A stretch of DNA of 39,768 nucleotides from a virus. A model generated the notes under the pieces. That model was not told the DNA's origin. It saw only the letters and a list, made by a program, of their open reading frames with translations, and did not search any database. Both the position numbers and the translations under genes were made by a program. Within the stretch, counting starts at the first letter, position 1, and every line of letters starts with the position of its first letter. Shown piece by piece: positions 1 through 39,768 of this stretch. The DNA lies in IMG/VR virus record IMGVR_UViG_3300031760_006869, positions 1-39,768 of that record; one strand, given 5' to 3'.

Positions 1-127
1 TACGAATTGACATAAGTATACATTTGTTGTTGCAGTTTCTGTTCCATATGTAGCAGTGAATGTGGTATCACTTGAAACTTCAACATCATATAATGTGAAA
101 ATTCCTAAATTATTCGTTATACCGCTG
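1..127. repeat. 127-bp exact direct copy of 39546-39672 (circularisation / assembly-graph branch overlap)
   Basis: Base-for-base identity from tacgaattgac... to ...ataccgctg. The copies diverge immediately after the CCGCTG core (ttaaacgaa vs aaaaacgaa). Confidence 0.95.
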
Positions 128-136
128 TTAAACGAA
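113..136 (-). other. Putative inversion (recombination) site 3; on minus strand TTCGTTTAA-CAGCGG-TATAACGAA
   Basis: 9-bp imperfect inverted arms around a 6-bp asymmetric core shared with the sites at 37794 and 38401. It heads the reversed cassette C. Confidence 0.85.
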
Positions 137-182
137 GAAAAGAAGAAAAAATTTAAAATTTAAAAAAAGGTTTTGATAAAAA

Positions 183-1667
183 ATGTATAAATTTAAAGCA
201 AAATTCCAATTATCAAACGAATTCATAAGCAGTGAATCCGAAGAAATACAAAAAACAATGCAATTATCGGAGCCCCTAATACAAATCATAACACCAACCA
301 ACAATTACCATATCAACGATATAATACCCATCACAATAACAATAACCAACCGTAAAGGGCAACCAATACCAAATCTAGGATTCACTCTCACAATAAATGG
401 GACCAGTTACAGTTGCACTACAAATTCTGAAGGAATTTATACATTTGATTACACTATCCTTACTGATGATGATCTTGAAGTGACAATAACAACAAACATC
501 ACAAGCGTTTATGACACTGTAACAGTAGAGGAAACAATAGCAATAGATAGCCGTGAATACACAAACCTCTCAATAGTATCCAGTGCAAGTTCAACAATAT
601 TCCTAAACGGCTTCACATTAACAGCAACATTGAAGGACGCAAACGGAAACCTAATCAACGGTGCAGTGAAATTCTATGAAGGGTCTACACTTCTAGGAAC
701 GGTAAACACTATTAATGGAGTTGCAGAGTATACTGTATCGAATGCAAGCATAACAAGCCATATTTATCATGCAGTGTTTGAACAAACCACCGATTACCAT
801 GAGGCAACAAGTTCAAATGTGACTGTCAATGTTACAAAAGACACTCCGAAACTATCTAAACTTACTGGAGATCTTTACAGTGGATGGGTTACAGCTTGCC
901 AATTGACTAATAGTAAAGGAACCGCCCTATCAAGCAAGACTGTAAGCATAAAGATTAGTACAAATAACAGCACCTGGAGCACATTTAACAAAACCACTAA
1001 CTCTAGTGGTAAGGCCAGTCAAACAATCACTGGCGGTGCACAGAAAATATATGTGCAATATGTGTTTGCTGGTGATTCACAATACAATGCAGTTACACTT
1101 ACAGGAACCTTCAACATACTCAGTCCTAAAAGCGTTAAAAAGGCGGCAGGCACTATCGTATCAAATCCTGCTAGCGATAGTGGATCATATAGGAAATGGT
1201 ATGATACCTATACTGATGGTGATGACAATCCTATACGTGCAGGTAACACCTGTAACTCTGCAGTTATTGCAGGTAAAAATGGAACCCACAATAGGCCTGC
1301 TGATGTTGTTAAGACAGGTTGGGGATTCAACATTCCAACCGGTGCAACAATAACAAAAATAGTCTGTGCATGGAAGAGTAAGCAAGGTGAATGTGGTAAC
1401 GCTTACCCAAGCATACCTGCAGGTACAGTGACATTGAAGGTTGGAAGTTTAACTTTAACAGGAACTGGAAGTAAAGGTGGTAACGGATCATATGTATCAT
1501 CAAGCAAGACATGGTCCAGTCCAAATGTATCCGCAGCAAACGTTAACAGCAGCAGCATGAAGTTAACCCTTTCACATGCAGCTAACACTAATACTAATCC
1601 TGGTCTGTTCTATGTGATAGGGCCTAATTTGACAGTTTATTACAATCCAGCACAAGGAAGTGTATAG
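183..1667 (+). CDS. Ig-like-domain minor tail / adhesin-like protein (494 aa)
   Basis: Thr-rich Big-type repeats (TLTATLKDANG...VKFYEGSTLLGTV...NGVA; VQYVFAGDSQYNA). C-terminal beta-domain is shared with the N-terminus of the next gene. Lies in the tail module. Confidence 0.75.
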   Translation: MYKFKAKFQLSNEFISSESEEIQKTMQLSEPLIQIITPTNNYHINDIIPITITITNRKGQPIPNLGFTLTINGTSYSCTTNSEGIYTFDYTILTDDDLEVTITTNITSVYDTVTVEETIAIDSREYTNLSIVSSASSTIFLNGFTLTATLKDANGNLINGAVKFYEGSTLLGTVNTINGVAEYTVSNASITSHIYHAVFEQTTDYHEATSSNVTVNVTKDTPKLSKLTGDLYSGWVTACQLTNSKGTALSSKTVSIKISTNNSTWSTFNKTTNSSGKASQTITGGAQKIYVQYVFAGDSQYNAVTLTGTFNILSPKSVKKAAGTIVSNPASDSGSYRKWYDTYTDGDDNPIRAGNTCNSAVIAGKNGTHNRPADVVKTGWGFNIPTGATITKIVCAWKSKQGECGNAYPSIPAGTVTLKVGSLTLTGTGSKGGNGSYVSSSKTWSSPNVSAANVNSSSMKLTLSHAANTNTNPGLFYVIGPNLTVYYNPAQGSV

Positions 1668-1670
1668 ATT

Positions 1671-4600
1671 ATGGTGACAACACAAAAATTCTATGCTAAA
1701 AACATAACACAAACTTCAGAAAACACAGTGTGGAATAGTACTAATCCTCAAAATCCACGTAAGTATAGGCAGTTTGTAAATTTAGATGCCTTGAAGGCAG
1801 ATGACTCAAATTATGCAACATGTAGCAACCTTGCAGGTAAGAATGGGACCCATAACCGGCCTTCAACTGTTACTTTCACTAATTTTAATATCAGTTTGCC
1901 AACGGATATTATCATTAAAAAGATTGTTGTAGGTTATGCACATAACAAGGTAAGTTACAGCAGCAAGACAGCTTATCCTAATGTAGGTGCACCTACAATT
2001 AGCTTGATAAATGTTAGTGCTAGTGGAAAAGGGAATGCAGTTCCTATAAATTATTCTAAATACACTAAAAGTTTCAGCATTTCACCAAACAGGTCTAAAG
2101 TTATCAGCAGCAATTTCGGTGTTAAGATAAATTACCCAGTCAACAGTAACACTAATCCTGGAGCAATCAAGTTAGGTTACTGTTGGGTACAGGTGGTTTA
2201 TGAAAAAGTACAGAAACAAGTGAGCGGAGCGGTTAAAAAGACTACAACTTCTACAAATACTCAGATTGTAGAGGATATTGTAGGGATTAACAGCACAGCG
2301 ACTAGTGTTTTTGTAGGGGATACGTGCCTTATTGATGTGGATGTTACAACTTCAGCCGCTAACACTCCACTGAAATTTGAAATAGATCTTGGAGAAGATT
2401 TCACATTCGTGGAAAAAACCGAAGGTGATGGGACAATAACCAGCGATGATGGCCTTTTCTGGGAAGTTCTCACTGCAAACACCACAGCACATATACAATT
2501 CAGCGTCATAGGGGCAACAGTAGGAACACATTATATAATAATTACAGATGTCACCAATCCAAATGATACAAAAATTGTAAAGAAGATTGGTATTGTAACC
2601 TTGGCGGAGCAATTGGTATGTTATCCTAGCCTTCCAACAGATGGCATTGAAAACGATACCGTAACATATACGCTTGAAGTGTTTAGCACAAACCCTTTAG
2701 CTGTTAATAAGGAATTGGAAGTTACTTTGCCTCCGGAAATTGTTATTGATGGTGTTGATACTGATTATGGAAGTGCAACTTTTGAAAATGGTGCGGAAGA
2801 GAACCTCATCACTTGGGAAGTGGAATTCCAAGAGCAACATGCAGAGATTGAAATCACTGTAGAGCTAACTAGCAGTGGAGTTTACTCTCAAGTGTTTAAA
2901 GACGTCACTGATGAAGAGCATGTAATAAACACATGCTCTATCCATGTGAAGCCGGAAACATTAACTGTACCGTTCTACAGCATTACTGAAGTGGCAGATG
3001 AGATGTATAACCGCTTTGGCCAAGGCGTGAATTACAATGTGTCATGCTACATGAAGGTAGAGATCACTGATGACCCAGAAACTGTAGCGGATGAGCAGGA
3101 CCTTTTTGAAACATACGCATATAATTACCGTTTAGGTGTTGTCCAGGGGGATTTCCAGAACGAGATTGAAATGCTTGAAATCGCAGAATGGTCTGACCCA
3201 ATAAGCAACCTTGGAGAATGGGAGCTTTTAACCGTTAACTTCAACTTTGAAGAGGGCAAACCGATACACATCATAAGGACTGGTGAATACATTGAAAACC
3301 AGGCCACATTTATGGATGTCTACTTCTCTGAAGCATGCATAATAGAGCAAAGCGTGAATGATGGTTTTGAATTGCCAGGCAATTATCCTGTCCCTATACA
3401 TGGGATAAACACTCCAATAGGTTATAATGATGACCTTGAGGATGTTGAAGAGGATGCAATAGTAAGCCCTTCGGTTTTCAATATGGCTAAGCTTGAAAAC
3501 ACTACTGGCGTTAGGTTATATGATCTTGATACTGATGAGTTAGTGCTGCTAAATGCAGTTGTGGAAGGTGTGAGCGTTCATTTGGATGTGCAGACCGATA
3601 AAAGCACAAACCTATTATGCAGATTGGTTATGCCTAACGGCAAGGTAGGTTCAAGGAGCATAAACCTTGAAGATGAAACCAATGGGCCGATAAGCATAGG
3701 TGGAAAGTTTGACCTTTGGGGATTGGACTTTGAGGACTTTAACATAGAATCCTTGGAGGATGTTGAGATAGAGGTCATTGCACAGAACCCTTATCTCTAC
3801 GATAGTGTTCTTGAAATCACTAATGCATTGCTTGAATATCATTATCTGGAATTGGATGATAGTTTCATTGAATTCTGGATAAGCAAGGAACAGACCATTG
3901 ATGATGATACAGGCAAGGCTGTTGAGAAATGGATTAGCAGCAGATATTACAATATGAGCCTGAGAAATGCTGAAGGAGTGCTTGGTGCAAACAATGATGT
4001 CAGCTATTACCAGGTAAACGGTTCGGATAAAACCATCCCTTACTTATCAAATATTGTAAGTAAGAACCTTGACCTTGAGTTCAGCATTGGAAATTGCAGC
4101 ATTGAAGAGGCTACAATATTCCTGCAACGTGTGGGCAAATTATTCAGCAATAATAGGGATGATTTTAACAACCCATACTTGAATAAGATTAAGTTTTCAC
4201 ATATCCCTGATATTTTCTATGAGTATATCATGGAGGACCATATCAAGGAAAAGATTGAAACTGGAATCTACAAATGTACTGTTAGTTTGAAAATCCCAGC
4301 AGGTACTGCCTATAGCATTGAAGAGTCTGTGACAGTAAGTCAAGGTGCAAACAATGGTATCGCAAAGGTTAGTCCTGTAATACAATTGTTGGCCTTGGAT
4401 GATACTGTAGACCTCACAGAGAGAAAGTCAGGGCAGAACCTTAACCTTATCGCTACTGGAACCAATGACATAACCGCTAACGATTATATTGTTATTGACT
4501 GTGAAAACATGAAAGTTACCAAAAACACATTAGAGGATGACGGTACTTTCACCACAGTTGACATTACAGATCATGTTGACTTTGACAGCAAATGGTTTAA

Positions 4601-4676
4601 TATTATTGGCGAATATGACTTTGACGCAGGGGAGACTGCACTTGTGCAAAATGTAAGATTCCGCGAAAGATGGTGA
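1671..4676 (+). CDS. Distal tail protein (Dit-like) extended with Ig/carbohydrate-binding-like domains (1001 aa)
   Basis: C-terminal ~250 aa has siphovirus Dit-like features (IKFSHIPDIFYE...TVSLKIPAG...YIVIDCENMKV...KWFNIIGEY...RFRERW). Directly upstream of the Tal-like gene. Confidence 0.7.
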   Translation: MVTTQKFYAKNITQTSENTVWNSTNPQNPRKYRQFVNLDALKADDSNYATCSNLAGKNGTHNRPSTVTFTNFNISLPTDIIIKKIVVGYAHNKVSYSSKTAYPNVGAPTISLINVSASGKGNAVPINYSKYTKSFSISPNRSKVISSNFGVKINYPVNSNTNPGAIKLGYCWVQVVYEKVQKQVSGAVKKTTTSTNTQIVEDIVGINSTATSVFVGDTCLIDVDVTTSAANTPLKFEIDLGEDFTFVEKTEGDGTITSDDGLFWEVLTANTTAHIQFSVIGATVGTHYIIITDVTNPNDTKIVKKIGIVTLAEQLVCYPSLPTDGIENDTVTYTLEVFSTNPLAVNKELEVTLPPEIVIDGVDTDYGSATFENGAEENLITWEVEFQEQHAEIEITVELTSSGVYSQVFKDVTDEEHVINTCSIHVKPETLTVPFYSITEVADEMYNRFGQGVNYNVSCYMKVEITDDPETVADEQDLFETYAYNYRLGVVQGDFQNEIEMLEIAEWSDPISNLGEWELLTVNFNFEEGKPIHIIRTGEYIENQATFMDVYFSEACIIEQSVNDGFELPGNYPVPIHGINTPIGYNDDLEDVEEDAIVSPSVFNMAKLENTTGVRLYDLDTDELVLLNAVVEGVSVHLDVQTDKSTNLLCRLVMPNGKVGSRSINLEDETNGPISIGGKFDLWGLDFEDFNIESLEDVEIEVIAQNPYLYDSVLEITNALLEYHYLELDDSFIEFWISKEQTIDDDTGKAVEKWISSRYYNMSLRNAEGVLGANNDVSYYQVNGSDKTIPYLSNIVSKNLDLEFSIGNCSIEEATIFLQRVGKLFSNNRDDFNNPYLNKIKFSHIPDIFYEYIMEDHIKEKIETGIYKCTVSLKIPAGTAYSIEESVTVSQGANNGIAKVSPVIQLLALDDTVDLTERKSGQNLNLIATGTNDITANDYIVIDCENMKVTKNTLEDDGTFTTVDITDHVDFDSKWFNIIGEYDFDAGETALVQNVRFRERW

Positions 4677-4682
4677 TAGTTT

Positions 4683-7004
4683 ATGGTAGTTGATGTTATA
4701 ATATTATCCCCAGATGAAAATTTCATAGCTTGGCTTGACACCACTGTGGTTGACTTGAAGGAAACCAATGAAGCGGCCATGATTAAGGAGATCCAGCTTA
4801 AGCATATTTTAACTGAGGATGTTGAATTGTCGAAATGGTACAGGCAAGGCAATAAGATATTTGTTGGTGGAGGCAATGGCCTCAATCCCTGCCTTTACGT
4901 TATCAATCAGGATTACGAATTGGATACATGGGAGGACCAGACTGTTAGCTTACGTGCAGAAGAGGTTCTTGTCGAGCTGAACAATGTCGAGCTCTACAGC
5001 TATACTGGCAGCAGCCCTATAACTGTGAATTCAACTTTCCTCACTAGTGTGTTTGGAGATTATTTCACCATCAAAGAGGTAGATTCATTTGTTACCAGAC
5101 AGAACAATCAGATTCAGCCTGTAGGTACAATGACTCTGATTGAGCTCATGCGTCTTATTGAAGCTGAAACTGGTATGGTCTTTGTAACTGAATATGAATT
5201 GTCTGAAACATCAAACAATGTCATTAAAAGGTATCTTAGCCTAAAGCAACCAGGAAATATAGGTTACACTTTCACACAGGCATTGGATGTAGGCCGTAAC
5301 CTGGATAATATCAGCTGCACTGTAGATGAGACAGATACTATACGTGGTGTAAGTCCAAAATTCAGTCTCAATGAAGATAATTCAGCTACAAGCTCTACAA
5401 GCATGACAAAAGCTGAACTTGCAGCAGTGATTAACGCTTACAAAACATTAGAGGTTACAAAAGGCACTAGCATACCTATGATCATTGAAAAGCAGGTTGA
5501 GAACAATGTCGAGACAGAAGTGATAACCGCTTACTGGTATGCTCCTTTCACAAAACAAGCCAATAAGTTATATGTTGAAGATGACAGCGGACCGGATTCA
5601 GATTACAGCACAACCGAAGCCAATTATAACCAAATTTACAGCAAAAAGGATAATGACAGTTTAAAGAAAGTCCCAAAACTGGGAACCATCAGCACTTCAG
5701 AAACCAATAAGTATCTGATTTATAATGCGTGTGCAAGGGAATTGCTTGAAAAGCGTTATCCTGAGATACATATTGATGTGAAACTTGCAGACCTTAACCT
5801 TATGCTTGGAGATCATGATTCAAGTTATAATGTGTTTGACAAGGTCTTTGTTAAGGTTCCTGGTTACAATACACTTATAGAGGCTTATGTCACCAAGACA
5901 GTTAAGGATCCTTTGGATGTTGGTGAAAACCAAATCACTATAAGCAATGCGAAGGTAGGTACAAAGGTGACACAGGTGAGCACCAGCCTTACCGTTGACA
6001 ATCTCACCAACAATACTGTAACTATCAATAAGAAAGGAACTGCCTTGACTGGAAAGCTCTTAAGTGAAGGTGTGGCATTGCCAAATGCGGTTGTTAGCAT
6101 AAGCTTTCAGAAATATGTTGAAGAGAAAACTCCTGTCATTGATGTTCAGGGAGTGGAACTTCAGGGAGTGACAACACAAAAGGCAAAGACAAAGACCATC
6201 ACAGAGAAGGTCAAGCGTACTGATGTCATAACCGCTTGGGGTTACAATACCTGTTCCTGCTGTGCATATCCTAAAAACCCTTACAAGAAAGTAAAGAAAA
6301 CCTACTTGAACAAATGCCCTCATTGTGGCAAAACAATGGTGTTGAAGGATAATCCTAAAAAATGCAAGGATGGGGAAATCACATGTTCCTCTTGCGGAGC
6401 GGACTACTGTATCAACTGCGGAGGTGACAAGAAAAACAAGACCTGGTGTAAAAAATGGAAATTGACACCAGCTAGTGAGTACACTACCGTTACACGTGAG
6501 GTTCCAATAACCACTGCAACAGAAAAAACAAACAACAGTAAGAATTATGATGTTAAAGATCCTACAGCAAGTCCAGCTGCACAAAAGCTCATCAAGAAAT
6601 ACAGTGTTCCTACATTAGTTGTTGCCAAGGCAAAGAAGATAGGTTATGGCAAAACCACAGATACTGCAAAGTTAAGGGCAATTGCAGATTGGATGGGATT
6701 AGGATCAAGTGGAAATATCAAATACCAGAAATACGAATGCTTGAAACGTGGTGCAACTGGTACATTAACCAGTAAGAAAGGTAATTGTGCGGACCAAACA
6801 GCTCTTGCTGTTGCATTGGCACGTGCAATGGGCATAAAGTCAAGGTATGTTCACCGTAAAGGCCATTTCTACGGAGAGTACTATATCAACCATTCCTGGT
6901 TTATCATGGATACAGTAACAAGTAAAGGATGGGGCCATTACTGGAATGGTAGCGGTGCATTGATTAGCAAAGGTTACAGTTTCAAAGGCTGCAAAGTCTA
7001 CTAA
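4683..7004 (+). CDS. Tail-associated lysin / baseplate hub (Tal-like) with Cys-rich insert and C-terminal transglutaminase-like (PeiW/PeiP-type) peptidase domain
   Basis: N-terminal phage tail hub-like region follows the Dit gene. C-terminal KGNCADQ...KGHFYGEY...IMDT gives a Cys-His-Asp triad. Confidence 0.75.
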   Translation: MVVDVIILSPDENFIAWLDTTVVDLKETNEAAMIKEIQLKHILTEDVELSKWYRQGNKIFVGGGNGLNPCLYVINQDYELDTWEDQTVSLRAEEVLVELNNVELYSYTGSSPITVNSTFLTSVFGDYFTIKEVDSFVTRQNNQIQPVGTMTLIELMRLIEAETGMVFVTEYELSETSNNVIKRYLSLKQPGNIGYTFTQALDVGRNLDNISCTVDETDTIRGVSPKFSLNEDNSATSSTSMTKAELAAVINAYKTLEVTKGTSIPMIIEKQVENNVETEVITAYWYAPFTKQANKLYVEDDSGPDSDYSTTEANYNQIYSKKDNDSLKKVPKLGTISTSETNKYLIYNACARELLEKRYPEIHIDVKLADLNLMLGDHDSSYNVFDKVFVKVPGYNTLIEAYVTKTVKDPLDVGENQITISNAKVGTKVTQVSTSLTVDNLTNNTVTINKKGTALTGKLLSEGVALPNAVVSISFQKYVEEKTPVIDVQGVELQGVTTQKAKTKTITEKVKRTDVITAWGYNTCSCCAYPKNPYKKVKKTYLNKCPHCGKTMVLKDNPKKCKDGEITCSSCGADYCINCGGDKKNKTWCKKWKLTPASEYTTVTREVPITTATEKTNNSKNYDVKDPTASPAAQKLIKKYSVPTLVVAKAKKIGYGKTTDTAKLRAIADWMGLGSSGNIKYQKYECLKRGATGTLTSKKGNCADQTALAVALARAMGIKSRYVHRKGHFYGEYYINHSWFIMDTVTSKGWGHYWNGSGALISKGYSFKGCKVY

Positions 7005-7021
7005 TAAGGAGGGTTAAAGTT

Positions 7022-7201
7022 TTGACTTTAGAAGGTAAATCATTAAAATTTATGAAAACCTATACCAGGGCAACTGGCAGTGATGGGAAGTTCAGCATTC
7101 CTATCAATCTTGCAAAGGGAGATTACCAGGTCACTATCAATTATGGTGGGGATTTGGAACATGCCCCTTCAAGCAAGACTGTTAATCTTCATGTGGGATG
7201 A
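7022..7201 (+). CDS. 59-aa half Ig-like adhesin repeat (TTG start)
   Basis: Hand-translated MTLEGKSLKFMKTYTRATGSDGKFSIPINLAKGDYQVTINYGGDLEHAPSSKTVNLHVG. AGGAGG RBS about 8 nt upstream. Confidence 0.7.
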   Translation: MTLEGKSLKFMKTYTRATGSDGKFSIPINLAKGDYQVTINYGGDLEHAPSSKTVNLHVG

Positions 7202-7206
7202 GTTAT

Positions 7207-7347
7207 ATGTCTGATGATTATTGCTTAAACTGTGCATTCCACAATCCAAATGCTGAATATGGATGTGAGATGTCAGAGGACATTGTTGTCTGTAGTGTGA
7301 AAATGAGAAAAAAGAAACAAGAAAAACAAGAGGTTAAGAAAATATGA
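7207..7347 (+). CDS. 46-aa small Cys4 protein
   Basis: Hand-translated MSDDYCLNCAFH...GC...VC...KKI. ATGA overlap with the endolysin start. Confidence 0.6.
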   Translation: MSDDYCLNCAFHNPNAEYGCEMSEDIVVCSVKMRKKKQEKQEVKKI

Positions 7348-8393
7348 AATATGGAAATAAGGCCTTGGTAACTGAAGCATCACAAATAAAAAATTTCATT
7401 GAGAAAAATAAGAAAGTGCCTAAAGCTGCAACACTCACTACTGGTGAAACGTTATCCCCTTACAGTATTGCATACTTGTTGTCTTTAGCAGTGAAAGATA
7501 ATCTTAAAAGCAAGAGTTATGATTTGGTAAATGTGATAATTTACAATCCTGCAAAGAAACATGTTGACACCATCAATGCTGATGTTGTCAAGAAGGATTA
7601 CATGATCATGATTGATAACTTCATAAAGTTTTGCAGGAAATATCATCGTGTTCCAAGATACATAACAGTTCCAAGTCTTGATGTTAAGGTATCATTTGAA
7701 CTGTACCTTTATTGTATCAGTAAAATCGTATTGTTCATTGATAAAAACAAGAAAATGCCGAACTATTGCAATTTTAATAAATCATTCAGTTCAAATACTG
7801 CAAAGGTTACCTCAACAGTGAAAAAAGAGGTTAAGAAATCTACATCAACCAGTACAAACACTAACATTTATACAAGTTCCCCACATCCAACCAAAAAAGG
7901 ATGCGGAGGAATGGGCCAAGACACCAGCTATTACTGTGGAGTATCAGCATTACAAAAATGCCTTTTCAAATTTGGCATAACTGACTTCTCTCAAAAGACC
8001 CTTGCAGGTTATGCCGGAACCACCACCAAGGGAACAAGTCATGATGGAATCCGAACAGCTGTAGCATATGTGAACAAGAAAAAAGGAACCAATATCAAAG
8101 TGACTGAAAAGACATTCACAGAGATAGGCGGATGGAAAGGAATAGCTAAAGTATTGGCCAACAAGAACCAGGACATTATATTCCACAACAAGTACAGATT
8201 AAAATACGGCCATTACGAAGTGATGAACCAATTGAACCTGACAACAAATTATGCGAAAGTGTTGAACAGCCTTGGCAACAAATGCACCAGCAACTGCTAT
8301 TGCGGTTATGTTGAGGACAGGTCATGCAATACAATGAAGAAGTATATGGATGCAGTAAGTCAGAAAAGCTTGATAATACTTACAAAAGGATGA
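7344..8393 (+). CDS. Endolysin: pseudomurein-binding repeats plus C39-like cysteine peptidase (PeiR-like pseudomurein endoisopeptidase)
   Basis: N-terminal PMB-like segments (IKNFIEKNKKVPK...YLLSLAV; FCRKYHRVPRYI...YCISKIVLF). Catalytic GQDTSYYCG...YGHYEV...VLNS motif. Next to a holin-like gene. Confidence 0.8.
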   Translation: MKYGNKALVTEASQIKNFIEKNKKVPKAATLTTGETLSPYSIAYLLSLAVKDNLKSKSYDLVNVIIYNPAKKHVDTINADVVKKDYMIMIDNFIKFCRKYHRVPRYITVPSLDVKVSFELYLYCISKIVLFIDKNKKMPNYCNFNKSFSSNTAKVTSTVKKEVKKSTSTSTNTNIYTSSPHPTKKGCGGMGQDTSYYCGVSALQKCLFKFGITDFSQKTLAGYAGTTTKGTSHDGIRTAVAYVNKKKGTNIKVTEKTFTEIGGWKGIAKVLANKNQDIIFHNKYRLKYGHYEVMNQLNLTTNYAKVLNSLGNKCTSNCYCGYVEDRSCNTMKKYMDAVSQKSLIILTKG

Positions 8394-8402
8394 ATGATGT
8401 TT

Positions 8403-8561
8403 ATGGATTATTTAGATTTTTTACAAAAAGTTAATGATTTGTTTTTTAAGATCATTGGAGACAATTCAATCACTATAAATTTACAAGTTTTCATCAATGG
8501 CAAGAGGCATGAGTTAGATCTTCCTGATGAAAAGGAATTGATTGAAGATTATGTACAATAA
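8403..8561 (+). CDS. 52-aa hypothetical protein in the lysis module
   Basis: Hand-translated MDYLDFLQKVNDLFFKIIG...EDYVQ. Fills the gap between endolysin and holin. Confidence 0.55.
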   Translation: MDYLDFLQKVNDLFFKIIGDNSITINLQVFINGKRHELDLPDEKELIEDYVQ

Positions 8562-8579
8562 TGAATGAGGTGTTAAAAC

Positions 8580-8912
8580 ATGAAAAGCTTAAAAATACCA
8601 TCTAGGATTGTAAAAATTATTGTTACAATCGTATTTGCAATTTTGACTACCATAGCCACTATGACTCCTGAAGGTTTGGCAGCTTATTTGCCACAGGAAT
8701 TTGCCGGATGTGCTGCTCTTATAATTATCCTTGCAGGGGCAATAGTGGATCAGTACGCTGAAGAGAAGAGAGTTGTACGTGCTGAAGAGTTAGCGATACA
8801 GCAGTCTGCTACTGTTCTTGGTGCTCCTTTGGATGGTGGCATTGTTTTGAATGATGAGTATATAGCTCCAGATGATTCAGAAATTGAGGATGTTTCTGAT
8901 GATGGATGTTAA
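8580..8912 (+). CDS. Putative holin
   Basis: Two hydrophobic helices and an acidic C-tail. GAGGTG RBS. Position in the lysis cassette. Confidence 0.65.
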   Translation: MKSLKIPSRIVKIIVTIVFAILTTIATMTPEGLAAYLPQEFAGCAALIIILAGAIVDQYAEEKRVVRAEELAIQQSATVLGAPLDGGIVLNDEYIAPDDSEIEDVSDDGC

Positions 8913-8956
8913 AGGACCAAAAATAACCCTATTTTTGTGGAAAAGTTAGTTTTTGT

Positions 8957-9000
8957 GAGGCCCTAAAACTTGATTGTTTTATGGTCTCTTATTTTTTTTT
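8957..9000 (+). terminator. Hairpin plus T-tract ending the late operon
   Basis: gaggcc..taaaac/gtttta..ggtctc stem followed by a 9-T run. Confidence 0.55.
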
Positions 9001-9041
9001 AAAATAATTGTATTACATTGCTTGTATTACAAATCGGCAGT

Positions 9042-9298
9042 TTAATAAGTGATTAAGGCCATAAATAAATAGTAGGAGAGGCAAATTTTGCTTATATTAA
9101 AATTTTGATGTATGGTTTGGTTTTTTTATCATTTCATTTTTGTTACTCTTCTTGATAATTTTGTATTAATTTATTATTTAATTGATTATTGATTTGCCTT
9201 TCCTGCCTTAACAATCACCTTATTAAGTCAACAACTATTTGTATGTATCAAAGGATTAGGAGGGAGTCCCATTTTTTGTGGATTCCCTCCTTTTTTTT
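9042..9298 (+). ncRNA. Candidate structured small RNA A with 3' hairpin and U-tract
   Basis: 15-bp stem 9073-9087/9191-9205 with three G:U pairs, outer stems 9042-9058/9206-9226, and a 12-bp hairpin 9258-9291 followed by a T-run. Confidence 0.45.
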
Positions 9299-9400
9299 AT
9301 TTTTCAAATGCTCTCGCTTAATCTTTATATGCTTCTAAGAATAAAAATAATATTACTTATTTTCTAATAAGTAAAGTGTTTTATGGTGTAGATAATTTCT

Positions 9401-9448
9401 GGGTTCATTATCGATTAGTACTTGATAATGAATCCTTCTTTTTTTTTT
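9401..9448 (+). terminator. 14-bp hairpin plus T-tract
   Basis: gggttcattatcga/ttgataatgaatcc (two G:U pairs) followed by a 10-T run. Confidence 0.55.
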
Positions 9449-9624
9449 AAAAATTACGGTTTAATGAACTTAATTAAACAGAAGGAAGCCCGTAAAGTGT
9501 TTGAGGATATATTACGTGAAAATAATATAAAATTATAAAAAATTTTGTATTTTTTTATATTTTTTCTTCATTTTTTAGTATTTTTTTAAGTTTTTTTTAC
9601 TATTTTTGGGTAAAAAACATTAAA

Positions 9625-9635
9625 TTTATATTATA
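9625..9635 (+). promoter_or_regulatory. Archaeal TATA-box candidate for structured RNA B
   Basis: TTTATATTATA lies about 25-30 nt upstream of the first helix (9653-9658), with an A-rich stretch upstream. Confidence 0.4.
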
Positions 9636-9652
9636 CTTATCACATAATATTA

Positions 9653-10071
9653 TTTGACTTAGTTCTCGGTAAGTCAAAATTCTTGGGTATAGTCAATGTT
9701 GGGTTTTAATTGACTACTCCTCGGTGCTGTTTCTGCATACTTGTACTGTTCTTGTATTGCTTGTGGCCACTCCTAGGAATGTGGTCACATTAAACAGCTT
9801 TAAATAATCTACTTTTTTTCATTAAATTATTTCTTTGCATATGCTCTTTTGAAAACATTTAAATCTTATTTTATTCAATATTTATACTGAGGAGTGTTCT
9901 TTGTAATTGTTATTGATATGGCCCTAACCCAAGTCATATTAAAAAAATAAATACTAAATATGGTATGTGTTTTTTTAATTAAAGCTAGGCTTGGCTATAT
10001 CCAGGGATTCTTACCGAGAACTAAGCGTTCCTTGTAGTCAAGGCCTTTCTATAGGAGGGATTGGCCATGAC
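9653..10071 (+). ncRNA. Candidate large structured RNA B / cis-regulatory leader with multi-stem fold and possible pseudoknot
   Basis: Five nested helices whose only non-Watson-Crick pairs are G:U on the + strand, plus a hairpin occluding the downstream RBS and start codon (see findings). Confidence 0.6.
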
Positions 10072-10141
10072 CTTAATCTTAGAAGGTATCTTCCATATTT
10101 TGGTTGGTATTTTTTTCATAATTATGGGAATCTTTTTTTAG
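10067..10141 (+). CDS. 24-aa hydrophobic peptide MTLILEGIFHILVGIFFIIMGIFF (speculative)
   Basis: GGAGG at 10054-10058 lies 8 nt before the ATG, and both sit inside a hairpin. The ORF could also be a T-rich shadow ORF. Confidence 0.35.
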   Translation: MTLILEGIFHILVGIFFIIMGIFF

Positions 10142-10451
10142 ATTTTCATACTTGATTAAGTCTATTCTTTAGTTACTAGGGATTCGAGTTTTTTATTTAG
10201 TTCACTTACTTTTTATTAATTTTTCTCGTAGTAATGATTGTTTGGAATGCTCCTCTTTTACTAGGAACTATTTTTTTCATTATTTATAATTTTTTCACTT
10301 TTTTTCTTTTTTTAGACAAGTTTCGTAAAATTTTAATTTGTTCGTATAATATGAGATTGTTTAGGTTTCTAATTTTATATACTAGTTTTTACAGAATAAT
10401 AATCACTCTTTTTTAAATATTAAAAAAACATAACCAAGCCAGAAAATATCC

Positions 10452-10476
10452 ACTTGCTTATTTGGAATAAGCAAGT
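10452..10476. promoter_or_regulatory. Perfect palindrome ACTTGCTTATT-TGG-AATAAGCAAGT (attP core or operator candidate)
   Basis: 11-bp perfect arms, about 165 bp upstream of the recombinase start. Confidence 0.35.
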
Positions 10477-10640
10477 AAACAATAGTAGGCTTTGTAAATC
10501 AGAACAAAAACAAACCAAACATTCATAGGCTAAACATTGAAAACTAGGTAAACAAAATCAAGCTTTATTAGTTTTCACATGCTCTATACAACAAAGGCAA
10601 AAATATTTAAAAAAGATAAAAAAATATGAAGTGATTAAAA

Positions 10641-12017
10641 ATGAAGAGAAACAATTTTTGCCAAACCGACAAGCTACTCCATCAAAGGGTAAAAGACTTA
10701 TCAAAGTCAAGCCAAAAGGAATACAATTATGTCTTCGATGACATATACCACCTGACAGGAAGAACACCTACAGAACTAGTAAAGATTGGACTTCAGGAAC
10801 AAGATCCATACGCAACCAACGAAAAGGGAGAGAAAACATACGAATACCTACCATTCAGAACCATAACCAGTATCCATGAGGAATATGAGGAATACCTGCG
10901 AAAAAATAGCAACATAAAGGAATCAACCATCAAAGGAAGATTGCTATACTTCAGAAGCTTATTCAATAAGCATAGGATAGAACTTCCAGACATGCCAATA
11001 TTCCACATCAAAAAACCACGTACAAGATTAAAGGAACTGCCTTTAGACAGTGAATTGAAACTAGCTATTGAATTGTCAACAGAACCAGTGCAACCTTTAT
11101 TATTCCTGACACCAAGGGTAACAGGCCTTCGTTTAAGTGATATAGAAACCTTCACCTATAACACAGTATTGGAAGCAACAAAACTTTATCATGACGGAAC
11201 ACTTGAAGACCTATTGAGCAAGAACCCTTATGAGATCATACCACGTTTTGAATTAGACCCTGTGAAAACAGAAAAGCAAGGTAACCTTTGCATAACATTT
11301 GCCACTCCAGAATGGACATATTATTTCTTCAGATACACCAAGTGGAGACAAAGGAAATATGAGGAAGCTGTAGATGAGCTTGAAAGATTGAAGCATGATG
11401 TGAGGGCAAAGAACAAGCATCGCAAAAACCGTATTGAAAAAAGGATACAGAAACTGAAAATCACTCCAGAATCCCCATTGTTCATTTCAAATTTATCCAG
11501 GGTAACCGGCTTGACAAAGGGAAGCATGGGAAGATTATTCTATGACATGAATGAGAAACTAATGTATGAATTAGGGCCTGATTATAATTATAAGAATGAG
11601 GATAACAATTACGGCCGTTTCAGAGCACATAACCTTCGTAAGCTATTCAGTACAACATGCAGGGTAAATATGGTTAAAATAAATGTTGAAAATCGTAACG
11701 ATAAGTTCAGGGAATTAGACATAGTCTCATTGTTCACAGGACATACTCCTCCAAACATGAGCAACAGTGAAGTTTATGATGCTGTTGAGGAGGATAGTTT
11801 TGATAGTGAATTGAGACAAGTGTATACTGCTCTTGTACCTTTCAACACAATCTATCGTGAGCAGTATGATTTGGAGCAGGAAAGACAAAGGGCTTTAGAA
11901 CTTCAGAAAGAGAATGAAAGAATCAAAAAGGATATTGATTCTGCAGTGAATCAGAAAATAAGTGAAGTGTTTAACGAGTATGGCATTGAGGAAATACTTA
12001 AAAAACATGGGCTATAA
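10641..12017 (+). CDS. int: Tyrosine recombinase / integrase
   Basis: Catalytic signature TGLRLSD (R)...RAHNLRK (HxxR)...TGH...VY. N-terminal SAM-like core-binding region. Confidence 0.9.
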   Translation: MKRNNFCQTDKLLHQRVKDLSKSSQKEYNYVFDDIYHLTGRTPTELVKIGLQEQDPYATNEKGEKTYEYLPFRTITSIHEEYEEYLRKNSNIKESTIKGRLLYFRSLFNKHRIELPDMPIFHIKKPRTRLKELPLDSELKLAIELSTEPVQPLLFLTPRVTGLRLSDIETFTYNTVLEATKLYHDGTLEDLLSKNPYEIIPRFELDPVKTEKQGNLCITFATPEWTYYFFRYTKWRQRKYEEAVDELERLKHDVRAKNKHRKNRIEKRIQKLKITPESPLFISNLSRVTGLTKGSMGRLFYDMNEKLMYELGPDYNYKNEDNNYGRFRAHNLRKLFSTTCRVNMVKINVENRNDKFRELDIVSLFTGHTPPNMSNSEVYDAVEEDSFDSELRQVYTALVPFNTIYREQYDLEQERQRALELQKENERIKKDIDSAVNQKISEVFNEYGIEEILKKHGL

Positions 12018-12041
12018 ACATAATAATATAGGTGAATGCTT

Positions 12042-12626
12042 ATGGTATTTGGAAAACTTAAGAAAAAGCATAATGAGATTATTGAAAATGCTCCAAATGC
12101 AGATGAAAGAAAGCTTAATCTTGAAGCTAAAAAACTAATGCGTCAACATGACATAGAGGGAATGACTTATAGGGAATTTTTAAAAAGTAAAGGAGTAGAC
12201 CTTAACAAGAATACTCCAGAACTTGTTAATGAATACCTTACTGATTGCTCCTGGGTAAAGCAGTATGATATTGATTGTTGGGTGCAGCTTAACGAGTCAT
12301 ATATGGATGTTAACAATTATGCAGGTGCAGCATTATCAGGTGGAAGATCTAACTTCACTATGAGCAATCGAAAAAAGCTAGAAGTTAAGACTGTAGCTTA
12401 CATTGCAGATAAGGGTGTTGTTTTCAAGAAGGCAATCAATAAGGCTGAAGACTTGAGGTTGCCATGGGAAACAATCACTAGCGTTAGCGTTGATGGCAAG
12501 AAAGGTGATATTGTTTGCGATAATGTGACTTATGTTGTCCAGTTTTTGCATAAGCAATTATGCAGCATATTCTTTGAGTATGTTGAAGGCCATATGTCTG
12601 GTGTCAAAGAGGAAGGTTGGAGCTAG
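12042..12626 (+). CDS. Hypothetical protein, C-terminal PH-like fold possible
   Basis: ATG 12042 follows an AGGTGA RBS. IADKGVVFK...LRLPWETITSVSV resembles bacterial PH-like domains found next to integrases. Confidence 0.6.
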   Translation: MVFGKLKKKHNEIIENAPNADERKLNLEAKKLMRQHDIEGMTYREFLKSKGVDLNKNTPELVNEYLTDCSWVKQYDIDCWVQLNESYMDVNNYAGAALSGGRSNFTMSNRKKLEVKTVAYIADKGVVFKKAINKAEDLRLPWETITSVSVDGKKGDIVCDNVTYVVQFLHKQLCSIFFEYVEGHMSGVKEEGWS

Positions 12627-12776
12627 AAATATAATGTTTATGAATACTTAGATAGAGGCCATATTTTAGAGAATAAAATTATGACCCTATTCTTTTTCAA
12701 CAGTTAATTTTATATATGTGCAGACCTATATATAAAATATAGGTTAGAACCTAATTAACCTAGGAAGTGATAAAAA

Positions 12777-13568
12777 ATGTTATTTAGTAAAATATGGCCT
12801 CCACATATAATAGAGGCAACAGAAATAAAAGACTGGAAAACATTCAGTTACGAATATGCAATAGACAATGGATTAAATCAACTTGAAGCCGAAAGCTTTT
12901 CAGATATGATAAGCTATTTCATAGGAAACGGTCCAGCAGTACCTTTAGAAAATAAATACTTCAAGGTGCAGAAGATACAGTTTGATATTTTAGCTGCAAT
13001 TCCAGACATAAGGATGGCACATGAAGATGAAAAAGAGCAAATAAGATTATTGTTTGACTATGTTTTCATAATGTACAATGAGAAGATCTACCAGTACACA
13101 AAAAAATCAGAAAAGTTAAGTTTCAGGATAACAAAGAAACAGTATGATGACTTCATGAGTGTTCCTGGAAAAGATAAGGCAGACAAACTGCAAACATTAC
13201 TATCAAGCTATTATCCTCCTACCAGTATTGAGAAAGATACTAATAAACAGAATGTTTGTGTTACTTGCAAGCACTTTGCTATAAAGGGAGGGTATTCTGG
13301 TGAGAACAAATACCTATGCCTTAAAGACCATATTCCAAATGCCCTTAATATTGGTATCAATTGTGATGACTATGAGAAAATATCTAAGGAAGATTATGTG
13401 AGATTAGAAGTAGCCCCTCGTTATGGCAGAACAGTACAGCAAGAGAGAGAAATCATGGAAGCATTAAACAATGGGAAAAAAGTTCTTTTAGTTGATCATG
13501 AAACATTGAAGAATAATCTCCTAGGACAGTTCCATGTAATCTATAAGAATGCTGATAAAGATGAGTGA
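12777..13568 (+). CDS. Hypothetical protein with possible RHH-like segment and Cys4 motif
   Basis: AGGAAGTGA RBS. Contains LSFRITKKQYDDF... and CVTCKHF...C...CDDY. Confidence 0.7.
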   Translation: MLFSKIWPPHIIEATEIKDWKTFSYEYAIDNGLNQLEAESFSDMISYFIGNGPAVPLENKYFKVQKIQFDILAAIPDIRMAHEDEKEQIRLLFDYVFIMYNEKIYQYTKKSEKLSFRITKKQYDDFMSVPGKDKADKLQTLLSSYYPPTSIEKDTNKQNVCVTCKHFAIKGGYSGENKYLCLKDHIPNALNIGINCDDYEKISKEDYVRLEVAPRYGRTVQQEREIMEALNNGKKVLLVDHETLKNNLLGQFHVIYKNADKDE

Positions 13569-13903
13569 TGGAGTTTAATCATTAGTATTTTTAAAATTTT
13601 ATATGACTGTTCAATATTTTCAGTATGGGAGTTGAACACTAAAAAATAAATCCCATACATTTCTATTTTTCAAACTTTTAATTGTTCAAATATTTCATTA
13701 TTTTTCTGAACAGTCTACACTTGAACATTATCTCTATAATAGTTTTCATATGCTCTCTTTATCGTAAAATAAATATAATGCAGATGTTAAAAATAATTTT
13801 ACCGAGAGTATCAATTGAATATTATTCAATCGGTTAAGAATTGATCATAAATAAAGTGTTATATATTAAGAATGATAAAAATTAGTATAGGAAAAAATAG
13901 TTC

Positions 13904-13973
13904 TTGAACAGGTTTCAAGCGAGAATTAAAGAATGGGGCAACATTCAATAATCCTCATCAACCTGTTTGTCAA
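13904..13973 (+). other. Nested stem-loop with apical GGGCAA loop (small RNA / leader candidate)
   Basis: ttgaacaggtt/aacctgtttgtcaa outer stem and gaatg-gggcaa-cattc inner hairpin. TATA-like ttatatatta near 13859. Confidence 0.35.
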
Positions 13974-14203
13974 CAGTGAAAAAATAGTAAACACCTAGGA
14001 AGTGATTATATTTTTAGCTGCGACAATATTATATATGATTGTTATATATATTTATACTTTACTTTAAAAAATGGTTTAAAGTGGGTTAAATATAAAATAG
14101 AGTTTAAAGAGTTTAGCATTGGCAATTTTAAAGGTTTAGCGAATGCTTTAGATAAATTAAACTGTTCGTATATAATAAAACAAATACTATTTTTAAAAAA
14201 AAT

Positions 14204-14389
14204 TTATTCTTTGTGCTTACTGACAACGATTTTTATGGAATTGTCTTCAGCTGTTTCAACAATCCATTCCATAGTGTCCCCTGGAGCAACTTCCAAAAAT
14301 TCTGCAATCTGTTTCGGTAAGCCGACTTTCAATGATTTTGATTTAGGATTTGCAAATCCTATTTTTGATTTAAACTTAAACATGATCAT
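14204..14389 (-). CDS. AbrB/SpoVT-family DNA-binding regulator
   Basis: SKSLKVGLPKQIAEFLEVAPGDTMEW motif. The only stand-alone minus-strand gene, divergent from the early operon. Confidence 0.8.
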   Translation of the reverse strand: MIMFKFKSKIGFANPKSKSLKVGLPKQIAEFLEVAPGDTMEWIVETAEDNSIKIVVSKHKE

Positions 14390-14530
14390 ACTCCCTTATA
14401 TGTGTTTTTTATAATATTAATTATGTATTTTAATATATATAAAATATACATATAAGTATATATAAAAAAGATATAAAATAGATACTTTTATATACTAGTA
14501 AAACAAACATAGTATTACAGAAAGGTAAAA
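14390..14530. promoter_or_regulatory. Divergent promoter region (putative lysogeny switch)
   Basis: Extremely AT-rich with several TATATA boxes, between the AbrB gene and the rightward early operon. Confidence 0.5.
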
Positions 14531-14576
14531 CGTGCAGGGGCAACTGCACAAAAAATACCTAGGAAGTGAAACAAAA

Positions 14577-14732
14577 ATGGAATTTTTAGAAGATGGCGTA
14601 AAACTCAACTTCGAGGAATACGCAGAAGTTATGAGAGCCTTACAAGCACTCGCTGCACTAAGGCCAATAGTACCTAGTTTTAATACAGATTTCAACTCTA
14701 AAAGTGTTACAACTGTAGAGGTGGAACCATGA
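14577..14732 (+). CDS. 51-aa hypothetical protein (first early gene)
   Basis: ATG 14577 follows an AGGAAGTGA RBS; this start is shorter than the ORF-track call. Confidence 0.65.
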   Translation: MEFLEDGVKLNFEEYAEVMRALQALAALRPIVPSFNTDFNSKSVTTVEVEP

Positions 14733-14899
14733 ACAAAGAACCAGTAAGATTATACAGGGCAAACCCTGCAGAGTCTTATTTCAATAAAGACCTAATCATA
14801 AGAATTAGCTTCACAACATTGCTAATCCTGGTAGCGATACTATTCATTCTAGTGTGCTTTTGGTTAATCCCACCAACATACGGATTTTTCCACTGGTGA
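14729..14899 (+). CDS. 56-aa single-TM membrane protein
   Basis: Hand-translated MNKEPVRLY...ISFTTLLILVAILFILVCFWLIPPTYGFFHW. ATGA overlap. Confidence 0.6.
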   Translation: MNKEPVRLYRANPAESYFNKDLIIRISFTTLLILVAILFILVCFWLIPPTYGFFHW

Positions 14900-14905
14900 T
14901 TAACA

Positions 14906-15019
14906 ATGTGGGCAACAGCACCAGGAGAACTAGATGACTATGACTTAGAATATCTCTATTCCATGATATTCTGTCAAGATGTAGAACTTATTGAATGGGG
15001 AAAGGAAAACAAACCCTAA
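14906..15019 (+). CDS. 37-aa acidic hypothetical protein
   Basis: Hand-translated MWATAPGELDDYDLEYLYSMIFCQDVELIEWGKENKP. Operon packing. Confidence 0.45.
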   Translation: MWATAPGELDDYDLEYLYSMIFCQDVELIEWGKENKP

Positions 15020-15047
15020 CTATTTACAATTTATAAGGTGATTATTC

Positions 15048-15917
15048 ATGGTTTTAAAATTAAAAAACAGAGCAAAAGAACCAAACCTCAAAAAGGTTCT
15101 CATATACGGTATGGATGGTTCAGGTAAAAGTACATTTGCAGAAACATACTGCAGAGAAAACGGATTGAATCCAATCTGTATAGACATTGACGATACTAAT
15201 TATACAAATGTGCCTATAGTTGAAATCAACTTGACTACAGACTTGACAACCTACAATTCAATCAAGGAAACCATTAAGGAAATAACCAAATCCGAATATG
15301 ATACTATTATCCTTGATGGAGTCACAAGCTTATTGGAAATGCTAACAAGCAAAGCCAAAGGTATGGCTGCATATTCTGATAGATCCAAAAGATGGAATGA
15401 CATCTTAAGGAATCTGGTCTCAAGCAAGAAAAACCTGATCTTCATAGGACAGATTGACATGAAACTCGTTTTTAACGATGACAGTCAATCATCTAAAGCA
15501 GTCATCAAAGTCAATTCAATGGTTAATGAAAAATACTACACTTACATTGATGACAAAGGCCAGTACTTGCATGATGTGAAAAAGTTCAGGACTTTAGAAC
15601 AGATTGAAGCTGAAGCCAAACCACAACCAAAGGCTAAATCTCCAAAAATAGAACCTACCCCTGTAACTGTTAGCCGAACTGTAACTGCTAATCAAGCAAA
15701 ACTTGAAGAACCTAAAACCGAAAAACTACAGGAAATGGTGGAGAAACTAAATCCGTTTGATAATGCTGAAGAGATAGCAACAAGTATCATAGCGGAATTG
15801 CCAACCAAAAACCTTGTAAAAGCATATGAAGAACTCATACGCTTAAATCGCAATGGGTTCATAACTGATGAAGAATGCCCAGCAATCAAACAAGAAATAG
15901 AGAGGTTGTTATCATGA
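15048..15917 (+). CDS. Sak4-like (AAA_24) P-loop ATPase / single-strand annealing protein
   Basis: KKVLIYGMDGSGKSTFA Walker A, TIILDGVTSL Walker B, and early-operon position. Confidence 0.8.
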   Translation: MVLKLKNRAKEPNLKKVLIYGMDGSGKSTFAETYCRENGLNPICIDIDDTNYTNVPIVEINLTTDLTTYNSIKETIKEITKSEYDTIILDGVTSLLEMLTSKAKGMAAYSDRSKRWNDILRNLVSSKKNLIFIGQIDMKLVFNDDSQSSKAVIKVNSMVNEKYYTYIDDKGQYLHDVKKFRTLEQIEAEAKPQPKAKSPKIEPTPVTVSRTVTANQAKLEEPKTEKLQEMVEKLNPFDNAEEIATSIIAELPTKNLVKAYEELIRLNRNGFITDEECPAIKQEIERLLS

Positions 15918-16099
15918 GAAAGCAGTACAAAGGAGTCAAAGAGGACGGAACTCTCCTCGCAGGCTCCTTACTCCTAGACACCACTAACAAAAAGGAAAGG
16001 GAAAGAATACTCAAGGATTATAAGCACTTATCCGGTGCAGAAAAACTAATCCTTGTCTATGATGGTGAAAGAGAATGCTATGAGGAGGTAATCATATGA
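15914..16099 (+). CDS. Hypothetical protein (61 aa)
   Basis: ATGA overlaps on both sides. Confidence 0.6.
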   Translation: MRKQYKGVKEDGTLLAGSLLLDTTNKKERERILKDYKHLSGAEKLILVYDGERECYEEVII

Positions 16100-16338
16100 T
16101 CTCCTCTACACTTATTTTTAATTCAGATATTTTCATTGATTGGTTAGTGTACAATGATGAGAAACATACAGAATACCTTGTCACTATAGACCTTGAAGAA
16201 AGGACTGTTAAATGTGATTGTCCTGACTTCAAGTTCAGAAAACAAAACCAAGAATATGGATGTGCTAAATTAACTGATATTGAACATCATTGCAAACACA
16301 TCCGAAAAGCATTAGGGGGGTCTTTAGATGCAATTTAA
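16096..16338 (+). CDS. SWIM zinc-finger protein
   Basis: CDCPDFKFR...HCKHIRKAL (CxC...CxH). Confidence 0.75.
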   Translation: MISSTLIFNSDIFIDWLVYNDEKHTEYLVTIDLEERTVKCDCPDFKFRKQNQEYGCAKLTDIEHHCKHIRKALGGSLDAI

Positions 16339-16873
16339 AAAAGGAGCTCAAGTAACTGCAAGGTTACATGAATCAACAAAACACAAATTAATGAAAACAG
16401 GTTATAATGCTGCAGAAGCAATCGAATGGTTTGTGAATGAGTATTATAGCAAGAATCCTAGAAGGAGACTCGAAATAAAACAAGATTTGGAAGAGATTGA
16501 ACTTAACAAGCTTAAAAAAATTGAATGCGAGGTTCAATTAGAGATTGAGCATAAAGAGAAATTGATTGATGATCTCATTCAGGAAAAAGGGAAATATCCT
16601 GAAGTTAAAGAATCTCCTATTGAGATTATGAGTATTGCTCCAGACCAAAATAGTGTTTTGAGTGATGATATTAAAGAGGCCATTAGCAGAATCAAACCGG
16701 TGTATGATGATAAAAAAGAGTTGATTGTAGGTAAGAACACTACTCCTGGTGAAGCTTTAGATGTTTTTATCAGCTTGAATGGGGAGTTTGTCCGGAATGT
16801 TTATTCAGAGTTTGGTAAAGGTTTGAAGTGGAGAGAGTTCAAGGAATTGTTGTTGTCTGAGGTGGTAAGCTAA
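16328..16873 (+). CDS. Putative DNA-binding protein (RHH-like N-terminus plus coiled coil); replication-initiator candidate
   Basis: QVTARLHESTKHKL...AAEAIEWFV pattern. Directly upstream of iteron-like repeats. Confidence 0.55.
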   Translation: MQFKKGAQVTARLHESTKHKLMKTGYNAAEAIEWFVNEYYSKNPRRRLEIKQDLEEIELNKLKKIECEVQLEIEHKEKLIDDLIQEKGKYPEVKESPIEIMSIAPDQNSVLSDDIKEAISRIKPVYDDKKELIVGKNTTPGEALDVFISLNGEFVRNVYSEFGKGLKWREFKELLLSEVVS

Positions 16874-17018
16874 ATGTTTTACAATGAATGTTTTACATTT
16901 TTGCGAAGATGGTTTGTTGAAATCAAATGTTTTACGTAAAACATTTTGTGTAAAACTGTAAAACATTTTTTTTAGAATATACTTTCGTACAATTGTATTA
17001 CATTAATTGTTTTACATT
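16873..17018. repeat. Iteron-like GTTTTAC/GTAAAAC repeats including a 22-bp perfect palindrome
   Basis: Seven copies, including AAATGTTTTACGTAAAACATTT at 16925-16946, followed by an AT-rich tract. Confidence 0.75.
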
Positions 17019-17097
17019 ATTATTATTATATTATTAAAATATTTTTTTTATTTATTATATTGAAGGTATAACGAAGTAAATTTAAAGGTGATATGAA

Positions 17098-17370
17098 ATG
17101 GGAATATTCAATATGATAGGAAACATATCCAATCGTAAAAATCAATTCAAATTATTCACAATGCTAATGAAAATGGGACTAAACAATCCAAATGAAGTGA
17201 CAAGTGTTTGTGCTACAGTCATAACAAGCATAGCAACAATGTATGAATTGCCAGAGGAAGACTTCAGAAAAATACTTGATGGGATGTTGGAGAAATATGA
17301 TGAAGTCAAAAATGACCCTGAAATCCAAGAAGAAATAAACAAGAAAATTAGGAGGGTCCCATATGATTAG
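17098..17370 (+). CDS. Hypothetical protein
   Basis: AGGTGA RBS; 90-aa ORF. Confidence 0.7.
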   Translation: MGIFNMIGNISNRKNQFKLFTMLMKMGLNNPNEVTSVCATVITSIATMYELPEEDFRKILDGMLEKYDEVKNDPEIQEEINKKIRRVPYD

Positions 17371-17773
17371 TACAAAGTTTGGAAATGCTTATAAAAGGAA
17401 AGATGGCTACTTCCAAATTTCTTCAGGCACATACCAAGGCAAGCTATTGCACAGATTGATATATGAAGAAAACTTTGGACCAATACCAGAAGGATTCCAC
17501 ATCCACCATCTTGATAATGATAAAAATAACAATGCTTTAGAAAACTTAGTATTGATAAGCAAGTCCAACCATCATAAATTGCATTTCAACATGATCAATA
17601 ATCCCAATTGGGGTAATGGCCGTATCGACAAGGCAGGAGGAGTAACCTTCCTTTCAGCTGAAAAGAATAAGGGAATGACTATGCAAGCAATTGCAGATGA
17701 ATTAGGATACAGCAATGTCTCCAGTATTTTCCATTACATTGACAGAAGAGGTTTAAGGTGGAATGAATTATGA
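17363..17773 (+). CDS. HNH endonuclease with C-terminal HTH
   Basis: LHRLIYE...IHHLDNDKNNNALENL...H, followed by MTMQAIADELGYSNVSSIFHY. Confidence 0.85.
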   Translation: MISTKFGNAYKRKDGYFQISSGTYQGKLLHRLIYEENFGPIPEGFHIHHLDNDKNNNALENLVLISKSNHHKLHFNMINNPNWGNGRIDKAGGVTFLSAEKNKGMTMQAIADELGYSNVSSIFHYIDRRGLRWNEL

Positions 17774-17928
17774 AAACCAATTGCTTTAATGTTATGATCC
17801 AGATTAAATGCATTCCTGGAGACAATCATGAGGCAGTATGTGAAGAACTTGCAGATGTTCTCATGGCTTTGGATATTCTGCCATATGATTATGAAGTCAG
17901 GTTCAAAAGGATAGGTGAGTACATATGA
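17770..17928 (+). CDS. 52-aa hypothetical protein
   Basis: Hand-translated MKTNCFNVMIQIKC...RIGEYI. ATGA overlaps. Confidence 0.5.
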   Translation: MKTNCFNVMIQIKCIPGDNHEAVCEELADVLMALDILPYDYEVRFKRIGEYI

Positions 17929-18035
17929 GTTTTTGCGAGGATTGCAAACATAAAACTGATGATTATTGTGGCTTGTTTGATGATGTATTGTTCTTTGAAA
18001 ACTGCATCTTCAGGAGGGGGAATGATGAAAAATAA
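17925..18035 (+). CDS. 36-aa Cys4 micro-protein
   Basis: Hand-translated MSFCEDCKHKTDDYCGLFDDVLFFENCIFRRGNDEK. Confidence 0.55.
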   Translation: MSFCEDCKHKTDDYCGLFDDVLFFENCIFRRGNDEK

Positions 18036-18225
18036 TACGATAATCATTTGTGGCTTGACAGAATGGGAAAAGGAAATGATGAAGGACAAAGGGAAATGCA
18101 GAGCTTGCATGTATAACGATTCATATTTTGATAGAAAAGAGCATGTTCAATTCTGTGGCAAAACCCATCAACGATTGAAAGCTGAAAAAACAGATTGCCC
18201 TGATTGGTTGCTTGACACTAGGTGA
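18022..18225 (+). CDS. Cys4 small protein
   Basis: GGAGG RBS before ATG 18022. CRACMY...FC...DCPDW. Confidence 0.6.
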   Translation: MMKNNTIIICGLTEWEKEMMKDKGKCRACMYNDSYFDRKEHVQFCGKTHQRLKAEKTDCPDWLLDTR

Positions 18226-18231
18226 TAAAGG

Positions 18232-18594
18232 ATGAATGTTAGAAGTTTAAGGAAATTCATTCATGAAGCTTCCAAAAGGCAACATGAAGTGATATTCAAT
18301 TGCAAGAACAATAACAGTTTCACTTTCCTACCTTTCAGAATCCCTCCTTTAGACTTCAAATCAGAATTTGACGGATTGCTGATTAATTGTGATGATGAGG
18401 ATTTTATGGGTGCAGGTGAATTCCTGGTGCATGTTCATCATTTGGAAATCAACGGTGATGATAATGTTATCAGGTTGACTAAATTGGATGATGTGACTGA
18501 TGATCCTATTAGTATGCGTGAGTTTTCATTGAATGATATTAAAAGCTTATGCTCTTTTAAAAGTGATTTTGTGGAGGAAACAGAGGATGTGTGA
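18232..18594 (+). CDS. Hypothetical protein
   Basis: 120-aa ORF with RBS. Confidence 0.65.
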   Translation: MNVRSLRKFIHEASKRQHEVIFNCKNNNSFTFLPFRIPPLDFKSEFDGLLINCDDEDFMGAGEFLVHVHHLEINGDDNVIRLTKLDDVTDDPISMREFSLNDIKSLCSFKSDFVEETEDV

Positions 18595-18709
18595 TAGTAT
18601 TCAGATGACTCTTGTTCCTTTTTATTGCAGTGAAAGTATCTTGAGAATGTTCATTGAACATTACAAGACACAGTTATCTTATCTTAAATGGTATTACCGG
18701 AGGGATTGA
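18587..18709 (+). CDS. 40-aa hypothetical protein
   Basis: Hand-translated; fills the operon gap. Confidence 0.35.
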   Translation: MCDSIQMTLVPFYCSESILRMFIEHYKTQLSYLKWYYRRD

Positions 18710-18712
18710 ATA

Positions 18713-18889
18713 ATGGCAGATAATAGTATTTGCAAGTATTGCAAGAATTATAAGACTAAAAAATTAAATGGTAGAGTTGTTTCTCAATATTGCTCTGCTA
18801 CTGATGTGAGCTCTTATGATTATGTTGAATGTGATTGGTTCGGCAAGAAGTTAATTGTAAGGATAAAAGAATTGTTAGGGTTGTTATGA
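18713..18889 (+). CDS. 58-aa Cys4 small protein
   Basis: MADNSICKYCKNY...YC...ECDWF. GGAGG RBS. Confidence 0.6.
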   Translation: MADNSICKYCKNYKTKKLNGRVVSQYCSATDVSSYDYVECDWFGKKLIVRIKELLGLL

Positions 18890-19290
18890 TGGATGATAAG
18901 AAAATTTACTATGGTGAAAGGTTGGAGAAACCTATAATCTTGGAGAACAAAGAGTATGAGGGTTATGAGTATTACATCATAACTCTTGGAAGTCATCCGT
19001 GCTGTTATGTACTATTGCCTAAAGGACATAATTATCATGGAGAACATTATGATGATATTCCCATTAAGTGTCATTTTGGTTTGACATATAGTGAACCTAC
19101 TTTGTTAAGAGATAATATAATTACTGGTGGGCAATGGGTTATCGGTTGGGATTATGCTCATATTGGAGATTATAGCATTTTCCATTTGCCTTTGATGGAG
19201 TCTACCAAAGACGGCCATAAGTGGACTTTGGATGAGTTACGCTGTGAGGTTTATGAAGTTATAGATCAACTAGTGAATGGTGATGAATGA
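18886..19290 (+). CDS. Conserved-looking phage hypothetical protein
   Basis: HPCCYV...CHFGLTYS...WVIGWDYAH motif of a kind common in tailed-virus early genes; family not named. Confidence 0.65.
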   Translation: MMDDKKIYYGERLEKPIILENKEYEGYEYYIITLGSHPCCYVLLPKGHNYHGEHYDDIPIKCHFGLTYSEPTLLRDNIITGGQWVIGWDYAHIGDYSIFHLPLMESTKDGHKWTLDELRCEVYEVIDQLVNGDE

Positions 19291-19772
19291 TGAGTTTGTA
19301 TGTGAGAGATTTGAAGAAAATATTGGAAGGTCTTGATGATGATACTGTAGTGGAGATAGATACTGTTGATGGAATCAAGCCAGTACATGAGGTCCAATTC
19401 CAAGATATAGGATATTTCTGTGGAATCAATTCCAATTATGAACCTATAGAATCTACTTATCCTGCATTGGTCCTTGTTTTAGGGCATCAAGTTTTCCAGG
19501 AAGGAACAATAAGTGACCGTGAATTGTTTGACTTTTGTTATGAGGAAAGGGATCCTTTAATCAAGGAGATAAGCTTTTGGATTAAGAAAGGCTTGACTGA
19601 TGATGGTAAGAGGAAGATTAGTAGGAAGACTGCAGATAAATGGAATGGTATATTATGGGATATGCTATGGCATTTACCAGTCACTAATCATAAGAAGGTT
19701 GGGAATTATAGTGTTGACAGTAATGGGTGTTTGCATTTTCATGGTAAGCAACCGAAGACAAACGGTGGTTGA
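19287..19772 (+). CDS. Hypothetical protein
   Basis: 161-aa ORF with ATGA overlap. Confidence 0.65.
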   Translation: MMSLYVRDLKKILEGLDDDTVVEIDTVDGIKPVHEVQFQDIGYFCGINSNYEPIESTYPALVLVLGHQVFQEGTISDRELFDFCYEERDPLIKEISFWIKKGLTDDGKRKISRKTADKWNGILWDMLWHLPVTNHKKVGNYSVDSNGCLHFHGKQPKTNGG

Positions 19773-19774
19773 AG

Positions 19775-20140
19775 ATGAGTGAGAAAAGAGTTTGTGATTC
19801 TTGTATTCATAGGAGCTACCCTACTGGGCAGAGGTATGAGTATTTTGAAAACAAGGATATTTACATTCGAGATAACCTGACTGGTGAAAGGTTTTATATG
19901 TCTGACTTGGATATGTTATGTAATCTGTTAAATAATTATGATAAGGATTGGCAGAGAAAAAGAGTTGAAAGAGCATTGGAAATCCAAAAGGAATGTTTTA
20001 AAATAAAAGATATTCCTATTGAAAAGAAAACGTGTGGATATTGCAAACATTTCCATTTAGATGGAATGTTCGGTTTATGGTGTGAGAAAGACCATGACTG
20101 GACATTAGTTAATGAAAATTGTTCAGACTTTGAAAGGTGA
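19775..20140 (+). CDS. Hypothetical protein with Cys4 motif
   Basis: CDSCIH at the N-terminus and CGYCKHF...WC...NCSDF at the C-terminus. Confidence 0.65.
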   Translation: MSEKRVCDSCIHRSYPTGQRYEYFENKDIYIRDNLTGERFYMSDLDMLCNLLNNYDKDWQRKRVERALEIQKECFKIKDIPIEKKTCGYCKHFHLDGMFGLWCEKDHDWTLVNENCSDFER

Positions 20141-20144
20141 AAGA

Positions 20145-20570
20145 ATGAGTGAGAAACGATTTATTCGGAATATTGAAGGGAATATTTACGATATGAAAAA
20201 TCATAAATTTATTAAAGAGGATTGGAAAGGCAAACATCTTGATTATGATGATGACCTTGTTGTTTTATTGAATGAATTAGCAGAAGAAAATGAAAAGTTA
20301 AAGAAAAAGTTGTATATTGTTGAAACAGATTGTAAAAATGTGAAAGAAAGCAGAAACCATTACAGAAAAGAGAATGAACTGTTGAAACAAGATAACCAAA
20401 GACAAAAGACCTTAAGAAATAAACATTGGAGAGAAATTCAAGCAAGAGCAAATGCATATAATCGCATTATCAGTTCTTTAGAGGATATTATTCCACAACC
20501 TATGATTGAAGAGTTAAGGAATGCTCCTTTATTGGATCGTGATTATGAAGGAGTGGAATCTAATGAGTGA
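20145..20570 (+). CDS. Coiled-coil hypothetical protein
   Basis: AGGTGA RBS. LLNELAEENEKLKKKL heptads. Confidence 0.65.
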   Translation: MSEKRFIRNIEGNIYDMKNHKFIKEDWKGKHLDYDDDLVVLLNELAEENEKLKKKLYIVETDCKNVKESRNHYRKENELLKQDNQRQKTLRNKHWREIQARANAYNRIISSLEDIIPQPMIEELRNAPLLDRDYEGVESNE

Positions 20571-20751
20571 GGAAAAGATCCATACCAAAGTTTCATGTCA
20601 ACAATGCAAAAACTTTTTAGACTATGGATACGCTTTTGAAGGAGTAGAAGTAACCGATTGCGATTTAGGACGTTACAAAGAACATACCTACGCAGAACAA
20701 CACGGTTACATCACAGAATGCGAATACTGGGAGGCCAAAGAATGCCACTGA
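20563..20751 (+). CDS. Cys4 small protein
   Basis: MSEEK...CQQCKNF...DC...ECEYW. Confidence 0.6.
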   Translation: MSEEKIHTKVSCQQCKNFLDYGYAFEGVEVTDCDLGRYKEHTYAEQHGYITECEYWEAKECH

Positions 20752-21077
20752 AACCAATAATATGTATAGACTTTGACGGTGTACTTAACAATTACAACGG
20801 ATATGATGGAGATAACCTAGGAACACCAAAAGACGGTGCAAAGGAATTCCTTGAAAAACTCAGTAAAAGATTCACTGTAATCATATTAACTGTTCGCAGA
20901 TACAGTCTAGTCATAAAATGGTTAGTTGATTATAATTTGTGGGATTATGTTCAAGATGTTACAAGCATAAAACCTGCAGCTGTATGTTATGTGGATGACA
21001 GGGGAATTAATTTCAATGGAGATTACGACAAAGCCCTAAAAGACATTAACAATTTCAAAACCTACTGGGAGAAATGA
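20742..21077 (+). CDS. HAD-superfamily phosphatase-like protein
   Basis: IICIDFDGVL (DxD), LTVR and YVDDR motifs. GGAGG RBS before ATG 20742. Confidence 0.8.
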   Translation: MPLKPIICIDFDGVLNNYNGYDGDNLGTPKDGAKEFLEKLSKRFTVIILTVRRYSLVIKWLVDYNLWDYVQDVTSIKPAAVCYVDDRGINFNGDYDKALKDINNFKTYWEK

Positions 21078-21080
21078 TTT

Positions 21081-21248
21081 ATGAGAATATCAAAATTATG
21101 TTATCAAATAGTAGGGATCATAATAGCTCAACTGGTTTACATATACCTGGCTTCAAGGATAGGTTGGGCTTGGGATACTGAAATGGGAGGGTTTACCATA
21201 TTCCTTGTAGGCTTCATCACGGCAAAAATAATAGGGGATTTCTTATGA
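21081..21248 (+). CDS. 55-aa two-TM membrane protein
   Basis: Hand-translated MRISKLCYQIVGIIIAQLVYIYLA...FTIFLVGFITAKIIGDFL. Confidence 0.55.
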   Translation: MRISKLCYQIVGIIIAQLVYIYLASRIGWAWDTEMGGFTIFLVGFITAKIIGDFL

Positions 21249-21412
21249 AACAGAAATTAGAGTATTATTTTATTAAATTGTTTTTCAAAGTGATAAAAGA
21301 TTACACAATATTCTTTCTAGTGGAGGATGGAGCATATTATGTAAATGACATTATGATTGATACCAAAACAAAAGATATAGTTATGAAATACGTTGAAAGA
21401 AGGGAGGAATAA
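21245..21412 (+). CDS. 55-aa hypothetical protein
   Basis: Hand-translated; ATGA overlap. Confidence 0.45.
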   Translation: MKQKLEYYFIKLFFKVIKDYTIFFLVEDGAYYVNDIMIDTKTKDIVMKYVERREE

Positions 21413-21415
21413 CAA

Positions 21416-21781
21416 TTGAATGATTTAGGATTTAATGAAGAATACATTAACCCAATAAAGGAAGGAATCAAAACCAGCACAATACGTAGACATTTCAATG
21501 CAAAAATAGAGGATAAGATTCAAGCTTACAATGCTGACAAAGTCATCTTTGAAAACCTAAGATGCAAACCATTCGGTAATCTCAAAATAACAAGCATAGA
21601 ATACATACGCTTCGATGAGATAAATAAGGAAATCGCAAGGACAGAAGGATACTTGCATGAAGACCTATTGAAGGAAACATTATACGAAATTTATGATGAA
21701 ATCAAACCTTCAACATTACTTTACTATATACAATTTGAATTCATATCTTTAGAGGATGAGGATAATGAACCAACTGAATGA
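21416..21781 (+). CDS. ASCH-domain (PUA-like) protein
   Basis: FNEEYINPIKEGIKTSTIRR...LKITSIEYIRFDEINKEIARTEGY. Confidence 0.8.
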   Translation: MNDLGFNEEYINPIKEGIKTSTIRRHFNAKIEDKIQAYNADKVIFENLRCKPFGNLKITSIEYIRFDEINKEIARTEGYLHEDLLKETLYEIYDEIKPSTLLYYIQFEFISLEDEDNEPTE

Positions 21782-21877
21782 AAAGTTAAGAATAATAAGG
21801 ATACAAATTCAAGCTGAGGAAATGCAGCCAAAACCAGATATTGAAAAACTTAAATCATTAAGGAGTGTGGAAAGATC

Positions 21878-22093
21878 ATGCTTGAAGCAGCTTATGAAAT
21901 AATCATCTCAATGATAAGTATGTTCTTAGCAGGAACAATGTTAGGATGGTTCCTAAAGGATTATCAGTATACACGCAACAAGATAAAAGAAGCTGAAAAA
22001 CAATATGTCACTTGGAATGTTCCTGATCATGCCAACTGCAGATGCAGCATACAATATCCTGAAGACGGTGTTGATGATGATGAGCAAATGTAA
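21878..22093 (+). CDS. Small N-terminal-TM protein with HANCRC motif
   Basis: Hydrophobic N-terminal helix and C-terminal PDHANCRCSIQY. Confidence 0.55.
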   Translation: MLEAAYEIIISMISMFLAGTMLGWFLKDYQYTRNKIKEAEKQYVTWNVPDHANCRCSIQYPEDGVDDDEQM

Positions 22094-22385
22094 ATGGTGC
22101 GGAAAAGAATACAAGAAAAAATACAACAATCAAGCTTGCTGCAGCAAGGAATGCCAGGACAAGCTGACTGCAGAAAACAGTGCCAAGTCAAGCATGCGAC
22201 ATTACTACAAACACAAAATAGGGAACACTAGCAAAAAAGCAGTCACAAGCCTTGGCAGCAAAGGCACATCAAGTTCAACGAAACCAAAAGACACACCTGA
22301 AGATGAACATGAATGGGCGGTAAATGAAGCAAAAAGAATAGGGTTCAACATAAAAAAGTTTAATGGTCCTTTAGCAGCAAAATAA
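22074..22385 (+). CDS. Zinc-finger protein
   Basis: CKWCGKEY...CCSKEC followed by a basic region. Confidence 0.65.
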   Translation: MMMSKCKWCGKEYKKKYNNQACCSKECQDKLTAENSAKSSMRHYYKHKIGNTSKKAVTSLGSKGTSSSTKPKDTPEDEHEWAVNEAKRIGFNIKKFNGPLAAK

Positions 22386-22565
22386 GAAAATGTTTCTATA
22401 TTGTCAGAACAATATAATGAGAAGAACTATATATTGCATTGTTTTTCTCTTTTTACGTCCATGTGAACTACACATATTCTGTGATAAATTTACCATTTTT
22501 AAAGCAATGAAAAAAATACCTTTTAAATTATCTAAAAAATTCGATTTCCTGGTTGGCATAAAAAC

Positions 22566-22760
22566 ATGACTACCACAAACAAGAAACGTAGAATAAGTTG
22601 CCCTTGTTGTGGCAGTACAAATTTATGCCTCCTGGAAGATGAAACATATTGCAGAGAATGCGGCCTTGTACTGCAAGGTGTGCCAAGTATAGATCACTAT
22701 GAATATGGGTACATAATAGGAGGCAAAAGACAATTGTATACTGAAAGGAGGATAGAATAA
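22566..22760 (+). CDS. Stand-alone TFB/TFIIB-type zinc-ribbon protein
   Basis: CPCCGSTNL...ETYCRECGLVL resembles the archaeal TFB N-terminal ribbon. Confidence 0.7.
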   Translation: MTTTNKKRRISCPCCGSTNLCLLEDETYCRECGLVLQGVPSIDHYEYGYIIGGKRQLYTERRIE

Positions 22761-22981
22761 ACCATCATGCAAAAAGAAGGGGGAAAATAGGGCATATTTT
22801 CTTATATATCATTTCGTAGATGTCATCTAGATTTTAATTTCTAATTTTCATATAAACTCTTTAAATATTTCATATAACATGTTTACAAAAAAAATCGCTA
22901 AAACATAATATCTTATAATTTCATAATATATTCCTATTTTCATAAAATCGCTTATCCTCATTTTTCTTTTTGTGTGGTGGT
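22761..22981 (+). ncRNA. Candidate structured RNA C (3' UTR or sRNA)
   Basis: 18-bp contiguous stem 22761-22778/22964-22981 with three G:U pairs, plus 10-bp stem 22783-22792/22932-22941. Confidence 0.45.
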
Positions 22982-23073
22982 TTATTGTATCTTCCTTTAT
23001 TAAATTTTGCAAAAAAACATTTATTAATAGCTTCTACAATTTTTTTGCCTTTAAAAAAGAAATAGCCAAAAAT

Positions 23074-23135
23074 AGGGAGGTCCAAAAGATTTTTCTTATC
23101 AGGGGGAAAAATCTTTAGGATTCTCCCTTTTTTTT
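23074..23135 (+). terminator. Long hairpin plus T-tract between middle and packaging genes
   Basis: agggaggtcc/ggattctccct plus aaagatttttc/gaaaaatcttt, then a T-run. Confidence 0.65.
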
Positions 23136-23181
23136 ATAAAAAAATTATACTAAATTTAAAAAAATAATTAAGGTGTTATGA

Positions 23182-23547
23182 TTGACTTGCAATTGTATCT
23201 ATGAAGAACGTTTAGCTACTATAGAAAAAGACATAGCGGAACTTAAAGTAAAAATGGATACCAAAAATGATAGTCTTTACACTCTTAACAAAGAAATAAT
23301 GCAGGATAGACGCCACCAGCAGGAATTGCTTGAAAGGGTTACAAAGGTTACCGTGTTACTAGAAGAAAGCCAAAAGCAAAGGCATGACAACAATGATAAG
23401 ATTAAAGCTTTGGAAGATAAGATTGACAAGTTACAGGATGAGGTAACTAAACAGTCAAGCAGCCTTTCAAGTTTCAGAAATACTATGATAGCCTTGATAC
23501 CGATAATAAGCATAATTGTTGGAATAGTGCTTCATTTCCTAGCGTAA
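23182..23547 (+). CDS. Coiled-coil protein with C-terminal TM helix
   Basis: Heptad repeats, then MIALIPIISIIVGIVLHFLA. AAGGTG RBS with TTG start. Confidence 0.7.
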   Translation: MTCNCIYEERLATIEKDIAELKVKMDTKNDSLYTLNKEIMQDRRHQQELLERVTKVTVLLEESQKQRHDNNDKIKALEDKIDKLQDEVTKQSSSLSSFRNTMIALIPIISIIVGIVLHFLA

Positions 23548-23550
23548 AGG

Positions 23551-23600
23551 TGTAAACCTTTACAACCTTTTACATTTACAAATATTGTAAACCTTTACAA
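23551..23600. repeat. Duplicated 15-bp quasi-palindrome TGTAAACCTTTACAA upstream of terS
   Basis: Exact copies at 23551-23565 and 23586-23600, with partial copies between and before. Confidence 0.7.
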
Positions 23601-23616
23601 AAATTGGTTATATGAT

Positions 23617-24180
23617 GTGTATATTATGCCACCTAGAAGTGCAGTTGAGAGAAGCGAACACAGAGATGAAATAGATGACTTATTATTGGAGGGTAAGTCT
23701 CCGAGATTTGTATCTGCTTGGTTGAAGGATTCATATAATGAACACATATCTCATACTGCTATAAACAATTATCGTAAAAACAAACTCAACGTCACAGAAG
23801 AGGCCGCCAAGGTTTACCATGAAAGAAGACAAAAAGAAAAAAAGGCCGATGAGAAAACCGATAAGAAAAAACAGAGAAAGGTCCGTAAAGTTGTATCTGA
23901 CCTTGAAAAACTAGATGTTATCATAGAGGATTCCTACAACATAAAAATAGACATTGAAAGATTGGAGAAAGACCTGGATTCAGACCAGGTGCAAGTTGAA
24001 AAGTTAAAGCTTCAACAAAGAAAACAAGCAATCGAAGCAATAAACGCTAAAAACAACATCCTAAAGAATGATGACACTAACATTGAAGTAAACATCAATA
24101 ACAACTTTGATGATCTCTTCAGTGAGGAAGACATTTTGAGGTTTATTGATGAATCCGATTTTATTGAAAAAGACACTTAA
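23617..24180 (+). CDS. terS: Terminase small subunit (putative)
   Basis: N-terminal HTH-like region plus helical region, overlapping terL. ATG 23626 is an alternative start. Confidence 0.7.
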   Translation: MYIMPPRSAVERSEHRDEIDDLLLEGKSPRFVSAWLKDSYNEHISHTAINNYRKNKLNVTEEAAKVYHERRQKEKKADEKTDKKKQRKVRKVVSDLEKLDVIIEDSYNIKIDIERLEKDLDSDQVQVEKLKLQQRKQAIEAINAKNNILKNDDTNIEVNINNNFDDLFSEEDILRFIDESDFIEKDT

Positions 24181-25549
24181 TAATCTTTACCTTTTTTACA
24201 GAGCATTCGTAGCCAACGGTTACGAGGATAACGTTCATGCTCCACACATAGAAAAATTAGCTAGAAAGCTAACTGAAATAACCTTCAAGCCTACAGCAAA
24301 GAACAGGTTATGTGTTAGTGTTCCGCCACAGCACAGTAAATCAAGCCTTATCACCATTGCATATACAGTATGGCTAATACTGCAGAACCCAAACTTGAAA
24401 ATATTAGTGATAAATGCAGAATCAAGCCTAAGTGAAACCTTTGGTATACAGATAAGAGACCTTATACAACGCTTAAATGGGTTGAATGGAGTTACAATAT
24501 CCAATGTCAAATCATCAAACACCTACATAATGTTTGAAAAGAACGGCAAACTGGCAAAAGGCCACATCCGTTTAGTAGGTGCAAGCGGAAGTATTACAGG
24601 ACATCCTGAAGATGTGATTATAATCGATGATCCATACAAAGGAATCGATGACATAACTCCCACATTACTGGAAAAGAAATGGCTCTGGTATTCCACTATT
24701 GTAGAACAACGTTTCCGCCCAAGAACAATAGGAATCATACTCCATACCAGATGGCACAGTAACGACCTAATAGGGCATCTTCAAGAGGAGGAACCAGACA
24801 AATACGATTTCATGAGCTTCCCAGCCATAGACGATAATGGAAATGTTTTATGGCCTCAATATTACGATATGGATTTTTACTTACATAAGCAAAAAAGACT
24901 TGGAGACAGAATGTTCCAAGCATTATACCAGCAGAAGCCTTTAGACTTGACCAGTAACTTTTTTTATACTGATAACATCATTTGGGAGGAAACTCCTTTA
25001 AATTCATATTACCTTCATGATTGCAGAAGCTGGGATATGGCATATACAGAAGCCACTAACCCAAATGCAAAAAATGCAGACTACACTGATGGTGTGGACG
25101 CATATAAGGTTAATGAAAACCATTACCATTTTGAAGATTTCATACATGGGCAATTCGGTAAAGAGAATATCCGTAAAGTCCAGTCAACAGCAAGAATGGA
25201 TGGTTTGAACAAGAAGATCCTTATTGAAACAGGTACCAAAGGTGGAGCTGCAAAAGAACTGTACAACCTATGGAGCGATGATTATTTGGAAGAGTATAAT
25301 TGTGAACAATCAGAGCCATGGGGTACAAAACTGGATAGGGCTCAAGCATTGGCAGATGCAATGTATGATGGGAAAATTCATTTTTACATACCAGATAAGG
25401 AATTACGGAAAACAGTATTAAGCCAGTTCAAGGCATTCCCCAACGGAGAGCATGATGACATCATAGACTGTTGCTCTTATGCTCTACTGTATCTTAAAGA
25501 CAAGGGCGATATAACTGGCATTTACGGAACTGGAGACACAAATTATTGA
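24146..25549 (+). CDS. terL: Terminase large subunit
   Basis: VPPQHSKS Walker A, IIIDDP Walker B, HTRWH, RSWD nuclease motif, and FPNGEHDDIID. Confidence 0.95.
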   Translation: MMNPILLKKTLNNLYLFYRAFVANGYEDNVHAPHIEKLARKLTEITFKPTAKNRLCVSVPPQHSKSSLITIAYTVWLILQNPNLKILVINAESSLSETFGIQIRDLIQRLNGLNGVTISNVKSSNTYIMFEKNGKLAKGHIRLVGASGSITGHPEDVIIIDDPYKGIDDITPTLLEKKWLWYSTIVEQRFRPRTIGIILHTRWHSNDLIGHLQEEEPDKYDFMSFPAIDDNGNVLWPQYYDMDFYLHKQKRLGDRMFQALYQQKPLDLTSNFFYTDNIIWEETPLNSYYLHDCRSWDMAYTEATNPNAKNADYTDGVDAYKVNENHYHFEDFIHGQFGKENIRKVQSTARMDGLNKKILIETGTKGGAAKELYNLWSDDYLEEYNCEQSEPWGTKLDRAQALADAMYDGKIHFYIPDKELRKTVLSQFKAFPNGEHDDIIDCCSYALLYLKDKGDITGIYGTGDTNY

Positions 25550-25569
25550 AGGATAAGATGTGATATATT

Positions 25570-26889
25570 ATGAGCTTATACGATACTGCTAAAAATTTAA
25601 TCAAATCAACTATACCAACCAACCTAACAACAAGGGAATCATATAACAGCAACTCCCCAAGTGTAGGAACAGGTCAAAGTCTTTATGATGCATTAGTGGG
25701 AAGGCATACTGGCAAATACAGTTACCATGATTACAAAACCATCAGCCAGGATTACCAGGTCAAGATAGCATTGCAGATAGTGACAAACTTCCTTCTCAGC
25801 AAAAACTATATCATAACAAGCAATAGTGACGATGAAGAAGATGTCATGATAGCAGATTTTATCCAGGACATGCTAGACAATCTGGAAACACCATTAAGAG
25901 GTGTCCGTAAAAACGTTTACACTGCTATCAAATATGGTTACAGTGTTCATGAAAGAGTTTACAAGTTAAACACTGATGGAAAGATTGTATTGTCCGCATT
26001 ATACCCTTTACACATGAAAACATTACAATCAAATCCTTTCAAATTTGATGATGAAGGCAACCTTACACATATTCATCAACAATCAACTAACGGTTCTGCC
26101 GACATTGAAATAGGTAAAATACTATTATACAGTTTTGATGCAGAATTCGATGAGCTACAAGGAAACAGTCTCCTTAATGAATTGGATGACATTGTCAGAC
26201 CAAAAAAGAAAGTCCTTGAATGGCTTATAACATTCTTGCATAAAAATGAGAATCCTGTAATGTATGGTAAAACACGTGATGGCAAATCAGCTGCTGCAAT
26301 ACGCCACGGCTTCGATGAAATCTCCGGTGGAAAAACCAACATTACCGTTAACCTTGAAGATGAGATAGGAATATTGGAATCCAATCACCGTGGCGAAGGG
26401 TTTTTCAATGCAATCAACCTTTACGACAATGTCATTATGCGTAGGATGTTCATAGGAAACCTATTAATGGGAGATGGAGGTCAAACTGGAAGTTACAGTC
26501 AAAGCAATAGCCAAATGGAAATGACACTCAACATCTTCAACGGTATCCATGAAGACATATCCTCATGTTTCCAAGAAATGATAAATGAGATAGTTGAATG
26601 GAATTTCGGATCATCAGCTAAGGCACCGAATTTCAAGTTTGAATCATTCATTGGAAGAGACTATTTAGGTTTACTTCAAGCATTGCAGCCTTACTGCCAA
26701 AACATGCTTATAGACACATCCAGTCCTTGGTTTGAAGAGCTTATCTCTACAGCTGTTCAAGAGCAATCTGGAATCAAGGTAGATAAGGAGACAGTAAGTG
26801 AAGTTGATGATGCTGATGTGGATTATGCAATGACAGAAACATTGCCTGGAACTGATGAGGCTAATAATTTAATCAATCAGATAATATGA
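25570..26889 (+). CDS. Portal protein
   Basis: Position after terL, size 439 aa, AIKYGYSVHE and GGQTGSYSQS motifs (Mu gp29/DUF935-like). Confidence 0.85.
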   Translation: MSLYDTAKNLIKSTIPTNLTTRESYNSNSPSVGTGQSLYDALVGRHTGKYSYHDYKTISQDYQVKIALQIVTNFLLSKNYIITSNSDDEEDVMIADFIQDMLDNLETPLRGVRKNVYTAIKYGYSVHERVYKLNTDGKIVLSALYPLHMKTLQSNPFKFDDEGNLTHIHQQSTNGSADIEIGKILLYSFDAEFDELQGNSLLNELDDIVRPKKKVLEWLITFLHKNENPVMYGKTRDGKSAAAIRHGFDEISGGKTNITVNLEDEIGILESNHRGEGFFNAINLYDNVIMRRMFIGNLLMGDGGQTGSYSQSNSQMEMTLNIFNGIHEDISSCFQEMINEIVEWNFGSSAKAPNFKFESFIGRDYLGLLQALQPYCQNMLIDTSSPWFEELISTAVQEQSGIKVDKETVSEVDDADVDYAMTETLPGTDEANNLINQII

Positions 26890-27623
26890 GCAAAAAACCG
26901 AAAAGGCCAAACCTAAAGAAGCAAGTCAATACAAATACAAAGCGTTTCAAGGTTCTTATGAAAGACATTCGTAACGATGTCAAAGCAAGGACAAGAAACA
27001 GCAAGGACTTGGATGAATGGCTAGAAAAACTACAACCCTATGTTGGAGAGAACTGTCTAATCAATGGTGTTCATGGAGCCGAAGCAGCAGCCATAATAAG
27101 GAACATCGTAAAGACAGTTGAAATGACAAAGCTCCCTCCTGGTGCAAACCAGGAAATAGTCAAGGGAGTAATGAGTGAAGCCTGCATGACTTATGTCTCC
27201 AATGTAGGCAAAGACATACAAACAGAGCTACAAAGAATAGCTGTTGAATCTTACAATAATAAACTTGCTCCACGTGAAATAGCAGATGTGATGGCACAAA
27301 GGATAGATGTACTATCCACTACACGTTGTCAAGTCATAGCCAGAACTGAAACCATGAGAGCAAACAACTTATCTAACCTTATAGCTGCACGTGAGAATGG
27401 AGCACAATCCTACACTATAGAATGTGATCCTGGTGCATGTGAGTTATGCCTTGAAAAATACAAGGAACTTGAAGGAGACCAGGAAATACCTGAAGCCAGT
27501 AACGAATCCACTATTTTTGACATAATGGATACAGATAATTTCCCACCATTCCACCCAAACTGCAGATGCACTCCAAGGTTTAGCACAAAAACAGTCGAAC
27601 AAAGACTAGGAGACACTGAATAA
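26886..27623 (+). CDS. Head morphogenesis protein (SPP1 gp7 / Mu gpF-like)
   Basis: IARTET and PPFHPNCRC motifs. Confidence 0.9.
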   Translation: MSKKPKRPNLKKQVNTNTKRFKVLMKDIRNDVKARTRNSKDLDEWLEKLQPYVGENCLINGVHGAEAAAIIRNIVKTVEMTKLPPGANQEIVKGVMSEACMTYVSNVGKDIQTELQRIAVESYNNKLAPREIADVMAQRIDVLSTTRCQVIARTETMRANNLSNLIAARENGAQSYTIECDPGACELCLEKYKELEGDQEIPEASNESTIFDIMDTDNFPPFHPNCRCTPRFSTKTVEQRLGDTE

Positions 27624-27625
27624 TT

Positions 27626-28588
27626 ATGTTAGAGAATACTAAAATCTGGACAAAAGGAAAACTGGAATTATTCCTTAACAATGAACCTCAAGAGGTTTAT
27701 GTAACCAGAGAAAGCGTACATGATACTTATAAGGACCTGCAGTCTACTCTTACCAATGACGGAAGCGTACCTATTGGTATAGACCACCTTCCAGAGGCAG
27801 TAATAAAAGCGAATCCTATTCTTGAGAAATTGGATTTGCTTAATGTAGGTACTATAACAGCTGTTGATTACAATACCGCAGATGACAGTATTGAAATCAA
27901 GGAAGCTACACTCACCAACCCATTAATCAAGCAGTTATACTTGGATGGTGAGTTGGATAGTGTGAGTATAGTTGCACCTGCAACTGTCAAGACATGTCCA
28001 CAAAACGATGATGTTTTGATAGTTGAAAAGACTACAATTGATCGTGTGGATATTGTCGGTGAAGGTGCATGTCCAACTTGCAAAATACCAAAACCCACTA
28101 ACGCTAGGGATTTTGTGTATGCAAGAAAACCAATAAATACCAATACGGAGGTTAATGATATGGCAGAAGATGAAACCATTACTATGGAAAACATTCAAGC
28201 ATTGCTTGATGAGGCACTTAACCCAGTTACCGAAAAATTAACTGCTATAGAAGAAAGAGTAGCAGCTCTTGAAGAAGAACCAGCAGACGATGAAGGTAAA
28301 CCAGGTGAAGAGAATGATGAGATTAAAGCTGCAAAAGCAGAAGCTGCAGAAGCAGTTGTCGACGCTCAAATCATGGCAGGCAAAGTGGTGCCTGCACAAA
28401 AGGAAGCAATGACTAAACTTGCAATTGCAGACATGGAAAGCTTCAAGGCTTTAATGAAAGATGCTCCAATCGTTGTAGATTTGGAAGCTAGAAGATCATT
28501 ACTTGGACTTGATGACGAAGAGGGTGACGAAGAGTTATCCGATGATGAAAAATTAATTGCAGAAGTAAACGCTGCATTCAACAAATAA
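27626..28588 (+). CDS. Prohead protease / scaffold protein
   Basis: PIGIDH and LDSVSI motifs. C-terminal acidic coiled scaffold with GKVVPAQKE (Mu I-like). Confidence 0.7.
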   Translation: MLENTKIWTKGKLELFLNNEPQEVYVTRESVHDTYKDLQSTLTNDGSVPIGIDHLPEAVIKANPILEKLDLLNVGTITAVDYNTADDSIEIKEATLTNPLIKQLYLDGELDSVSIVAPATVKTCPQNDDVLIVEKTTIDRVDIVGEGACPTCKIPKPTNARDFVYARKPINTNTEVNDMAEDETITMENIQALLDEALNPVTEKLTAIEERVAALEEEPADDEGKPGEENDEIKAAKAEAAEAVVDAQIMAGKVVPAQKEAMTKLAIADMESFKALMKDAPIVVDLEARRSLLGLDDEEGDEELSDDEKLIAEVNAAFNK

Positions 28589-28621
28589 AATCATAAACTT
28601 ATTTATCGAGGTGTTTTTAAA

Positions 28622-29110
28622 ATGAGTGAAAAATATGACATTGGAAGCTTCGGTGTAACCGCAGCATTCAAAGTAAAAGAAGGAAACCTCACCATTGTAA
28701 CCACTCAAGGTGTAGGTGGGGACATAACCAGACCCTCCCTTGCAACCCCTGTTAAAAAAGGCATGGGATTAAAGATTGCTGGTGATTTCTTATTCGCACC
28801 AGTAGGGGCAGGAGACACTCCTATCGGATTTGCAGCAGCAGACCCAGTGGATTGGGCAGTGGAACCAACCACATCTGCAAACGATGGATACTACGAAAGA
28901 AGATACTGCAGTATTGAATTCCGTGGTCACAAGATCAAGACTGTTAAACTTGAAGCAGGAAACAGTGCAATTGTTGCCGGTGATTACATCAAGGCAGGAA
29001 CCACCACTGCAGACTGCTTTGACAAAGGAGCTTCAAACAACCACATTGCATTAGCATTAGAAGCAGCTAGTGCATCTAGTGGTGCAGAGATTGCAGTCTT
29101 ATTCTTATAA
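28622..29110 (+). CDS. Capsid decoration/cement protein (putative)
   Basis: Small Ala/Gly-rich beta protein between scaffold and major capsid genes. Confidence 0.6.
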   Translation: MSEKYDIGSFGVTAAFKVKEGNLTIVTTQGVGGDITRPSLATPVKKGMGLKIAGDFLFAPVGAGDTPIGFAAADPVDWAVEPTTSANDGYYERRYCSIEFRGHKIKTVKLEAGNSAIVAGDYIKAGTTTADCFDKGASNNHIALALEAASASSGAEIAVLFL

Positions 29111-29143
29111 AAAAAATTAGATTTTTGATTGGAGGTTACAATT

Positions 29144-30040
29144 ATGGAAACTTTGCCAAAAGACTATTTCCTTAGAGGACATAACAAGGAGTACTATGTC
29201 CAAGAACAAATTTACAAAAAATTAAGATTCTTAAACGAGTTACCAATGGTACAGAACGAAACCGGTGAATTCACCAATTACATCATCGACAACAATGTCG
29301 ACACTATCGGAGATCCTATTACCATTGCAGAAGGTGTTGAATTCAACGAAATCAGCTTCGGAAAACCATCCACAAAACGTGGAGCAACCATCGCTAAAGG
29401 TTTCATGTTCAAATGGACCGACAAGATGGCAAGACAAGGCAGATTAAACGCTAACATGCAAATCTTCCTTACCAAGGCCGTAGCAAGCATGACCCAGTTC
29501 TACGATAAGACTTTCCTATCCGCATTCGCTGCAGCAGCTGGAGCAAGTGCACCATCCAACCTTTCAGATTGGGGAGAGGAAACCATCGATTGTATGGCAG
29601 ATGAAATCTACATCTGTGACGCTATGGAAGCTGGAGGAGACAGTGGTTTCAAAGCAACCACCGTATTCCTATCACGTGCAGATTACCTTGCAAGACAATT
29701 GTACATGAAATCATTCAACGGAAAGATTGAATCCGAATTAAACTATATCCCTATGGGTAGTGCTTTATCCACCGGTACTGGTATTGTAGTTGATGCTTCC
29801 ACTCCTGTCGCAACAATCGAAAAATACGTAGACTCTAACTACAGTGTAGTGAGACAAGCAGAACTCAAAGCAGAAAAGGCCGGAACCTTGGACAACTTGA
29901 AAGTTCCTGAATCCTTCATCAACATTTGGGAACCTGAACCAAGAGTCCCTGGTGTACATGAAGTCTACCTTTGGGCTGAAGCTAACGTGAACGTTGTCGA
30001 ACCAAAAGGTATTATGGTTATTGACCTTGACGGATCATAG
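29144..30040 (+). CDS. Major capsid protein (HK97 fold, inferred)
   Basis: ~298 aa, GGAGG RBS before ATG 29144, canonical position. Confidence 0.8.
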   Translation: METLPKDYFLRGHNKEYYVQEQIYKKLRFLNELPMVQNETGEFTNYIIDNNVDTIGDPITIAEGVEFNEISFGKPSTKRGATIAKGFMFKWTDKMARQGRLNANMQIFLTKAVASMTQFYDKTFLSAFAAAAGASAPSNLSDWGEETIDCMADEIYICDAMEAGGDSGFKATTVFLSRADYLARQLYMKSFNGKIESELNYIPMGSALSTGTGIVVDASTPVATIEKYVDSNYSVVRQAELKAEKAGTLDNLKVPESFINIWEPEPRVPGVHEVYLWAEANVNVVEPKGIMVIDLDGS

Positions 30041-30085
30041 AATCCGTCAATCTTTTTTTACCTTTTTTTATAGGAGGTTAGATTT

Positions 30086-30331
30086 ATGACTATTAAAGGT
30101 TTTGCAGCCGCTCAAAGACATAAAGGCGGCTTTGACAAATGGGTTTACGATATGATTGTTGCCTTATCAAATGGTGAGACCAGTGACAGCACTGCCATCA
30201 ATGAGATTAAAGCGGCAATCGGTACTGAAACCACTGCAGACACTATCCTTTACAGGATTAAGGCATTGGAAACTGCAGCAGCCAATAGCGGTTCCGGAGG
30301 CTCTGGAAGCGGAGGCTCTGGATCTAGTTAA
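30086..30331 (+). CDS. Small virion protein with Gly/Ser-rich tail
   Basis: GGAGG RBS. Ends SGSGGSGSGGSGSS. Confidence 0.65.
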   Translation: MTIKGFAAAQRHKGGFDKWVYDMIVALSNGETSDSTAINEIKAAIGTETTADTILYRIKALETAAANSGSGGSGSGGSGSS

Positions 30332-30403
30332 ACTTTAACTAGAGACCTTATAAAAATTCTTTTTCTTAAATTTATTTAATTTTTTTTAAGGAGGTTAAAA
30401 ATT

Positions 30404-30877
30404 TTGACTGAAGAGGAAACCAATAATGAAGAGGAAGTAGAGGAAACTTCAGAAAACGAGGAAACAACCTCACATACCAACATTTATTCAAACGCAACAA
30501 GCGTACGTTCCCTCATCAAATACACCGGTGACGATGCCGATGATGATCTTGTGTTCCTTGCATGTGATAATGCAGATGCAACAGTGAAATCCAAATTGTT
30601 AAAGTTTAGGATTCCAGAACCAGACGCTAACAATATACCTGTGGAATTGAAAACAGCAGCAAACTATTACGCAGTAAGCGACATATTACAGTCATTATAT
30701 AGTGGTGAGGAACGTAGCGGTAATGAACAAGCGTATTATGAGAAGGCAGATGAGTTAATCCATAACTATATAGATATGCAATTGGATGCCTTGGCTGCTA
30801 CAGAGTTGAAATTCAAATCTCCTTATGGTGTAAGTCAAAGCCCTGACCCTTATCAGCTTGGAATACTCAGGAGGTAA
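30404..30877 (+). CDS. Head-tail adaptor (putative)
   Basis: Position. DNADATVKSKL...VELKTAANYYAV helical pattern. Confidence 0.65.
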   Translation: MTEEETNNEEEVEETSENEETTSHTNIYSNATSVRSLIKYTGDDADDDLVFLACDNADATVKSKLLKFRIPEPDANNIPVELKTAANYYAVSDILQSLYSGEERSGNEQAYYEKADELIHNYIDMQLDALAATELKFKSPYGVSQSPDPYQLGILRR

Positions 30878-30883
30878 AAACTT

Positions 30884-31324
30884 ATGAGTATGGATGCCTT
30901 GATTGAAACAGCGACACTTGTTGAACATTTCAATCGCAAAGCAGAGGAAATACCAGACCGGTTAAAGACCTTGGTGTCAGAGGTTGCTTTCATCTACCAA
31001 AACAATATCATGGATGAAGCTCCTGTAGTGACTCATAACTTGCAGGCAGCTACCAAGATTGAGAACATTGATGATTACACTTCAAGGGTTTATGTTGATG
31101 AAGGTACTGCTCCTTATGCAATATATGTTATATTGGGAACAGGGCCTCATGAGATATTCCCTAAGAGTGCCGGTGCTTTGTTTTGGCCTGGAGCACCTCA
31201 TCCAGTACCTAGTGTTTTGCACCCAGGAACTGCACCTAATCCTTACTTTGACCGTGGTGCAGAAATGGCTAAGATTGAGGCAGATATGGAAGTGCAGAAT
31301 TTCATTCAATGGCTAACAGAATAA
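30884..31324 (+). CDS. Neck / tail-completion protein (HK97 gp10-like)
   Basis: APVVTHNLQ...YAIYVILGT...HPGTAPNPYF. Confidence 0.75.
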   Translation: MSMDALIETATLVEHFNRKAEEIPDRLKTLVSEVAFIYQNNIMDEAPVVTHNLQAATKIENIDDYTSRVYVDEGTAPYAIYVILGTGPHEIFPKSAGALFWPGAPHPVPSVLHPGTAPNPYFDRGAEMAKIEADMEVQNFIQWLTE

Positions 31325-31809
31325 AAAGGGAGGATGTGATTTTTTTGACTAACAGTTACAAAATGACACATATAGGCTTGGCCTTAGAGGGCCTGTTACA
31401 GGACCTTAAGGATGACAATAACAGAAAGGTTTTTGACAAGGTTATTCTAGGCCTTGGGGAAAATGATGTTAAACAGTTCAATCGTTGTATAGGAATTGCA
31501 TATGTAAAAGGAGCCAAAGATTTCAATGATACATTTGGAAAACGCAATGTTCCAAACAGTATTAATAGTGTTGTTGCCTTTGTGATCAAGGGAACACAAA
31601 GGGCAAGGTATGATGAGGCAATGAAAATAGCTGACATTATACTATACAAATTCAGACACAATGATGATTGGATTTACTTAAAAGACAGTAACCATCAAAA
31701 TACTGTCAGAGGAACAAAGATAACTGATTTTAATGTATCATTATTCCAAAATGGTAAAAGATTAGACATTGCTTGTGTTTTCACATTAACCCACACTATA
31801 TGTGGTTAG
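31309..31809 (+). CDS. Tail terminator protein (putative; true start may be TTG 31345)
   Basis: Position before the tail tube gene and alpha/beta pattern. Confidence 0.6.
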   Translation: MANRIKREDVIFLTNSYKMTHIGLALEGLLQDLKDDNNRKVFDKVILGLGENDVKQFNRCIGIAYVKGAKDFNDTFGKRNVPNSINSVVAFVIKGTQRARYDEAMKIADIILYKFRHNDDWIYLKDSNHQNTVRGTKITDFNVSLFQNGKRLDIACVFTLTHTICG

Positions 31810-31855
31810 ATAAATTTAAGAAAGATTACTATTTTTTTATGGAGGATGAATAATA

Positions 31856-32854
31856 ATGAGCAGATATTTTGGATTCGCTAAAGAATCAACATATGGTACT
31901 CCAAACACCACAGCAGAAATGTACTTAAATGCTGGAAAATGTACTCTTGATGCTCCAGATGATCCGACTATTGAAGTGCCTAGTTTTGAGGAAACACCCT
32001 CTGATGTGAAAGCAGGACTTTACAGTCCTTCAGGGGATGTTGAATTGGCATTAGACATTCACAGCATAATGCCTATCCTTTATTTTGCATTCGGACAGTA
32101 CAAATTCACAGAAGGAGCAACCAGTAGTGATCCTAACATTCATGAGATTTGGGCTGCAGGATGTCATAAATTACCATCATTCACTGCAATGGTGGGTAAA
32201 GGTGACTGCGGTAATACTGATGAGGAATTTGAACATCAGTTCTATGGATGTGTAATTTCAAAATTAAGTTTTGCATTATCCAATGGTTTGGCTACATGTA
32301 CTGCTAGCATTCAAGCACAAAGAGATGCACCTGGAGTGATACAAACTGTTGACTTGGAAGAGATATGTCCTATTGCATTCCATGAAGCGGAAACCACCTT
32401 AGATAATGAGGACATTACAGCAGACACTACCAGCTTCAACTTTGACTTTGACAATAACGTTAAACCTGAAGATGGGCAAGTGTTCGGAAGCATGTTCCCA
32501 GATTCATTAACCAGCAATGGGAAAAGTCCTAGCGTAACCACAGAGTTAAAGTACCGTGGTAAAAAGTACCTTGTCAAGTTTTGGGGAGGGCAAAACGGCC
32601 CAACTAAACAATCCAGTTACTTCGATTATCATATAGATTTCACTGATGTAGACGGCAATACATTGCAGTTATATTTCCCAAGATGTAGGTTCAAAAGCAC
32701 ACCTACACCGATTGAAGGTACTGATGCAATCAAGACTAATGTATCACTTGCTATCTTAAAAGGTGAAGTGACCTTGAATGATGATGAGACCAAAATAAGG
32801 ACCAGTTGTCTTGCAACAATTACCAGTAAAGACAGTGCTTACATTTCAGCATAA
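31856..32854 (+). CDS. Major tail (tube) protein
   Basis: YFGFAKESTYGT N-terminus, position and size. Confidence 0.85.
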   Translation: MSRYFGFAKESTYGTPNTTAEMYLNAGKCTLDAPDDPTIEVPSFEETPSDVKAGLYSPSGDVELALDIHSIMPILYFAFGQYKFTEGATSSDPNIHEIWAAGCHKLPSFTAMVGKGDCGNTDEEFEHQFYGCVISKLSFALSNGLATCTASIQAQRDAPGVIQTVDLEEICPIAFHEAETTLDNEDITADTTSFNFDFDNNVKPEDGQVFGSMFPDSLTSNGKSPSVTTELKYRGKKYLVKFWGGQNGPTKQSSYFDYHIDFTDVDGNTLQLYFPRCRFKSTPTPIEGTDAIKTNVSLAILKGEVTLNDDETKIRTSCLATITSKDSAYISA

Positions 32855-32959
32855 AACTAAATAGTTTTATGCTAAAATTAAACTTTTTTTTAAAATTTTA
32901 TAATTTTTTAATTTTTATACTCTTTTTTTAGAATAATTTTTTTCATGGAGGGTTTATTT

Positions 32960-33388
32960 ATGTCCAATTTAGAAGTTTTAGAAAAATTAGTTGCTGGAAC
33001 TTCAGCAGCTAAAGAAGTAATAGTTAATTTTGAAGATAATGATTATCCTTTTAAGATAAGGCCGTTGACAGATGGAGAGTTAACAAAACTAAAAAAGATA
33101 GAAAACGGATCATTAACCTTTAAGGTTAAAATTGATGATAACGGCAAAAGAAAAGGGGAGCCGGAAACACAGAATCAGGCCGACATCAATACTGGAGAAT
33201 ACCAAGAAAGGCAAGTTAGAGCAAAATACACTGCTATAGCATACAGCCTCAGTGTAGATGGGGAAACATTCCCTGTAGAAAAGGTTGAAGATTTCCCTAA
33301 GGGATTGCCTGACATAGTGTTTAAGGAAGTCATAAAAATATCCGGCTTGGAAGCTGGAGACTTGGCTGTGTTGAAGAACTTTCTCTAA
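32960..33388 (+). CDS. Tail assembly chaperone (lambda gpG-like)
   Basis: Between tube and tape-measure genes. FKIRPLT motif. GGAGG RBS before ATG 32960. Confidence 0.75.
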   Translation: MSNLEVLEKLVAGTSAAKEVIVNFEDNDYPFKIRPLTDGELTKLKKIENGSLTFKVKIDDNGKRKGEPETQNQADINTGEYQERQVRAKYTAIAYSLSVDGETFPVEKVEDFPKGLPDIVFKEVIKISGLEAGDLAVLKNFL

Positions 33389-33647
33389 AACAAATGCTGC
33401 CAAGATTTTATATAAAGATCATAAGAATGGTGTAAGGCTCTGCAATTCACAGCAGGACCTTACATTTTATCAGAAATATTTCTTAAGCTTGATGGCTGCA
33501 GAGGAAATAAGGGAAGAGAAGTTGTTCCTCGCAAAATTCGATGCTCTTTGCAAAGCAAATGGTGTTAAAATCGAGGAAGATGATAATGACCCTTCAAGTT
33601 TCCGTGGAAAAATGTTAGAAAAGATGAGAAGAAATCAAGAGGAATGA
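33375..33647 (+). CDS. Frameshift extension of the tail chaperone (gpT-like), in the +1 frame
   Basis: 90 open codons without a 5' start codon, overlapping the chaperone end and ending 6 nt before the tape-measure gene. Confidence 0.65.
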   Translation, partial: RTFSKTNAAKILYKDHKNGVRLCNSQQDLTFYQKYFLSLMAAEEIREEKLFLAKFDALCKANGVKIEEDDNDPSSFRGKMLEKMRRNQEE

Positions 33648-33653
33648 TAATTT

Positions 33654-36149
33654 ATGGCAGATAATATGGAGGTTATCATATCTGCAATTGATGATGCTAG
33701 TGAAATATTCAACAGCATTGTAGCCAGTTGTGAAGAAATGATGTCTGGCATTTCTGCTAGTGCGGATGAGGCTTCGGTTAGTATTGATGAGATTGCTCCT
33801 GCTGCAGAGGAAGTTGAATCAGCTATTGCCAGTATAGATCCATCAGGTATTGATGAGGTTGGCAGTGCTGCAAGTGATGCTGCTAGCGGTGCTGATGAAC
33901 TTGGCGATAGCCTTGGAGGTGCTTCAGATGCCGCAGAGGAACTAGGAAACAGTATGGGCATCATAGAAGGGGGCCTATTGTTAGGTGCTGCAGAGCAAAT
34001 AGGGAACCTTGCAGGAAACACTGAGGACATGGCTCAACAAATGAACACAGCTGCAATAACTATAGGTCAGCTTGCCACTCAAACTGGCATTGCAGAACCT
34101 CAAATGGTGGCATTGATTAATGAGATAAGTAATGCTACATTCCCTAATGATGAGGCAATGATGTATGTCAAATCATTATCCCAAATTGGAGTTTCTGCAA
34201 GTAATCTTGGAAAATCCGCTACTGATTTGGATAAGATTAACGATGCCTTTGGAATGGGAGCAGGTAGAGTTAACAGTTTAGGCCAGGAATTAAGCGTACT
34301 TGGTGTAGATATGAACAATGTATCTGACAGTTTTAATGCTTTGGCTTATGCAAATGCAAATACTGTAGGTGGAATGGATAACTATTACAATTTCCTTAAG
34401 AAATACGATGCTCAATTCAAGGAATTAGGTTATGATGTAGACCAATCTTCCATAATCATTGCAGCAGCCACACAAAAATACGGTGGTGGCCGTGCTGCAT
34501 TAAGCGGTTTATCAGAGGCATTGGAACAGGCTGATGGTGATACACGCAAATTGGAACAAGCTCTTGGAATTCAAGCCGGAACACTTGACAATGCAAGTGC
34601 TGTCACAGGACAATATGAAGGTCAATTGCAGGAATTGGCTAATGAAGAGGCAGAGCATAAGACAATCCTTGACCAGATAGGTGCAGCATGGGAGGATGTA
34701 AGCCTATCATTGAGTGGTGTTTTGTCTCCAGCTGCAAGTGCAATCAGTTTAATAGGTCAAGTTGGTAGTGTAGGAACGAGTGTCAAGGGTATTAAGGAGT
34801 TAACAACCACTTTCAATCAGCTCAGAGCTGCAAATATTGCTTCAACAGCCTCTAATTATGCATTGGCTGCAAGTCAAACAGTATTAAATGCTGCCACCAC
34901 TATATCTACTACTGCAATGGGGATTTTAAGTGGTGAAATCAGCTTAGTAACTATTGCAACAGAAATGTGGAATGCTGTATTGGCTATGAACCCATTAGTC
35001 CTAGTGGCAGTTGCAGCAGTCGCATTGGCAGTTGCAGTTTATGAGGTCGGTAAAGCGTTCGGATGGTGGTCAGATGTATCCTCAATGTTAGATGCCATAT
35101 CTGCCGGTGTAAATCGTCTATGGGAAGCGTTCATAAACAATCCGGATGTGCAGGCCTTCTTGACTGCAATAGGTGCAGCATTTAATGTAGTCTCAGGAGC
35201 AGTGGGCAATGCTGTAGGATGGGTGCTCAGTTTCTTTAATGTTTCTGCTCCAGGCAATTTTGACATAGTGAGACTGGTGATAGATGCTGTAGGTGCCGCT
35301 TGGAATGCAATGACTTTGCCAATAAGGGCTGTCATAACTGTCATAAGGACATTCCTAACAATTCAAGAATTAGGACGTCAAGCAGCACAAGGATTCATAT
35401 CAAATGTGATCAATAACATCAAGAATCTTCCTAGTCGTGTTGGTTCATATGTGACTCAAACAACTTCAAGGATTGCAAGCGGTGCTCGAGCATGGGCAAC
35501 AAATGCAGGAAGAGGTGCAATCAACACTGTAAACAGTGTTATAAATCAAGTTCAAAACTTACCTAATAAGGTTTACAATGAATTCATTAAGATTGGTCAG
35601 CGTATACGTGAAAGTGTAGGTGCTGCAGTGAGAGCAGCTACCAGTTTTGGTGGCGATATAGTGAGTGCAGTATTAGGTGCATTGCACATTGCATCACCAG
35701 GTATCATACAACGTAAGACTGTTGGAGAGTTTGAGGATACTGTAACACGCATTGCAGGAACCGCAAGAAGTGCATATACTGCAGGGCAAAGCGTAGGTCA
35801 AAGCATAGTGGATGGGTTCGATGATGTGAACCTGAACAATAAGAGCTTAAATTTCAATGCCACAGGAAACATTGCAACAGACCTTGCAAATGGTAAAGGA
35901 TTTGACATAACAACAGGCCAATATGTGGTAGAGGATACCAACATCAACCTTTACATTGACGGAAAATTATCACATGAATTCTTGAACCTTACCAATAACA
36001 TTAATGAAGTGGAACTTGCAAGGATCATAGAGGAAAGCGAGCTTAGTGATAGGTTTATCTACAAGCTTGTGCATAGTGATCTGTTCCAACACTTGGATAA
36101 TAAGGTGAAGGTAAGATTGCAATCTAGAGTAAAACGTAACGGAGCATAA
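33654..36149 (+). CDS. Tape measure protein (831 aa)
   Basis: IISAIDDAS N-terminus, Ala-rich helical repeats, and IASPG motif near the C-terminus. Confidence 0.9.
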   Translation: MADNMEVIISAIDDASEIFNSIVASCEEMMSGISASADEASVSIDEIAPAAEEVESAIASIDPSGIDEVGSAASDAASGADELGDSLGGASDAAEELGNSMGIIEGGLLLGAAEQIGNLAGNTEDMAQQMNTAAITIGQLATQTGIAEPQMVALINEISNATFPNDEAMMYVKSLSQIGVSASNLGKSATDLDKINDAFGMGAGRVNSLGQELSVLGVDMNNVSDSFNALAYANANTVGGMDNYYNFLKKYDAQFKELGYDVDQSSIIIAAATQKYGGGRAALSGLSEALEQADGDTRKLEQALGIQAGTLDNASAVTGQYEGQLQELANEEAEHKTILDQIGAAWEDVSLSLSGVLSPAASAISLIGQVGSVGTSVKGIKELTTTFNQLRAANIASTASNYALAASQTVLNAATTISTTAMGILSGEISLVTIATEMWNAVLAMNPLVLVAVAAVALAVAVYEVGKAFGWWSDVSSMLDAISAGVNRLWEAFINNPDVQAFLTAIGAAFNVVSGAVGNAVGWVLSFFNVSAPGNFDIVRLVIDAVGAAWNAMTLPIRAVITVIRTFLTIQELGRQAAQGFISNVINNIKNLPSRVGSYVTQTTSRIASGARAWATNAGRGAINTVNSVINQVQNLPNKVYNEFIKIGQRIRESVGAAVRAATSFGGDIVSAVLGALHIASPGIIQRKTVGEFEDTVTRIAGTARSAYTAGQSVGQSIVDGFDDVNLNNKSLNFNATGNIATDLANGKGFDITTGQYVVEDTNINLYIDGKLSHEFLNLTNNINEVELARIIEESELSDRFIYKLVHSDLFQHLDNKVKVRLQSRVKRNGA

Positions 36150-36153
36150 TTTT

Positions 36154-37485
36154 ATGAAGAGTATTATTATTCAACCATCCCATGTAAGAGGGTTAGGCAA
36201 TATCCTTGACAATGAGGATAACATACAGGGTTTGCATTGCAGGGTGGAAGCCCAGGATTCTCTTGTTGAGTTTGATGATCTTGAATTGAAAACTTATCAT
36301 ATGGGTACAGGAACTCAGTTAAACATCAGATTCATTTTAGATACTCTCAGTATACTTCCAGAGCAAAGCGTTCATATAGATGTGCTGGTTACTGATGATG
36401 AGAACAATCCAGTAAGTGGTGTTGATTTGTACATATATGAAAGTGATGAGCTTATAAGTCAGATGGAAACTGATGAGGACGGATACGGTGTTGAAGATGG
36501 AAGTTTAGGTTTCAACTTCACTAGTGAAGATGTAGGTAAGCATACATTGAAATGTGTGATTCCAAGACAGGACCTTTACTATGAATCCAAGAACGAATTA
36601 GTGATTAATGTATTGCAAGAAACCACTCTCACATTAACAATTGATCCGGATGAAATTGATACACTCACCGATACAATTACCTTGTACGGCACTCTTCTTA
36701 ATGAGGAAGAAGAGCCTGTTGTCGGTGAGATCATAACATTCTATGATAACACCACCCTTTTGGGATGGAGCATTACCAACGATTTAGGTGTTGCTACTTT
36801 AGTGGTTAACATAGAGGATATACAGGATTTAGGCCTTGTACCATATATCAGCATTGGATGGACCAAGACAAGTGACAATCCTAACAATCATACAGAGGAC
36901 GGAAGCCTTTATGTCTCTGCAACAATCAACGATACAGGCATCACTGGTTTGCCTTTGACTATTCTTGTCAACAATGATGTAATGTTTGAAGGGGTTACTG
37001 ATTCAACAGGACATGCTGACCTTTTAGACACCACTCTTAATCAGAATGCGGTTGTAACAGTAATCACTAAACATACCAATCTTTATAATGCGACCACTAA
37101 ACAATACCGTTTAGGTGAGGATAACATGTTGCAAGTTTACAGTGTAGGCCTTGCAGGAAACGGCCTAACAAACCCTAATTGTCTTGGTGAGGTTTCCTGT
37201 GTGCCTACTGATACTAATATCACTTGCAGTGTAAATGTCCGTACCTTGAACAATGTGCGTGTTCCTGGTTTGACTGTGGAGTTCTATAAGGACAGCACAT
37301 TGCTTGGTACTGGTGTGACTAATTATAATGGTAATGCAAGTTACACTTTGACTAGTGGAGATAGTAGTGCGGAGTATTTGTTGAAGGCTGTCATAAGCAA
37401 TCAAGCGGGTTATACTGGCACTAACCGAGAGTTTAACACTATCCTTGTCGGTGGCGAGGGCAGTACTTGTGAAGATTATATATAA
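36154..37485 (+). CDS. Ig-like-domain minor tail / adhesin-like protein
   Basis: Repeated Ig-like units (VTDDENNPVSG...ETDEDG; ITFYDNTTLLG...TNDLGVA; VEFYKDSTLLGTGVTNYNGNA). Confidence 0.75.
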   Translation: MKSIIIQPSHVRGLGNILDNEDNIQGLHCRVEAQDSLVEFDDLELKTYHMGTGTQLNIRFILDTLSILPEQSVHIDVLVTDDENNPVSGVDLYIYESDELISQMETDEDGYGVEDGSLGFNFTSEDVGKHTLKCVIPRQDLYYESKNELVINVLQETTLTLTIDPDEIDTLTDTITLYGTLLNEEEEPVVGEIITFYDNTTLLGWSITNDLGVATLVVNIEDIQDLGLVPYISIGWTKTSDNPNNHTEDGSLYVSATINDTGITGLPLTILVNNDVMFEGVTDSTGHADLLDTTLNQNAVVTVITKHTNLYNATTKQYRLGEDNMLQVYSVGLAGNGLTNPNCLGEVSCVPTDTNITCSVNVRTLNNVRVPGLTVEFYKDSTLLGTGVTNYNGNASYTLTSGDSSAEYLLKAVISNQAGYTGTNREFNTILVGGEGSTCEDYI

Positions 37486-37503
37486 AGTAAGGAGTTAATT
37501 GAG

Positions 37504-38397
37504 ATGAGTATTTGTGATAAGATTAATACTGCAGGGGAGACATTAGAAGCTAATCTCACTGCAAGAGGTATAAGTTGTGATTTCGGTAAGAATAGTGATG
37601 GTAAGGATACAATCCAGGATATGGCAGAGATGATCACTGCATCTAATTTGCGAGGTATTGGTGATGCCATTATCCATATATCAGCGAGTAGACCGTATTT
37701 GTTATCTGGTGAGAAGACTGATTTGATTGTGACTTTGCATAATGGTGTAGGTGCTCCGTTAGCAAACAAGAGTGTAACTGTGTCAGATGGTACTTCGTTA
37801 TACAGCGGTTTAACAAACTTGAATGGTACTTTTACCTTATATGATGTTACTGTTTCATCTAACACCACTTTCACTGCAAGTTATGGGTCTGTGAGTAATA
37901 CTTGTACTGTTGAGTATTGTACCTTTGTTGATTATGCAGTTAAAGACAATCATAACCATAATTATTTCAATCAAGCAGGTACAAGCAAGGTAACAATTAC
38001 CGAAGCCGATGGGTATAAGGAGTTCAAGACAATCAGTACAACAGCAGGGAATGTATATATTGGCTCATCAACTTCTTATACTGGCTTTGATGTAGGGGAT
38101 ACTTGGACTATCATATATGATAAACTGTACATTAATGGGTATAATGTTGCTTTCCAATGCTATAATAGCTCTACAACAGTAAGTATCAACTCTACAACAT
38201 TGCTTTCACATAATAGTGATTTTCAGGAATTGAAATTCGTATGCGATGGCTCATCAATCAAAGCATATGTCGATGGTGTATACAAGACACAAACCAGTTA
38301 CACTTCAACTGGACACGGATATTTGAGAATCAATCTTAACAATAACAATGGAGCATCACAAGTAACATTCCGAGCAAAAAATATCCGAATTTTATAG
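37504..38397 (+). CDS. Phase-variable receptor-binding / adhesin protein: constant N-terminus (37504-37803) plus expressed cassette A
   Basis: Internal recombination site at codons 97-105 (SLYSGLTN). C-terminal ConA/lectin-like pattern (ELKFVCDGSSIKAYVDG). Confidence 0.8.
   Translation: MSICDKINTAGETLEANLTARGISCDFGKNSDGKDTIQDMAEMITASNLRGIGDAIIHISASRPYLLSGEKTDLIVTLHNGVGAPLANKSVTVSDGTSLYSGLTNLNGTFTLYDVTVSSNTTFTASYGSVSNTCTVEYCTFVDYAVKDNHNHNYFNQAGTSKVTITEADGYKEFKTISTTAGNVYIGSSTSYTGFDVGDTWTIIYDKLYINGYNVAFQCYNSSTTVSINSTTLLSHNSDFQELKFVCDGSSIKAYVDGVYKTQTSYTSTGHGYLRINLNNNNGASQVTFRAKNIRIL
37794..37817 (+). other. Putative inversion site 1 TTCGTTATA-CAGCGG-TTTAACAAA (inside the coding frame)
   Basis: Matches sites 2 and 3 and marks the start of homology among the cassettes. 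Confidence 0.85.
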
Positions 38398-38428
38398 GGT
38401 TTCGTTTTTCAGCGGTATAACGAATAAT
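38314..38428. repeat. 115-bp exact inverted copy of 39654-39768
   Basis: Reverse complement checked by eye: cacggat...tttcgtttttcagcggtataacgaataat. Confidence 0.95.
38401..38424 (+). other. Putative inversion site 2 TTCGTTTTT-CAGCGG-TATAACGAA
   Basis: Lies 3 nt after the cassette A stop and heads cassette B. Confidence 0.85.
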
Positions 38429-38998
38429 CAAGGGACATTCACCTTATATGATGTGGAAGTTACTGATACTATTACAATGTTTACTGCCACATATTCAAGT
38501 GTTAGTGCAAGTTGTAAGGTTGAGTATTGTTTATTTGTTGATTATGCAGTTACAAGTAAATATAACACTAATTATACTGTGGGTAATGCCGTAACAAAGA
38601 CAGTAGGAGACAATTACACCACATTATCATCTACCAATTCAAACTCCTCCACAGGTAGAACCGTTTCAACATCAAGTTTCAGTGGAGATTTAATATTGGA
38701 AATGGAAGCCAATATGGTAAATTATGCATCCAATTGGGCTTTCTATCTTGGTTTCAGAAACGGTTCCAACCATAGTATTGCACGATTGCTTGTTGATGAT
38801 TGGAGATACATCAAATTCACAAGAGAAGATGGTGTCTGCAAAGGATACATATCAACAGACAATAATACTTGGTCTGAAATGAGTATGTATTCTGATGATG
38901 TGGGGTCAAGTGATGTGCAATTGGAATTATACATTTACAATGCAACTGGAACTTCACATAGTGTACAATTCAAGAATGTGAGAATCAAAGCATTATAA
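38411..38998 (+). other. Silent C-terminal cassette B (195 codons, no own start)
   Basis: Open from the site core: SGITNNQGTFTLYDVEV...EYCLFVDYAV...VQFKNVRIKAL. Paralogous to cassette A. Confidence 0.85.
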
Positions 38999-38999
38999 T

Positions 39000-39092
39000 G
39001 TTTCAGTAGATTATGAAGTTTTTGTATTTGAAATCAATAGTGGTGGGGATAACATCAAGTACAGTAATTTCAGAATGTACAGTATTGATTAA
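39000..39092 (+). pseudogene. Remnant 3' end of a fourth cassette (D)
   Basis: VSVDYEVFVFEINSGGDNIKYSNFRMYSID* resembles the cassette C-termini. No site or 5' part. Confidence 0.55.
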
Positions 39093-39113
39093 CCCTCTCT
39101 GATTCTGAAATTC

Positions 39114-39671
39114 TTAATAAATCGCAAAATTTTTATATGAAAATTCTACAGTTGCATTTTGTCGGAAACCAATCGCATAAATCTCATTCATAGTCCTATC
39201 ATATTCAGCATCTATTACTCCATTTAAGTATCTTCTAACTTTTGTACCAGTTATTTCAACACGATAACTTCCAATGTTAGAACAAGTCCAAGTGAAATAA
39301 GTATTATCTCCCCTAATCTCAAAATTCGGGGTTCCAGTTGTTATTTCTGTGATTTCAAATTCCACATTGAAAGGAGCAGTATAAAGTTTTGTAGAAGACC
39401 AACTACCACTTCCCCCACTAAAATATGCTTGAGCACCACTTGGGGAGGTTATTTTCAAGTTAGTGGCATTGTCTGTCCTTGTTCTTGTGAATGAAGAGTT
39501 TTGATTATACCAAGTATCATTATGTTTTGTACTTGTTCCATAATCTACGAATTGACATAAGTATACATTTGTTGTTGCAGTTTCTGTTCCATATGTAGCA
39601 GTGAATGTGGTATCACTTGAAACTTCAACATCATATAATGTGAAAATTCCTAAATTATTCGTTATACCGCT
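39114..39671 (-). other. Silent C-terminal cassette C, inverted (185 codons)
   Basis: Open from the site core: SGITNNLGIFTLYDVEV...YLCQFVDYG...FSYKNFAIY. Confidence 0.85.
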
Positions 39672-39768
39672 GAAAAACGAAACCCTATAAAATTCGGATA
39701 TTTTTTGCTCGGAATGTTACTTGTGATGCTCCATTGTTATTGTTAAGATTGATTCTCAAATATCCGTG

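Follow-up and report, generated by a model that had tools for sequence, protein, structure and literature searches.

Bacterial type I toxin mRNAs are the closest described counterparts of the locus examined here. Those of tisB, dinQ and zorO are activated by processing, and hok mRNA is held by a 5'-3' lock with metastable 5' hairpins. Same-strand RNA control is also found in phages: the c4 RNA of P1/P7 and the CI RNA of P4, of ~70-80 nt, pair through short boxes within the same operon transcript, are released by processing and control antirepressor or replication genes. Type I systems on record come from a few bacterial phyla only, with no archaeal example (PMC12390103), and a 2010 survey of such systems likewise lists bacterial phyla only. 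Some belong to temperate viruses: those of C. difficile phiCD630-1 stabilise the prophage (PMC7699646), and hokW-sokW of Sp5 is prophage-borne (PMC8621323). In Methanosarcina mazei, chromosomal, stress-linked RNAs for small proteins have antisense partners (bioRxiv 10.1101/2025.10.28.685009). The Methanobrevibacter smithii virus MSTV1 has an integrase-side variable region with toxin-antitoxin and defence genes that are expressed in lysogens; this cargo consists of protein genes (HEPN toxin, VapB-like, MazE-like), with no structured RNA reported (PMC11375127). Our reading of the literature turned up no methanogen virus for which a structured RNA cassette is described.

The stretch of DNA that we analysed, referred to as the window, is one IMG/VR virus record of 39.8 kb with all its large genes on the + strand. 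Among its products are a tail-tip protein that has a transglutaminase-like domain, a lysin bearing a pseudomurein-binding repeat, and a Mu-type portal. A Methanobrevibacter MAG (G001) holds an integrated copy whose integrase is 98% identical to that of the window, and the public runs that contain the 9298-10328 stretch originate from bovine and sheep gut. Judged from these sequences, the window is a temperate tailed virus of rumen Methanobrevibacter. Two side observations concern its gene content. The 110-aa gene at 8580-8912, 3' of the lysin gene, is present in RNA contigs of the sheep gut library X15, and its protein is identical across several assemblies; it matches no Pfam and no PADLOC family. 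In L010 and L013-L017, whose integrases are 61-65% identical and which adjoin host genes, a Cdc6/Orc1-like gene lies directly 3' of the integrase gene, where the window's virus has an unrelated 196-aa gene.

The locus of interest is a structured element at 9653-10025, followed by a small ORF for a putative membrane peptide. Type I toxin mRNAs such as those of hok/sok, tisB/istR-1, dinQ/agrB and zorO/orzO (see also PMC3567139 and PMC3919570) share several traits with it. They specify a hydrophobic peptide of very small size, their long leader is strongly folded through long-range pairing and can form alternative local hairpins at the 5' end, they are located on mobile elements, and they have a shorter RNA form with a more open start region, which here is a computed property. 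The differences are that no sequence or family match links the cassette to those mRNAs, that its leader of ~410 nt is several times as long as theirs, that the ORF lies outside the closing helix, and that the candidate inhibitory arm shares the strand, and possibly the transcript, of the ORF. The host, moreover, is archaeal, and both toxicity and a separate antitoxin RNA are putative here. As with phiCD630-1 and hokW-sokW, a small RNA-plus-peptide cassette forms the accessory cargo of a temperate virus, but those systems have mapped antisense RNAs and tested toxins where the present one has candidates. The c4 and CI RNAs resemble the arrangement proposed below in their same-transcript pairing and release by processing, and have no sequence likeness to the element. 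The M. mazei RNAs are similar in being methanogen RNAs for small membrane-associated proteins under RNA-level control, but they are without a large long-range fold and have no viral setting. MSTV1 is a virus of the same kind, from the same host genus, and also has a variable cargo spot near its integrase, thought to serve addiction and defence. Finally, fimS-type promoter switches and fold-back miniature transposons also place inverted repeats around a few hundred AT-rich bases beside a small gene; the element differs from them in its one-sided G:U pairs, its ~68 bp of pairing, the single orientation seen, and the lack of duplications and other copies. By analogy, the combination of a structured RNA with a putative 24-residue membrane peptide is a layout known from bacterial RNA-controlled toxin genes and not yet described in archaea or archaeal viruses.

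The optional cassette and its surroundings

The element lies in a cargo cassette, a setting that the original prediction had missed, with the following features and neighbours.

9298-10328, + strand: optional cargo cassette of ~1.03 kb that holds the whole element and is absent in relatives
9401-9448, + strand: hairpin with a T10 run, terminator-like, in the left part of the cassette
9543-9607, + strand: cluster of six T-runs, low-complexity, a possible + strand insulator
9626-9633, + strand: TATA-like box TTTATATT after an A-rich stretch, recognised by eye
10110-10313, + strand: nine T5-T7 runs, candidate archaeal terminators; there is no A-run there, hence no such signal on the - strand
10282-10289, - strand: putative TATA-like box TTATAAAT after an A-rich stretch; an antisense RNA would start near 10257
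10447-10481, outside the element: attP core palindrome with 10-bp perfect arms and a 3-nt centre
10641-12017, + strand: tyrosine integrase of 458 aa, whose relatives carry PF00589 and are named Methanobrevibacter integrases

In L023, L077, L078, L079, L083, L084 and the G001 provirus, window position ~9297 is joined straight to ~10329, and a 12-nt linker alone replaces the cassette in these near-identical viruses. A different, unrelated insert of 165 nt occupies its place in L082 (98-264). Eight close relatives, L082 counted, are thus without the cassette, and six of them encode an integrase of identical protein sequence. The DNA run X13 contains the cassette as well as joints that skip it. 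The contigs that we found via neighbouring proteins and that span the gap are without it, and the distant viruses L025 and L026 have no comparable gap. Only one other contig, Logan contig SRR9036511, apparently has the cassette, judged by its identical gene spacing; no gene is called in the stretch there. In the manner of morons and other cargo, the cassette comes and goes among near-identical genomes and possesses its own TATA-like box (9626-9633) and T-runs (10110-10313). As no target duplication was found at its borders, the 9297/10329 site looks like one of cassette exchange, not of transposition.

This hot spot is located between a conserved lysis-side terminator, a hairpin plus T8 at 9258-9298, and attP. 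In the integrated state it becomes the far end of the provirus, and in bacterial phages morons and lysogeny cargo are typically found at that end. The integrated sequence starts at 10458 in G001, L080 and L081, and at its right end the G001 provirus agrees with the window as far as 10471, which places the crossover overlap at ~10458-10471 (~14 nt), ~430 nt to the right of the element. The element itself was rejected as attP, since integrated relatives break at this overlap, within the 10447-10481 palindrome.

Several other observations were made around the cassette. The motif TTTTCA(A/C)ATGCTCT is found at 9300-9313, the left edge of the cassette, at 10571-10584, ~60 nt before the integrase gene, and at ~125-140 of L082, where the alternative cargo starts; it may be a start-site or a recombination signal. 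The T-run cluster at 9543-9607 matches many unrelated T-rich stretches of the host. Many public assemblies, among them L021-L024 and L073-L076, stop ~100-130 nt after the 110-aa gene (~9010-9045) or ~200 nt before the integrase gene (~10420-10440), and these breaks fit strain-level branching between integrated and free forms, or between forms with and without cargo.

Fold of the element

The original prediction depicted 9653-10025 as a large, G:U-rich RNA closed by long-range helices. Its pairings were all found, and the structure comprises the following parts.

9653-9678, + strand: local 9-bp palindrome or hairpin TTGACT...AGTCAA, a rival of P1; expected 0.06 times per window
9658-9673, + strand: 5' arm of P1 (partner 10010-10025)
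9678-9713, + strand: 5' arms of P2 and of its G:U-rich extension (partner 9975-10009)
9715-9732, + strand: 5' arms of P3 and P4 (partners 9886-9896 and 9792-9798) in the RNAfold minimum free energy (MFE) structure
9762-9789, + strand: hairpin of 9 bp in the MFE structure
9913-9942, + strand: hairpin in the MFE structure, with a C-rich loop complementary to 9699-9705 and 9682-9688
9941-9976, strand not assigned: A7-hairpin-T7, like a two-way terminator, within the element
9975-10025, + strand: 3' arms of the P2 extension, P2 and P1

P1 has 16 bp and no mismatch, and its arms are the sole two copies of that 16-mer in the window with 3 mismatches allowed. P2 was predicted as 17 bp with 4 G:U pairs (9680-9696/9991-10007) and is lengthened by RNAfold to 19 bp (9678-9696/9991-10009). 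P3 forms 11 bp with 2 G:U pairs at 9716-9726/9885-9895, and the MFE structure adopts the register 9715-9725/9886-9896 instead. Both anticipated hairpins belong to the MFE structure, and the local 5' hairpin is present. The long-range pairing amounts to a nearly unbroken helix of ~68 bp, 9658-9725 with 9886-10025.

RNAfold gives -117.8 kcal/mol for the + strand of 9653-10030 versus -70.4 +/- 4.9 for its shuffles (z -9.7, 0/100), and -92.5 kcal/mol (z -7.5) for the - strand. After G+C correction, the element is the strongest folding outlier among the 313 tiles of the window (z -3.85; next -2.68). Its 5' half alone does not fold unusually (z -1.7), so the signal resides in the match between the two halves. 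The second-strongest outlier (z -2.7), 8947-9300, is a separate case. It is flanked by two hairpin-plus-T-run terminators and, unlike the element, is kept at 83-92% in L077-L084 and G001, which makes a covariation test possible there.

The nature of the imperfect pairs is informative. In a decaying DNA inverted repeat, A.C oppositions are expected as often as G:U. The long-range helix comprises 57 Watson-Crick pairs, 11 G:U, no A.C and one G.A, and the local hairpins 27 Watson-Crick pairs, 5 G:U and no A.C, making 84 Watson-Crick and 16 G:U pairs without any A.C in the named helices. Such a split of 16 to 0 has a chance of ~0.002 even if a two-fold strand bias in mutation is allowed. The claim that deviations are one-sided is thus borne out, and it points to selection on the + strand RNA. 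T and G are in excess on the + strand, and a strand-biased C>T pressure could give some of the G:U excess without selection. We conclude that 9653-10025 is probably a real, selected + strand RNA structure.

As to the proposed pseudoknot, loop 9926-9932 exactly complements 9699-9705, and the same heptamer, shifted by one base, also complements 9682-9688. In the MFE structure, 9698-9713 is already engaged with 9975-9990, where the stem is weak and G:U-rich; the loop contact would therefore compete with the stem, as an alternative or a seed, rather than add to it. A second TTGACT/AGTCAA palindrome was noticed at 9691-9715, each arrangement occurring once in the window. With the first, it forms four half-sites (9654-9677 and 9691-9715) spaced by 18-19 nt right after the TATA-like box, and these palindromes could serve as a repressor operator as well as RNA hairpins.

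Searches for relatives of the element gave no homologue. At gathering score, Rfam 15, which includes large phage-borne RNAs, has no match in the window, and at E up to 10 over 8900-10650 there are chance-level matches only, none on the + strand within 9653-10025; the element thus falls in no Rfam family. No homologue was detected by blastn against GenBank phages. In IMG/VR, the exact 16-mer gave five one-arm chance matches in unrelated contexts, and transition-tolerant patterns of the 3' and 5' arms and a back-translated peptide pattern gave none, as did the 3'-arm and peptide patterns in JGI metagenomes. BLAST against 314 Methanobacteriaceae genomes and the host MAG returned AT-rich low-complexity matches only. 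A number of identities were considered and rejected. No tRNA or tmRNA was found; a retron, a DGR or the guide RNA of an IS element is discounted by an empty Rfam result and by the lack of a partner enzyme gene nearby. The inverted repeats recall a miniature inverted-repeat transposon, but neither 9657/10026 nor the borders of the cassette show a target duplication. A multicopy transposon does not fit one copy in the window and none in G001 or the 314 genomes. The stretch 10195-10325, considered as a decayed tandem duplicate of the ORF, showed T-rich likeness only, and a trans partner RNA from 9340-9450 was dismissed because duplex energy is not meaningful at such lengths. A sigma-70 promoter scan is inapplicable, the host being archaeal.

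RNA contigs and the small ORF

Apart from the sample that is the likely source, the 1-kb stretch is represented, by at least half of its sampled words, in eleven DNA runs of ten studies; the DNA runs X2-X14 contain 40-93% of the words. Contigs of the element are also present in three gut metatranscriptome libraries from three studies (X15 from sheep, X16 bovine, and X17; X18-X20, with small shares, are left out of this count), as assembled contigs that carry no strand and no reliable level, from a type of library that can contain DNA.

9657-9889, no strand: X15 RNA contig of depth 3.4, with 11 other letters
9899-10255, no strand: second X15 contig
9921-10179, no strand: X16 contig
9922-10153, no strand: X17 contig

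The two X15 depths, 3.4 and 33, are unusable for ranking RNA levels. The start of the first contig at 9657 coincides with the start predicted from the upstream TATA box, one base before P1. As originally proposed, this box precedes the element: by eye, TTTATATT lies 24-31 nt before 9657, with its centre ~26 nt before. The left edge at 9921/9922 is common to two studies, X16 and X17, is no loose end and is crossed by a DNA contig of X13, which is a weak hint that it is a genuine end of an RNA. This edge coincides with the junction of arm and loop in hairpin 9913-9942, whose loop matches the 5' arm. The sequence 9871-10179 is letter-identical in contigs of X13, X16 and X17, from three studies. 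In X16 and X17, the flanks 8400-9270 and 10314-11000 are covered by low-complexity pieces only, and we counted them neither way. The X15 variant breaks two + strand T7 runs, at 9973 and 10111-10114, and none of its listed differences (five of nine) falls in 9975-10025. The element is likely transcribed, as had been predicted. The contigs represent mostly its 3' half plus the ORF, however, and not the single species of 370-420 nt that had been envisaged.

Downstream of the fold, two features define a candidate gene.

10037-10071, + strand: hairpin whose loop contains AGGAGG and whose 4-bp stem takes in part of the start codon
10067-10141, + strand: 24-codon ORF (stop at 10139-10141) for a hydrophobic peptide with one predicted membrane helix

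AGGAGG (10053-10058) precedes the ATG by 8 nt, and the ORF starts 41 nt after P1. It is a candidate gene for a hydrophobic peptide of fewer than 60 aa, equipped with predicted translation signals of its own. The peptide matches nothing in Pfam below E 0.8 and nothing in PADLOC, and it matches no known toxin family. The frame is intact in the X15 variant, where three changes are visible, one synonymous for Ile and two within one codon (Phe>Ile); these changes are compatible with a coding function, in a sample too small for proof. By composition, an open frame of 24 codons in T-rich DNA is not unusual, with an estimated chance of ~0.17.

Candidate mechanism and rival explanations

We tentatively favour the possibility that the cassette encodes a small membrane peptide under RNA control and works like a type I toxin mRNA, the element being the RNA core of optional cargo between the lysis-side terminator and attP. 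A + strand transcript would start near 9657 from the TATA-like box at 9626-9633, and its first 70 nt would pair over ~68 bp (P1, P2 and P3, with many G:U pairs) with 9886-10025, just upstream of the ribosome site and the ORF. The big fold would shape the start region, either as a leader or as a partner RNA that accumulates separately. As long as the 5' arm holds 9991-10025, hairpin 10037-10071 would shut over the start codon. If the 5' part were lost, as through cleavage of the hairpin loop near 9921/9922, then 9991-10025 might pair with 10027-10041 and the start region would open. The 3' arm has three rival partners, and such a cut would take away two of them. The 5' part could act in cis, within one transcript, or as a separate RNA, the X15 halves being separate contigs. 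The cassette would then likely serve provirus retention or the exclusion of rivals.

To open 10050-10081, transcripts starting at 9657 need a computed 12.7-15.0 kcal/mol and those starting at 9922 need 8.8-9.6, so that the start region of the shorter form is easier to open by 4-5 kcal/mol in silico. This logic of a switch activated by processing comes from folding predictions only, and several points count against the type I-like reading. With a 5' end at 9899, like that of the X15 contig, the fragment is closed again (14.0 kcal/mol), because 9915-9923 can also hold 9993-10001. The ribosome site is mostly in a hairpin loop, with an opening cost of ~4 kcal/mol in every model, and its sequestration would therefore be modest. 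T7 runs on the + strand at 9813-9819, 9970-9976, 10110-10116 and 10133-10139, with further T-runs to 10313, should hinder the archaeal polymerase. The contigs are strandless, and the abundant RNA, whose + strand origin we infer, could thus be antisense. Unlike in hok, the ORF lies outside the big fold. Lastly, as no homologue was found, neither covariation nor conservation of the peptide lends support.

It is tempting to speculate further that this is the first archaeal RNA-controlled toxic-peptide (type I-like) addiction module. Candidates for its RNA antitoxin are the ~68 bp of same-strand complementarity between 9658-9725 and 9886-10025 and an RNA from the putative antisense promoter at 10282-10289. 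In the form that we have in mind, the antitoxin would be the 5' part of the same-strand RNA, clamping the toxin leader through the 68-bp G:U-rich helix seeded by the loop-to-arm contact, and a cut in the loop at 9921/9922 would arm the toxin mRNA. We consider this specific proposal unlikely.

The original prediction left the choice between an unannotated ncRNA and a leader. The one-sided G:U pairs, the rejection of transposon or att arms and the presence in RNA libraries support that prediction; a leader fits better than a free-standing ncRNA, as a candidate reading only. A free-standing structured ncRNA, in which the 24-codon frame would be a by-product of T-rich sequence, is possible though on the unlikely side. 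It could regulate host or viral mRNAs through its C-rich loop, or act as a decoy for a host factor. The fold and the G:U evidence speak for it as strongly as for a type I-like mRNA, the length of the ORF is insignificant by composition, the peptide is without a family match, and no gene was called in the stretch on the one other contig with the cassette. Several observations are less readily accommodated, namely the strong AGGAGG correctly spaced before the ATG, the constant inclusion of the ORF in RNA contigs of the 3' half, and the structured + strand region that runs on through the ORF. With no Rfam match even at E up to 10, the mechanism of such an RNA would also be unnamed.

A cis-antisense pair is improbable in our view, and it would be a variant of the type I-like reading, not its opposite, since it would itself fit a type I layout. 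In that case, the abundant RNA at 9921-10255 would be a - strand transcript from the box at 10282-10289, lying opposite the ORF, repressing a rarer + strand mRNA and ending after the T7 run read at 9947-9941. The - strand does have a well-formed A-rich stretch and TATA-like box and is free of T-runs from 10420 to 9947, where the + strand has many, and the right end of the X15 contig, 10255, is only a few nt away from where the antisense RNA is predicted to start (~10257). The fold of 9921-10180 argues otherwise, being unusual on the + strand (z -4.0, 0/200 shuffles) but not on the - strand (z -1.9, 9/200). The left contig ends also lie 20-40 nt past the T-run, and two left ends differ by no more than 1 nt, against 92 nt for the right ends of the three RNA contigs, a pattern that weakly suggests a 5' end on the left.

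An element acting as DNA is still less probable. It might be an invertible promoter segment, bounded by the 16-bp repeats, whose inner TATA-like box (9882-9887) would drive the ORF in one orientation; it might also be a miniature transposon of the fold-back type or a set of repressor operator palindromes. The perfect 16-bp inverted repeat does enclose 336 bp with a TATA-like box facing the ORF, the virus has a DNA-inversion switch elsewhere, two TTGACT/AGTCAA palindromes directly follow the TATA box, and the surrounding cassette is an indel. Nevertheless, all 16 non-Watson-Crick pairs are G:U on one strand, and the ~68 bp of pairing go far beyond what a recombinase site would plausibly span. 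A target-site duplication is absent both from 9657/10026 and from the borders of the cassette, and there is no second copy in the window, the host MAG or the 314 Methanobacteriaceae genomes. The repeats resemble neither the tail-fibre inversion sites nor attP, and the X13, X15, X16 and X17 contigs all have the orientation of the window, although contigs drop rare forms. The reading of the arms as transposon ends or att sites can accordingly be discarded, there being no duplication and no other copies, and attP being located elsewhere. As for a young hairpin-rich spacer or a transcription insulator between late genes and integrase, with no function of its own, the 1.7-kb gap full of hairpins and T-runs and the dispensability of the cassette would suit it, but it is highly improbable given one-sided G:U pairs unexpected without selection on RNA, the letter identity of 9871-10179 across three studies, an own promoter-like box and the presence in RNA libraries.

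The cassette is dispensable, centred on an RNA and present in RNA libraries of several gut samples. Near-identical natural viruses with and without it offer a ready comparison for the role of RNA-level cargo in a methanogen provirus, be it in host physiology, in retention or in keeping other viruses out. Methane emission by livestock is a further reason for interest in rumen Methanobrevibacter and the viruses that infect them. If the peptide proves toxic and gated by RNA, it might also be put to use in methanogen genetics as a compact means of counter-selection, a use that type I systems have had in C. difficile (PMC7699646).

Follow-up and report, generated by a model that had tools for sequence, protein, structure and literature searches.

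A probable shufflon-like inversion system for the tail tip of a Methanobrevibacter siphovirus

We analysed a viral DNA record of 39,768 nt, referred to here as the window, and found that its tail-tip gene is probably part of a module for site-specific inversion, similar to a shufflon, in a temperate siphovirus of rumen Methanobrevibacter. That inversion at 24-bp sites switches the C-terminal part of the tail protein is supported by the junction of a second isomer, by rearranged loci in other samples, by covariation of spacers in related loci and by lectin-like structure models of two of the cassettes; the multi-cassette inversion proposed in a preliminary description of this DNA is supported by the same evidence. 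Methanobrevibacter dominates ruminant methane production and, to our knowledge, only a handful of its viruses are understood. The lysin bears a pseudomurein-binding repeat and an integrated relative is present in a Methanobacteriaceae genome, both in accord with the earlier assignment to a Methanobacteriales virus. This provirus is a mosaic, since positions 14500-20500 of its contig (G171) do not resemble the window at the DNA level. A switch between at least three lectin-like tips would explain how these temperate viruses keep up with hosts whose surface adhesins and glycans vary greatly, and would be relevant to the use of such viruses, or of their tips, against rumen methanogens.

The tail-tip gene (37504-38397, + strand) lies in a neighbourhood of tail genes, namely the tape measure, Dit and Tal, followed by the lysin. 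It is preceded by an AGGAG ribosome-binding site and encodes 297 residues, comprising a 100-residue constant part (37504-37803, +) and cassette A (37804-38397, +), which is in frame with the constant part and is the expressed arrangement in the present isomer. Two further cassettes are silent: B (38411-38998, +), and C, which is inverted (39671-39114, − strand). Both are start-less, with ATG, GTG and TTG all absent between the preceding stop codon and the site. The three cassettes open in frame with S-G-(L/I)-T-N, have about 45 residues in common and then diverge. In coordinates, reading frames, shared openings and the missing start codons, the preliminary description was accurate, and the observation of a multi-cassette tail-tip locus is confirmed. 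Reading on in frame immediately past the stop of cassette C, we found a relic of the 3' end of another cassette (39003-39113, −), which closes with the K-N-F-x-I-Y motif of the cassette family and is the only content of the interval between B and C (38999-39113). The tip gene and several of its neighbours gave no PHROGs or Pfam matches, and the 39,768-nt window contains no tRNA genes.

Every cassette opens at a 24-bp site, a 9-6-9 near-palindrome built of a 9-bp arm, the 6-bp spacer CAGCGG and an inverted 9-bp arm. With up to three mismatches allowed, the window holds four copies, compared with none in 100 shuffles of the window. Site 1 (37794-37817, +) consists of a left arm at 37794-37802, the spacer at 37803-37808 and a right arm at 37809-37817, and site 2 (38401-38424, +; spacer at 38410-38415) is direct relative to it. 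Site 3 is inverted and is present in two forms: a recombinant form (39681-39658, −), which combines the left arm of site 2 with the right arm of site 3 and cassette C, and a native form (136-113, −), carried by a duplicate at the start of the record (1-136, −). This fourth copy arises because the record closes on itself as a circle, bases 1-127 being exactly those of 39546-39672. The orientation (+,+,−), with sites 1 and 2 direct and site 3 inverted, had been claimed before and agrees with the mapped copies; all cassette-type sites of the virus record lie inside the module. Site 1 falls at Y100-S101-G102, within an Ig-like domain of the structure model, so that every cassette would supply the second half of that domain together with a beta-sandwich of its own.

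In the mechanism we propose, a single promoter and start codon would serve the constant part, with A, B and C as alternative C-terminal ends. Inversion between sites 1 and 3 would place C behind the constant part, while B would come to lie there in two steps, by inversion first between sites 2 and 3 and then between sites 1 and 3; a population would then release virions with differing receptor-binding tips. Inverted arms flanking a 6-bp overlap that matches within loci are hallmarks of tyrosine-recombinase core sites. Judged from site architecture and spacer matching, the module appears to fit a tyrosine recombinase that requires identical spacers in partner sites, and the enzyme would most likely not be viral.

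Both arrangements at site 3 can be read at the ends of the record. Past the spacer of site 3 there are two continuations, one into the native flank (137 onward), where a non-coding stretch (137-182) leads to a gene at 183-1667, and the other, at the record end (39682-39768, −), into the 3' end of cassette A in inverted orientation. The last 96 bases (39673-39768) match the reverse complement of 38409-38314 and hold the A-to-C junction predicted for recombination between sites 2 and 3; two isomers therefore coexisted in the sample. In the source run (X1), one Logan contig (38410-39672) is bounded by two spacers and starts exactly at that of site 2, and a second, 41-nt contig (39643-39683) spans the A-to-C junction at a depth of 21. 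The evidence for isomers is at contig level, from the source run and the record; among these contigs, none joins the constant part to B or C in this exact virus. Confinement of crossovers to the CAGCGG core had been set as a check on the inversion reading, and the branch points of record and contigs do fall exactly at these spacers.

The contig basis leaves room for an unprogrammed origin, in which the extra cassettes are spare or decaying and the junction reflects rare recombination between co-circulating viruses or two strains in one sample. The source run does contain a second strain without site 2, seen as a loose end at 38395, and cassettes have clearly been exchanged between lineages over evolutionary time. 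Such an origin is nevertheless very unlikely, given that the isomers diverge precisely at the spacers, where the 19 bases in common are too few for homologous exchange, and that their flanks are identical across 115-127 bases. It also sits poorly with the retention, in many lineages, of start-less cassettes that are intact, in frame and always accompanied by at least one inverted site, and with spacers that match within a locus but differ between loci.

Rearranged forms of the locus, each read from the parts that contigs cover, were found in runs from other studies. In run X2, cassette A lies beside the distal flank and a new cassette stands behind the constant part; contigs from other studies likewise have cassette A in the distal inverted slot. 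Run X3 has a different cassette behind site 2, and a 44-kb contig of run X8 reads as cassette A, then site 2, then a forward C-like cassette. In virus P0172 (locus L088), a different constant part carries a B-type cassette with 84% identity, and on this comparison cassettes of that type appear usable as expressed tips. The cassettes would thereby be drawn from a wider pool common to several viruses.

Searching viral and genome contig collections for exact matches to the CAGCGG version of the site gave none. The wider search for the site consensus suggested earlier did succeed once a spacer-free pattern was used, and uncovered related loci whose layout is always (+,−) or (+,+,−). Single-gene relatives (L006 and L016) have no site. 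In 13 of the 14 related multi-site loci, one spacer is common to all sites of the locus, and overall there are eight spacer types (CAGCGG, CAATGG, CTCTGG, CGCCGG, CACAGG, CACCGG, CACCTG and CTCCGG), the last of which occurs at single sites only. For the first 13 loci, 12 of them uniform, none of 100,000 spacer shuffles reached the observed uniformity, part of which is due to common ancestry of the loci. The recombination site is simple, portable and defined at the level of bases, and its natural spacer variants should be mutually orthogonal.

The absence of an adjacent invertase, remarked on in the preliminary description, holds for the module itself: neither 37504-39768 nor 1-8400 contains or adjoins a recombinase gene. 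Elsewhere in the record, however, we found a tyrosine recombinase of 458 residues (10641-12017, +), the sole recombinase detected. It is a true integrase: the catalytic R...H-x-x-R...H...Y motifs can be read in its sequence, its homologues at 35-40% identity carry PF00589 and are annotated as phage integrases, and provirus junctions define its attP. The attP core (10452-10476) is a perfect 9-7-9 palindrome and differs from the cassette sites. We recognised the protein by locus comparison and motif reading, as Pfam misses it and a PF00589 scan of the record was empty; the homologue in L011 matches PF00589 at E 0.006, and comparison of the 458-residue sequence with solved structures gave matches at chance level only. 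A scan for the serine recombinase family PF00239 was negative for the record at a cutoff as loose as E <= 1 and positive for the control genomes.

We consider it unlikely that this integrase also performs the inversions as a second job, in the manner of phiCh1 Int1. Its arms and spacing at attP are not those of the cassette sites, which in the virus are confined to the cassette module, although, once shifted by 2 nt, the outer 10 bases of the attP arms agree with the cassette arms at 8 of 10 positions. In cassette-bearing relatives the lysin is soon followed by an integrase gene, wherever their contigs reach that far (relative L006 is a fragment, and its missing integrase is uninformative), yet the integrases of these viruses are only 22-28% identical among themselves while the cassette arms are the same. 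Conversely, an integrase 41% identical to that of L011 occurs in L016, a virus without cassettes or such sites. Host-borne copies of the integrase family have no cassette-type site nearby, and the sites persist in hosts that lack homologues of this integrase.

The cassette-site arms are also found in host chromosomes. They are present in 39 of 61 Methanobacteriaceae genomes, with no hits in controls, and have no match in the other 22; each genome with sites bears 1-10 of them, with many different spacers, and pairs of sites occur, for instance at G005:C15:9224-9630. One of the host sites occupies a syntenic position in several species, and each of four complete chromosomes has a site at a distance of 0.46-0.50 chromosome lengths from cdc6. 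On the strength of this position and synteny, it is a candidate for the host dif site; its arms are not those of the dif sequence published for Pyrococcus abyssi. The match of the cassette sites to this host-wide, dif-like family had escaped the preliminary description.

All of the host genomes that we examined contain one strong XerA-like gene of family PF00589. Because the cassette arms match a site family that is found across the Methanobacteriaceae and includes the candidate dif, we favour the host dimer-resolution recombinase XerA as the invertase, an assignment that we make tentatively. A fuller reading, which we hold with more reserve, is that the cassette sites mimic host dif, that XerA flips them and that the same sites may drive phase variation in the host; the virus would then carry no invertase precisely because its sites mimic that of the host. 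Were this so, an Xer-driven shufflon would be common to virus and host in archaea, the chromosome-dimer resolution system would have acquired a new use, and the same system would be indicated behind phase variation of archaeal host surface proteins. Unconstrained Xer activity should also delete cassette A between the direct sites 1 and 2, yet (+,+,−) layouts persist in several lineages.

A dedicated host invertase, unrecognised and distinct from XerA, could instead act on the site family in both host and virus. The number of sites per host genome and their many spacers would suit such an enzyme, as would the several PF00589 genes of most hosts and an inverted site pair that flanks 359 bp of AT-rich DNA upstream of an adhesin-like gene. 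We regard this as improbable, since one host with four sites has a single PF00589 gene, which is XerA-like (the genome is metagenome-assembled and may be incomplete), and since a site opposite cdc6 and a site syntenic across species are as expected of dif.

Among known systems, the module resembles the R64 (IncI1) shufflon of Rci in having several invertible segments with sites in both orientations, and in joining one constant N-terminal part to interchangeable C-terminal ends, which in R64 belong to the surface adhesin PilV; tyrosine-recombinase chemistry would be a further likeness. Its three cassettes and three sites (+,+,−), all in frame, follow the shufflon pattern. R64, in contrast, is a bacterial plasmid with an adjacent dedicated Rci and asymmetric 19-bp sfx sites, each with a 7-bp core and one conserved 12-bp arm, whereas the present module belongs to an archaeal virus, has neither an adjacent Rci-type recombinase nor asymmetric sfx-type sites, and places a near-palindromic 9-6-9 crossover site inside an Ig-like domain.

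In the haloarchaeal myovirus phiCh1, int1-dependent inversion exchanges the C-terminal parts of tail-fibre adhesins (Klein et al. 2012, via PMC8371274), and our virus would share with it the swapping of adhesin C-terminal parts by a tyrosine recombinase in an archaeal tailed virus. In phiCh1, int1 lies between two convergent ORFs and the sites are clusters of repeats; the virus described here differs in its three cassettes, its single 24-bp sites that match those of the host, and the lack of an internal recombinase gene, only the cassette relic lying between the inverted ORFs. The Gin, Cin and Hin group, with Mu and P1, likewise combines a constant N-terminal tail-fibre part with invertible C-terminal parts that change host range. 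These enzymes are serine invertases acting on a 2-bp core, whereas in the virus sites three spacer bases vary in concert, no serine recombinase was detected and there are more than two cassettes.

Xer-exploiting IMEX such as CTXphi use Xer at dif-like sites for integration, and the vpma inversions of Mycoplasma agalactiae are driven by Xer1, a dedicated paralogue encoded beside the locus. The virus would be akin to both in using an Xer-type recombinase at dif-like sites, although IMEX do so for integration and the virus would do so to switch a receptor-binding protein. Viral use of a housekeeping archaeal XerA would be new. We found no prior description of this module in the searchable literature, whose coverage does not extend to the compendium of Medvedeva et al. 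2023, and the MSTV1 paper contains no description of inversion.

Structure prediction had been suggested earlier in the expectation of ConA-like lectin folds, and the models of cassettes A and C indeed support an assignment as lectin/CBM-like jelly rolls, with modest scores. In the model of the constant part, N-terminal helices (residues 2-42) are followed by the first half of the Ig-like domain, whose strands begin at residue 55; the domain is predicted with pLDDT >90. Cassette A is modelled as the second half of the Ig-like domain followed by a ConA/CBM-like beta-sandwich, with matches to the CBM 2c26, the Emp47p lectin and PL7 lyases at E values of 7e-6 to 3e-4. Cassette C is modelled as a galectin/CBM-like jelly roll and matches the galectin-like 1oq1, CBM11 and CBM29 with query-normalised TM-scores of about 0.4-0.56; by the length of the matched structure, TM-scores range from about 0.1 for large multidomain chains to about 0.6 for single-domain CBM and lectin chains. 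The cassette tips would serve in receptor binding. Among viral models, the closest include minor tail proteins of phages as well as lectin-like or Ig-like (BIG2) proteins.

The tail-tip gene (37504-38397, + strand) encodes a protein of 297 residues, in which a constant part of 100 residues (37504..37803) is followed by cassette A (37804-38397, +). Two alternative C-terminal tips lie downstream, cassette B (38411-38998, +) and cassette C (39671-39114, - strand). All three cassettes open with S-G-(L/I)-T-N, have about 45 residues in common, diverge thereafter to less than 20% identity and carry a K-N-x-x-I-like motif at their ends. B and C lack start codons, with no ATG, GTG or TTG among the in-frame codons back to the preceding stop. 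This anatomy, coordinates and start-less cassettes included, is as the preliminary description had it. Directly past the stop codon of cassette C, a 36-codon relic in the same frame (39003-39113, -) ends in the C-terminal motif of the family and probably represents what is left of a fourth cassette.

Every cassette opens at a 24-bp site, in which two 9-bp arms, the second inverted, flank the 6-bp spacer CAGCGG. Sites 1 (37794-37817, +) and 2 (38401-38424, +) are direct and site 3 (39681-39658, -) is inverted, in agreement with the orientations first proposed. With up to three mismatches, four copies occur in the window, the fourth at 136-113 (-), compared with none in 100 shuffles. Deletion of cassette A should be allowed by the direct sites 1 and 2, yet such deletion does not dominate.

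The locus lies among tail genes. The window is an entire IMG/VR virus record (39,768 bp; G+C 36%) with its genes on the + strand, running from the terminase, portal and capsid region through the tape measure (33654-36149) and a 443-residue Ig-repeat protein to the tail-tip gene. The first gene past circle closure encodes a Big-domain protein (183-1667), followed by Dit (1671-4676), Tal with a transglutaminase domain (4683-7004) and a lysin (7344-8393). The lysin bears a pseudomurein-binding repeat and the host therefore lies in Methanobacteriales; together with a related provirus in the Methanobacteriaceae genome G171, this bears out the methanogen host proposed earlier.

The model of the expressed tail-tip protein (mean pLDDT 80, pTM 0.70) has helices at the N terminus, an Ig-like domain spanning residues 55-138 (pLDDT >90) and a C-terminal β-sandwich. 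The recombination site, Y100-S101-G102, falls within the predicted Ig-like domain, so that the constant part and each cassette would contribute half of the domain. The C-terminal domain of cassette A matches carbohydrate-binding modules, the Emp47p lectin domain and PL7 lyases and, among viral models, phage minor tail proteins, Ig-like (BIG2) domain proteins and ConA-like lectin proteins. For cassette C, modelled alone (pLDDT 80), the matches are a galectin-like protein and CBM11/CBM29. The lectin-like fold that had been anticipated is thus found in the models of both A and C and, because the gene sits among tail genes, the protein is best read as a receptor-binding tip that would recognise glycans.

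Recombination at the sites has left its mark on the record. Bases 1-127 are identical to 39546-39672, the pattern left when a circular path closes on a 127-mer; the unit genome is probably complete at about 39,545 bp, and the record's label of 'linear, 78% complete' looks like an underestimate due to the inversion branch. The two ends agree as far as the outer edge of the site 3 spacer. Beyond it, the record start leads on to the non-coding flank and gene 183, and the record end to the reverse complement of the site 2 left arm and the cassette A 3' end. This A-to-C junction was produced by recombination of site 2 with site 3, an exchange that must be confined to the 19 bases common to both, and the record thus contains two isomers.

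Logan contigs revealed further arrangements. The runs containing the window sequence are bovine and sheep gut metagenomes. In X1, probably the source run, a contig extends from spacer to spacer (exactly 38410-39672) and therefore has more than one neighbour at each end, and the A-to-C junction is covered by a 41-nt contig at depth 21. In X2, a run from another study, cassette A is joined to the distal flank, the slot occupied by C in the window, and the constant part and site 1 lead into a cassette absent from the window. In run X3, site 2 is followed by yet another cassette, and a 44-kb contig of run X8 reads A, site 2, a forward C-like cassette, an inverted cassette, site 3 and flank. Drawn from contigs and not reads, these arrangements speak to existence and not to frequency; among the contigs, none joined the constant part of this exact virus to B or C. 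X1 also has a strain without site 2, in which unrelated sequence follows the cassette A stop codon (window 38395), and one X2 contig joins 37118 to site 1 (37794), skipping 675 bases.

The protein family is small, with 84 representatives when clustered at 50% identity. Most members are either full genes of about 285-297 residues or cassette-only ORFs of about 170-225 residues; some longer proteins, of roughly 330-780 residues, also match. Rumen and gut metagenome loci show the same architecture adjoining the lysin. Sites are laid out (+,+,-) in the window, L007-L010, L014, L072 and L081, and (+,-) in L011/L012, L053, L056, L059, L071, L062, L088 and the G171 provirus; the single-gene relatives L006 and L016 have neither site nor spare cassettes. 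L007-L010 carry a silent C-type cassette (86% identical) and L011 and L056 a silent B-type cassette, while L088 expresses a B-type cassette joined to another constant part, the spacer there being another as well. Cassettes thus pass from lineage to lineage. One further locus, L013, contains a 209-residue ORF (1445-2074) with an A-type tip domain (90% identical), an unrelated N-terminus and no site, which may be a decayed or rearranged cassette.

The site arms are the same at all loci, and the spacer varies from locus to locus (CAGCGG, CAATGG, CTCTGG, CGCCGG, CACAGG, CACCGG and CACCTG, with CTCCGG at single sites only). Within a locus the spacer is uniform in 13 of 14 cases; when spacers were dealt at random among the first 13 loci, none of 100,000 trials matched the observed uniformity, a contrast inflated somewhat by shared ancestry. 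L058 (sites 2096 and 2869) is the only multi-site locus with differing spacers, by one base (CACAGG versus CACTGG), which might reflect a locked switch or an error in sequencing. That partner sites must have identical spacers is characteristic of tyrosine recombinase overlap regions. Serine invertases, by contrast, use a 2-bp core, unlike the three bases that change in concert here, and no serine recombinase was found in the record.

The record's one recombinase, of 458 residues, sits away from the cassettes at 10641-12017, so the reported lack of an adjacent invertase holds. It has no Pfam match, yet contains R / H-x-x-R / H / Y motifs, and its relatives at 35-40% identity are annotated Methanobrevibacter phage integrases (PF00589). 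It is a real integrase, because the ends of the G171 provirus (G171:C46, about 7333-46201; L096, L097), about 39 kb apart, match the window (...10471 and 10458...; 92-95% identity) at attP (10452-10476), a perfect 9-7-9 palindrome. The provirus junctions have an 11-base core in common, with attB inside a host ORF. The provirus is related to the window but mosaic. Upstream of the integrase gene, short non-coding stretches (about 9290-9355, 9520-9660 and 10268-10315) match many places, often several per genome, in 72 of 314 Methanobacteriaceae genomes; they look like a dispersed repeat or small-RNA-like element common to virus and hosts, and adjoin a structured region (9653-10025) noted previously.

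As the only recombinase in the record, the integrase might also invert the cassettes, and the outer 10 bases of attP match the cassette arms at 8 positions. This match, however, appears only after a 2-nt shift, and the attP arms and spacing differ from those of the cassette sites. No cassette-type site occurs elsewhere in the virus (window, up to three mismatches) or near host copies of the same integrase family, and L016, with an integrase that shares 41% identity with the L011 enzyme, lacks one. Moreover, pairwise identity among the integrases of cassette-bearing viruses is only 22-28%, whereas these viruses have identical cassette arms. An enzyme available to all of them is thus the more probable invertase, and we consider inversion by the viral integrase unlikely. 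What these viruses obviously have in common is the host.

A spacer-free site scan of one genome per species gave 12 matches, five of them in Methanobrevibacter, Methanosphaera or other Methanobacteriaceae genomes (four non-coding, one the provirus cassette site L023); the remaining seven have degenerate left arms. With up to two mismatches, 39 of 61 Methanobacteriaceae genomes contain 1-10 sites each, with many different spacers, and a reversed-pattern control gave no match. One site keeps its intergenic position and neighbour genes in four species (G002, G043, G019 and G026), and two more genomes keep one of these neighbours. On four complete chromosomes a member of the site family lies at 0.496, 0.479, 0.463 and 0.498 of the chromosome from cdc6; given 2-5 sites in each genome, we calculate a chance of the order of 1 in a thousand for every one of the four to have a site so near the antipode. 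This syntenic palindrome opposite cdc6 (G043:C1:1480135, L049; also L034, L082 and L084) is, by position, a candidate Methanobrevibacter dif. Its layout is that described for archaeal dif, although the Pyrococcus abyssi dif differs in sequence.

Each host examined has one strong XerA-like gene, and one host with four sites shows no further PF00589 gene. We tentatively favor host XerA as the invertase; a dedicated host enzyme acting on these sites seems improbable. Tail-fibre genes that invert are familiar from Mu, P1 and phiCh1, and shufflons from R64. A limited literature search yielded no report of invertible tips in methanogen viruses or of this site family in Methanobacteriaceae, and there is a substantial chance that a new mechanism is at work here, in which viral tip switching recruits a host Xer.

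The site family also occurs beside adhesin-like genes of the hosts. In L033 (G005:C15:8107-11130), an AT-rich segment of 359 bp lies between inverted sites with matching spacers (9224-9247 and 9607-9630), upstream of an adhesin-like gene with a signal peptide, and is a candidate for an invertible methanogen promoter. In L048 (G043:C1:2135500-2153500), two identical direct sites 11.6 kb apart flank a gene for a 3053-residue adhesin-like protein, which could be an excisable or duplicated unit.

Follow-up and report, generated by a model that had tools for sequence, protein, structure and literature searches.

The window analysed here, the whole 39,768-nt stretch of IMG/VR virus record IMGVR_UViG_3300031760_006869, carries a tail-fibre/adhesin gene whose constant N-terminal part is followed by one expressed cassette (A) and two silent ones (B and C), with short recombination-type sites at the cassette boundaries (Table 1). 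The constant part is kept in about 100 homologues and is 92% identical in the related contig L005. From S2 the reading frame continues for 198 aa, and from the minus-strand site for 188 aa. Pairwise identity among the three cassettes is only 31-35%, while their starts have about 50 nt in common at 76% identity. The 115-bp gap between cassettes B and C contains no ORF.

Table 1. Features of the fibre locus, the contig ends and the integrase region (positions in the window)
Feature	Coordinates	Strand	Description
Constant N-terminal part (97 aa) of tail-fibre/adhesin gene	37504-37793	+	ORF 37504-38397
S1	37794-37817	+	24-mer match; spacer CAGCGG; right arm degenerate (TTTAACAAA)
Cassette A, currently expressed	37818-38397	+	Stop codon 38395-38397
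S2	38401-38424	+	Direct relative to S1; 4 nt past the cassette A stop; heads silent cassette B
Cassette B, silent	38425-38998	+	In frame with S2; 35% identical to cassette A
Cassette C, silent	39114-39657	-	Reverse orientation; 31-32% identical to A and B
S3, as assembled at the contig end	39658-39681	-	Hybrid: S2 left arm, spacer, S3 right arm
Contig tail	39682-39768	-	Second, inverted copy of the cassette A 3' end; alternative junction, not extra genome
S3, parental state	113-136	-	Joins the downstream flank; left arm TTCGTTTAA
attP core	10452-10476	+	Perfect 9-bp inverted arms (ACTTGCTTA), 7-bp spacer TTTGGAA
P0001	10641-12017	+	Divergent tyrosine integrase; only virus-encoded recombinase; rival invertase candidate

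Recombination sites and cassettes

The consensus 24-mer was searched for across the whole window with up to three mismatches, and 100 shuffles served as the control. Four matches were found, compared with none expected from the shuffles. Each match consists of 9-bp inverted arms around a 6-bp spacer, CAGCGG, that is constant in all four. S1 and S2 are spaced 607 bp apart, and the left arm of S1 together with the preceding TAC equals the left arm of the host dif at 12 of 12 bases. A Xer/dif core site has two inverted arms, each about 11 bp long, separated by a spacer of 6 bp, and the same plan is seen here, with arms of 9 bp (12 bp at S1) and an invariant 6-bp spacer. The frame of the fibre gene across S1 reads S-L-Y-S-G-L-T-N.

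Much of this had been anticipated. The original prediction had described the sites, their arm variants and the constant CAGCGG spacer, all of which were recovered by the 24-mer search, and had noted that the site encodes S-L-Y-S-G-L/I-T-N, which was confirmed in the reading frame of the gene. Its assignment of the sites to a tyrosine-recombinase, dif-like architecture is supported, the arms being those of the host dif. The accompanying comparison with loxP in the same register was wrong in detail, since loxP has longer arms (13 bp) and an 8-bp spacer. The proposed extent of 37794-38424 does contain sites, but the system is larger, spanning 37504-39681 and wrapping to position 136.

One constant N-terminus, three cassettes and three in-frame sites in the orientations +, + and - correspond to the organisation of a shufflon of the R64/Rci type. 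The best explanation of the locus is a three-cassette shufflon that exchanges the C-terminal receptor-binding part, about 190 aa long, of a tail-fibre/adhesin protein. A dedicated recombinase gene adjoining the cassettes was found neither in the window nor in its relatives; the genes next to the cassettes encode Ig-like structural proteins. The absence of an adjacent invertase had been predicted, together with the caveat that such a gene might be missing only through assembly; in the uninterrupted relatives L009 and L010 the layout is the same and no invertase is adjacent.

Evidence for inversion

The two ends of the window record alternative arrangements of the locus. Positions 1-127 are identical to 39546-39672, with divergence beginning within the left arm. 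The final 87 nt (39682-39768), read in reverse complement, match 38314-38400 exactly, an interval that comprises the 3' end of cassette A and the S2 left arm. The head of the window joins cassette C and S3 to the downstream flank, and the tail joins cassette C and a site to inverted cassette A. Given these head and tail repeats, the sites at 113-136 and 39658-39681 represent a single physical site in its parental and recombined states, so that the locus has three physical sites, not four. The tail junction is the product of inversion between S2 and S3 and gives direct evidence that inversion took place in the sampled population, where both isomers were present.

The window is a closed circle of about 39.5 kb belonging to a Methanobrevibacter virus, and its assembly broke at the invertible region; closure follows from the end overlap and from the uninterrupted relatives. 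The IMG/VR record is labelled linear and 78% complete, whereas the end overlap and the relatives indicate a closed circle. L009 and L010 cover the region without interruption: the constant part is followed by a site with its cassette, by two reverse cassettes that each have a site, and by a 494-aa Ig-like gene. The same gene lies at the start of the window, and its adjacency to the cassettes was confirmed in both relatives. L005 has two cassettes only, a layout that may be the product of deletion between direct sites.

Comparison of the junctions located the exchange. The left arm of a site stays with its flank (TTCGTTATA at the constant part, TTCGTTTAA at the downstream flank) and the right arm stays with the cassette start. 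Identical cassette 5' ends were found joined to either left arm, constant or flank, in the window, L005 and L009. Joining to either arm, together with the junction seen within the sample, confines exchange to the 7 nt CAGCGGT. The (+,-,-) layout is converted to the (+,+,-) layout of the window by inversions alone, and any cassette is reachable in the expressed slot.

The host dif palindrome and XerA

The original prediction had called for a search of the host chromosome for the same 24-mer. The exact pattern of the full site was absent from 185,579 species genomes, so the same 24-mer is not carried by the host; a search with the arms only, in 26 species genomes of the genus of G001 (a Methanobrevibacter MAG that carries a related provirus, described below), did find the host counterpart. 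A palindrome with the arms of the viral sites and the spacer CTACAG occurs singly in 8 of the 26 genomes and on two contigs in a ninth. The consensus arms of the viral sites equal those of the host palindrome at 18 of 18 bases, and the spacers CAGCGG and CTACAG differ at three of six positions in either orientation. At the five loci examined, the host arms extend to 12 bp through TAC...GTA and the palindrome lies in ORF-poor, AT-rich intergenic DNA. Among 151 Methanobacteriaceae genomes, 54 showed a match with up to two mismatches, mostly in one copy; a control pattern showed none.

The position of the palindrome was examined in the complete genome G004 (2,937,203 bp), where orc1/cdc6 occupies 1-1143 and the palindrome lies at 1,480,135 (50.4%). 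GC skew was sampled in twenty 20-kb stretches. All 11 stretches as far as 1.46 Mb had a positive skew, the five that follow between 1.50 and 2.10 Mb had a negative one, and past 2.10 Mb it was weak and of mixed sign. Coding-strand bias flips where the GC skew switches. Judged by its location at the skew switch and about 180 degrees from orc1/cdc6 in G004, the host palindrome is, on sequence grounds, the Methanobacteriaceae dif. In G050 and G093 the palindrome and cdc6 are separated by 48-52% of the genome. For the complete genomes G099, G103 and G131, the distance between the best dif-like match and the top cdc6 match is just 13-25% of the genome; Thermococcales dif sites are likewise off-centre (PMC2958812). 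Sites of the form TTAGTTATA...TATAACTAA in G005, G015, G016 and G021 were also considered as dif and were rejected, as they are without the extended palindrome.

XerA was identified with NF040815 in G001, G003, G004 and G022, at about 355 bits where the cut-off is 220; its gene lies at C1:922165-922998 in G004 and is also found in L042. A single XerA exceeds the cut-off in G004 and in G022; G003 has a second protein above it, and G001 encodes further tyrosine recombinases. To our knowledge, XerA of Methanobacteriaceae has never been characterised. The XerA of P. abyssi recombines dif without partner proteins (PMC2958812).

Other dif-like sites were encountered during these searches. In G004 (L047, C1:2134000-2153900), direct dif-like sites with the spacer CTGCGG lie at 4496 and 16138, 11.6 kb apart, on either side of an ORF of 3054 aa in this complete Methanobrevibacter genome, and two more degenerate sites are nearby; the region may be a Xer-excisable adhesin module. 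Two short G003 contigs, C102 and C103, carry a perfect-arm dif-like site with the spacer TCCATA in opposite orientation (L048 4777-4800 and L049 4593-4616). Both contigs end at this site, perhaps because the assembly broke there at a further element that recombines or is circular. Single non-coding dif-like sites were seen in IMG/VR contigs L059 (9832-9855), L054 (7646-7669), L076 (423-446), L060 (6774-6797), L050, L062 and L066, each with its own spacer and most with the TAC/GTA extension toward 12-bp arms. These contigs may come from further elements that have Xer-type sites, or from host DNA that includes dif.

Fibre sites in other viruses

The dif arms are kept in the fibre sites of ten viruses belonging to at least three structural types: the Mu-like siphovirus of the window, a virus with baseplate-J and sheath proteins (L035), and giant Ig-like plus MCM or primase replicons (L044-L046). 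The spacers of these ten viruses are CAGCGG, CAATGG, CTCAGG or CACCTG. Partner sites carry one common spacer per virus in all nine viruses that have partner sites on the DNA examined. CTCAGG and CAGCGG both encode Y-S-G, AGC to TCA being a synonymous serine change; because this codon swap rewrites the spacer, the protein does not dictate the spacer sequence. On L008, two direct neighbours have different spacers (10294-10317, CAATGG; 10902-10925, CAGCGG), and the contig ends before any partner; the mismatch would prevent deletion between those two sites.

All the shufflon-bearing viruses examined have integrases of one broad family, which score 151-531 bits with the family profile, so the presence or absence of the gene cannot separate XerA from the integrase as the inverting enzyme. 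The integrases of the window and L035, the one pair compared, are 25% identical. L037 and L038 have the integrase and lack both sites and cassettes. Arms that stay constant, spacers that are private to a virus yet matched among its sites, and integrases that diverge would be expected where the arms are recognised by a conserved host enzyme and partners are chosen by spacer homology.

Megablast of half of the window against a phage collection gave no match, and IMG/VR yielded nothing either to an exact-pattern scan for the full site or to a scan seeded with the protein of the upstream gene. A scan of metagenomes gave seven loci, six of them unrelated or matched by chance; L002, L003, L004 and L007 are one unrelated conserved sequence.

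The viral integrase and its attachment site

As a single sequence, P0001 had no Pfam or PHROG match, and a PDB search returned noise only. It has homologues in Methanobrevibacter down to an E-value of 1e-74, several of which carry PF00589, and in their alignment R164, K209, H330, R333, H368 and Y379 are invariant or nearly so. The P0001 profile matched the XerA structures 5hxy and 4a8e, the best being 5hxy (E 8e-11); likeness to the host XerA is restricted to the catalytic motifs. Homology and the conserved R-K-H-R-H-Y set identify P0001 as a divergent tyrosine recombinase. The prediction that the sole recombinase of the genome lies at 10641-12017, about 10.5 kb away on the circle, was thus correct: it is a tyrosine integrase by homology and lies 10.5 kb from S3. 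Searches of the closed genome with PF00589 and PF00239 gave no match, no XerA-type gene (NF040815) was found in the window, and Pfam and PHROG searches of the remaining window ORFs revealed no second recombinase. The other ORFs identified were portal, Mu-F-like, tape-measure, Ig-like, transglutaminase, endolysin, Sak4-like, HNH and ASCH proteins.

The attachment site was located through a provirus with a 98% identical integrase, at 7333-46201 of contig C46 (50,436 bp; L021-L023) in G001. Window positions 10458-10640 match one provirus junction and 10327-10471 the other. A three-sequence alignment gave an 11-nt common core, TTTGGAATAAG, which lies at 10461-10471 in the window and in both provirus junctions. 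The attP core is 170 bp upstream of int, where no other such palindrome occurs. The provirus splits a host gene of the TctA family, one part of which covers profile positions 2-198 and the other 233-422, and the flanks of the provirus carry Hmd, HcgG and other host genes. No tRNA gene was found in the window.

As read from these junctions, the integrase substrate demonstrably differs from the fibre sites in both arms and spacer length. In the cleavage register, the attP and dif arms are identical at two of nine bases. In a shifted register, the attP palindrome (window 10451-10477) agrees with the host dif (L026 1498-1527) at 8 of 10 bases with CG swapped to GC, the attP arms being 3 bp closer together than the dif arms. 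This likeness may be a trace of shared ancestry between integrase and Xer, or a coincidence. The left flank of attB contains CAGCGGTTT, like S1, which is probably due to chance. No copy of the fibre site that could serve as attP was found near int; the sole near-match in the window, at 17051-17075 in an AT-rich region, combines a perfect right arm with a 7-bp spacer and an AT-rich left arm and probably also arose by chance.

The G001 provirus has a structural module different from that of the window and an analogous inverted site pair with the spacer CACCTG. Sites on its contig lie at 9669-9692, 10398-10421, 11777-11800 and 13531-13554. Two degenerate sites on C46, with the unmatched spacers CACCGG and CAGCAG, may be decayed partners.

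Discussion

Our preferred reading is that the host XerA is probably co-opted through dif mimicry, and that private spacers would insulate the viral sites from chromosomal dif. It is favoured because the arms of the fibre sites equal those of the host dif, and because the att core of the integrase differs from them in sequence and spacer length. The original prediction had left two options, a co-opted host Xer-like enzyme or an integrase that doubles as invertase; the dif-identical arms speak for the former, and the distinct att core speaks against the latter. Both the choice of XerA as the enzyme and the role of the spacers as insulation are what we infer, the former from site identity. This reading assumes that XerA is active with arms of 9 bp, or where one arm of a site is degenerate.

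In the mechanism that we propose, in-frame 24-bp sites at the boundary between the constant part and the cassette would mimic dif, with the same arms and spacer length and a different spacer sequence. XerA would bind both arms of two sites and cleave at the spacer borders, and strands would be exchanged across the spacer through a Holliday intermediate. Arm binding, spacer-border cleavage and the Holliday intermediate are established for Xer and other tyrosine recombinases; their operation at this locus is inferred here. Since XerA would always be present in the host and, in the species tested, recombines minimal dif sites unaided, the virus would be supplied with an invertase without a gene of its own. 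Sites in inverted orientation would yield inversion, and all three cassettes would be reachable by inversions alone; sites in direct orientation might lead to cassette loss, and S1 and S2 could delete cassette A. The virus-specific spacer CAGCGG would block complete exchange with chromosomal dif (CTACAG), and private spacers would likewise block exchange with co-resident viruses that bear other spacers. As P. abyssi XerA is partner-independent (PMC2958812), inversion on the provirus or on the replicating genome is plausible.

The viral integrase might itself act as the invertase, with the fibre sites serving as secondary, arm-independent core sites, and we regard this as unlikely. It is the sole recombinase that the virus encodes, a family member accompanies the shufflon in every relative examined, and XerA is the best solved relative of its profile (5hxy, E 8e-11). 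The resemblance between attP and dif arms in a shifted register could hint at related specificity, and phiCh1 offers a precedent for a viral tyrosine recombinase that inverts fibre genes, as cited in PMC8371274. However, the integrase's own core departs from the fibre sites at all but two of nine arm bases in the cleavage register and has a 7-bp spacer against their 6 bp, and integrases only 25% identical would all need the exact arm specificity of the host dif. The occurrence of the integrase in L037 and L038, which have no sites or cassettes, and the confinement of its likeness to host XerA to the catalytic motifs also count against it. It gives no reason why the arms should equal those of the host dif.

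That some other host recombinase with dif arm specificity, either a second Xer-like paralogue or the integrase of a resident element, carries out the inversion seems to us quite improbable. The second above-cut-off protein of G003, the further tyrosine recombinases of G001 and the dif-like sites with other spacers in host DNA are in its favour, but the second paralogue is not conserved, G004 and G022 having a single XerA above the cut-off, and the family-wide conservation of the arms fits a universal XerA/dif pair. We give very little credence to the idea that no site-specific enzyme is involved, so that the junctions reflect homologous recombination between the short cassette starts or assembly chimeras of co-existing strains. 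Cassette starts do have about 50 nt in common at 76% identity, and the recombinant junction derives from metagenome assembly; nevertheless, exchange points fall within the same 7 nt in several lineages, and identity between S1 and its partners is too short for homologous recombination. The nucleotide palindrome, the co-variation of spacers among partners and the identity with dif would all be left unexplained.

Among known inversion systems, the locus is most readily set beside the R64 shufflon (Rci, sfx sites), in which several cassettes are likewise served by one constant N-terminal coding part, the sites are short, asymmetric and within coding sequence with one arm conserved and the other variable, and multiple inversions choose the expressed adhesin C-terminus. 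Unlike R64, which has rci beside its cassettes, no recombinase gene is adjacent here and the sites copy the host dif. The int1 system of the haloarchaeal virus phiCh1 (tail-fibre genes 34/36) is also found in an archaeal tailed virus, and its tyrosine-recombinase-type inversion swaps fibre C-termini. It differs in two features that do not occur here: its recombinase gene is within the segment that inverts, and its sites are clusters of 30-bp repeats. No recombinase gene is embedded between inverted fibre genes in the window, the 115-bp B-C gap being free of ORFs. Tail-fibre C-termini also alternate by DNA inversion in the Gin system of Mu, the Cin system of P1 and the Min system, whereas these use a serine invertase encoded next to the segment, 26-bp sites with a crossover of 2 bp, and an enhancer; a serine invertase of the Gin/Cin/Hin type was not found in the closed genome, where PF00239 is without a match.

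Use of host Xer at dif-like sites on a mobile element is shared with IMEX (e.g. CTXphi), plasmid cer/psi sites and Acinetobacter pdif. Those are bacterial cases of integration at dif, dimer resolution and module movement, whereas the present locus involves a proposed inversion of coding sequence in an archaeal virus that integrates elsewhere by its own integrase. Integration at the host dif by Xer, as in IMEX, is not what was observed, as the related provirus occupies a TctA-family gene through a different core. Cre/loxP and its heterospecific lox variants are alike in their minimal palindrome, similar inner arm and choice of partners by spacer identity; they differ in having 13-bp arms and an 8-bp spacer and in requiring Cre, and a Cre-like gene is absent here.

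Programmed fibre switching and the hijacking of Xer by mobile elements are both already known. In the literature we found no paper on these sites, on a Methanobrevibacter dif sequence or on Xer-driven fibre switching. Nor did we find a description of phase variation by Xer/dif mimicry in a viral receptor-binding protein, or of XerA being exploited by an archaeal virus; the MSTV1 paper does not describe fibre inversion.

If the proposed reading is true, it would explain how a shufflon can run without an invertase gene of its own, and it would provide the first sequence-level assignment of dif in Methanobrevibacter and its relatives. The rule that it predicts for partners is the same arms plus a matching spacer. 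In its broadest form, to which we give about even credence, viruses of Methanobacteriaceae would use XerA as a free invertase through dif mimics in the receptor-binding gene, the 6-bp spacer of each lineage being a private address orthogonal to chromosomal dif and to other resident viruses, and the same logic may mobilise host adhesin modules with flanking dif-like sites. Such a mechanism would bear on the host-range plasticity of viruses infecting rumen and gut methanogens.

Follow-up and report, generated by a model that had tools for sequence, protein, structure and literature searches.

The window, by which we mean the whole 39,768-nt stretch analysed here (IMG/VR record IMGVR_UViG_3300031760_006869), ends in a 96-nt inverted copy of part of its own tail-fibre locus. 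We consider it probable, at roughly 0.78, that this tail is the joint left by conservative recombination between two inverted 24-bp sites (sites 2 and 3) in a closed virus genome, an event that would flip a block carrying two silent fibre tips, cassettes B and C. The sample behind the window probably contained both orientations of this 1.26-kb fibre-tip block.

Comparison of the window with itself revealed that positions 1-127 recur exactly at 39546-39672, with the identity ending at exactly 127 nt. What follows these common 127 nt differs: after 1-127 comes the region upstream of gene 183, and after 39546-39672 comes the 3' end of cassette A, the expressed tip, in reverse. The last 96 nt (39673-39768) are the exact reverse complement of 38314-38409; with the 19 shared nt added, the match covers 115 nt and pairs 39654-39768 with 38314-38428. 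An earlier, sequence-only reading had described the repeat of 1-127 and its passage into gene 183, had traced the end of the window back from 38409 to 38314, and had explained the end junction as a product of sites 2 and 3, with A followed by C instead of B. The sequence statements held exactly on comparison, and the tail matches the predicted joint base for base. The same reading had set the divergence exactly at the edge of a 6-bp core. The two continuations do part at 39673 (equivalently 128), the first base past the core (39667-39672) of a 24-bp site, but the crossover itself can be placed only within the 19 shared bases 39654-39672. The features at the contig ends are:

1..127, no strand: 127-nt end overlap, left copy, composed of the reversed 3' part of cassette C and the left arm and core of site 3; identical to 39546-39672 and a mark of circular closure
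39546..39672, no strand: right copy of the 127-nt overlap, the last stretch that both isoforms have in common and the branch point, from sequence comparison
39658..39681, minus strand: hybrid site at the probable recombinant joint, in which the core lies between the left arms of site 3 and site 2
39673..39768, no strand: 96-nt tail, the probable recombinant joint, in which the left arm of site 2 is followed by the reversed 3'-terminal part of cassette A; exact reverse complement of 38314-38409

The locus in which the joint lies has the make-up of a programmed fibre switch: a constant N-terminus and at least two start-less C-terminal cassettes, each headed in frame by the same site. Its parts are:

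37504..38397, plus strand: tail-fibre/receptor-binding gene in its expressed form, 297 aa, comprising a constant N-terminus (residues 1-97), site 1 and cassette A
37794..37817, plus strand: site 1, a 9-bp arm, the 6-bp core CAGCGG and a 9-bp arm, in frame inside the fibre gene
38401..38424, plus strand: site 2, core oriented as in site 1, heading silent cassette B
38402..38998, plus strand: cassette B, no start codon, in frame from its site; an 82%-identical relative is the expressed tip in L133
39114..39680, minus strand: cassette C, no start codon; in the parental form its site continues at 128-136
113..136, minus strand: parental form of site 3, adjoining the gene at 183, with its core in the opposite orientation to that of sites 1 and 2
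38410..39672, no strand: putative invertible segment of 1,263 bp (B, spacer, C) bounded by a 19-nt inverted repeat, delimited by a Logan contig range and ENA contig breaks
183..1667, plus strand: gene for an Ig-like tail protein just outside site 3, the fixed right flank of the switch

In each 24-bp site, the 9-bp arms are inverted copies of each other around the 6-bp core. The pattern occurs in the window only at 113-136, 37794-37817, 38401-38424 and 39658-39681, the last being the hybrid recurrence of site 3, and it was matched 0 times in 100 shuffles of the sequence. The sites are built like lox, dif and FRT sites, with inverted arms around an asymmetric spacer of the 6-8 bp class and a spacer that is identical between partners. 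Neither the rest of IMG/VR nor 185,579 species genomes yielded the exact pattern, and the core-free pattern gave mostly chance single matches in IMG/VR. The locus itself (37504-39768 plus 1-182) holds the fibre gene and the cassettes only, with no recombinase gene.

After the site, cassettes A, B and C have about 45 residues in common and then diverge completely. An alignment of 16 fibre homologues likewise displayed a conserved N-terminus and a hypervariable C-terminus. The structural model built from this alignment (mean pLDDT 77) predicts a helical N-terminus, a confident Ig-like sandwich and a C-terminal jelly roll, whose nearest solved folds, at modest TM-scores, are carbohydrate-binding modules, lectins and glycosidase beta-sandwiches. 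The cassette of one relative weakly matched Laminin_G_3. The predicted fold fits a glycan-binding receptor tip at the C-terminus of the fibre, an assignment that we hold with moderate confidence. Searches of Pfam, PHROGs and NCBIfam gave no match for the cassettes or for the proteins at 12036 and 12777, and an exact-protein look-up of the gene at 183 gave no record.

Two other assemblies carry the traces expected of a segment joined to its flanks in both ways. A bovine gut metagenome run contains 99% of the window's words and is its probable source; we examined it as Logan k=31 contigs. One of these, 1,263 nt long, covers exactly 38410-39672, and the contig with the end of cassette A stops at 38428. 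These contig ends are the three positions at which branching of a k=31 graph is required if, and only if, the segment is connected to its flanks both ways; no 41-nt junction unitig was among the Logan rows listed. The binned depths of the run gave no usable isoform ratio, as their sums do not close and the listing of pieces with two possible placements is incomplete. In the ENA assembly ERZ27256908 (k=141), the virus is split into contigs of 38,442 and 1,385 nt. The longer contig encodes the exact fibre protein and ends about 151 nt past the fibre stop codon, and the shorter one contains cassettes B and C together with the opening 22 codons of gene 183. Placed by gene coordinates and lengths, they map to 109-38550 (38550-109+1 = 38,442) and to 38410-39794 (39794 being position 249), with breaks at 38410 and 39654. 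At either end the two contigs have 141 nt in common, beginning each time with the first base of the shared 19-mer. Overlaps at both sites are what a k=141 graph with two incoming paths at each of them would give, which implies the reciprocal joint as well. Both joint forms can thus be inferred from contigs and graph breaks: one joint is present in the window contig, and breaks fall at both sites at k=31 and k=141. Both the Logan and the ENA assembly are possibly from the same sample as the window.

An inverted joint of this kind could also be an artefact, either a strand-switch chimera formed at the 19-bp inverted repeat, for example during multiple-displacement amplification or PCR, or a path error of the assembler. 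Amplification chimeras typically have this form, an inverted 'snap-back' joint at a short inverted repeat; the tail is short and stops early, and the library type of the source run is unrecorded. Yet the assembly chimera through the 19-bp shared sequence, which the earlier reading had named as what would refute it, is impossible in graphs with k of 31, 127 or 141: a 19-bp repeat cannot merge paths at k above 19, so the junction words were present in the reads. Moreover, the k=141 assembly breaks at the reciprocal joint also, as a one-sided chimera would not, and the site of the joint is in frame, occurs three times and is conserved in relatives. We regard an artefact as very improbable.

There is a second alternative. 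Two coexisting fixed strains could differ by an old inversion between sites 2 and 3, with neither flipping now, and such lineages would look alike in these data. Apart from present activity, which coexisting fixed lineages would mimic, the earlier claim of a mixed population with an active switch is supported, and its predicted breakpoints recur to the base in two other assemblies. Standing diversity of this sort does exist, as the probable source run holds at least two cassette A alleles plus a cassette-less relative, other samples contain related viruses, each with a fixed arrangement that differs from one to the next, and one lineage (L007) shows the same orientation in 4 independent assemblies. 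Against this, the flanks of the two isoforms are base-for-base identical over the available 223 nt, breaks occur at the site edges only and no linked SNPs are visible; an old inversion at these sites would, in addition, still be a product of the same switch. We judge the fixed-strain explanation improbable. Three further runs (X2, X19 and X3) do not contain this cassette set in complete form, X3 showing a relative with one inverted cassette, and they give no independent evidence of a flip.

In the probable source run, two alleles of cassette A (38087-38236) occur at similar depth, together with a relative that has unrelated sequence after the fibre gene in place of site 2 (38395), like the relative L006.

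The window is a complete, circularly closed genome of a tailed virus with a unit length of 39,545 bp, and its host is a rumen Methanobrevibacter. Relatives with the same gene order measure 35-43 kb, so the 39,545-bp unit represents the full genome. In IMG/VR, the window is filed as linear and 78% complete. Most likely, the inverted 96-nt tail masked the terminal overlap from the end-repeat test, and with its overlap hidden a closed genome was filed in this way. Its genes include those for a large terminase, a Mu-type portal, MuF, a protease and the capsid, and the tail genes encode a tape measure, Dit and a Tal protein with a transglutaminase domain. The virus also encodes a lysin with a pseudomurein-binding repeat, which points to a host in the Methanobacteriales, and its near relatives were assembled from the gut of cattle and sheep. 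The 1.7 kb before the integrase gene (8913-10640) are free of ORFs longer than 60 aa, with a GC content of 25.5% over 9001-10000; this region is a likely seat of attP and regulatory RNA.

The window contig would have arisen as follows. The assembler would have walked the circle once, producing the 127-nt overlap, and then have taken the minority path behind site 3, producing the 96-nt tail. Judging from common assembler settings, the length of the overlap would reflect k=127; if so, the tail ends 12 nt before the full junction edge, which suggests a thin, low-coverage minority path. In the virus genome, the inverted 24-bp sites 2 and 3 would recombine by a conservative, site-specific mechanism, thereby flipping the 1,263-bp block with silent B and C. 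Such a flip would itself be silent: the expressed fibre (N-terminus plus A) would be unchanged, with C now forward and B backward. Reversed B would be the intermediate needed for a later inversion at site 1 that could express B. Recombination between sites 1 and 3 would invert the intervening DNA and express C, and recombination between sites 1 and 2, which have the same orientation, would delete A. The enzyme is inferred to be a tyrosine recombinase that exchanges strands across the 6-bp core.

Related viruses lend comparative weight to this reading. In tyrosine-recombinase systems such as Cre/lox, FLP/FRT and Xer/dif, the overlap region matches between partners and may differ between systems. 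Across the lineages examined here, the arms are constant, and the core is the same among the clear partner sites within each of six lineages, with three core types in all: CAGCGG in the window, L012, L134 and L136, CAATGG in L007 and L133, and CACCAG in L050. L034 and the low-coverage contig L011 have one degenerate candidate site each, with a core that is one base off. One relative (L006) is without sites or spare cassettes.

The arrangements themselves differ among these relatives. L136, known from six contigs of 20-50 kb, belongs to the same virus species and is 95-97% identical to the window in each flank. It has two backward cassettes after the expressed tip; the right arm of the cassette A type now lies at the site beside gene 183, and site 1 has an arm of the silent-cassette type. 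This topology, together with the swap of arms, is the outcome predicted for an inversion between sites 1 and 3 and may be read as its product. In L137, the N-terminal part is identical in alignment to the fibre of the window but is joined to a different tip in the same topology. Tips of the B type differ in state: that of the window is silent and points forward, those of L134 and L135 are silent and point backward, and that of L133 is expressed (82% identity). L012, for which the first 10 kb of the record were covered, encodes a fibre 92% identical to that of the window and has sites 1 and 3 only, with one inverted cassette. The same 43-kb contig (Ga0256407_10001816; positions 1-59) starts 35 nt outside its own site 3 and is another assembly that stops at the switch.

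The surroundings of the fibre-plus-cassette module were also compared. In L007 (4058-6340) it lies between the Tal gene and a pseudomurein lysin, in L134 (7179-8622) between the gene for an Ig-like tail protein just downstream of Tal and a pseudomurein lysin, and in the window between a 443-aa Ig-like protein and the gene at 183. The differing neighbours in the window and its relatives indicate that the module moved as a unit.

Which enzyme would act on these sites is a separate matter. The genome contains one recombinase gene:

10641..12017, plus strand: divergent tyrosine recombinase of a Methanobrevibacter provirus-integrase family, 458 aa, recognised by its catalytic residues and the family profile

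It lies 10.5 kb from site 3, or 26 kb the other way round the circle. R164, K209, R333, H368 and Y379 do not vary among 24 homologues, of which at least 90% also retain H330. The family profile matches archaeal XerA (5hxy, E 3e-6), and PF00589 is matched by 20 of the 24 family members (best E 8e-11), with no match for the protein at 10641-12017 itself. A six-frame search of the whole genome with PF00239 (serine recombinase) returned nothing at E<=10, and Pfam likewise detected no tyrosine recombinase in it. Some members of the family are annotated as integrases, and homologues sit at the borders between host and provirus genes, from which we conclude that the family's usual job is integration. 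A search for attP by comparing the region upstream of the integrase gene with the provirus borders of homologues gave nothing usable. From its sequence, the protein is a candidate invertase, with a chance that we place somewhat short of even. The case is weakened by L134, which has the same arms although its integrase is only 24% identical.

The inversion could instead be performed by a host-encoded recombinase that recognises these arms, a proposal that comes fairly close to an even chance without reaching it. We searched 301 Methanobacteriaceae genomes (genomes G005-G302) for the arms of the viral sites, with a pattern in which a 6-bp spacer of any sequence is flanked on either side by 6 fixed and 3 A/T bases. 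The arms were present in 157 of the 301, and the sites number roughly 430, whereas the reversed control gave about 13. Most host sites are single and intergenic, lie between housekeeping genes and have arms extending to 11 bp (e.g. loci L140-L159), compared with 9 bp in the virus. The spacers of some host sites recur at apparently orthologous loci in many genomes. The arm sites inspected in five genomes are not adjacent to genes of the viral-integrase family, and no att-like site with the arms of the fibre sites was found near the viral integrase gene; both observations favour a host enzyme, as does the retention of the arms between viruses whose integrases are so dissimilar.

Genome G059 has these inverted site pairs:

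L160: 3032-3253
L161: 3038-3259
L162: 3092-3313
L163: 2996-3217
L164: 426-647

The sites of each pair are 198 bp apart and each pair has its own spacer; contigs C16 and C36 of this genome begin 7 nt from such a site. The inner segments are homologous, AT-rich and TATA-like, and at different loci they occur in either orientation relative to conserved flanks. At 4 of the 5 loci, the segments lie 400-700 bp upstream of genes with adhesin-like N-termini, as read by eye. Their sequence makes it probable that these segments are invertible promoters, and promoter-like segments in both orientations between arms of the viral type again speak for a host enzyme. Among the proteins encoded in G059 are an XerA orthologue, a short PF00589 protein and a single member of the viral-integrase family.

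Other findings count against the host proposal. XerA appears to have a different cognate site: following the definition of the Thermococcales-type dif site (PMC2958812), we found an identical 20-nt palindrome of that type with a 6-bp spacer once per genome in 4 of 5 genomes, at these candidate dif positions:

G226:C1:410233
G069:C1:1766480
G082:C1:1806825
G113:C1:1705212

Candidate dif is unlike the arms of the fibre sites, so XerA is not the obvious enzyme, and no further candidate emerged among host proteins. A member of the viral-integrase family is likewise present in every genome checked, and the virus encodes a tyrosine recombinase and nothing else able to do the job. The idea that the fibre sites mimic host dif was likewise weakened by the different, Thermococcales-type candidate in those 4 of 5 genomes. 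That the enzyme is neither the viral integrase nor host-encoded seems unlikely to us. A bolder proposal, which we offer tentatively and at well under even odds, is that one tyrosine recombinase, host-borne or carried on mobile elements, drives phase variation of both the methanogen surface and the receptor-binding tip of the virus. If this were true, the virus would be plugged into a programmed-inversion regulon of its host; the literature searched contained no description of such a regulon in methanogenic archaea.

The switch shares elements with several known systems. Mu and P1 switch host range by DNA inversion. In the Mu G segment and the P1 C segment, as here, inversion couples one constant fibre N-terminus with alternative C-terminal tips; the inverted sites lie inside the reading frame, and the silent tips have no start codon. 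However, Mu and P1 use serine invertases (Gin and Cin, acting at gix and cix), of which none is found here, PF00239 being absent. Their sites are 26 bp long with a 2-bp crossover, whereas the present sites are 9+6+9 with a 6-bp core. The three cassettes, the combination of one direct and one inverted partner site, the lack of an invertase beside the segment and the archaeal host also set this locus apart from Mu and P1. With no adjacent serine recombinase and a different site architecture, it falls outside the Gin/Cin/Pin/Hin class.

The R64 shufflon (Rci, sfx) resembles it in being a multi-cassette switch of a C-terminal adhesin tip, with a tyrosine-type recombinase that is probably matched here, and in having silent rearrangements as intermediates. 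In R64, though, an sfx site has a single conserved arm with a spacer of 7 bp, and the rci gene lies alongside. The present sites are conserved in both arms, which are inverted repeats, with a 6-bp spacer and no neighbouring recombinase gene, which excludes a shufflon of the R64 type. Cre/loxP and Xer/dif resemble the present sites in design, with inverted arms, an asymmetric 6-8 bp spacer and partners that must match, but no sequence relationship to them was found, and the probable Methanobrevibacter dif differs.

Among archaeal viruses, the nearest counterpart is the haloarchaeal phiCh1. Its int1 gene reportedly lies between two fibre genes, with recombination at clusters of direct repeats (Rossler et al., 2004). 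Two published accounts describe inversion of the tail-fibre genes ORF34/ORF36 by Int1 in phiCh1 (and phiH1) (PMC8371274; PMC6210493). PhiCh1 is like the present virus in that an archaeal tailed virus swaps fibre C-termini by inversion of a tyrosine-recombinase kind, but the sites here are single and lox-like, the cassettes number three, the host is a methanogen and no recombinase gene lies within the fibre locus, so that the phiCh1 type does not apply. In the literature searched, no archaeal-virus precedent other than phiCh1/phiH1 was found. The MSTV1 paper was considered as a precedent for an invertible adhesin locus and set aside, as its text contains neither 'inversion' nor 'recombinase'. 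For viruses of methanogens, the literature searched held no report of a fibre inversion switch, its incomplete coverage making this weak evidence of absence.

Taken on its sequence features, the system is best supported as a putative three-cassette host-range switch of the Mu/P1 type, with shufflon-like multiplicity, sites like those of tyrosine recombinases and a methanogen host. Methanobrevibacter of the rumen and gut is the main biological source of enteric methane, and to our knowledge few of its viruses have been isolated. A virus that shuffles three receptor-binding tips bears on the prediction of host range and on phage-based control of methane. The signature of a terminal overlap followed by an inverted tail could be mined for active switches in public viral contigs, and the arm sites by adhesin-like genes in host genomes would make phase variation in methanogens directly testable.
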